Shown: one piece after another, positions 1 through 32,000 of the stretch | Position numbering within the stretch: the stretch's first letter is position 1 | How the letters are laid out: every line of letters starts with the position of its first letter | Assembly: GCA_046348365.1 (NCBI GenBank) | Contig: JAXMEL010000002.1 | Span: forward strand, 251,960-283,959 | Direction: 5' to 3' | Length of the DNA: 32,000 nucleotides | From: Burkholderiaceae bacterium | GTDB taxonomy: Bacteria > Pseudomonadota > Gammaproteobacteria > Burkholderiales > Burkholderiaceae_C | Notes under the pieces: model-generated | Seen by the model: the letters and a program-made list of their open reading frames with translations, nothing else | Database searches by the model: none | What the model was told of the DNA's origin: nothing | Translations under genes and position numbers: made by a program

Positions 1-1194
1 GTGGTCAGCGCCGTCGACTACTTCCAGTTCGTGCCGTCGAACCCCTGGGTGGCCGTGGGCTGGCGCAAGCGCGAAGACGTGATCCTGCCGATCGCGCCGC
101 TGCTCGCGCGCAAGGGCGTCGACTTCGTCGGCCGGCCCGTGACCGCGATCGACGCCGCGGCCAACCGTCTGACGATCGACGGCGGCCAGAGCCTGGCCTA
201 CGACTACCTGGTGATCATGACCGGCCCCAAGCTCGCGTTCCAGGAGGTGCCGGGCGCCGGCCCGGGCATCTCCGGCGGCGGCGGCTTCACGCACTCGGTG
301 TGCACGGTCGATCATGCCGAAGCCTTCTTCAAGGACTACCAGGCCTTCCTGCAGAACCCGGGCCCGCTGGTCGTCGGCGCGATGCCGGGCGCCAGCTGCT
401 TCGGGCCGGCCTACGAATTCGCCTTCATCCTCGATGCCGACCTGCGCAAGAAGAAGATGCGCCACAAGGTGCCGATCACGTTCGTGACCAGCGAGCCCTA
501 CATCGGCCACCTCGGGCTCGGCGGCGTGGGCGACAGCAAGTCGCTGCTGGAGTCGGAGTTCCGCAACCACGACATCAAGTGGGTCGTCAACGCGAAGACG
601 CACAAGGTCGAGGCCGGCAAGCTCTTCGCCACCGAGATGAGCGACCGCGGCGAGCCGGTCAAGGAGCACGAGATCGGCTTCAAGCTGGCGATGATGCTGC
701 CCGCCTTCAAGGGCGTCGACGCGGTGGCTGCGGTGCCCGAGCTGTGCAACCCGCGCGGCTTCGTGCTGATCGACGAGCACCAGCGCAGCAAGAAGTACAA
801 GAACATCTTCTCGGCCGGCGTGTGCGTGGCGATCCCGCCGGTCGAGGCGACGCCGGTGGCCACCGGCGCGCCGAAGACCGGCTACATGATCGAGACCATG
901 GTCTCGGCGATCGTGCACAACATCGCCGACGAGCTGGCCGGCAAGCCCGTCACCGCCAAGGCGACGTGGAACGCGATCTGCCTGGCCGACATGGGCGACA
1001 CCGGCGCGGCGTTCGTGGCGCTGCCGCAGATCCCGCCGCGCAACGTCAACTGGTTCAAGAAGGGCAAGTGGGTGCACCTGGCCAAGATCGCCTTCGAGAA
1101 GTACTTCCTGCGCAAGATGAAGAGCGGCAGCTCGGAGCCCGCGTTCGAGAAATACGTGCTCAACGCGGTGGGCATCGCCCGGCTCGTGAAGTGA
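1..1194 (+). CDS. sqr: Sulfide:quinone oxidoreductase (SQR-type flavoprotein), 5' end cut by window edge
   Basis: The frame is open from base 1 to TGA 1192-1194. The translation carries SQR-family landmarks: redox-Cys contexts THSVCTVDHA and FSAGVCVAIPP, GAPKTGYM, and a C-terminal amphipathic KIAFEKYFLRKMK tail. The N-terminal FAD-binding fold lies outside the window. Confidence 0.85.
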   Translation: MVSAVDYFQFVPSNPWVAVGWRKREDVILPIAPLLARKGVDFVGRPVTAIDAAANRLTIDGGQSLAYDYLVIMTGPKLAFQEVPGAGPGISGGGGFTHSVCTVDHAEAFFKDYQAFLQNPGPLVVGAMPGASCFGPAYEFAFILDADLRKKKMRHKVPITFVTSEPYIGHLGLGGVGDSKSLLESEFRNHDIKWVVNAKTHKVEAGKLFATEMSDRGEPVKEHEIGFKLAMMLPAFKGVDAVAAVPELCNPRGFVLIDEHQRSKKYKNIFSAGVCVAIPPVEATPVATGAPKTGYMIETMVSAIVHNIADELAGKPVTAKATWNAICLADMGDTGAAFVALPQIPPRNVNWFKKGKWVHLAKIAFEKYFLRKMKSGSSEPAFEKYVLNAVGIARLVK

Positions 1195-1234
1195 GCGCCC
1201 GGCACAACCCATCGGAGCGACCCGGAGAACCTTG

Positions 1235-3193
1235 ATGTCCAGTTCCGCCGACAACCTCGAAACCAAACCGCTGACCTTCCGCCGCTACAAGGACGGTGAC
1301 CACAAGCACCGCCCGTGGCAGCAGGAGATCTTCGACGCCGACCACTCGCACAAGTGCCCGACCTACATCCAGAGCACGCCGCCGTGCCAGGGCAGCTGCC
1401 CGTCGGGCGAGGACATCCGCGGCTACCTGAACATCGTGCGCGGCATCGAGAAGCCGCCGGCCGGCATGGCGTGGCAGGAGTACGCGTGGCGGCGCCTCAC
1501 CGAGGCCAACCCGCTGCCGTCGGTGATGGGCCGCGTGTGCCCGGCGCCGTGCGAGTCGGGCTGCAACCGCAACCAGGTGGAAGACTTCGTCGGCATCAAC
1601 TCGGCCGAGCACTTCCTCGGCGAATGGGCGATCGAGCACAAGCTGGCGTTTGCCAAGCCCGAGCGCAAGACCGGCAAGAAGGTGGCCGTCATCGGCGGCG
1701 GGCCGGCGGGGCTGTCGGCCGCCTACCAGCTCGCGCGCAAGGGTCACGACGTCACGATCTTCGACGAGCGCGCCGAACTCGGCGGCATGATGCGCTACGG
1801 CATCCCGGGCTTTCGCACGCCGCGCGCCGTGCTCGACGCCGAGATCCAGCGCATCCTCGACCTCGGCGTGGGCGCGCGCATGAACACGCGCATCGGCACC
1901 GACATCACGCTGGAGCAGATCCGCAAGGACTTCGACGCCGTGTTCCTCGGCCTCGGCGCGCAGAACGGCCGGCCGCTGCCCTGCGAAGGCAGCGACGCAC
2001 CCAACGTGGTGACCGCCACCGCGTTCCTGAAGGCCTTCAACGACGGCCGCATGCGCCACGTCGGCAAGCGCGTGGTGGTCGTCGGCGGCGGCGACACCTC
2101 GGTCGACGTGGCCACCGTGGCGCGGCGCCTCGGCCACATCGATCAGGCGCACGAATCCGACCGCCCCGAGATGGCGATCGCCGGCTTCGCGGCGCACGAC
2201 GCCGCGACGCTGTCGGCGCGCCACGGCGCCGAGGTCACGCTGACTTCGGTGTTCGCGGTCGACAAGATGCAGGCCAGCCGCCACGAAGTGGAGCACGCGC
2301 TGGCCGAGGGCATCGCCATCCGCGGCGGCCTGGCGCCGGTGGCGGTGCTGCGCGACGCGCAGGGCCGCGCCACCGCGCTGCGCGTGGTGAAGTGCGAAGC
2401 GAAGATGACCGGCGGCCGGCTGGAGATCAAGACGCAGCCCGGCACCGAGCAGGACATCGAGGCCGACCTCATCGTCTCGGCGATCGGCCAGGCGGTGGAC
2501 TTCACCGGGCTCGAGGCGCTCGACGGCGGCAAGGGCGCGCTGGCCGCCGACAAGAACTACCAGGTGCAGGGCCAGGCGGGGCTGTTCTGCGGCGGCGACG
2601 TGATCCGCCCGCACCTGCTGACCACCGCCATCGGCCACGGCGCGATCGCCGCCGACGGCATCGACCGCCACCTGCGCGGCGAGCCGCAGGACAAGCGGCC
2701 CAAGGTCGACGTGCATGCCTTCGACCTGATGCGCAAGCTGGTCGAGAAGGGCATCAAGCTGACTGACGTGTCGGAGCCGATGCGCGGCACCGACGCGTCG
2801 ACCGGTGCGGTGCACAACTTCGACAACCGCTCCGACCGCTACGTGATCCCGCACGGCGAGCTGTTCCTCGGCCACTTCCCGTTCACGCCGCGCAACAAGC
2901 GCAAGGTGATCACGCTGACCAAGGAGCAGGCGCTCGACAACTTCGAGGAGCGCATGCTGCCGCTGCTCGAGGCGCAGGCTGTAGGCGAGGCCAAGCGCTG
3001 CATGAGCTGCGGGCTGTGCTTCGAGTGCGACAACTGCGTCGTCTACTGTCCGCAGACGGCCGTGTTCAAGGTGCCCAAATCCAAGAGCACGACCGGCCGC
3101 TACGTCGACACCGACTACACCAAGTGCGTCGGCTGCCACATCTGCAAGGATGTCTGCCCCACCGGCTACATCCAGATGGGCCTGGGCGAGTGA
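1235..3193 (+). CDS. dsrL: DsrL, GltD-like NAD(P)H:acceptor oxidoreductase with C-terminal 2x[4Fe-4S] ferredoxin domain
   Basis: ATG 1235 lies about 6 nt after GGAGA; TTG 1232 is also in frame. The 652-aa product has N-terminal Cys clusters (CPTYIQSTPPCQGSCPSGED, CPAPCESGC). It has two dinucleotide folds (VAVIGGGPAGLSAA, VVVVGGGDTSVDVA) and C-terminal motifs CMSCGLCFECDNCVVYCP and CVGCHICKDVCP. dsrJOPN follow directly. Confidence 0.8.
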   Translation: MSSSADNLETKPLTFRRYKDGDHKHRPWQQEIFDADHSHKCPTYIQSTPPCQGSCPSGEDIRGYLNIVRGIEKPPAGMAWQEYAWRRLTEANPLPSVMGRVCPAPCESGCNRNQVEDFVGINSAEHFLGEWAIEHKLAFAKPERKTGKKVAVIGGGPAGLSAAYQLARKGHDVTIFDERAELGGMMRYGIPGFRTPRAVLDAEIQRILDLGVGARMNTRIGTDITLEQIRKDFDAVFLGLGAQNGRPLPCEGSDAPNVVTATAFLKAFNDGRMRHVGKRVVVVGGGDTSVDVATVARRLGHIDQAHESDRPEMAIAGFAAHDAATLSARHGAEVTLTSVFAVDKMQASRHEVEHALAEGIAIRGGLAPVAVLRDAQGRATALRVVKCEAKMTGGRLEIKTQPGTEQDIEADLIVSAIGQAVDFTGLEALDGGKGALAADKNYQVQGQAGLFCGGDVIRPHLLTTAIGHGAIAADGIDRHLRGEPQDKRPKVDVHAFDLMRKLVEKGIKLTDVSEPMRGTDASTGAVHNFDNRSDRYVIPHGELFLGHFPFTPRNKRKVITLTKEQALDNFEERMLPLLEAQAVGEAKRCMSCGLCFECDNCVVYCPQTAVFKVPKSKSTTGRYVDTDYTKCVGCHICKDVCPTGYIQMGLGE

Positions 3194-3197
3194 CTCC

Positions 3198-3578
3198 ATG
3201 CGCCGCTGGCTGCTCGCGCTGCTGACCTGCACGGCCGTCGCGGCCGTCGCTGCCGACGGTGCCGCGCGCGGCCTCGGCCCGGCGATCGAGAAGGCACGCC
3301 AGGGCGAGCGCTGCGTCGACGACACGGCGACGATGCGCCGCTCGCACATGACGATGCTGACGCACCAGCGCGACGCCACGGTGCACGGCGGCATCCGCGG
3401 CGCGAAGCACAGCCTGAAGGGCTGCATCGACTGCCATGCCAGCCGCACGAGCGGCAGCGTCGCGGCGGCACCGGGCGACTTCTGCGTCAGCTGCCACGCC
3501 TATGCGGCTGTGCACATCGACTGCTTCGAGTGCCATGCGTCCAAGCCCGTGCGAACCACAGCGGTGAAGGCGCCATGA
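3198..3578 (+). CDS. dsrJ: DsrJ, periplasmic triheme cytochrome c
   Basis: ATG 3198 lies 4 nt after the dsrL stop. The product has a signal peptide (MRRWLLALLTCTAVAAVAA) and three CxxCH motifs (CIDCH, CVSCH, CFECH). It is 126 aa and sits in the canonical position between dsrL and dsrO. Confidence 0.8.
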   Translation: MRRWLLALLTCTAVAAVAADGAARGLGPAIEKARQGERCVDDTATMRRSHMTMLTHQRDATVHGGIRGAKHSLKGCIDCHASRTSGSVAAAPGDFCVSCHAYAAVHIDCFECHASKPVRTTAVKAP

Positions 3579-4318
3579 GCGACACCAAGCGCCGCGGATT
3601 TCTTGGCACGGCCGCGGCCGCGCTCGGCGGCGTGGCGCTGGCGCCCGGCATCCGGCTGATCGAGGTCGCGCGCGCCGCGCCAACCACCCCGGCCGCCAGT
3701 GCCGGCGCTAACCCCAAGGTGCGCTGGGGCCTGCTGGTCGACACCACCAAGTGCGCCGAGGGCTGCACCGACTGCGTCGGCGCCTGCCAGGCCGAGAACG
3801 GCCTCGCCGCGCCGACGCGCTCGACCGATGCGCAGTGGATCCGCAAGGTCGAGATCAAGGAGCTGAAGACCGGCCGCCGCGCCTCGGTGCCGGTGATGTG
3901 CCAGCACTGCGCCGAGCCGCCGTGCGTCGACGTCTGCCCCACCGGTGCCTCGTTCAAGCGCGCCGACGGCATCGTGCTGGTCGATCGCCACATCTGCATC
4001 GGCTGCCGCTACTGCATGATGGCCTGCCCGTACAAGGCACGCTCGTTCGTGCACGAGCCGCTCGCCAATCAGTTGCCCGACGTGCCGCGCGGCAAGGGCT
4101 GCGTCGAGAACTGCACGCTGTGCGTGCAGCGCATCGACCGCGGCGAGAAGACCACCGCCTGCACCGAGGCCTGCACCAAGGCCGGCCATGGCGCGATCGT
4201 GTTCGGCGACCTCGCCGATCCGGCGAGCGAGATCTCGCGCCGCGTGCGCGAAGCGGGGTCGACGCAACTGCGCGCCGACCTGCGGCTCGACCCCGGCGTG
4301 CGCTACCAGGGGCTCTAG
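3575..4318 (+). CDS. dsrO: DsrO, Tat-exported 4x[4Fe-4S] ferredoxin-like subunit
   Basis: The start shares an ATGA overlap with the dsrJ stop. The product has a twin-arginine signal (KRRGFLGTAAAA) and Cys-cluster motifs CAEGCTDCVGAC, CQHCAEPPCVDVCP and CIGCRYCMMACP, plus CTLCVQR. This matches the PsrB/NrfC-like family. Confidence 0.85.
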   Translation: MSDTKRRGFLGTAAAALGGVALAPGIRLIEVARAAPTTPAASAGANPKVRWGLLVDTTKCAEGCTDCVGACQAENGLAAPTRSTDAQWIRKVEIKELKTGRRASVPVMCQHCAEPPCVDVCPTGASFKRADGIVLVDRHICIGCRYCMMACPYKARSFVHEPLANQLPDVPRGKGCVENCTLCVQRIDRGEKTTACTEACTKAGHGAIVFGDLADPASEISRRVREAGSTQLRADLRLDPGVRYQGL

Positions 4319-5530
4319 ATGAACAGCGACCCTCTGTTCGGCAACCGCTTCCAGCGCGTCGAATCGCGCCTGTTCTGGCTGCTGCTCGCGGCGGGCGGCG
4401 CGCTCACCGTCGTGGGCCTGCTGGCCGCGCACACGATGGAGCAGCACGGCCACGCCATCACCGGCATGGACAACCAGGTGGTGTGGGGAGCGCCGCACGT
4501 GTTCGCGATCTTCATGATCGTGGCCGCCTCCGGCGTGCTCAACGTGGCCTCGATCGGCTCGGTGTTCGGCGAGCCGGTCTACAAGAAGCGCGCGCCGCTG
4601 TCGGGCCTGCTGTGCCTCACGCTGCTGGCCGGCGGCCTGATGGTGCTGATGCTCGACCTCGGCCGCCCCGACCGCGTGATCGTCGCCGCCACGCGCTACA
4701 ACTTCAGCTCGGTGTTCGCGTGGAACGTGTTTCTCTACAGCGGCATGTTCGCCATCGTGGCGATCTACCTGTGGACGATGTTCGAGCGCCGCATGAACGC
4801 GTATTCCAAGCCGGCCGGCATCGCCGCGCTGATCTGGCGCTTCGTGCTGACCACCGGCACCGGCTCGATCTTCGGCTTCCTGGTCGCGCGCCAGGCGTAT
4901 CAGTCGGCGCTGCTGGCGCCGCTGTTCATCGTGCTGTCGTTCGGCTGGGGGCTGGCCGTCTTCCTGCTCGCGCAGTCGTCGATGTACGCGTGGAACGCGC
5001 GCCGGCTCGACGCCGCGGTGCAGCGGCGGCTGGCGCGGCTGCTGGGCGTGTTCGTCGCCGCGGCGCTGTACCTGGTGGCCGTCTATCACATGACCAACGG
5101 CTACTTCGCGCGCCAGGCCGGCTTCGAGGCCTTCATCCTGCTCGGGCGCAACGGCGGCGGCGCCTATGCCACGCTGTTCTGGCTCGGCTACGTGGTGCTC
5201 GGTTCGGTGCTGCCGCTGGTGCTGCTGTTCGGGCCGGCCGCCGGCAGCGCGCGCGCTGTGCTGGCGGCGGCGCTGGCCGTGGTGCTCGGCGCCTTTGCCT
5301 TCCTCGGCGTCTTCGTCATCGGCGGGCAGGTGTTCCCGCTCGAGATCTTTCCCGGGCACGAGGCGCGCAGCACGTTCGGCGACGGTGCGGTGGCGCACTA
5401 CGCGCCGAGCTGGCCCGAGCTGCTGCTGGGCCTCGGCGGCCTGGGCGCCGCCTTCGTGCTGACCACCGTGGGCGTGCGCGTGCTCGACTTCCTGCCGCAG
5501 GACGACCTGCCGCCGAAGGAGGCGCCGTGA
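4319..5530 (+). CDS. dsrP: DsrP, NrfD/PsrC-like polytopic quinone-interacting membrane subunit
   Basis: The ATG immediately follows the dsrO TAG. The 403-aa product is highly hydrophobic with about 10 predicted TM stretches, and it occupies the dsrJOP position. Confidence 0.85.
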   Translation: MNSDPLFGNRFQRVESRLFWLLLAAGGALTVVGLLAAHTMEQHGHAITGMDNQVVWGAPHVFAIFMIVAASGVLNVASIGSVFGEPVYKKRAPLSGLLCLTLLAGGLMVLMLDLGRPDRVIVAATRYNFSSVFAWNVFLYSGMFAIVAIYLWTMFERRMNAYSKPAGIAALIWRFVLTTGTGSIFGFLVARQAYQSALLAPLFIVLSFGWGLAVFLLAQSSMYAWNARRLDAAVQRRLARLLGVFVAAALYLVAVYHMTNGYFARQAGFEAFILLGRNGGGAYATLFWLGYVVLGSVLPLVLLFGPAAGSARAVLAAALAVVLGAFAFLGVFVIGGQVFPLEIFPGHEARSTFGDGAVAHYAPSWPELLLGLGGLGAAFVLTTVGVRVLDFLPQDDLPPKEAP

Positions 5531-6948
5531 AGCTGCCGCGCCTGCTGATCTCGGCGGCGCACAAGTCGTCGGGCAAGACCACGCTCACGATCGGCCTCGC
5601 GCGCGCCTTCGCGCGGCGCGGCCTGCGCGTGCAGACCTTCAAGAAGGGGCCCGACTACATCGATCCGATGTGGCTCGCGCGCGCCAGCGGCCGCGCCTGC
5701 ATCAACCTCGACCCGCACCTGATGCACGACGGCGAGATCGCCGCCGCGCTGCCGCGCCATGCCGGCGACGCCGATCTGGCGCTGGTGGAGGGCAACAAGG
5801 GCCTGTACGACGGCCTGGCGCTCGACGGCAGCAACAGCAACGCCGCGCTGGCGCACCGGCTCGATCTGCCGGTCGTGCTGGTGCTCGACGCGCGCGGCAT
5901 GACGCGCGGCATCGCGCCGCTGGTCCTCGGCTACCAGGCCTTCGACCGCGGCCTGGCCATCGGCGGCGTGATCCTCAACCAGCTCGGCGGCTCGCGCCAC
6001 GAGGCCAAGCTGCGCGCGGTGATCGAGCACTACACCGATGTCAGCGTGCTCGGCGCGCTGCCGCACGACGAGCGCCTGGCGATGACCGAGCGCCACCTCG
6101 GGCTGCTCACGGTGGCCGAGGCCGGCGATGCCGACGCGCGCATCGACGCCATGGCGAGCGCCGTCGCCGCGCAGGTGGATCTCGATCGCGTGCTCGCGCT
6201 CGCCGCCACTGCGCCGCCGTGGCCGCTGGTGGCGCTGCCGCAGGAGCCGGCGCCGGCGAGCGCAGCCGCGCGGCTGCGCATCGGCATCGCGCGCGACGCC
6301 GCCTTCGGCTTCTACTATCCCGACGATCTCGCGGCGCTGGAGGCCGCGGGCGCCGCGCTGGTGCCGATCGACATGCTGCACGACACGCGGCTGCCGGCGC
6401 TCGAGGGTCTGTTTATCGGCGGCGGCTTCCCCGAGACCGCGATGGCCGCGCTGGAAGCCAATGCCGCGCTGCGCGCCGAACTGCGCCGCGCCATCGAGGC
6501 CGGGCTGCCCACCTATGCCGAATGCGGCGGGCTGATGTTCCTGGCGCGCTCGATCCGCTGGGGCGACCGCGTGGCGCAGATGGTCGGCGCGATTCCCGGC
6601 GACGCGGTGATGCATCCGCGCCCGATGGGCCGCGGCTACGTGCAGGTGGAAGAAACCGCCGCCTTCCCGTGGCCGACGCTCGACGGCGCGCCCGCCGCGG
6701 GCAGCCTGCGCCAGGGCCATGAGTTCCATCACTCGAGCCTCGAGGCGCTGGATCCCGGCGTGAGCTTCGCCTACCGCATGCGGCGCGGCCACGGCATCGA
6801 CGGCCGCAACGACGGGCTGACGCTGCACCGGCTGCTCGCCTCGTACACGCACCTGCGCGCCACCGGCGGCAACGCGTGGCCGCAGCGCTTCATGGCCTAC
6901 GTGCGTGCGGCGCGGCAGCAGGCGGCGCAGCGCGCTCAGGCGGCCTGA
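5527..6948 (+). CDS. dsrN: DsrN, cobyrinic acid a,c-diamide synthase family (siroheme amidase)
   Basis: GTG 5527 overlaps the dsrP stop (GTGA). The product has an N-terminal P-loop (AAHKSSGKTTLTIGLARA), a CobB/CbiA-type ATPase and a C-terminal glutamine amidotransferase region (YAECGGLMFL). Only the C-terminal 473 codons of the 1065-aa track ORF 3751-6948 are this gene. Confidence 0.8.
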   Translation: MKLPRLLISAAHKSSGKTTLTIGLARAFARRGLRVQTFKKGPDYIDPMWLARASGRACINLDPHLMHDGEIAAALPRHAGDADLALVEGNKGLYDGLALDGSNSNAALAHRLDLPVVLVLDARGMTRGIAPLVLGYQAFDRGLAIGGVILNQLGGSRHEAKLRAVIEHYTDVSVLGALPHDERLAMTERHLGLLTVAEAGDADARIDAMASAVAAQVDLDRVLALAATAPPWPLVALPQEPAPASAAARLRIGIARDAAFGFYYPDDLAALEAAGAALVPIDMLHDTRLPALEGLFIGGGFPETAMAALEANAALRAELRRAIEAGLPTYAECGGLMFLARSIRWGDRVAQMVGAIPGDAVMHPRPMGRGYVQVEETAAFPWPTLDGAPAAGSLRQGHEFHHSSLEALDPGVSFAYRMRRGHGIDGRNDGLTLHRLLASYTHLRATGGNAWPQRFMAYVRAARQQAAQRAQAA

Positions 6949-6955
6949 ATCGACG

Positions 6956-7327
6956 ATGAGCACCGCACGATCGCCCACACCGTCGCACGAGCACCACGTG
7001 ATGGTCGACGGCCGGCCGATCGCCGTCGACAGCGAGGGCTACCTGCTGCATCTGTCGGACTGGTCCGAAGCCTTCGCGCGCGCGCTCGCCGCGCGCGAGG
7101 GCCTGGTGCTCACGGCCGATCACTGGGAGCTGATCCGCTTCCTGCGCGAGCACTACGCCGAGCACGGCGTGCAGCCGCAGGTGCGCGTGATGATCCGCCA
7201 CTTCAGCGCGCGCTGGGGCCGCGAGCGCGGCAGCAACCACCACCTGCACGAGCTGTTTCCGCGCGGCGGGCCGCAGAAGCAGGGCAACCGGCTCGCCGGC
7301 CTGCTGCGCACCAAGGGCGAACACTGA
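6956..7327 (+). CDS. DsrC/TusE-family protein lacking both conserved C-terminal cysteines (no Cys at all)
   Basis: ATG 6956 lies 8 nt after the dsrN stop. The 123-aa product has the family core [15 protein letters not shown]...[12 protein letters not shown]...[13 protein letters not shown]. The tail is [14 protein letters not shown], whereas TusE/DsrC have ...K(A/C)..IAGLPKP.(G/K)C(V/I). Confidence 0.75.
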
Positions 7328-7338
7328 AGGCCGCGGCG

Positions 7339-8193
7339 ATGAACGACTTCGTCGACCTCCAGCGGCTGCTGCGGCGCGACGCCAAGGCCGCAGCGTCACC
7401 CGGCGGCGCGCAACAAGGCCGCGTCGTCCTGGTCGGCGCCGGCCCCGGCGACCCCGATCTGCTGACGCTGCGCGCGGCGCGGCTGCTGGCGTGCGCCGAC
7501 GTGGTGGTCTACGACCATCTGGTGGGCGACGGCGTGCTGGCGCTGATCGGGCCGCAGGCCGAGCGCATCTACGCCGGCAAGCAGCGCGCGAACCACGCGC
7601 TGCCGCAGCACGACATCAACACGCTGCTGGTGAGCCTGGCCCGCGCCGGGCGGCAGGTCGTGCGCCTGAAGGGCGGCGACCCGTTCGTCTTCGGCCGCGG
7701 CGGCGAGGAGCTGCAGGCGCTGGCCGAGGCCGGCATCGCGTTCGAGGTCGTGCCGGGCATCACCGCCGCCTGCGGCGTGGCCAGCTATGCCGGCATCCCG
7801 CTGACGCATCGCGACCATGCGCAATCGGTGCTGTTCGCCACCGGCCACCTCAAGGACGGCAGCTGCGACCTCGACTGGCCCGCGCTGGCGCGGCCGCGGC
7901 AGACGACGGTGATCTACATGGGCCTGGCCGGTCTGGCCGGGATCTGTGCGCAGCTCGTCGCGCACGGCCTGCCGCCGCACACGCCGGCGGCGGTGGTCGA
8001 GCAGGGCACGACACCGCGGCAGCGCGTGGTCAGCGCCACGTTGGCCGAGCTGCCCGCGCGCGTCGCCGCGGCCGGGCTGCAAACGCCTTGCCTGACGATC
8101 GTCGGCGACGTCGTGCGGCTGCGCGATCGGCTGGCGTGGTTCGGCGAATCCGTTCGCGAGGGCGCGCCTCAGCGCCCGGCGCCACCCGTCTGA
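7339..8193 (+). CDS. cobA: Uroporphyrinogen-III C-methyltransferase (siroheme branch)
   Basis: The 284-aa product has the SUMT signature [18 protein letters not shown], plus [22 protein letters not shown] and VPGITAA. Confidence 0.85.
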
Positions 8194-8852
8194 CCCTCGC
8201 GCGCGCGCGCCTCGACGGCGAACACCGCCGCCTCGACGCGCGAGCTGAGGTTCAGCTTCGACAGGATGTGCCGCACGTGCAGCTTCACCGTGTCGTGGCT
8301 GATGTCGAGCGTGCGCGCGATCGCCTTGTTGCTCGCGCCGCGCGCCAGGTGGTCGAGGATCTGGCGCTCGCGCTCGGTCAGCGAGCCCAGCAGGTCGCGC
8401 CGGTCGTCGCCCTTGCCGCCGCCTTGCAGCATCTGCGCCAGCTTCAGCGTCATCGCCGGCGCCACGGTGAGTTCGCCGCGCGCGGCACGCTCGATCGCGG
8501 CGACGATCTCCTCGGGCTCCATGTCCTTGAGCAGGTAGCCGCGCACGCCGGCGCGCAGCGCCGCGCCGAGATCGGCCTCGGCGTCGCTCATCGTCAGGAT
8601 CAGCGCCGGCGTGTCGATGCCCTCGGCGCGCAGCCGGCGCAGCAGCGTCAGGCCGTCGGTGGCCGGCATGCGCAGGTCGAGCACCAGCAGGTCGGGCTTG
8701 TGCTCGCGCAGCACCGGCGCGACCTGGTTGGGGTCGCCGAGCGCCGCGATGACGCTGATCTGCGTGCGGTGGTGCAGCAGGTCCGACAGGCCGCTGCGGC
8801 ACAGCGCATGGTCGTCGACCAGGACCACGCGCAACGGCGCGGCCGCGTTCAT
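8169..8852 (-). CDS. NarL/FixJ-type response regulator (receiver + LuxR HTH)
   Basis: The start is at [15 protein letters not shown] (cat at 8850-8852), forming an ATGA overlap with the upstream kinase stop. The receiver has the motif [10 protein letters not shown]. The C-terminal part has [22 protein letters not shown]. The 3' end overlaps cobA convergently by 25 nt. Confidence 0.85.
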
Positions 8853-10069
8853 CGCGCCACCTCCTCGGCGCCGTGGCGCTGCGCGGCGCCGGGCGCCGGG
8901 TAGGCCAGACTCAGCTCGACGCAGGTGCCGCCGCCCGGCCGCGACGACACCGCCAGCGCGCCCCCCAGCTGCGCCGCGCGCTGGCGCATGATGCCGAGGC
9001 CGAGGTGCGACGCATCCTCGCCGTCGTGCGCCGGCGCCATGCCGGCGCCGTCGTCTTCGATGCGCACGGCGAGGCAATCGTCGCGCTGCTCGATCGTCAG
9101 CCACACCCGGCTGGCATTGGCATGCTTGGCGATGTTGGCCAGCGCCTCCTGCACCACGCGGTAGACCTGGAACTCCTGCGCCGGCGCCAGCGCCAGCGCG
9201 GGCACGCCGTCGGCGAAGTCGAGCTCGATCTGCGTCAGCTGCTGGAACGACAGCACGGCCATCTGCAGCGCATGCTTGAGCCCGAGCGGGTCCATCGGCG
9301 CCTGCAAGTGGGTCAGCACCTCGCGCAGGTTGGTGTGCGCCGCGCTGACGGCGCTGCGCACGTCGGCGCAGTAGCGCGCCGCGCCGCCGGCATCGCCGTC
9401 GGCGATGGCCTGCTGCAGCAGCGGCAGGCGCATCTTCACGAAGGCCAGCGTCTGCGCCACCGCATCGTGCACCTCGGCCGCCATCGCCTGCCGCTCGGCG
9501 AGCACGGTGGCGCGCAACCGGTCCTGCTCGAGGCGGGCGTTGTGCAGGGCCAGGCCCAGCAACTCGCCCACCGCCTTCAACAGCGCGGCGAGTTCGTCGC
9601 CGAGGCTGGCCGGGCCGGCGAAGAACAGGCTGTACAGGCCGAGCACGCGCTCGCGGTGGCGCAGCGGCACGGCCAGCGCGCGGCGGCAGTCGAACGCGAG
9701 CACGGCATCGGCATGGTCCTGCGCGCAGGGCGCCAGGTCCTGCGCCCAGACGAGGTCGCCGCGGTTCAGCGCCGCGCCGCAGACGCCGCAGCCTGCCAGC
9801 ACCTCGCGCTTGGCGCAGCCGATCACCTGGGGCTGCCCGATCGTGCCGACGAGCAGCAGCCGGCTGCCGTCGGCGGCCAGCACGCGCACCGATCCGGCCT
9901 GGGCGCCGGCCAGCCGCATCAGCGGCGCGAGGAAGCGCTGCAGCACCTCGTTCACGTCGTCGCCGGCGGCCACGCCGGCGGTGATCTCGGCCAGGATGCC
10001 GCCATGCGCGGCGAGGCCGGGCGCGGCCTGCGCGGCGTGCAGTTCGGCGGTGGAATCGCGGCGGAACAT
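8849..10069 (-). CDS. Sensor histidine kinase, Cys-rich GAF domain + HisKA_3 + HATPase
   Basis: The likely start is MFRRDS (cat at 10067-10069); the ORF is open up to 10174. A GAF-like N-terminal half is followed by an H-box (MAAEVHDAVAQTLA) and ATPase motifs (QEALANIAKHA, DDGAGM, GLGIM). No TM segment is evident, so the protein is probably cytoplasmic. Confidence 0.75.
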   Translation of the reverse strand: MFRRDSTAELHAAQAAPGLAAHGGILAEITAGVAAGDDVNEVLQRFLAPLMRLAGAQAGSVRVLAADGSRLLLVGTIGQPQVIGCAKREVLAGCGVCGAALNRGDLVWAQDLAPCAQDHADAVLAFDCRRALAVPLRHRERVLGLYSLFFAGPASLGDELAALLKAVGELLGLALHNARLEQDRLRATVLAERQAMAAEVHDAVAQTLAFVKMRLPLLQQAIADGDAGGAARYCADVRSAVSAAHTNLREVLTHLQAPMDPLGLKHALQMAVLSFQQLTQIELDFADGVPALALAPAQEFQVYRVVQEALANIAKHANASRVWLTIEQRDDCLAVRIEDDGAGMAPAHDGEDASHLGLGIMRQRAAQLGGALAVSSRPGGGTCVELSLAYPAPGAAQRHGAEEVAR

Positions 10070-10183
10070 CGACGGGCCGTTGTGTCGGCGGCTGGAGCTT
10101 GGCCTATTTGACCCCGTTCGGGGCATGCCCGCCATCATGGCATTCGCGGCCCGGCCGGCGGCGGGGCTCGGCATTGACGGTTC

Positions 10184-11110
10184 TCACGCGCCGGACGATG
10201 TGCAGTGGCGCAGGAAGTCTTCCGCGCCGCGACCGAGGTGCTTGTCGCGATGCAGCACGATCGCCAGCCGGCGCGTGGCGCGCGGCAGCCGCGTGGCCAG
10301 CTCGACCAGCACACCCTGCTCCAGTTCGCGGGCCACCACCTCGCGCGGCAGGCAGCCGAGCGCATGGCCCGTGCCGACCAGCCGCTTGATCGCCTCGGGG
10401 CTGCCGAGCTCGAACTCCACGCGCAGCGAGCCCACATGATCGAGCAGCCAGCGCTCGACCGCCTCGCGCGTGCCCGAGCCGCGCTCGCGCAGGGCCCAGG
10501 TGGCTTCGCCCAGCTGGCGCAGCGTGGCGGTGCCGCCGGCCAGCGCGTGCGCCGGCGCGGCCACGATCACCAGCTCGTCGCTGCGCCAGCCGCGCACGAT
10601 GAGCTGCGGATGCGTCTGCCGGCCCTCGATGAAGCCGATATCGACGTCGAACGCCGCCACCGCCGAGATGACCTCGCTGGTGTTGCCGATCATCAACTGC
10701 ACCGGGCTCGCCGGATGCGCCGCCTTCCAGTCGGCGAGCAGGTCGGGCAGCATGCACTCGCCGATCGTCAGGCTCGCCGCGAGGCGCAGCGGCGCATCGT
10801 GCTCGGCGGTGAACAGCTGCTGCAGCTCGGCGGCACGGTCCAGCAGCGACATTGCCTTGGGCAGCAGCGCGCGGCCGTTCTCGTTGAGCAGCAGCCGCCG
10901 GCCGACGCGATCGAACAGCTGCGCGCCGAGCGTGTCCTCCAGCTCCACCAGCGTGGCGCTGGCCGCCGACTGCGATCGCGACACCTGGTCGGCGGCCGCG
11001 CGCACGGTGCCGGCGCGCGCGGTGGCCGCGAACACCTCGAGCTGGCGCAGATTGACCCGCAGGCGCTGGCCGGCGAAGGGCGGGCGGGCTTGATCGGATT
11101 TTCCGGGCAT
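10184..11110 (-). CDS. LysR-family transcriptional regulator, divergent from sat-aprBA
   Basis: The start is at MPGKSDQ (cat at 11108-11110). The HTH region is LRQLEVFAATARAGTVRAAADQVSRSQSAASATLVELE, followed by a LysR substrate-binding domain. The upstream part of track ORF 10184-11836 is antisense to sat and was discarded. Confidence 0.85.
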   Translation of the reverse strand: MPGKSDQARPPFAGQRLRVNLRQLEVFAATARAGTVRAAADQVSRSQSAASATLVELEDTLGAQLFDRVGRRLLLNENGRALLPKAMSLLDRAAELQQLFTAEHDAPLRLAASLTIGECMLPDLLADWKAAHPASPVQLMIGNTSEVISAVAAFDVDIGFIEGRQTHPQLIVRGWRSDELVIVAAPAHALAGGTATLRQLGEATWALRERGSGTREAVERWLLDHVGSLRVEFELGSPEAIKRLVGTGHALGCLPREVVARELEQGVLVELATRLPRATRRLAIVLHRDKHLGRGAEDFLRHCTSSGA

Positions 11111-11129
11111 GCTGACCGCTATTGTCAGC
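11111..11129. promoter_or_regulatory. Perfect inverted repeat GCTGAC-N7-GTCAGC in the LysR/sat divergent intergenic region (candidate operator)
   Basis: The sequence gctgaccgctattgtcagc abuts the LysR start codon and lies 36 nt upstream of the sat ATG. The only A/T-rich stretch of the region (ctttttctttgatt) follows it. Confidence 0.3.
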
Positions 11130-11164
11130 TTTTTCTTTGATTGCGCGGTGCCTAGGATCGCCCC

Positions 11165-12382
11165 ATGAAACCGCTCGTACGCCCTCATGGCGGCGGGGCC
11201 CTGCGCCCGTTGTTGCTGGCCGGCGCCGAGCTCGCGGCAGAACGCGCGCGTGCCGCCACGCTGCCGAAGATCCGCGTCAGCTCGCGCGAGCGCGGCGACA
11301 TCATCATGCTGGGCATCGGCGGCTTCACGCCGCTCGACGGCTTCATGGGCAGCGCCGACTGGCGCGGCGTGTGCGACACCATGCGCATGGCCTCGGGCCT
11401 CTTCTGGCCGATCCCGATCACGCTGTCGACCGACGCCGGCAGCGCCGGCGCGATCCAGCCCGGCCAGCACGTGGCGCTGACCGACCCCGACGACGGCCAC
11501 GTGCTGGCGACGATGCGCGTCGACGAGAAGTACGGCATCGACAAGGCGCATGAATGCGTGCGCATCTTCAAGACCACCGACGTGGAGCATCCCGGCGTCA
11601 AGATGGTGATGGAGCAGGGCGAGGTGAATCTCGCCGGCCCGGTCAAGGTGCTGTCGCAGGGCGGCTTCCCCGAGAAGTACGGCGAGCTGTTCCTCACGCC
11701 CGAGCAGACGCGCAAGCTGTTCACCTCGCTCGGCTGGTCGCGCATCGCGGCGTTCCAGACGCGCAACCCGATGCACCGCTCGCACGAATACCTGGCCAAG
11801 GTGGCGATCGAGGTCTGCGACGGCGTGCTGGTGCATTCGCTGCTCGGCGCGCTCAAGCCCGGCGACATCCCGGCCGAGGTGCGCACCGAAGCCATCGCCG
11901 TGCTAGCGAAGAACTACTTCGTGCCGTCCACACTGGTGCAGGCGGGCTACCCGCTCGACATGCGCTACGCCGGCCCGCGCGAGGCGCTGCTGCATGCCCT
12001 GTTCCGCCAGAACTACGGTTGCTCGCACCTGATCGTCGGGCGCGACCATGCCGGCGTGGGCAGCTACTACGGGCCGTTCGAGGCCCATCACATCTTCGAC
12101 GAGATCCCGGCCGACGCGCTCGAGACGCGGCCGCTGAAGATCGACTGGACGTTCTGGTGCTACCGCTGCGGCGGCATGGCCAGCGCGCGCACCTGCCCGC
12201 ACGACGAGAAGGATCGCCTGCTCGTCTCGGGCACCAAGCTGCGCAAGTGGCTGTCCGAGGGCGACGAGGTGCCGGCCGAATTCAGCCGGCCCGAGGTGCT
12301 CGACGTGCTGCGCAAGTATTACGCCGGCCTCGCGGCCGATGAACGCGTGGAAGTGAAGCTCACGGGGCACTCCGCCCGCTGA
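11165..12382 (+). CDS. sat: Sulfate adenylyltransferase (dissimilatory-type ATP sulfurylase)
   Basis: The 405-aa product has motifs [13 protein letters not shown] and GRDHAGVG. aprBA follow directly. Confidence 0.9.
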
Positions 12383-12404
12383 ACGAAACAAGGAGCGACG
12401 ACAA

Positions 12405-12875
12405 ATGCCGACCTATGTGCGAACCGACAAGTGCGATGGCTGCAAGGGCCAGGACAAGACCGCGTGCATGTACATCTGCCCGCACGACCTGATGAAGCTC
12501 GACAAGGACGGCTCCGAGACCGGCCATGCGATGCGGGCCTTCAACCAGGAGCCCGAGCAGTGCTGGGAGTGCTACTCCTGCGTGAAGATCTGCCCGCAGA
12601 ACGCGATCGAGGTGCGGCATTACGCCGACATCGTGCCGCTCGGCGGCTCGGTGCAGCCGCTGCGCGGCTCCGACTCGATCATGTGGACGATCAAGTTCCG
12701 CAACGGCACGCTCAAGCGCTTCAAGTTCCCGACCCGCACCACCGAGGAGGGCTCGATCCAGCCCTACGCGGGCAAGACCATGCCCAAGCTGGCCGACATC
12801 GACAAGCCGGGCTACTTCACGCCCAGCGGCGGCTACCGCAAGGGCCGCGACGGCGAACTGCTGCGTGTGAAGTGA
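12405..12875 (+). CDS. aprB: Adenylylsulfate (APS) reductase beta subunit
   Basis: AAGGAG lies about 9 nt upstream of the ATG. The N-terminus MPTYVRTDKCDGCKG...CMYICPHD is typical of AprB. A second cluster motif (CWECYSCVKICP) is present. The product is 156 aa. Confidence 0.9.
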   Translation: MPTYVRTDKCDGCKGQDKTACMYICPHDLMKLDKDGSETGHAMRAFNQEPEQCWECYSCVKICPQNAIEVRHYADIVPLGGSVQPLRGSDSIMWTIKFRNGTLKRFKFPTRTTEEGSIQPYAGKTMPKLADIDKPGYFTPSGGYRKGRDGELLRVK

Positions 12876-12907
12876 TCGGCTGAACCCCAGAACCAAGCGA
12901 GAGAAAC

Positions 12908-14935
12908 ATGGGAACCTTCGAGAACCCCGAAGTCGTCCAGGAAGACCTGGACATCCTGCTGATCGGCGGCGGCATGGCCTGCTGCGGAGCGGCCTACGAG
13001 ATGATGCGCTGGGCCGAGGCCGTGAAGGCCGAGACCGGCGTCGACCTCAAGATCAAGCTGGTCGACAAGGCCGCGATGGACCGCTCCGGCGCGGTCGCGC
13101 AGGGCCTGTCGGCGATCAACACCTACATCGGCCCCGAGCAGGACCCGGCCGACTACGCGCGCATGGTCTCGAATGACCTGATGGGCATCACGCGCGACGA
13201 CCTCGCCTACGACCTCGGCCGCCATGTCGACGAATCGGTGCACCTGTTCGAGGAATGGGGCCTGCCGATCTGGAAGACCGACGCCGACGGCGTGCGCCAC
13301 GACGGCGCCGAGAGCCAGAAGGAAGGCCTGCCCGCGCTGAAGGACGGCGGCAAGCCCGTGCGCTCGGGCAAGTGGCAGATCATGATCAACGGCGAGAGCT
13401 ACAAGTGGATCGTCGCCGAGGCGGCCAAGAAGGCGCTCGGCCTCGACCGCATCCAGGAGCGCGTGTTCATCGTCAAGCTGGTGAATGACAAGAAAGACCC
13501 GAGCCGCATCGCCGGCGCGGTGGGCTTCTCGGTGCGCGAGAACAAGATCTACGTCTACAAGGCCAAGGCGGTGCTGCTGGCCGCCGGCGGCTGCGTCAAC
13601 CTGTTCCGCCCGCGCTCGGTGGGCGAGGGCACCGGCCGCGCGTGGTACCCGGTGTGGAACGCCGGCAGCACGTACTCGATGGCCGCCGAGGCCGGCGCCG
13701 AACTCACGATGATGGAAAACCGCTTCGTGCCGGCGCGCTTCAAGGACGGCTACGGCCCGGTGGGCGCGTGGTTCCTGCTGTTCAAGGCCAAGGCCGTCAA
13801 CGCCTACGGCGAAGACTACATGGTCAAGAACAAGGCGTTGCTCGACGACTACCCGCCGTACGGCCAGGCCGCCGTGCCGGCCTCGTGCCTGCGCAACCAC
13901 CTGATGCTCAAGGAGATGAAGGAAGGCCGCGGCCCGATCTACATGGACACGGTCACCGCGCTCGGCAAGCTGCGCGAGACGCTGAGCCCGAAGGAAGTGA
14001 AGCACCTCGAAGCCGAGGCGTGGGAAGACTTCCTCGACATGTGCATCGGCCAGTGCGGCATCTGGGTCGGCGAGAACATCGAACCCGAGAAGAAGATGAG
14101 CGAGCTGATGCCCACCGAGCCCTACCTGCTCGGCTCGCACTCGGGCTGCTGCGGCATCTGGGTGTCGGGCCCGACCGACCTCGGCGCGCCGACCGCGGCC
14201 GACGGCGACCTCGACGGCGTGCCGGCGCACCTGCCGCGCGGCTGGAGCTGGGGCTACCGCTCGATGACCACCGTGAAGGGCCTGTTCACCGCCGGCGACG
14301 GCGTCGGCGCCTCGGGCCACAAGTTCAGCTCGGGCTCGCACGCCGAAGGCCGCATCGCGGCCAAGGCGATGGTCAAGTACGCGCTCGACAACAAGGACTT
14401 CAAGCCCGAGCTCGACACCGATGCGGCCACGCTCGCCGAGCAGATCTACGCGCCGGTGCGCACCTTCCTGAAGCACAAGGACTACACCACCGCGATCGAC
14501 GTCAACCCGCACTTCATCACGCCCAAGATGCTGCAGTTCAGGCTGCAGAAGATCATGGACGAGTACGTGGCCGGCGTCGCCACCTACTACAACACCAACG
14601 ACGTGATGCTCAAGGTGGCCGAAGAGAAGCTCGAGCTGCTGAAGGAAGACGCGGCCAAGATGCGCGCCAAGGACCTGCACGAGCTGCTGCGCGCCTGGGA
14701 GAACTACCACCGCATCCTGACCGCGGAAGCGCACATGAAGCACATCCAGTTCCGCGAGGAATCGCGCTACCCGGGCTTCTACTACCGCACCGACAAGAAC
14801 TGCGTCGACGAGAAGAACTGGCACGTGTTCGTCAACTCGACCTACGACAAGAACACCAAGAAGTGGACCTGCTTCAAGCGCAAGCACGTCGATCTGGTCG
14901 ACAAGAGCAAGCTCTTCAAGCCGGCCGCGCATTGA
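12908..14935 (+). CDS. aprA: Adenylylsulfate (APS) reductase alpha subunit (FAD)
   Basis: The 675-aa product has an N-terminal FAD fold (DILLIGGGMACCGAAYE) and a fumarate-reductase/AprA-like body. It lies directly downstream of aprB. Confidence 0.9.
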   Translation: MGTFENPEVVQEDLDILLIGGGMACCGAAYEMMRWAEAVKAETGVDLKIKLVDKAAMDRSGAVAQGLSAINTYIGPEQDPADYARMVSNDLMGITRDDLAYDLGRHVDESVHLFEEWGLPIWKTDADGVRHDGAESQKEGLPALKDGGKPVRSGKWQIMINGESYKWIVAEAAKKALGLDRIQERVFIVKLVNDKKDPSRIAGAVGFSVRENKIYVYKAKAVLLAAGGCVNLFRPRSVGEGTGRAWYPVWNAGSTYSMAAEAGAELTMMENRFVPARFKDGYGPVGAWFLLFKAKAVNAYGEDYMVKNKALLDDYPPYGQAAVPASCLRNHLMLKEMKEGRGPIYMDTVTALGKLRETLSPKEVKHLEAEAWEDFLDMCIGQCGIWVGENIEPEKKMSELMPTEPYLLGSHSGCCGIWVSGPTDLGAPTAADGDLDGVPAHLPRGWSWGYRSMTTVKGLFTAGDGVGASGHKFSSGSHAEGRIAAKAMVKYALDNKDFKPELDTDAATLAEQIYAPVRTFLKHKDYTTAIDVNPHFITPKMLQFRLQKIMDEYVAGVATYYNTNDVMLKVAEEKLELLKEDAAKMRAKDLHELLRAWENYHRILTAEAHMKHIQFREESRYPGFYYRTDKNCVDEKNWHVFVNSTYDKNTKKWTCFKRKHVDLVDKSKLFKPAAH

Positions 14936-15504
14936 TGGCCCGCACCCGACTCGCCCTGCTCGCGCTCGCCGCTGCTGCGCTGCCCGCGCTGGCGCAGCAG
15001 CCGGCGTGGCTCGACGACGCGCGCAAGGTCGCCACCTCGGTGCCGCCCAAGCTGCTTGCCGTGCTGCAGGCCGAGATCGACAAGGGCGGGCCCGAGAACG
15101 CGATCGCGGTGTGCAAGGAGCAGGCGCCGCAGCTTGCGAAGGAGGCGTCCGACGAATCGGGCTGGGCGGTGCGCCGCGTCAGCCTGCGCAACCGCAACCC
15201 GAAGGCGGTGCCCGATGCGTGGGAGCGCGCGGCGCTGGAAGACTTCGACCGCCGCGCCGCTGCCGGCGAAAACCCGGCCACGCTGGAGAAGGCCGAGGAA
15301 GTGAAGGACGACGCCGGCAAGCCGGTGCGCCGCTACATCCGCGCGCTGCCGACGCAGCAGTTGTGCCTGCAGTGCCACGGCCCGGTCGAGCAGCTCAAGC
15401 CGGCGGTGGTCGAGCGCCTGCGCGCGCTCTATCCCGAGGATCGCGCCACCGGTTACCAGGCCGGGCAGATCCGCGGCGCGATGACGCTGCGCCGCGCGCC
15501 CTGA
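14935..15504 (+). CDS. Exported DUF3365 (Tll0287-like) monoheme c-type protein
   Basis: ATG 14935 overlaps the aprA TGA by 1 nt (TGATG). The product has a signal peptide (MARTRLALLALAAAALPALAQQ) and a single CLQCH motif. The body (AIAVCKEQAPQLAK...WAVRRVSLRNRNP...GYQAGQIRGAMTL) is typical of DUF3365. Confidence 0.7.
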   Translation: MARTRLALLALAAAALPALAQQPAWLDDARKVATSVPPKLLAVLQAEIDKGGPENAIAVCKEQAPQLAKEASDESGWAVRRVSLRNRNPKAVPDAWERAALEDFDRRAAAGENPATLEKAEEVKDDAGKPVRRYIRALPTQQLCLQCHGPVEQLKPAVVERLRALYPEDRATGYQAGQIRGAMTLRRAP

Positions 15505-15515
15505 AGGAGACCGCG

Positions 15516-16019
15516 ATGCGACGACTCTTCGCCTGCGGCGCGCTCGCCGCGGCTTGCGCGCAGGCGCAGGCCGGCACGCTGATGTCAGAGGAATGGACGG
15601 CGCAGGCTTGCGAGCAGTGGAACCACACGGCCACACTGACCGACGAGCTGGCCGCCACGTGGATCAAGAACGACGGCGGCAAGGGCTTCAAGGTGGTGCA
15701 GCTGTACCGCACCGAGTGCGGCGAGGCCGGCCGCACCGAGCTGCGCATCGCTGGCAAGGACGGCAAGGCGCTGTGCAACTACGGCGGCAAGCTGCAGACG
15801 GCGCAGCTCGATTCCGGCGTGGACTACGTGATGCACGCCAGCACCGAGCGCTGGGGCGAGATGGGGCGCGGCGAATACGGCCCGATGCGCGCGATGATGT
15901 TCGGCCGCCTCAACTTCGTCGGCCCGAAGATGGAAGCCATGGGCGTGATGGGCCCGTTCGAGAGCTTCCTGCTGCTGGTGGGCAAGGTCGCCGGCGACAC
16001 GGCCGCGTGCCCGCAGTAG
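15516..16019 (+). CDS. Exported SCP2 (sterol-carrier-protein-2)-like protein, six Cys
   Basis: AAGGAGA lies 6 nt upstream of the ATG. The product has a signal peptide (MRRLFACGALAAACAQAQAG). Its C-terminal segment AMMFGRLNFVGPKMEAMGVMGPFESFLLLVG resembles the SCP2 consensus (..M.GK..I.G.M..AMKL..L). Confidence 0.55.
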   Translation: MRRLFACGALAAACAQAQAGTLMSEEWTAQACEQWNHTATLTDELAATWIKNDGGKGFKVVQLYRTECGEAGRTELRIAGKDGKALCNYGGKLQTAQLDSGVDYVMHASTERWGEMGRGEYGPMRAMMFGRLNFVGPKMEAMGVMGPFESFLLLVGKVAGDTAACPQ

Positions 16020-16046
16020 GGCGAGCGGCGTATCCTGCGAGCTCGA

Positions 16047-16068
16047 AAGCCGGCGCCCGAGCCGGCTT
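16047..16068 (+). terminator. Inverted repeat aagccggc-N6-gccggctt (possible hairpin/terminator; no U-tract)
   Basis: An 8-bp stem is visible in the 68-nt gap between the SCP2-like and YkgJ-like genes. Confidence 0.2.
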
Positions 16069-16087
16069 GCAGTCAACCAGCGCCATC

Positions 16088-16978
16088 ATGAGCGACACGC
16101 CGCCCTTCGTTGCCAGCCCGGTCACGCCGCAAACGCTCGAGGGCAGCGCGCCGCTGCAGTTCCAATGCCGCAAGGGCATCGCGTGCTGGAACGCCTGCTG
16201 CAGCAACATCGACATCGCGCTGACGCCGGTCGACATCGTGCGGCTGAAAGCCCGGCTCGAGCTGGCGTCGTCGCAGTTCCTGGCGCAGTACACGTTGCCG
16301 TACGAGATGGAGAAGGACGGCATCGCCGGCGTCAAGCTGAAGCCGGTGGACGGCGGCACCGCCTGCCGCTTCATGACCGACGCCGGCTGCAGCGTCTACG
16401 ACGACCGCCCCACCGCCTGCCGCTACTACCCCGTGGCGCTGCTGTCGATGCGCAAGCAGGACGAGGCGGTGGACCGCCAGTACTACGCCATCGTGCGCGA
16501 GGACCACTGCCTCGGCCACCGCGAGCCGCGCACGCAGACCATCGACGCCTACCGCGCCGAGCAGGGCGTGGTCGAGTACGACGAACTCGCGCGCGGCTGG
16601 CGCCAGCTGGTGCTGAAGAAGAAGAGCACGGGCCCGACGGTGGGCAAGCCGAGCAAGCGCAGCCTCGAGCTGTTCTTCATGACCTGCTACGACGTCGACC
16701 GCTTCCGCTCGTTCGTGGCGAGCGACGCCTTCTGCGGCGTGTTCGACCTGCCCGACGACGAGCTGCGCCAGGCGCTGATCGACGACCATGCGCTGCTGCT
16801 GTTCGGCTACCGCTTCCTGCGCCAGGTGCTGTTCGGCGAGATGACGATCCCGATGAAGGCCGCCAGCGTCGAGCAGCGCCGCACCCGCATGGTCGAGCAG
16901 CGCGCGCGCATCGAGCGCGAGGCCGCCGAGCGGCTGGCGCGCGACGACGACGACGGCGGCGCCTACGTCGACGTCTGA
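16088..16978 (+). CDS. YkgJ/UPF0153-family Cys-cluster (putative Fe-S/Zn) protein with long C-terminal extension
   Basis: ATG is at 16088. The family motifs are C-x6-C-x3-CC (CRKGIACWNACC) and ACRFMTDAGCSVYDDRPTACRYYP. The product is 296 aa and has no signal peptide. Confidence 0.7.
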   Translation: MSDTPPFVASPVTPQTLEGSAPLQFQCRKGIACWNACCSNIDIALTPVDIVRLKARLELASSQFLAQYTLPYEMEKDGIAGVKLKPVDGGTACRFMTDAGCSVYDDRPTACRYYPVALLSMRKQDEAVDRQYYAIVREDHCLGHREPRTQTIDAYRAEQGVVEYDELARGWRQLVLKKKSTGPTVGKPSKRSLELFFMTCYDVDRFRSFVASDAFCGVFDLPDDELRQALIDDHALLLFGYRFLRQVLFGEMTIPMKAASVEQRRTRMVEQRARIEREAAERLARDDDDGGAYVDV

Positions 16979-16980
16979 CG

Positions 16981-16996
16981 GCGCGGCGCGCCGCGC
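16981..16996 (+). terminator. 16-nt perfect GC palindrome followed by cttgtgtt (weak terminator candidate)
   Basis: The palindrome gcgcggcgcgccgcgc begins 3 nt after the YkgJ-like stop. Only a short T-containing tract follows. Confidence 0.25.
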
Positions 16997-17006
16997 CGCG
17001 CTTGTG

Positions 17007-17027
17007 TTGCAACCCTGGCCGTTGCAG
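17007..17027. promoter_or_regulatory. Dyad TGCAAC-N7-GTTGCA, candidate enhancer (UAS) for a bacterial enhancer-binding protein
   Basis: The sequence is ttgcaaccctggccgttgcag. It is centred about 100 bp upstream of the sigma54-type promoter candidate at 17107-17122. Confidence 0.3.
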
Positions 17028-17106
17028 AAAGCCGCGAGCACGGCGCAGCGCACACGCTGATTGCAGTTTTCATCGCGCCAGGCGTGCGCCGGCGCCGGCA
17101 AGCGCT

Positions 17107-17122
17107 TGGCATGCAAGCTGCT
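17107..17122 (+). promoter_or_regulatory. Sigma54 (-24/-12) promoter candidate TGGCAT-N5-CTGC
   Basis: The sequence is tTGGCATgcaagCTGCTt. GG-N10-GC spacing is exact, and 14 of 16 positions match TGGCACG-N4-TTGCW. It lies about 65 nt upstream of the first TusA-like ORF. A sigma54-dependent activator is encoded at 29832-31253. Confidence 0.45.
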
Positions 17123-17187
17123 TGTCGACTGCTCGCGAGGAAGCCGAGGTGACGACGAGCAGCTCAGGTTGGTGGTCGCGCTGGCGC

Positions 17188-17481
17188 ATGCGCCGCGCGC
17201 ACGAACCCGCGCCGCCGCGACCCGAGGTCGACCTGCCGGGCCTGGGCCCGACGCCGATCGCGCAGTCGGTCGACTGCATCGGCGCCATGTGCCCGCGCCC
17301 GCAACTGTTGACGATGAAGGTGCTCGGCCATATGCAGATCGGAGAAGTGATCGAAGTGCGCTGCGACAGCGCGCCCGCGGTCGAGGGGTTTCCCGCCCTC
17401 GCGCTGTCGCTGACCAGCACGCACCTGGCCACGATCCGCGAGCCCGCCGGCTGGCGCGTCTATCTGCGCAAGGGCCAGTAG
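17188..17481 (+). CDS. TusA/SirA-family sulfur-carrier protein (CPxP motif)
   Basis: The product contains VDCIGAMCPRPQLLT, matching the TusA D-x-x-G-x-x-CPxP signature. An alternative in-frame GTG at 17149 lies 6 nt after AGGAAG and may be the real start. Confidence 0.7.
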   Translation: MRRAHEPAPPRPEVDLPGLGPTPIAQSVDCIGAMCPRPQLLTMKVLGHMQIGEVIEVRCDSAPAVEGFPALALSLTSTHLATIREPAGWRVYLRKGQ

Positions 17482-17492
17482 ACGTGCGTTCG

Positions 17493-18935
17493 ATGGCCCC
17501 GGCCCGACCCCTCGCGACCGGCGCGCCGCGCCTGGCGCTTGCCCGCTCGCTCGGGCTGCTGGCGGCGATGGCGGCGCTGTCGCTGTGGGCGCTGGTGATC
17601 GACCGGCGCTTCGCCTACATCCTCGTGTACGCCTGGTTCGGCGTCGGCTACGGCCTGTTGCTGCAGTACGGTCGCTTCTGCATGGCCTCGGCGGTGCGCG
17701 ACCTGTTCGCGGTGCGCGTGCCACGCATGGCGGTGGCGATGATGATCGCGGTCGCGCTGTACGCGCTGGTGGCCGCCGGCGTCGGGCTGGCCGGACTGAG
17801 CACGTTCCACCCCAACCCGCTGGGCTGGCACATCGTCGTGGGCGCGACGATCTTCGGCTTCGGCATGGTGTTCACCGGCGGCTGCGCGTCGGGTTCGCTG
17901 TACAAGGCGGGCGAGGGCAACCTCGGCTCGGCGCTGGTGATCGTCGCGATCTCGTTCTCGCAGGCGCTGGTGGTCACCGCCGGCGGCTGGGCCGACGCGC
18001 TCGCACCGGCGTCGTGGACCGCGTCGGCGCGAGCCAAGGAGATGCCGGCCGAGCTCACCGTCACGCAAGGCTGGTTCGACCTCTTCACCGCCGGCTATGT
18101 GTGGGACCTGAAGGCGACGACCGCAGCGCAGGCGCTCGGCGTGGCCGAATCGCCGCTGCTGGCCGCCGCTGTCAACTTGCTGCTGGTGGCCCTGCTGCCG
18201 GTGGGACTGGTGTTGCTCGCGCTGTACGCGGTGTATTTCCGCCCCGGCTACATGCGCCGCGAGCGCATCGCCGCGCCGACGCTGCGCCAGCACGCACGCG
18301 GCCTGTGGGCGATGGCCACCTCGTCGCGCAACACCTCGATCGCCGGCGTCGGGCTCGGCGTGCTCGCCGGCGCGCACATGTGGGCCACCGGCGTGATGCG
18401 CGAGCATTTCGGCGTGGGCAATTTCGGCGAGCTGCTGGCGGCGATGAACCGGCGCGACGGCCTGTCGATCCAGGATACGGTGTTCGACCCCGGCTACTGG
18501 TACATCACGACCCAGGAAGCGCAGTGGGGCGGCTGGCTGCTCGAGCGGCTCGGGCTGACGATGCGCGACAACCTGTACTTCGGCCTCGACAACGGCCTGC
18601 CCAACCCGCTGCTCAATGCACCCGGCTTCATGTCGGTCGGCATCATCGTCGGCGCGGCGGCGATGGCGATGGCGCGGCGCGAGTTCAAGTGGAAGACGCC
18701 GTCGCTCGAGACGGCGTTGTTCGCGCTCGCCGGCGGCGCGCTGATGGGCCTGGGCGCACGCGTGGCGATGGGCTGCAACATCGGCGCGTTCTTCGCCACC
18801 GTGACCAACGGCGACCCCAGCGGCTGGCTGTTCCTGGCCGGCATGGCGCTCGGCGCCTGGCTCGGTGTGAAGGTCTTCACCTGGTGGGTCGATTGGCAGT
18901 CGGCGCGGCGCGGCGACGAACTGTCGCTGTCCTGA
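17493..18935 (+). CDS. YeeE/YedE-family (TsuA-like) sulfur-compound transporter, two fused sulf_transp halves
   Basis: The 480-aa polytopic product starts at ATG 17493, or possibly GTG 17484. It carries conserved Cys motifs (GRFCMASAVRDLF, FTGGCASGSLYKAGEG, AMGCNIGAFF). Confidence 0.8.
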   Translation: MAPARPLATGAPRLALARSLGLLAAMAALSLWALVIDRRFAYILVYAWFGVGYGLLLQYGRFCMASAVRDLFAVRVPRMAVAMMIAVALYALVAAGVGLAGLSTFHPNPLGWHIVVGATIFGFGMVFTGGCASGSLYKAGEGNLGSALVIVAISFSQALVVTAGGWADALAPASWTASARAKEMPAELTVTQGWFDLFTAGYVWDLKATTAAQALGVAESPLLAAAVNLLLVALLPVGLVLLALYAVYFRPGYMRRERIAAPTLRQHARGLWAMATSSRNTSIAGVGLGVLAGAHMWATGVMREHFGVGNFGELLAAMNRRDGLSIQDTVFDPGYWYITTQEAQWGGWLLERLGLTMRDNLYFGLDNGLPNPLLNAPGFMSVGIIVGAAAMAMARREFKWKTPSLETALFALAGGALMGLGARVAMGCNIGAFFATVTNGDPSGWLFLAGMALGAWLGVKVFTWWVDWQSARRGDELSLS

Positions 18936-18992
18936 GGCGCGGCCGAGCGAGCGCCATCCGCCAGGGCCACACAACAGCGAAGGAGCAGCGAA

Positions 18993-19244
18993 GTGACGGT
19001 GTCCTTCACCCAGACCGCCGACGGCCAGTGGAAGCTCGACGTGTGCGGCTACTCGTGCCCGCATCCGCAGCTCTACACCAAGAAGGCGATGCAGAAGCTC
19101 GCCAGCGGCGACACGCTGACCGTGGTGTTCGACAACCCGTCGTCCGGCGAGTCGATTCTGGCGATGTGCGAGGCCGACGGCAACGACATCGTCGAGCGCA
19201 CCGACAGCGGTGGCCAGTACGTCTGGACGATCCGCAAGGCCTGA
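18993..19244 (+). CDS. Second TusA/YedF-like sulfur-carrier protein
   Basis: The start is GTG 18993. The 83-aa product contains LDVCGYSCPHPQLYTKKAM (CPxP signature). Confidence 0.75.
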   Translation: MTVSFTQTADGQWKLDVCGYSCPHPQLYTKKAMQKLASGDTLTVVFDNPSSGESILAMCEADGNDIVERTDSGGQYVWTIRKA

Positions 19245-19249
19245 AAGCG

Positions 19250-19558
19250 ATGCTGTTCGGCCTGATCGTCACCGACCAGCGGCACGCCGGCCACGCGGCC
19301 GGACTGTTGGCCGCGGCCGCGGCGCGCGGCTGGGACGCGCGTTGCTTCCTGACCGACTCGGGCGTGCTGGCGCTGAGCGATGAAGCCTTCATGGCGCAGG
19401 CGAGCGCGCGCCCCAACACCGTGGCGGCGTGCAAGCACAGCCTGGATCACCTGGCGCCGCAGTTCGATGCGGGCTCGGTCAAGGGCACGGTGGTCATCGG
19501 CGGCCAGTTCCAGGGCGCGAAGCTGACGCAGTCGGCCGACGCGGTGCTGGTGCTCTGA
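19250..19558 (+). CDS. DsrE/DsrF-like small protein
   Basis: The ATG lies 5 nt after the preceding stop. The 102-aa product has an N-terminus (MLFGLIVTD...) and C-terminus (...SADAVLVL) in the DsrE/F/H pattern. An internal Cys is present (VAACKHS). GC3 is high. Confidence 0.55.
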   Translation: MLFGLIVTDQRHAGHAAGLLAAAAARGWDARCFLTDSGVLALSDEAFMAQASARPNTVAACKHSLDHLAPQFDAGSVKGTVVIGGQFQGAKLTQSADAVLVL

Positions 19559-19578
19559 ACAGGAAGGCGAGACGCGCG

Positions 19579-19836
19579 ATGGCCAAGCGGATCCTGGTGG
19601 CGGCGATCGACAAGCCGGTGGAGGCGCTGCGCGTCGCCGCCGGCCTGACGCTCATCGACGCCTCGCTGAGCGTCGCGCTGTGGGGCCCGATGCCCACCGG
19701 CGAGGCGGCACAGGCGCAACTCGAGGCGCTGCAGTTCGCCGAGGTGCCGGTCGACGAGCTGCCCGCAGCAACAGGCGAACGCTGGCTCGAGCTGGCGCGG
19801 CGCATCGTCGCGAGCGACGCGGTGTACTGCCTATGA
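19579..19836 (+). CDS. Small DsrH/TusB-like protein (tentative)
   Basis: The 85-aa product begins MAKRILVAAIDKPVEALRVAAGL and ends ...ASDAVYCL, resembling the DsrF/H family ends. GC3 is high. Confidence 0.4.
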   Translation: MAKRILVAAIDKPVEALRVAAGLTLIDASLSVALWGPMPTGEAAQAQLEALQFAEVPVDELPAATGERWLELARRIVASDAVYCL

Positions 19837-20042
19837 CGAAGGCCGCGAAAGTGTTGATCGTGCACACGGCGTCGGGCGCGCCCGACGCCGGCCCGGGGCA
19901 CCCGCTGGCGCAGGCGCTGGCGCAGCTCGGCGCGTCGGTACGCGAGCTGCCGCTGGCCGCGCCGTACGACGCGCTGCTCGACGCGATCGCCGACGGCTGG
20001 ATGCCGGTGGCCTGCAAGTCGCCCGGCGCGGCACCGCCATGA
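19833..20042 (+). CDS. Small hypothetical protein (69 aa), possibly third member of a DsrEFH-like trio
   Basis: The start shares an ATGA overlap with the previous stop. The product begins MTKAAKVLIVHTASG and contains ...WMPVACKSP. GC3 is very high, supporting coding. I recognise no family. Confidence 0.35.
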   Translation: MTKAAKVLIVHTASGAPDAGPGHPLAQALAQLGASVRELPLAAPYDALLDAIADGWMPVACKSPGAAPP

Positions 20043-20095
20043 GTCGAACGAGGCGCGGCGACGCGCTCATCCCACCCCTGCAGGAGAACGCACCC

Positions 20096-21574
20096 ATGCA
20101 ACAACGAGTCTGGACCCTGCTGATGCTGGCCGGCAGCGCCGCGCTGGCGCTGACGCTGCACGGCTGCGGCGGCGGCGCGGCCGAGAGCAACTCGGTCGCC
20201 AGCCGCATCAAGGTGAACTCACCGGCGCAGCTCGCCCAGACGTCGGCCGACAGCTACGACGACAACGTCGACGGCATCGTCACCGGCGCCACGCTGAAGC
20301 GCTGGATGTCCGACTGGCCGCGCCAGCGGCCGGCCGGCGTGAGCGGCAAGCTGGTCATCTTCCAGGCCACCGCCGGCCCGGCAGGCGCCGAGTACATCAA
20401 GCCCGACGGCGTCAATGTCTTCACCTATCTCTCGCCCAGCAGCGAGTGGATCCAGACGCGCCGCAACGGCGTGATCGAGACGCCGAGCATGGTGCCCGAC
20501 GGCGCGACGATGGACGCCCTGCTCAAGAAGTACAACATCGATCCCGAGCGCGACATGATCGTCGCGGCGATGGGCACCGGCAGCACCGCCAACGCGATGG
20601 GGCAGGGCCGGATCTGGTACGCGCTGCGCTACTGGGGCATGGACCGCTCGCACCTCGCCGTGCTCAACGGCGGCAACCAATGGCTCAACGGCAACGGCAT
20701 GGCCACCGCCGATTTCCAGGCCACCGCGTCGGTCGCACCCAACAGCGGCACGGCGAGCGTCAAGAGCCTGCTGGTGGACAACACGCAGCTCCAGGCCACG
20801 ATGCAGGACCTGCTGGCCGCGCTGCCCGGCGGCGACTACAACGTCAAGAACGACGGCGTGCTGATCTGGGACGCGCGCAGCCTCGGCCAGTACAGCGCCG
20901 GCATGATGGTCGAGCGCGGCGAGGACGTCGACCCCAACACCGCCGGCGCGCAGCCCTGCACCACGGCCTACTGCACGCCCACCGACACGTCCAACTACAA
21001 GTGGACGTTCCAGAACAACGGGTCGCGCCAGGGCCATCCGTGGGGCACGCTGCAGCTGCAGTACACCAACCTGCTCGATTCGACCAAGGGCTTCGGCTAC
21101 CGGCCGAAGTCGGTGCTGGCCGCGTACCTCAGCGGCGCACCCGACGCCAACGGCATCGGCTTCGTCGATTCCAGCTATGCGCTCGTCGGCGCCGGCAACG
21201 CCTACCAGGAAGGCGACACGATCTACGTCTATTGCGAAACCACCTTCCGCGCGATGATCACGGGCATCACCAGCGCCGTGATCCTCGGCAAGCCGACGCG
21301 CTTCTACGACGGCGCGATGGTCGAGTGGAACTCGCTGTCCTATATCGCCGACAACAAAGGCAATGCGATCCTGCCGGCCAACTCACACTGGCGCACCGAC
21401 CTGCGCTCGTACTTCCGGCCCGCGCCGAGCTCCGCCGATGTCGCACCGCGCACGATCGTCGGTCCCTACGCCAACTCGGCGCAGGCGATCGTCAACGCCG
21501 ACAAGACCTACAAGACCGGCGAGAGCGACAGCTCCGACGGCGGCGGCCTGCCCTCCAACCCCTGCGGCGGCTGA
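20096..21574 (+). CDS. Tandem-rhodanese lipoprotein (ExtH-like)
   Basis: AGGAGA lies 8 nt upstream of the ATG. The product has a signal plus lipobox (LALTLHGC). The first rhodanese-like domain lacks a catalytic Cys (RIWYALRYWGMDRSHLAVLNGG). The second has an active-site loop (YVYCETTFRA) and FYDGAMVEWNS. The product is 492 aa. Confidence 0.7.
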   Translation: MQQRVWTLLMLAGSAALALTLHGCGGGAAESNSVASRIKVNSPAQLAQTSADSYDDNVDGIVTGATLKRWMSDWPRQRPAGVSGKLVIFQATAGPAGAEYIKPDGVNVFTYLSPSSEWIQTRRNGVIETPSMVPDGATMDALLKKYNIDPERDMIVAAMGTGSTANAMGQGRIWYALRYWGMDRSHLAVLNGGNQWLNGNGMATADFQATASVAPNSGTASVKSLLVDNTQLQATMQDLLAALPGGDYNVKNDGVLIWDARSLGQYSAGMMVERGEDVDPNTAGAQPCTTAYCTPTDTSNYKWTFQNNGSRQGHPWGTLQLQYTNLLDSTKGFGYRPKSVLAAYLSGAPDANGIGFVDSSYALVGAGNAYQEGDTIYVYCETTFRAMITGITSAVILGKPTRFYDGAMVEWNSLSYIADNKGNAILPANSHWRTDLRSYFRPAPSSADVAPRTIVGPYANSAQAIVNADKTYKTGESDSSDGGGLPSNPCGG

Positions 21575-21646
21575 GCGGCAGCATGTGGCAACTGCACGGC
21601 CTGCACGGCCCGCGCGGCACGCCGCAGCGCGCGCGTCGGAGCCTGC

Positions 21647-22891
21647 ATGATGGCTGTGCCGCTGCCGCAGCGCCGGCTGGCCGTGCGAGCCCTGCTGCTG
21701 GCGCGACTGGCGCTGCTGGCGACGCTCATCCTGCCGGCGGGCTGCCAGCGCACCGATCCGGCGGCGCTGGAGCGCTTCGTCGACGCGCATTGGGCCGATC
21801 CGCTGCCGCCGCAGGGTGCGCCGCCGCCGTCGTTCAGCGCGCTCGAGGCATCGCTGTCGCCGCAGGCCTGCGGCCAGTGCCACCCGGCGCAGTGGCGCGA
21901 CTGGCAGACCAGCCTGCACAGCCGCAGCGTCGGGCCCGGGCTGACGTGGCAGCTTCACCTGCTCGACCAGGGCCGTGCCAACCGCTGCCTGCGCTGCCAC
22001 GCACCGCTGGCCGAGCAGAAGGCGCTGCTCGCGCGCGAGCATGGCTGGCCGGCGCAGCCGGCTGGGCCGCCGCCGGCCTACGTCGAAGCGACGCTGGCGC
22101 ACCAGGGCTTGGTGTGCGCGGCGTGCCACGTGCGCGGCCATCGCCGCTACGGGCCGCCGGCGCGCACGCGCGCGGACGCCAGCTCGCACGACGGCTTCGT
22201 GGCGACCGATGGGTTCAGCGACAGCCGCTTCTGTGCCGCGTGCCACCAGTTCCAGAACGACGGCCCGCGCGTGGCCGGCAAGCTGCACGAAGACACCTAT
22301 GCGCAGTGGCAGGCGAGCGGCATGGCCGGCGGGCAAAGTTGTCAGTCGTGCCACATGCCCGACCGTCGCCACCTCTGGCGCGGCATCCACGATGCCGAGA
22401 TGACGCGTCGCGCGATCGACGTGCAGCTCACTGTCGAGGCCGTGGCACCGGGGCGCTTCGAGGCGCGAGCGACGGTGCGCAACATCGGCGCGGGACACCA
22501 CTTCCCCACCTACATGGTGCCCAAGGTCGAACTGCAGTTCGTGCGCGTGGAGCGCGACGGACGAACCACCGAGCTCGGCCGGCAGGTGATCGGCTGGAGC
22601 GTGGATACCGCGATCACGCGCGAGATCGAAGACACACGCATTCCGGCCGGGCAATCGCGCCGCTTCGTACAGCGCTTCGATGCGCCGGCGGCCGCCGGCT
22701 GGAGCGTGGAGTTGCGCATCTCGGTGCATCCGGGCGAGCACTACGAGCGCACGTTCCGCGACAGTCTGGCTCGCGCGCAGCGGCTGCCTGCTGCGGCGCG
22801 GCCGTTGCTCGAGGAAGCGCTGCGCCGCGTGCAGGCGACGCGCTACGAACTGATGCGGCTGCGCCAGCGACCGAACGGCAACGGGTCTTGA
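21647..22891 (+). CDS. Pentaheme c-type cytochrome, probable lipoprotein (ExtK-like)
   Basis: GGAG lies 5 nt upstream of the ATG. The N-terminus carries a signal with LILPAGC. Five CxxCH motifs are present (CGQCH, CLRCH, CAACH twice, CQSCH). The product is 414 aa. Confidence 0.8.
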   Translation: MMAVPLPQRRLAVRALLLARLALLATLILPAGCQRTDPAALERFVDAHWADPLPPQGAPPPSFSALEASLSPQACGQCHPAQWRDWQTSLHSRSVGPGLTWQLHLLDQGRANRCLRCHAPLAEQKALLAREHGWPAQPAGPPPAYVEATLAHQGLVCAACHVRGHRRYGPPARTRADASSHDGFVATDGFSDSRFCAACHQFQNDGPRVAGKLHEDTYAQWQASGMAGGQSCQSCHMPDRRHLWRGIHDAEMTRRAIDVQLTVEAVAPGRFEARATVRNIGAGHHFPTYMVPKVELQFVRVERDGRTTELGRQVIGWSVDTAITREIEDTRIPAGQSRRFVQRFDAPAAAGWSVELRISVHPGEHYERTFRDSLARAQRLPAAARPLLEEALRRVQATRYELMRLRQRPNGNGS

Positions 22892-22922
22892 GGAGCCGGC
22901 GGCGCGCGCCGGCGCTGCCGCG

Positions 22923-23279
22923 ATGATGCAACGCACCGTCGCCGGCGGCCGCTCGGCCATCGTGTGGGTCGTGCTCGCCGCGTCCGTGGCGCAGAGCGCA
23001 TTCGTCGCCACGGCTGCGGCCCAAGGCCTGCCGACGCCGGAAGCGGCCGCCTCCGCCGCCGTCATGCCACCCGCCGCGGCGCCGGCGTCGCGGTTGAAGT
23101 ACCGATCCAAAGGCCCGGTGTGCGCCTGCTCGTCCGATCTCGACGAGGCCGCGATCGAGCGCGCCCTGGCCGCGCGCTTCGGCGCGAGCGCCGCCACGCC
23201 GTCGCCTGGCAGCGCGCCAGCGCCGCCGCGCCGAGCGGCATCCCGTCCACCACTGCAACCACAGGAGCAGCGTCGATGA
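22923..23279 (+). CDS. Small exported Ala/Pro-rich protein with CAC motif (ExtJ-like position)
   Basis: The product has a signal peptide (IVWVVLAASVAQSAFVATAAAQG). GC3 in this frame is clearly higher than in the alternative open frame. Its stop shares an ATGA overlap with the next gene. Confidence 0.5.
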   Translation: MMQRTVAGGRSAIVWVVLAASVAQSAFVATAAAQGLPTPEAAASAAVMPPAAAPASRLKYRSKGPVCACSSDLDEAAIERALAARFGASAATPSPGSAPAPPRRAASRPPLQPQEQRR

Positions 23280-23800
23280 CACGCCACAGCGAGAGCACTT
23301 CGGGGGAGACCGCACGAGCCCGGCAACGGCCGCGTCGGCGAGCGCGAGCGCGCAGCCTGGGCACCGTCTGCTTCAGCGTGCTGTTGGCGCTGCTGCTGTG
23401 GTCGGCCGGGTTCGATCGCCGCGACGCCGACGCGCGCGCCGACGCCGCCGGTTGGGGTGGCGAGGCCGCGCAGGCCCTGGCCGAAGACCCGCTGCACTGG
23501 CTGCCGATCACGCCGGCCAACGCCTGCGGGCTGGGCGCATCGAGCTGCTTCAAGTGCCACAACGGCAAGCGTGCCGCGGCGCCCGCGGCCGACCCGGCCA
23601 AGGCGCCGTGGCACGTGCACCACGCCAAGGTCAACAACTCATGCGCGGGCTGCCACAAGGGCAACCCGCGCGTGATGAAGGAAGACATCGCGCACACCAA
23701 GATGCTGGCCAAGCCACGCGACGATTCGGGCGGCGCTTGCAGCGGCTGCCACGCCTCCGACCTCGCCAAGGTCCAGACCGCCTACACCGGAGGGAAGTGA
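23276..23800 (+). CDS. Triheme c-type cytochrome with N-terminal membrane anchor/signal (ExtL-like)
   Basis: AGGAG lies 8 nt upstream of the ATG. An Arg-rich N-tail is followed by one hydrophobic segment (LGTVCFSVLLALLLWSAGF). Three CxxCH motifs are present (CFKCH, CAGCH, CSGCH). The product is 174 aa. Confidence 0.75.
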   Translation: MTRHSESTSGETARARQRPRRRARARSLGTVCFSVLLALLLWSAGFDRRDADARADAAGWGGEAAQALAEDPLHWLPITPANACGLGASSCFKCHNGKRAAAPAADPAKAPWHVHHAKVNNSCAGCHKGNPRVMKEDIAHTKMLAKPRDDSGGACSGCHASDLAKVQTAYTGGK

Positions 23801-23801
23801 G

Positions 23802-24998
23802 ATGAGCCACCACACCGCAACGAGGCGTCCGGCCGTTCCCGGCCGGGCCGCACGCAAGGCCCTCTTGCTCGCCGCGGCCGCGCTGCCGCTCGGCGCTGCG
23901 GCCGGGCCGACGATCGAGTTCGGCTCGGGCAGCAACCTGAACATCACCTATTCGCTGCAGGGCTGGCTGCAGGGCCGCGGCTTCACGTCGTCGGACAACG
24001 GCGCGCGCTCATGGGACATGTTCCTGCGCCGCAACCGGCTCACCTTCAGCGGCCAGTACAACGACCAGATCGGCTTCTACGCCCAGCTCGAGGCCAGCGG
24101 CGACAGCCGCGGCGGCGCCGACGACCGCAGCGTGTTCTTCCGCGACGCCTACATCAGCTTCGACTACAGCGACGAGCTGCGCTTCATCGCGGGGCGGTTC
24201 AAGAATGCTTTCTCGCGCGAAAACCTCGAGGCCTGCCTCGAGCCGCTGACGATGGACCGCGCCGAGGTGCTCTCCTACACGCCGTTCGCCGGCACGCGCG
24301 ACACCGGCGTCGCCGTTTGGGGCAACCTGTTCAATGCGCGTGTGCAGTACCGCCTGATGGTGGCCGACGGCCGCGAAGGCAGCTACGTGCCCAAGGACAG
24401 CCCGCGCGTGACGGGGCGCGTGCACGTGAGCCTGTGGGACCCGGAGTTCAACTACGGCTACCTCGGCACCTACCTCGGCACGCAGAAGGTGCTGACGATC
24501 GGCGCCGCCTACGACACCCAGAAGGACGTGGCGTGGGCCAACTACCTCTCGCGCGCCGACGTCAAGAGCTACAAGGCCACGACGCTCGACGCCTTCATGG
24601 AGCTGCCGCATGCCACCGGCGTCTACACGCTGTCGGCGGCAACCTTCAAGTACGACACCGGCGGCGCCTTCGGCCAGTCGCCCGACCCCGAGCTGAACGC
24701 CAACTCCGATCTGAAGGGCTGGTATCTCAAGGCCGGCTACATGCTGCCGTCGAAGGTCGGCCCGGGCCGGCTGCAGCTCTTCGGGCGCCACGAGCGGCTC
24801 GACTACGCCGTGAAGACCGGCATCGCGCAGTACTACGACAACACCTGGAACAGCCTCGGCGCCCACTACTACTTCGACGGCCAGCGCATCAAGGTCAGCG
24901 CCGAGCTGGCCAAGGTCCGCTTCGACACGCCGCACCCGCTCAACCAGGCGCTGCGCGACTACCGGCAGGCTACACTGGGTGTGCAGTTGATCTTCTGA
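23802..24998 (+). CDS. Outer-membrane beta-barrel porin (OprO/P-like or ExtI-like)
   Basis: The ATG lies 1 nt after the previous stop. A signal peptide ends ...LPLGAAAG. The sequence shows alternating amphipathic beta-strand patterning with many Y/F/G/N/D residues. The C-terminus is ...TLGVQLIF, with a terminal Phe. The product is 398 aa. Confidence 0.75.
   Translation: MSHHTATRRPAVPGRAARKALLLAAAALPLGAAAGPTIEFGSGSNLNITYSLQGWLQGRGFTSSDNGARSWDMFLRRNRLTFSGQYNDQIGFYAQLEASGDSRGGADDRSVFFRDAYISFDYSDELRFIAGRFKNAFSRENLEACLEPLTMDRAEVLSYTPFAGTRDTGVAVWGNLFNARVQYRLMVADGREGSYVPKDSPRVTGRVHVSLWDPEFNYGYLGTYLGTQKVLTIGAAYDTQKDVAWANYLSRADVKSYKATTLDAFMELPHATGVYTLSAATFKYDTGGAFGQSPDPELNANSDLKGWYLKAGYMLPSKVGPGRLQLFGRHERLDYAVKTGIAQYYDNTWNSLGAHYYFDGQRIKVSAELAKVRFDTPHPLNQALRDYRQATLGVQLIF

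Positions 24999-32000: not shown

Follow-up and report, generated by a model that had tools for sequence, protein, structure and literature searches.

Does a compact gene array in a Burkholderiaceae genome encode a single route by which extracellular sulfur reaches the enzymes that oxidize it in the cytoplasm? The study of the polysulfide reductase MccSep states that the route by which polysulfide crosses the outer membrane is unknown (PMC13510729). In the window, the 32,000-nucleotide stretch of contig JAXMEL010000002.1 analyzed here, eleven genes (g1–g11) lie in one orientation on the + strand between 17188 and 24998. As an initial annotation of the letters alone had held, its two halves are known as separate modules. 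One is the YTD cluster, YeeE-TusA-DsrEFH type II (PMC13293266, PMC13047784), and the other the Geobacter sulfurreducens extHIJKL(MNOPQS) genes, which include MccSep (ExtKL) (PMC6148476, PMC5877670, PMC13510729). The array and its regulatory surroundings comprise the following features.

17022..17065, + strand: two conserved TTGCA boxes about 40 bp apart (17022-17026 and 17061-17065), upstream of the promoter
17107..17122, + strand: sigma-54-type -24/-12 element, TGGCATGCAAGCTGCT, a good consensus match read directly
17188..17481, + strand: g1, TusA-family sulfur carrier with a CPRP motif (Pfam TusA, E = 3.9e-12)
17493..18935, + strand: g2, YeeE/YedE-family inner-membrane sulfur transporter, 480 aa (PF04143, E = 2.2e-48)
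18993..19244, + strand: g3, TusA-family carrier with a CPHP motif (Pfam TusA, E = 6.5e-20)
19250..19558, + strand: g4, DsrE-like protein (orthologues match Pfam DsrE; place of the YTD dsrE-like gene, PMC13293266)
19579..19836, + strand: g5, small conserved protein in the place of YTD chp1 (DsrF type II)
19833..20042, + strand: g6, small conserved protein in the place of YTD chp2 (DsrH type II)
20096..21574, + strand: g7, rhodanese-like lipoprotein, 492 aa (NCBIfam ExtH, E = 2.3e-24)
21647..22891, + strand: g8, pentaheme c-type cytochrome lipoprotein, MccSep/ExtKL homologue by family profile
22923..23279, + strand: g9, small exported protein with a conserved RLK[FY]R...C-x-C motif
23276..23800, + strand: g10, triheme c-type cytochrome (three CxxCH motifs) with an N-terminal hydrophobic anchor
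23802..24998, + strand: g11, OprO/P-type outer-membrane anion porin of the ExtI family (NCBIfam porin_ExtI)
24999..28272, + strand: IS110-family tandem dimer, two 1637-bp copies, 100% identical
28349..29832, + strand: PAS-domain sensor histidine kinase of the cluster (Pfam PAS, HisKA, HATPase_c)
29829..31253, + strand: NtrC-type sigma-54-dependent response regulator (Pfam Response_reg, Sigma54_activat, HTH_8)

The layout first read from the sequence is sound. Our ORF map reproduces exactly the eleven + strand ORFs and the gaps assigned to them (11, 57, 5, 20, -4, 53, 72, 31, -4 and 1 nt from g1 to g11), and the public annotation of an Azohydromonas contig, made independently, shows the same eleven genes plus kinase and regulator. 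The array also appears uninterrupted, as claimed: five terminator-like sites against 4.6 expected is chance level, and the junction regions fold no better than shuffled sequence. The hairpin at 28280-28305 that had been named as the terminator did not hold up, as it lacks a U-tract and folds unexceptionally (z = -1.0).

Conserved elements surround the array on both sides. Of 76 related loci, 70 have an equivalent of the proposed sigma-54 promoter 5' of g1, where the background rate is 0.03 per 350 nt. Both the proximal and the distal TTGCA box recur in 56 of 71 related loci (background 0.03 per 40 nt), at distances from the -24 element that are fixed across those loci. Some loci extend the boxes to full palindromes (ATTGCA-N3/4-TGCAAT), and we regard the boxes as candidate enhancer (UAS) sites through which the NtrC-type regulator could act. 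A sigma-54 kinase/regulator pair lies 3' of the porin in every locus with enough downstream sequence (62/62). The kinase, whose start at 28349 was inferred from relatives by comparison with two related loci (L001 and L018), has a periplasmic loop of only ~11 aa. Here the IS110 dimer separates the kinase gene from the porin stop; in relatives the kinase directly follows the porin. The dimer is not part of the ancestral cluster, and in this genome it may have uncoupled the regulators from it.

The first half of the array is a YTD cluster (g2–g6) with an additional TusA, g1, in front. The latter has an alternative GTG start at 17149 and is found in nearly all related loci. g2 carries three Cys motifs, and its PF04143 (Sulf_transp) match spans the whole model; it had been described as a fused protein but consists of a single full-length PF04143 domain that contains an insertion. 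Among NCBIfam models, YedE/FdhT scores best (135.6 bits) and TsuA models also match (93-103 bits against cut-offs of 400-645), all below cut-off. g3 is the TusA of the YTD cluster, and both g1 and g3 match NCBIfam YedF weakly. Pfam DsrE is matched by 10 of 19 g4 orthologues (best E = 2.6e-5), among which Cys61 is invariant, making g4 a candidate DsrE type II. The AlphaFold2 model of g5 (pLDDT 94.7) has a Rossmann-like alpha/beta fold of four strands and three helices. A Foldseek search of this model against the PDB returned no significant match, so its assignment is based on synteny. g6 belongs to a conserved family and overlaps g5 by 4 nt. Profile comparisons were of no help in identifying either protein; by their positions, g5 and g6 are candidate DsrF and DsrH type II, respectively.

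Other sulfur genes in the window are sat-aprBA, a DsrC/TusE-like gene and an HdrB-like fragment; counting relatives as well, the neighbors of the array include sat-aprBA, a small rhodanese and sHdr-type genes. The initial annotation had placed genes of both the rDsr and sHdr systems alongside, but dsrAB is absent from the window, so the rDsr part of that statement is only weakly true.

The second half resembles the Geobacter Ext genes, with g7, g8 and g11 relatives of ExtH, ExtKL/MccSep and ExtI. g7, a distant relative, scores 86 bits against NCBIfam ExtH, below the cut-off of 200. It has a lipobox (LHGC), the active-site loop YCETTFRAM and, invariant in the family alignment, a Cys288/Cys293 pair and a C-terminal NPCGG after a Gly-rich linker. 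Homologues occur in 80 genomes at 53-85% identity; the structure prediction is too poor to use, with a pLDDT of 39.7. An alternative ATG at 20039 would overlap the g6 stop, and the Azohydromonas g6 stop likewise overlaps the g7 start.

g8 combines five CxxCH motifs with a lipobox (PAGC), and a profile built from its family hits MccSep (9wt8) with E = 8e-12 and, less strongly, T. tepidum c552 (5ze8) with E = 3.6e-9. MccSep requires Sec325 and the heme-ligating Cys239 (PMC13510729). The g8 family has Met or Leu in the Sec325 column, and the cysteines of g8 are confined to the CxxCH motifs and the lipobox, leaving no counterpart of Cys239. Because g8 lacks both catalytic residues, the Geobacter chemistry cannot simply be transferred to it. 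Most loci have an ORF with the g9 motif between g8 and g10, and g9 has no family match in NCBIfam or Pfam. In g10, which weakly matches cytochrome c7 and ExtS models, the three CxxCH motifs are invariant, as is an extra Cys84 (ANACGLGASSCFKCH) seven residues ahead of the first. g11 ends in Phe, is named ‘ExtI’ by NCBI, and exceeds the porin_ExtI cut-off (316.8 against 150 bits); Pfam Porin_O_P matches too. The profile searches suggested at the outset identified both TusA proteins, Sulf_transp and ExtI, the last above its cut-off, and showed distant homology to ExtH and ExtKL, with g9 unmatched. The lipoboxes of g7 and g8, heme motifs of g8 and g10 and C-terminal Phe of the porin are visible directly in the sequence, and together the products' predicted locations span the envelope.

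Do the two halves belong together? A neighborhood survey, also proposed initially, found them co-localized in nearly all loci. In 75 species-level genomes that were found via the rhodanese gene and had upstream sequence sufficient to judge, YTD genes (YeeE, TusA, g4) adjoin the rhodanese gene in all 75. The pentaheme and porin genes are present in 66 of 68 rhodanese-centered genome loci. From the other side, 43 of 46 metagenome loci found via the DsrE-like gene contain the g7 rhodanese. Across two proteobacterial classes the halves are almost always adjacent, and the linkage far exceeds chance. Carriers include the sulfur oxidizers Thiobacillus, Sulfuricellaceae, Thiogranum, Thiohalobacter and Sideroxydans.

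These data bear on the possibility that the halves are independent modules and merely co-regulated neighbors. The YTD genes would then import periplasmic sulfane sulfur from SQR or Sox, and g7–g11 would serve an unrelated role such as extracellular electron exchange or periplasmic polysulfide/thiosulfate turnover. In 15 of the 75 genomes the YTD genes are inverted and so diverge from g7, a second sigma-54 element precedes g7 in 18 of 76 loci, and one clade (L089, L090, L092) has the YTD genes without the g7 half. The single transcription unit first proposed is thus not general. Consistent with separate roles, no YTD genes are listed in the Geobacter Ext cluster (PMC5877670), YTD clusters of Desulfobacterota and Nitrospirota are described with no mention of outer-membrane neighbors, and some carriers are iron oxidizers (e.g., Sideroxydans, Gallionella). 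Nevertheless, adjacency survives the inversion, the second promoter, where present, is also of sigma-54 type, and the g6–g7 junction (53 nt in the window, overlapping in Azohydromonas) has no terminator. The array shares with Mtr/Pcc conduits an outer-membrane beta-barrel, multiheme cytochromes and a lipoprotein encoded together, but differs from them in its small, anion-selective OprO/P-type barrel, in having a sulfurtransferase as its lipoprotein and in cytochromes of only three and five hemes. We consider independent modules unlikely.

From the gene identities, motifs, conserved linkage and conserved promoter that this analysis demonstrates, we lean towards a reading in which the array is a sigma-54-regulated, envelope-spanning pathway that takes up anionic or zero-valent sulfur and relays it to cytoplasmic sulfur oxidation. 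The initial interpretation is in this sense partly supported. What is carried, which way it moves and what the cytochromes contribute are inferred; polysulfide or another sulfane-sulfur species is the most likely substrate. The ExtI-type porin g11 would let the sulfur species through the outer membrane, and g7 could trap sulfane sulfur in persulfide form, with Cys380, the Cys288/Cys293 pair and the flexible C-terminal NPCGG arm as candidate sites. The CxC protein g9 and cytochromes g8 and g10 would carry out or support S-S bond chemistry, either cleaving the sulfur chain or re-reducing carrier cysteines; no gene of the cluster codes for an obvious partner with which these cytochromes could exchange electrons, quinone-linked or otherwise. 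Sulfur could then pass from the g2 channel to TusA (g1, g3), on to the DsrEFH type II complex (g4–g6), and from there to sHdr- or DsrC-linked oxidation machinery and the AprBA/Sat encoded nearby. The PAS kinase and NtrC-type regulator would drive the sigma-54 promoter with its two TTGCA boxes. Precedents come from homologues: TusA transfers sulfur to DsrEFH type II, a complex of the DsrE-like protein, chp1 and chp2 (PMC13293266, PMC13047784), MccSep reduces polysulfide (PMC13510729), and ExtI has a role in selenite reduction and uptake (PMC5877670).

The cytochromes could instead serve an oxidative loading of sulfur, akin to that by SoxAX and SoxY. They would take two electrons as sulfide or thiosulfate joins the C-terminal Cys arm of g7, with g10 acting through a His/Cys-ligated heme formed by Cys84, and the bound sulfane would then be imported. 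Like SoxYZ/SoxAX, the array sets a Cys on a flexible Gly-rich C-terminus (invariant NPCGG here, GGCGG in SoxY; PMC6067878) beside c-type cytochromes. The invariant extra Cys of g10 fits this scheme, and the MccSep authors noted kinship with the His/Cys heme chemistry of TsdA and SoxAX (PMC13510729). However, the argument is one of motif resemblance: homology to SoxY, SoxZ, SoxA or SoxX was not detected, the array has a rhodanese lipoprotein of 492 aa as its carrier, and heme ligation is not readable from sequence. Oxidative loading strikes us as improbable.

Could the substrate be selenite or tellurite, which the cluster would reduce, detoxify or assimilate? The oxyanion would enter through ExtI and be reduced by the rhodanese and cytochromes, and YedE with YedF-like TusA would import selenium. 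NCBIfam gives the name ‘selenite/tellurite reduction operon’ to the models that match g7, g8, g10 and g11, the top model for g2 is selenium-related, and the TusA proteins weakly match YedF. Moreover, loss of Geobacter ExtI impairs reduction of both oxyanions (PMC5877670), and MccSep oxidizes methyl viologen with selenite (PMC13510729). Against this, selenium-model scores other than ExtI fall far below their cut-offs, and no selD or other selenium-utilization gene was seen in the window. The carriers are sulfur oxidizers with sat-aprBA, rhodanese and sHdr neighbors, DsrEFH type II is a demonstrated, Dsr-linked sulfur transferase (PMC13293266), and ExtKL has since been identified as the polysulfide reductase of S0 respiration (PMC13510729). 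We think a selenite or tellurite system quite unlikely. A reductive direction as in Geobacter, with periplasmic polysulfide or S0 reduced in respiration or disproportionation and the YTD genes salvaging or oxidizing part of the sulfur, would suit the MccSep homology of g8, the ExtH and ExtI relatives from the same Geobacter gene set and the original tie of YTD to sulfur disproportionation, but is very unlikely given that g8 lacks Sec325 and Cys239, that the cluster encodes no quinol-oxidizing partner such as ExtMNOPQ, and that the hosts are aerobic or denitrifying sulfur oxidizers with Apr/Sat and sHdr.

Against known systems, the uptake pathway that we favor combines familiar parts. Like YeeE/YeeD (TsuA/TsuB) and SoxT-type import for sHdr, it pairs a YeeE-family channel with a TusA-like acceptor to feed cytoplasmic sulfur metabolism (PMC11582611); unlike them, it has dedicated outer-membrane and cytochrome partners, and g2 lies far under the TsuA cut-offs. 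It shares with published YTD clusters the order YedE, TusA, a DsrE-like gene with a conserved Cys and two small conserved genes, as well as the proposed import of sulfane sulfur and its hand-over to DsrC or oxidation machinery. It differs in its upstream TusA, in its Beta- and Gammaproteobacterial hosts with sHdr/Apr, and in being almost always joined to an outer-membrane/periplasmic module that the YTD papers do not mention.

As in Geobacter Ext, a set implicated in envelope chalcogen and S0 chemistry, a rhodanese-like lipoprotein, an OprO/P-type porin, a small exported protein and an MccSep-homologous pentaheme are encoded together. Here, however, the genes run H-K-small-triheme-I instead of H-I-J-KL, neither Sec nor the heme-ligating Cys is present in the pentaheme, the ExtMNOPQ bc-type/large cytochrome genes are missing, and the small protein has no detectable ExtJ signature. 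YTD genes and a sigma-54 two-component system accompany the array, in contrast to a LysR regulator in Geobacter, and the hosts are sulfur oxidizers rather than S0 or metal reducers.

The combined architecture had initially been thought undescribed. We found no paper describing it in sulfur oxidizers, but a similar idea exists for Desulfurivibrio dismutans, where porin, lipoprotein sulfurtransferase and YeeE/YedE genes are co-localized (RS05145-RS05170) and the authors suggest, in one sentence, polysulfide import across the outer membrane (PMC12142623). That locus, which we liken to ours by description only, comes from one Desulfobacterota genome and is described without cytochromes, DsrEFH type II, a regulator or an analysis of conservation. 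With each half already known, their linkage appears to be the new part. Side by side under one sigma-54 switch in this and some 75 other sulfur oxidizers, the two modules offer a testable candidate route by which external sulfur could reach the oxidation enzymes of the cytoplasm, and so bear on the question raised with MccSep of how polysulfide crosses the outer membrane.

The eleven consecutive genes of the cluster, here g1–g11, form two halves: a transporter and sulfur-carrier set (g1–g6) and a porin, rhodanese and cytochrome module (g7–g11). Because G+C content in the window is ~70%, raw lists of open reading frames (ORFs) are noisy, and we picked out g1–g11 by third-position G+C content and start-codon inspection. 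This reproduced the + strand array of the initial annotation, with gaps of 11, 57, 5, 20, -4, 53, 72, 31, -4 and 1 nt between genes. On a related Azohydromonas contig, public gene calls recover all eleven, whose products measure 87, 481, 83, 103, 87, 93, 494, 422, 101, 177 and 396 aa in order; a kinase and a sigma-54 regulator come next.

Features of the cluster in the window
17022–17065: paired TTGCA boxes (at 17022 and 17061), 5' of the sigma-54 promoter
17107–17122: sigma-54 -24/-12 element, TGGCATGCAAGCTGCT
17188–24998, + strand: g1 (TusA), g2 (YeeE/YedE), g3 (TusA), g4 (DsrE-like), g5 and g6 (small proteins), g7 (rhodanese lipoprotein), g8 (pentaheme cytochrome), g9 (small CxC protein), g10 (triheme cytochrome), g11 (porin)
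21560–21574, + strand: C-terminus of g7
23276–23800, + strand: g10
24999–28272: two IS110-family copies, head-to-tail
28349: GTG start of the kinase gene

Genes g2–g6 have the same order as the YTD cluster (YedE, TusA, DsrE-like, small protein, small protein). The last three YTD products form a DsrEFH-like complex (type II), as supported by structure prediction in two 2026 papers and by biochemistry in one, and this complex takes sulfur from TusA and hands it to DsrC (PMC13293266; PMC13047784). In the published scheme the two small proteins, chp1 and chp2, fold like DsrF and DsrH and assemble with DsrE into a heterotrimer (PMC13293266). In our cluster, both carriers match Pfam TusA (g1, E = 3.9e-12, motif MCPRP; g3, E = 6.5e-20, motif SCPHP), with g3 adjoining the transporter gene g2. 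The g2 product is a full-length YeeE/YedE transporter (PF04143, E = 2.2e-48, full model covered) that scores 103 and 93.6 bits with the NCBIfam TsuA models, below the TsuA/YeeE equivalog level set by their cut-offs of 400 and 645.

The remaining small proteins, g4, g5 and g6, gave no direct Pfam or NCBIfam match themselves. Pfam DsrE is matched by 10 of 19 g4 orthologues (best E = 2.6e-5), and Cys61 of g4 is invariant; we infer that it is equivalent to the conserved active-site Cys67 of the YTD-type DsrE-like protein in Electronema (PMC13293266). Both g5 and g6 are conserved and stand in the positions of chp1 and chp2. AlphaFold2 models g5 as a small Rossmann-like alpha/beta fold (pLDDT 94.7), for which Foldseek found no significant match in the PDB, and g5 orthologues matched nothing in Pfam even at E = 10. 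Profile–profile comparison of g4, g5 and g6 among themselves found no relatedness, the g4 profile matched no PDB sequence, DsrEFH 2HY5 included, and published YTD work likewise reports that subunits F and H of type II fail to align with their canonical counterparts. The DsrF/DsrH identity of g5 and g6 therefore rests on synteny.

In the second half of the cluster, the g11 product, an OprO/P-family porin, aligns end to end with NCBIfam NF040900 (porin ExtI) at 316.8 bits against a cut-off of 150, and ExtI is NCBI's existing name for it. The g7 product aligns over nearly its whole length with NF040901 (ExtH; residues 4–436, E = 2.3e-24) at 86.2 bits against a cut-off of 200, and we class it by these scores as an ExtH homologue with the same lipoprotein architecture, not an equivalog. 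The g7 family shares 53–85% identity across 80 genomes, and its lipobox, Cys288/Cys293 pair, rhodanese loop YCETTFRAM and extreme C-terminal NPCGG, the last behind a Gly-rich linker, are invariant (alignment A1). Compared with solved structures, only a 50-residue active-site segment of g7 matches a sulfurtransferase (E = 0.18); its AlphaFold2 model from a 19-sequence alignment has a pLDDT of 39.7, and an exact-sequence look-up returned no database record of the window's g7.

Between them lie the pentaheme, CxC and triheme genes. The g8 family has five invariant CxxCH motifs, and its profile hits the sequence from the MccSep (ExtKL) crystal structure (9wt8, E = 8e-12, residues 29–288) as well as the Thermochromatium tepidum pentaheme c552 (E = 3.6e-9). 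Geobacter cannot respire S0 without MccSep, a polysulfide reductase and selenoprotein whose catalysis requires Sec325 and the heme-ligating Cys239 (PMC13510729). In the g8 family the Sec325-aligned column is Met or Leu (PTYM/PTYL) with no spare Cys, and the Cys239-aligned segment reads GKLHEDTY, without Cys. Judged by these alignments, the g8 pentaheme is catalytically different from MccSep. In three gammaproteobacterial loci (L068, L073 and L074) the pentaheme protein has a hydrophobic N-terminus instead of the lipobox Cys, so its membrane attachment differs between clades. The g9 family, missed by tblastn, comprises small exported proteins sharing the motif RLK[FY]R...C-x-C, and is found between g8 and g10 in most loci; g9 and 17 orthologues matched no curated NCBIfam or Pfam family, ExtJ included. 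The triheme cytochrome g10 has a hydrophobic anchor at its N-terminus, and seven residues before its first heme motif stands an additional invariant Cys (Cys84, ANACGLGASSCFKCH) that may serve as a His/Cys heme ligand.

We surveyed the linkage of the two halves by scanning for the g7 family, one genome per species, and searching the neighborhoods of the resulting 80 loci by tblastn with the window proteins. The hosts include Thiobacillus, Sulfuricellaceae, Sideroxydans, Gallionella, Rubrivivax, Azohydromonas, Hydrogenophilus and Usitatibacteraceae, and further Thiogranum, Thiohalomonadales, Chromatiales and the isolate Thiohalobacter thiocyanaticus HRh1, whose cluster is locus L073 (NZ_QZMU01000001.1, 1,971,148–1,992,545).

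Neighbors of the rhodanese gene in genomes
YeeE, TusA and g4 adjoining the rhodanese gene: 75/75 loci with enough upstream sequence
Pentaheme and porin: 66/68 loci with enough downstream sequence
Sigma-54 regulator 3' of the porin: 62/62 loci with room for the regulator

The initial annotation had presented the two halves as one array, and these neighborhoods bear out their co-localization. So does the reverse test, a metagenome scan with the g4 family: g7 is present in 43 of the 46 loci that extend far enough downstream, and the porin in 31 of 34. The loci without g7, three in number, belong to one clade (L089, L090 and L092; g4 ~61% identical to that of the window) that carries YedE-TusA-DsrE-like-chp1-chp2 alone, with neither the upstream TusA nor the porin/rhodanese/cytochrome module; here the genes 3' of g2–g6 encode Lon protease and saccharopine dehydrogenase. 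One of these loci, L090, has a gene for a different, 430-aa two-rhodanese protein before YeeE/YedE. In 15 of 75 genomes the g1–g6 block is inverted, so that the halves are divergently transcribed and still adjacent. Since inverted and solo cases exist amid near-universal adjacency, the halves are separable modules whose association is strongly maintained. The separability would suit a rival reading in which they are independent but co-regulated modules; the maintained association speaks against it.

Regulatory sequence places the cluster under sigma-54 control. In 70/76 loci a -24/-12 element lies upstream of g1; the background rate is 0.03 per 350 nt. A second element occurs 5' of g7 in 18/76 loci, mostly gammaproteobacterial ones with a long g6–g7 spacer plus some divergent loci; in the window lineage this spacer is 53 nt (an overlap if g7 starts at 20039) and holds no promoter element. 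Paired TTGCA boxes ~40 bp apart stand at fixed distances 5' of the g1 promoter in 56/71 loci, are full palindromes (ATTGCA-N3/4-TGCAAT) in some Gammaproteobacteria, and are probably binding sites of the cluster's own regulator. The promoter, the boxes, a PAS kinase and an NtrC-type regulator 3' of the porin make a classical enhancer-dependent regulon.

We looked in the window for a terminator or sigma-70 promoter that would split the array near 20.05 kb or 21.6 kb, and rejected both. A consensus scan of 16900–28500 found no sigma-70 promoter. Terminator-like sites occur only at the chance rate (5 found, 4.6 expected), the single one within the array being inside the YeeE coding sequence, and the junctions fold no better than shuffled sequence (z = 1.3 for g6–g7, 0.0 for g7–g8 and 0.2 for g2–g3). 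An Rfam scan of the whole window gave no match. A single g1–g11 transcript is likely in the window lineage, as far as sequence can tell. The initial annotation's proposal of one transcription unit holds to that extent and is not universal, given the divergent g1–g6 block of 15/75 genomes.

Mobile DNA interrupts the cluster in the window. Two 100% identical 1637-bp IS110-family copies, with GAG common to their junctions, sit directly 3' of the porin stop and part the structural genes from the kinase and regulator genes. This separation may silence the cluster. Without the insertion, the order is as in relatives: porin stop, short hairpin, kinase start. The dimer may be genuine or may have arisen in assembly. 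Each IS110 ORF has a ~100-aa N-terminal extension ahead of the transposase domain, so that its true start is probably internal, and the ~300-nt 5' region of the copies may encode the guide RNA typical of the family. Of two nearly identical metagenome loci, L102 has ~1.8 kb more than L103 between the rhodanese and pentaheme genes, a possible second case of a mobile element entering the cluster.

The surroundings of the cluster include sulfur oxidation genes. The window encodes sat-aprBA (11156–14935), a DsrC/TusE-like protein, a small rhodanese and an HdrB-like fragment, and sHdr-type genes lie near the cluster on a related contig. Within 11156–16978, the genes after sat-aprB-aprA encode a Tll0287-like protein (PF11845), a product with no family assignment and, just 5' of the cluster, a CxxCxxCC (YkgJ-type) protein; L001, L017, L029 and L160 also have aprA and the CxxCxxCC gene beside the cluster, in some cases on its other side. 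The DsrC/TusE-family protein (6956–7327; Pfam DsrC, E = 1.5e-33) seems to have neither of the conserved C-terminal cysteines of functional DsrC; if they are absent, it may be non-catalytic or regulatory. At 1–5530, an SQR-like gene cut at the window start precedes genes for a GltD-like Fe-S flavoprotein of 652 aa, for a 4Fe-4S protein after a possible heme-motif region, and for an NrfD-like membrane protein. The profile scan identified the flavoprotein (NCBIfam PRK12771, 728 bits) and the others were assigned by eye from translations; as a set they resemble a membrane-bound oxidoreductase module for sulfur or polysulfide. In an Azohydromonas locus (L081, 17931–21485), ccmF, ccmG, ccmH and cycH lie directly 3' of the cluster's regulator on the opposite strand.

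The gene identities, motifs, linkage and regulatory elements observed here incline us, by a little, to read the whole as porin-to-cytoplasm uptake and relay of an anionic sulfane species that feeds sulfur oxidation. Such a species, most plausibly polysulfide, would enter through the ExtI-type anion porin g11, and the rhodanese lipoprotein g7 would capture its sulfur as persulfide. The CxC protein and the two cytochromes would then process the sulfur, and could cleave S-S chains or recycle carrier cysteines. The inner membrane would be crossed through YedE, with transfer to TusA and on to DsrEFH type II, and the sulfur would feed the oxidation machinery encoded around the cluster. We infer which species is carried, in which direction it moves and what the cytochromes do; among homologues, TusA transfers sulfur to DsrEFH type II (PMC13293266), MccSep reduces polysulfide (PMC13510729), ExtI has a role in selenite and tellurite reduction (PMC5877670), and the title of a cited work speaks of ExtI in selenite uptake and of ExtH localization.

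Several rival readings, each less probable, share part of this evidence. A selenium or tellurium function is suggested by the NCBIfam names, and g2 falls below every NCBIfam equivalog cut-off, TsuA and selenium YedE alike. A reductive, Geobacter-like role of the module would agree with the MccSep homology of g8, and the Sec and Cys that MccSep requires are replaced in this family. SoxAX/SoxY-like oxidative loading is suggested by the NPCGG tail of g7, which resembles the C-terminal GGCGG carrier arm of SoxY (PMC6067878), and by the extra Cys of g10. We rejected an Mtr/Pcc porin-cytochrome conduit, in which a large barrel sheathes a multiheme cytochrome and is joined by an extracellular multiheme lipoprotein, on the barrel type of g11 (398 aa, OprO/P) and the identity of the lipoproteins (rhodanese, pentaheme).

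Within the uptake-and-relay reading, a bolder version strikes us as improbable: the porin/rhodanese/CxC/cytochrome module would be a heme-dependent persulfide-loading machine at the outer membrane. The SoxY-like NPCGG arm of g7 would take up sulfane sulfur at the ExtI-type pore or through it, electron handling would fall to the triheme cytochrome (with a Cys84-ligated heme) and the Sec-less MccSep homologue, and a defined Cys relay would carry the protein-bound sulfur to YedE, TusA and DsrEFH type II. If true, it would supply the step at the outer membrane that is missing from the picture of how neutrophilic sulfur oxidizers use elemental sulfur and polysulfide.

How sulfur passes the outer membrane to reach cytoplasmic sHdr/rDsr pathways in neutrophilic sulfur oxidizers is an open question. 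The outer-membrane route of polysulfide is unknown according to the 2026 MccSep paper (PMC13510729), and substrate specificity must reside in the uptake system according to the 2026 DsrEFH type II paper (PMC13293266). The gene set, with its anion porin, its sulfurtransferase lipoprotein, a periplasmic relay rich in Cys, cytochromes and YedE/TusA/DsrEFH, offers a concrete, testable candidate route, conserved in ~75 species-level genomes and many metagenomes under one sigma-54 switch. The public label 'selenite/tellurite reduction operon' may mislead for these genes in sulfur oxidizers, and the g8 family defines a Sec-less, Cys-less MccSep branch.

A full-text literature search, with most subscription journals outside its scope, brought up no account of this conserved set of 11+2 genes in sulfur oxidizers. 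The YTD papers compared here do not mention porin, rhodanese-lipoprotein or cytochrome neighbors (PMC13293266, with zero occurrences of these words; PMC13047784), and in one analysis, of a data set with four phyla, complete YTD clusters were confined to Desulfobacterota and Nitrospirota. ExtI homologues have been noted in Thiohalobacter and Thioalkalivibrio, without gene context (PMC5877670). The nearest earlier statement is a single sentence about Desulfurivibrio dismutans, where a porin gene co-localizes with lipoprotein sulfurtransferase and YeeE genes and polysulfide import is suggested (PMC12142623). Through its ExtI, ExtH and MccSep (ExtKL) homologies, g7–g11 is a relative of the Geobacter extH-I-J-KL set (PMC6148476; PMC5877670), from which it differs in gene order, in lacking the ExtMNOPQ bc-type genes and in its catalytically different pentaheme. 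Each half is thus already known, and it is their linkage that joins two separate literatures, Geobacter Ext and YTD/DsrEFH type II.

Follow-up and report, generated by a model that had tools for sequence, protein, structure and literature searches.

One of the closest known relatives of the locus reported here is the extHIJKL(MNOPQS) cluster of Geobacter sulfurreducens (GSU2940-2936). [quoted passage not shown] A second point of reference is the yeeE-tusA-dsrEFH type II (YTD) cluster, which first came to attention in sulfur disproportionators (PMC13490349). Sulfur destined for oxidation is imported by proteins of the YeeE family (PMC11582611), and transfer of sulfur from TusA through DsrEFH type II to DsrC has been demonstrated in vitro (PMC13293266). 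The words porin, rhodanese and cytochrome are absent from the paper describing the YTD cluster.

The window, that is, the whole 32,000-nucleotide stretch analysed, carries on its plus strand (as for every feature below) an operon at 20096-24998 that encodes a rhodanese lipoprotein, a pentaheme cytochrome (Cyt5), a small exported CxC protein, an anchored triheme cytochrome (Cyt3) and a 398-aa porin. The genes are tightly packed, with gaps of 72, 31, -4 and 1 nt, the triheme ATG overlapping the preceding stop codon, and GC3, computed for three long genes of the operon, is 0.88-0.91. The initial annotation had presented these genes as an Ext-like module within a sulfur-oxidation island. All five are indeed present at that position, and the context is as it had said, with dsrL/O/P, a DsrC-like gene, sat, aprBA, TusA, YeeE and again TusA all in the window and a single-domain rhodanese and an HdrB-like CCG protein at its far end. 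The module does not end with the five genes, however. The conserved unit extends from about 17107 to 31253. It is a locus of about 13 genes, conserved and under sigma-54 control, for which we found no published description; the operon makes up its outer-membrane and periplasmic half. As a combination the locus thus appears undescribed, its five genes being related, as judged by sequence, to the ExtH, ExtI and ExtKL genes of Geobacter sulfur respiration. Drawing on homologies, protein architectures, conserved cysteine residues, synteny and a promoter, all of which are observed, we consider it somewhat probable that the locus is an envelope-spanning relay for the uptake of zero-valent (sulfane) sulfur, which would feed cytoplasmic oxidation by Dsr/sHdr.

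But how far does the likeness to the Geobacter cluster go? Both are single operons with a link to chalcogen chemistry, and the proposal that this, rather than generic extracellular electron transfer, is the business of the module agrees with the Geobacter work (PMC13510729, PMC5877670). Porin, rhodanese and pentaheme cytochrome are homologous to their counterparts, so that the correspondence claimed for all five components stands for three of them; it does not stand for the small protein, nor for the triheme protein as ExtL. The parts list had been called exactly the same, but what the literature consulted here describes as ExtL is no triheme lipoprotein; the name denotes the C-terminal portion of the selenoprotein ExtKL (PMC6148476, PMC13510729). 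The gene order does differ as proposed, Geobacter-type loci reading H-I-J-K as opposed to H-K-small protein-Cyt3-I here. This rearrangement is not peculiar to the window, however, since the order is colinear in all 80 species-level loci of our comparison set. Different from the Geobacter cluster, moreover, the locus lacks ExtMNOPQS bc-like genes, is always found with yeeE-tusA-dsrEFH type II and a sigma-54 two-component system, and belongs to sulfur oxidisers.

The porin (398 aa, 23802..24998; Pfam Porin_O_P) was rightly identified as ExtI. It scores 316.8 bits on the NCBIfam porin_ExtI model (cut-off 150), NCBI gives this exact protein the name ExtI, and it shares with G. sulfurreducens ExtI 38% identity (E 2e-73), the RENLEAC..PLT.DR motif of loop L3 and a single Cys. 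Its length is no point of difference from Geobacter, as had been thought, because ExtI there has 406 aa. The AF2 model shows 16 strands and an L3 constriction loop that holds the single Cys145; the best Foldseek match is OprP (2o4v, E 5e-14), OprP, OprO and OmpF head the structural matches, and the 50 matches listed include no MtrB-type sheath. [quoted passage not shown] In the model, the protein is an ordinary OprP-like channel with 16 strands and not a cytochrome sheath, an outcome which the initial annotation had itself named as speaking against its porin-cytochrome conduit. A conduit across the outer membrane for extracellular electron transfer, be it in metal reduction, Fe(II) oxidation or electrode uptake, would be in keeping with the first listing of extHIJKL among putative conduit clusters and the slight effect of extHIJKL deletion on metal reduction (PMC6148476), and with the iron oxidisers, such as Sideroxydans and Gallionella, among the carriers. 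Yet besides the modelled porin it has against it that no large extracellular cytochrome is encoded, that cytoplasmic sulfur-relay genes are always tied to the locus and that the Geobacter pentaheme homologue is a soluble periplasmic enzyme (PMC13510729), and we regard it as highly improbable. In the uptake relay, the porin would let in soluble sulfur species, most likely polysulfide from S0 and possibly thiosulfate.

The tandem-rhodanese lipoprotein (492 aa, 20096..21574) would then take over the sulfane sulfur as a persulfide. It has an LHGC lipobox, a catalytic Cys380 in a CETTFRA loop and a Gly-rich C-terminal linker ending in NPCGG (Cys490), and the three cysteines are conserved in 64, 66 and 65 of 66 homologues, respectively. 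The alignment reveals the same lipobox, catalytic Cys and Gly-rich Cys arm in Geobacter-type ExtH, likewise a tandem-rhodanese lipoprotein, the arm being present in 63/63 loci. The protein matches NCBIfam ExtH with E 2.3e-24, but its 86 bits fall under the cut-off of 200; its equation with ExtH thus holds as homology and not as full membership, and it is best classed as a divergent ExtH. The persulfide would form on the catalytic Cys, and the flexible arm with its terminal Cys would move the sulfur on. In Sox thiosulfate oxidation, SoxY holds its sulfur substrate on the Cys of such a flexible Gly-rich C-terminal arm, ending in GGCGG; the resemblance to NPCGG is an analogy, as there is no relationship in sequence or fold and in the present protein the arm is attached to a rhodanese. 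In the Sud-PsrABC system of Wolinella, the periplasmic rhodanese-type protein Sud hands polysulfide sulfur to a redox enzyme, although here there is no molybdoenzyme. The classical activity of rhodaneses is that of a thiosulfate sulfurtransferase, and the locus might accordingly be specific for thiosulfate, which the porin would admit, the rhodanese cleave into sulfite and an arm persulfide, and YeeE (TsuA-like) and TusA (TsuB-like) import. In E. coli, YeeE/TsuA and YeeD/TsuB import thiosulfate (PMC11073785), the transporter and the second TusA of the locus weakly match NCBIfam TsuA and TsuB, and the porin falls within the anion-selective OprO/P family. However, these TsuA and TsuB matches lie far under cut-off, MccSep is inactive on thiosulfate (PMC13510729), and thiosulfate specificity would leave eight hemes, the CxC protein and the homology to a polysulfide system unexplained, so we judge it unlikely.

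Cyt5 (414 aa, 21647..22891) has five heme motifs (CGQCH, CLRCH, CAACH, CAACH and CQSCH), a C-terminal Ig-like domain and, as had been noted, an LPAGC lipobox (Cys33), with no Cys beyond lipobox and hemes. It is a lipoprotein in the betaproteobacterial clade (48/67), whereas MccSep is soluble. A profile search finds MccSep (E 5.6e-11) and the low-potential cytochrome c552 of the purple sulfur bacterium Thermochromatium tepidum (5ZE8, E 6e-6). The latter, named in the PDB as "cytochrome c552" only, is also the best Foldseek match of the AF2 model (pLDDT 81; E 4.3e-10, TM 0.50-0.53); it has the same five hemes and Ig-like domain but 17% sequence identity to Cyt5. Each of the five CxxCH motifs aligns with one of MccSep, the proximal His122 of heme 2 is kept, and both proteins have a C-terminal beta-sandwich with an N-x-(A/S)GH-x-x-P loop. 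The equation with ExtK accordingly stands at the level of the MccSep/c552 superfamily, with its pentaheme and Ig-like domain architecture, and fails beyond it, the NCBIfam ExtKL score of 42.6 bits being under the cut-off of 250 and the catalytic residues gone. Alignment with Sec-containing ExtKL shows Cyt5 to be missing the Sec/Cys as well as the heme-ligating Cys and the catalytic Arg and Lys: Cys239 and Lys372 of MccSep are deleted in 15/15 aligned sequences; Sec325 is Met, Val or Leu in all 15 (Met290 in the window; Met in 50, Val in 10 and Leu in 7 of 67 homologues); and Arg83 is replaced in 12/15, by Thr in the window and by Leu in most homologues. Lys212 and His284 are invariant instead. 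Cyt5 can thus be classed, by sequence, as an ExtKL/MccSep superfamily member that has lost all four MccSep catalytic residues.

This loss counts against the uptake relay and also against the idea that the cytochromes reduce polysulfide to sulfide in the periplasm as in Geobacter. Such a reduction could serve S0 respiration without oxygen or S0 disproportionation, or it could be a minor "priming" flux, the sulfide from which would dissolve S8 into importable polysulfide. The homology of the module to ExtH, ExtI and ExtKL, the polysulfide reductase activity of MccSep, whose sulfide is proposed to solubilise S0 (PMC13510729), and the above-mentioned discovery of the YTD cluster in disproportionators all suit a reductase. 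Given the missing residues, a lack of quinol-oxidising ExtMNOPQ-like genes with the module and hosts that oxidise sulfur or iron, we nevertheless think it rather improbable. Within the relay, Cyt5, lacking a reductase active site, would together with Cyt3 and the small CxC protein perform or support a redox step.

The small exported protein (118 aa, 22923..23279) has a signal peptide, a VCAC motif and the core motif RL(K/R)(F/Y)(R/K)..GP.C.C..GLSE, and its CxC is invariant. It matches no Pfam or NCBIfam family and is present in 23/23 loci inspected (38/80 by tblastn alone). We detect no similarity to ExtJ, contrary to its earlier assignment: there is no tblastn match in Geobacter-type loci, whose ExtJ-like ORFs end in ...QGC instead of carrying an internal CxC. 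Cyt3 (174 aa, 23276..23800), additional to the Geobacter set, contains CFKCH, CAGCH and CSGCH and is weakly matched by NCBIfam ExtS (E 5e-5). The Arg-rich N-terminus followed by one hydrophobic helix, correctly recognised before as its anchor, would place it at the inner membrane, and an extra Cys84 (ANACG.GASSCFKCH) is invariant in 40/40 homologues. A Cys near heme is also found in the c-type cytochrome SoxXA. The substrate of the relay, the order of its sulfur transfers and the direction of its electron flow are what we infer; instead of polysulfide, the relay might carry thiosulfate or a selenium species.

In the next step, YeeE would import the sulfur and pass it via TusA, DsrEFH type II and DsrC to oxidation by rDsr/sHdr. 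Upstream of the rhodanese lie tusA1 (17152..17481; Pfam TusA, E 5e-12), conserved in position among loci and of uncertain start, probably the GTG at 17150; a YeeE/YedE-family inner-membrane sulfur transporter (17493..18935; Pfam Sulf_transp, E 3e-48; NCBIfam YedE/FdhT and TsuA both under cut-off); and a second TusA-like carrier (18993..19244; Pfam TusA, E 6.5e-20). Three ORFs follow that match no Pfam or NCBIfam family, encoding a 102-aa cytoplasmic protein (19250..19558) with C32 and C61 invariant in the alignment, an 85-aa protein (19579..19836) and a 69-aa protein (19833..20042; tblastn match in 41/80 genome loci), the latter two conserved in synteny. From synteny, size and conserved Cys they are probably DsrE, DsrF and DsrH type II. 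The YTD cluster likewise combines YeeE and TusA with three small ORFs (about 100, 85 and 60-70 aa long), the first with a conserved Cys near position 61-67, which matches the position, size and Cys of the 102-aa protein (PMC13293266); the present block differs in having a second TusA gene and in its constant association with the Ext-like module and the sigma-54 system. A profile of the 102-aa protein found no DsrE in the PDB, which counts against the DsrEFH type II step. A further point against uptake of sulfur is that YeeE and TusA find their best NCBIfam matches in the YedE/YedF models, which are linked to selenium, although every one of these matches is under cut-off. Could the locus, then, serve selenite and tellurite uptake and reduction, or selenium assimilation, as the family names imply? 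ExtH and ExtI are labelled "selenite/tellurite reduction operon" in NCBIfam, the extI phenotype is of this kind (PMC5877670), and MccSep reduces selenite, although less well than polysulfide (PMC13510729). We consider this very unlikely, as the YedE/YedF matches fail the cut-off, Cyt5 has lost the Sec-dependent selenite chemistry known from MccSep, the putative DsrEFH type II that always accompanies the locus is a sulfur transferase feeding DsrC (PMC13293266), and the 80 best hits are mostly named as sulfur- or iron-oxidising lithotroph lineages.

The locus is found in sulfur-oxidising Beta- and Gammaproteobacteria, its hosts including the lithotrophs Thiobacillus, Hydrogenophilus, Sideroxydans, Gallionella, Ca. 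Thiodiazotropha, Thiohalobacter, Thiohalomonas, Thiogranum and Rubrivivax. Rhodanese, Cyt5, Cyt3 and porin adjoin tusA-yeeE-tusA and the two larger small ORFs in 60/60 species-level loci with enough upstream sequence, the third small ORF being detected in 37 of these. Within 10 kb, dsr genes occur in 0/80 and apr/sat in 3/80 other loci, and the link to Dsr/sHdr is therefore indirect.

A sigma-54 type -24/-12 promoter, TGGCAT-GCAAG-CTGC (17107..17121), lies about 30 nt upstream of tusA1. Motifs scoring at least 10/11 occur no more than 250 nt upstream of tusA1 in 62/65 loci and are rare upstream of control genes, and wherever the two blocks are divergent, a second sigma-54 promoter precedes the rhodanese. 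Downstream of the porin, a PAS sensor histidine kinase (28348..29832, start uncertain; Pfam PAS, HisKA, HATPase_c) and a sigma-54-dependent NtrC-type response regulator (29832..31253; Pfam Response_reg, Sigma54_activat, HTH_8; NCBIfam ntrC-like) are present in 72/72 loci and would turn the locus on. In the window, two identical head-to-tail IS110-family elements of 1637 bp each (24999..28272; Pfam DEDD_Tnp_IS110, Transposase_20; NCBIfam IS110, 274 bits), delimited by repeat analysis, sit immediately after the porin stop codon. Their transposase has a tblastn match in 0/80 genome loci, and the pair is an interruption that lies outside the system.

Five tightly spaced genes with high-GC3 frames occupy positions 20096-24998 on the plus strand of the window, the overall G+C content of which is about 70%, and they make up the porin-cytochrome-rhodanese set that the initial annotation had described there. 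All on the plus strand, they encode a rhodanese lipoprotein (Rhod; 20096-21574, 492 aa, with a lipobox LHGC and a C-terminal Pfam Rhodanese domain), a pentaheme cytochrome (Cyt5; 21647-22891, 414 aa, with five CxxCH motifs and a lipobox LPAGC), a small exported protein (22923-23279, 118 aa), a triheme cytochrome (Cyt3; 23276-23800, 174 aa, with three CxxCH motifs, an Arg-rich N-terminus and a single hydrophobic helix), whose start overlaps the stop codon of the small gene, and a porin (23802-24998, 398 aa, Pfam Porin_O_P). The sulfur-oxidation context claimed for this set is borne out by dsrL, dsrO, dsrP, a DsrC-like gene, sat, aprBA and a TusA, YeeE, TusA series in the window, as well as by a rhodanese and an HdrB-like CCG protein at its far end. 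An Rfam search of the window returned no match. An identical porin has already been called ExtI by NCBI in a Burkholderiaceae metagenome-assembled genome, where Rhod and Cyt5 are listed as "hypothetical".

The likeness of these genes to the extHIJKL cluster of Geobacter sulfurreducens is largely right at the level of families, but part of the proposed parts list and the picture of an electron conduit proved wrong. Membership of the porin in the ExtI family is clear: it matches the NCBIfam porin_ExtI model (NF040900) with 316.8 bits (E 1.8e-94), above the equivalog cut-off of 150 bits, over porin residues 21-398 and profile positions 13-403 of 403, and 38% of 398 columns are identical when it is aligned (E 2e-73) with G. 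sulfurreducens ExtI, the sequence of which was taken from a supplementary alignment. Its length, which had been counted as a difference, is usual for ExtI (406 aa in Geobacter). A conduit of the MtrAB/PCC type, on the other hand, pairs an extracellular cytochrome with a large beta-barrel, of about 20-26 strands, that can enclose a multiheme cytochrome. The AF2 model of the porin (pLDDT 78) is built from 16 long strands, its L3 loop is long, its best structural matches in Foldseek are OprP, OprO, chitoporin, Omp32 and OmpF, and no large surface cytochrome is encoded. Judged by this OprP-like model, the porin is a diffusion channel and not an MtrB-like sheath; "porin-cytochrome conduit" is the wrong picture.

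The L3 loop carries the motif RENLEAC(L/E)xPLTxDR, which contains the only Cys of the porin and is common to the window protein and G. sulfurreducens ExtI. This residue, Cys145 (24234-24236), lies inside the predicted constriction loop (about 24204-24296); it is invariant in 41 porin homologues and kept in Geobacter ExtI. The constriction loop L3 is an unusual place for a Cys in a porin, and Cys145 might engage in thiol or persulfide chemistry.

For comparison, 80 metagenome loci encoding a Geobacter-type ExtI were fetched. Their gene order is ExtH-ExtI-(ExtJ)-ExtKL and, in tblastn comparisons with the window, their products are 36-42% identical to the porin, 21-35% to Rhod and 20-25% to Cyt5. 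Rhod itself matches the NCBIfam ExtH model (NF040901) over residues 4-436 with 86.2 bits (E 2.3e-24), below the cut-off of 200 bits. Nevertheless, alignment reveals the ExtH architecture, namely a lipobox, a catalytic Cys in the C-terminal rhodanese domain and a Gly/Ser-rich tail with a Cys. All homologues share the catalytic Cys380, 64/66 have the lipobox Cys, and the C-terminus consists of a Gly-rich linker followed by NPCG(G) in 61 of the 62 loci from sulfur oxidisers. The single exception, L007, carries a Rhod frame that reads through as an ORF of 1165 aa, probably owing to a frameshift or an assembly error. In the Geobacter-type loci, ExtH keeps the catalytic Cys, as CRAGN.A. Its last residues are ...GGC or ...SGC in 62 of 63 cases and GNC in the remaining one, the terminal Cys being preceded by a Gly/Ser-rich linker throughout (63/63; for example L085:138-1547). 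The notion, drawn from the end of the NCBIfam profile, that canonical ExtH is devoid of a C-terminal Cys arm was refuted by the arm in all 63 of these loci. Since lipobox, catalytic Cys and Cys arm all occur as in Geobacter-type ExtH, Rhod is a divergent but architecturally complete ExtH. The arm is a family-wide ExtH feature. The family is small, with 269 clusters among 1.84 billion representative proteins, many of its distant members likewise end in a Gly-rich stretch plus Cys, and a search of Rhod against the PDB gave no match. The arm resembles that of the sulfur carrier SoxY, with its GGCGG sequence. We found no mention of the terminal Cys of ExtH, or of the ...QGC end of the ExtJ-like proteins discussed below, in the literature searched.

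ExtL is not the triheme lipoprotein of the proposed list: extK and extL are a single gene whose UGA codon is read through, ExtL being part of the extKL product (PMC6148476). The protein, named MccSep, forms homotetramers, is soluble and resides in the periplasm; it has five hemes and a C-terminal Ig-like domain. S0 respiration cannot proceed without this enzyme, a polysulfide reductase; His122 and Cys239 are the ligands of its heme 2, and activity requires Sec325, Arg83 and Lys372 (PMC13510729). Cyt5 has the five CxxCH motifs and a C-terminal Ig-like domain too. It matches the NCBIfam ExtKL model (NF040886) with 42.6 bits, short of the cut-off of 250 bits and only over the heme region (residues 68-267), and a profile of 45 Cyt5 homologues matches MccSep (E 5.6e-11) and the pentaheme c552 of Thermochromatium tepidum (PDB 5ZE8; E 6e-6). 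The latter is also the sole strong Foldseek match (E 4e-10) of the AF2 model of Cyt5 (pLDDT 81), which shows a helical heme domain and a beta-sandwich at residues 257-361; the C-terminal domain alone had no match among PDB sequences.

The five CxxCH motifs align one to one with those of ExtKL, and His122 lines up as well. In the MAFFT alignment on which the equivalence of the Sec loop depends, made with complete ExtKL sequences that contain Sec and were translated from the metagenome loci, the Sec or Cys of MccSep position 325 is absent from Cyt5, being replaced by Met in 50, Val in 10 and Leu in 7 of 67 homologues (Met290 in the window). Cys239 and Lys372 of MccSep fall into gaps in 15 of 15 aligned Cyt5 sequences from sulfur oxidisers, and Arg83 aligns with Thr in the window protein and with Leu in most homologues. 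Cyt5 contains no Cys beyond those of the lipobox and heme motifs; Lys212 and His284 are invariant. Its lipobox Cys, present in 48/67 homologues, marks the main betaproteobacterial clade; the gammaproteobacterial clade does not have it, nor does the one whose gene blocks are divergent. Because the heme motifs align but Sec, Cys239, Arg83 and Lys372 are lost, Cyt5 belongs to the MccSep superfamily without being a MccSep, and it probably transfers electrons or carries out a different chemistry.

Cyt3 weakly matches the NCBIfam ExtS and ExtM models, has an uncleaved-looking signal anchor and bears an invariant extra Cys, Cys84, seven residues ahead of its first heme motif. The loss of the catalytic residues from Cyt5, together with the invariance of this Cys, hints that the catalytic heme-thiol centre, if there is one, has shifted to Cyt3, or that both cytochromes simply shuttle electrons.

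The small exported protein had been taken for the counterpart of ExtJ, an assignment that we abandon. It matches no NCBIfam model and, at E <= 1e-3, nothing in the 80 Geobacter-type loci by tblastn. Its core RL(K/R)(F/Y)(R/K)..GP.C.C..GLSE, kept in 23/23 loci inspected, holds an internal CxC, whereas the ExtJ-like ORF of about 105 aa that follows extI ends in ...QGC in 47/67 Geobacter-type loci (for example L085:2876-3190). In some Desulfuromonadales loci (L087:9274-9640, L100:9263-9610, L108 and L127) extI and extJ are separated by an additional ORF for a small exported protein, whose motif I(T/K)(Y/H)RSG is faintly like the LKYRSKG of the window protein's core; this likeness may be due to chance.

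A scan with one genome per species yielded 184 porin relatives; at least one of the carriers, Thiohalobacter thiocyanaticus Hrh1, is an isolate. In the best 80 of the 184, all at least 57% identical to the porin, the order Rhod, Cyt5, Cyt3, porin, kinase, regulator is colinear without exception (80/80, tblastn). The last two are a PAS kinase (28348-29832, plus strand) and a sigma-54 response regulator (29832-31253, plus strand), found in 72/72 loci with enough downstream sequence. Upstream of Rhod lies a block of tusA, yeeE, tusA and three small ORFs (17152-20042, plus strand). The tusA-yeeE-tusA genes and the two larger small ORFs are present in 60/60 loci with enough upstream sequence, and the smallest was detected by tblastn in 37 of these 60. 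[quoted passage not shown] The three small ORFs (102, 85 and 69 aa) are candidates for DsrEFH type II, the first having an invariant Cys61; its profile found no DsrE type I match in the PDB, as expected at identities below 30% (PMC13293266). In the 80 Geobacter-type loci no yeeE/tusA block was seen near ExtI, save a fragment in one locus.

The "sulfur-oxidation island" of dsr, apr and sat was rejected as conserved context. Within 10 kb, dsr occurs in 0/80 other loci and apr or sat in 3/80; since such linkage is rare, the island in the window is lineage-specific. The conserved neighbours are the YTD block, the link to which is universal, and the two-component system. A sigma-54 -24/-12 motif at 17107-17121 has an equivalent upstream of tusA1 in 62/65 loci. 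The tusA-yeeE block is inverted in 11 loci, which implies two transcription units, and a second sigma-54 motif stands upstream of Rhod where the gene blocks diverge; control regions rarely score so high.

What, then, would such a locus do? How oxidisers of the Dsr/sHdr type mobilise and import insoluble or periplasmic zero-valent sulfur is poorly understood; sulfur import into the cytoplasm has been called just that, "poorly understood" (PMC11582611), and the outer-membrane route of polysulfide unknown (PMC13510729). In view of the homologies and protein architectures, the conserved Cys residues, the promoter and the synteny that we observe, the most economical reading is that of an envelope-spanning system that takes up and relays sulfane sulfur. 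Sulfur would enter through the porin, be loaded onto the ExtH-type carrier with its swinging Cys arm and meet the CxC protein and the cytochromes, to be passed on by YeeE, TusA and DsrEFH II to DsrC and the Dsr/sHdr machinery, with the adjacent two-component system turning the locus on. The substrate, we infer, is polysulfide or S0 rather than thiosulfate or selenite, and the order of transfer and the direction of electron flow are to be taken in the same sense.

More tentatively, and with less conviction than we attach to that general reading, the locus may supply Dsr/sHdr-type sulfur oxidation with its missing outer-envelope front end, mobilising extracellular or periplasmic zero-valent sulfur by a thiol relay that moves it to TusA and DsrEFH II. 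The relay would run from the L3 Cys of the porin to the catalytic Cys and then the arm Cys of ExtH, further to the CxC protein or the Cys-bearing triheme cytochrome, and to YeeE, and the MccSep-derived cytochrome would have given up polysulfide reduction for a new role in electron transfer or in loading the carrier oxidatively. The locus offers one conserved, testable unit comprising candidate outer-membrane channel, periplasmic sulfur carrier, redox partners, inner-membrane importer, cytoplasmic relay and regulator. The suggestion that the family serves chalcogen chemistry rather than generic electron export fits later findings, since MccSep reduces polysulfide (PMC13510729) and loss of ExtI weakens selenite and tellurite reduction in Geobacter (PMC5877670). 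The ExtH/ExtI/ExtKL family looks like an ancient sulfur-handling module, active on the reductive as well as the oxidative side. Our literature searches found no description of the combined Ext-like and YTD locus; what is new is the conserved 13-gene variant on the oxidative side, and the family-wide Cys arm.

Some features of the window lie beside this argument. Straight after the porin stop codon, two perfectly identical IS110-family elements of 1637 bp stand head to tail (24999-28272) and split the porin from the kinase and regulator genes that follow it in other loci; their transposase has no match in any of the 80 genome loci, and the tandem may be genuine or may have arisen in the assembly. 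A LysR-type regulator (about 10184-11080, minus strand) is divergent from sat and hence differs in position from the LysR genes reported to be divergent from extHIJKL-like clusters in Desulfuromonadales (PMC6148476), as it does not flank the Ext-like genes. An exported protein with a weak match to the SCP2 lipid-carrier fold (about 15500-16019, plus strand) follows aprA. This place is often taken by AprM or an Hdr/Qmo-type partner. The sigma-54 promoter is closely preceded by the gene for a Cys-rich, YkgJ-like protein (CxxCxxCC; 16089-16978, plus strand), and in the intergenic region 16999-17030 the element GTTGCA is repeated (TGTGTTGCAACCCTGGCCGTTGCAG); the regulator might bind there. Finally, the single-domain rhodanese (31250-31639, minus strand) and the C-terminal part of the HdrB-like CCG protein (31752-32000, minus strand) at the far end probably represent the start of an sHdr-type cluster, in which case both Dsr and Hdr-like oxidation genes would lie near the locus in the source genome.
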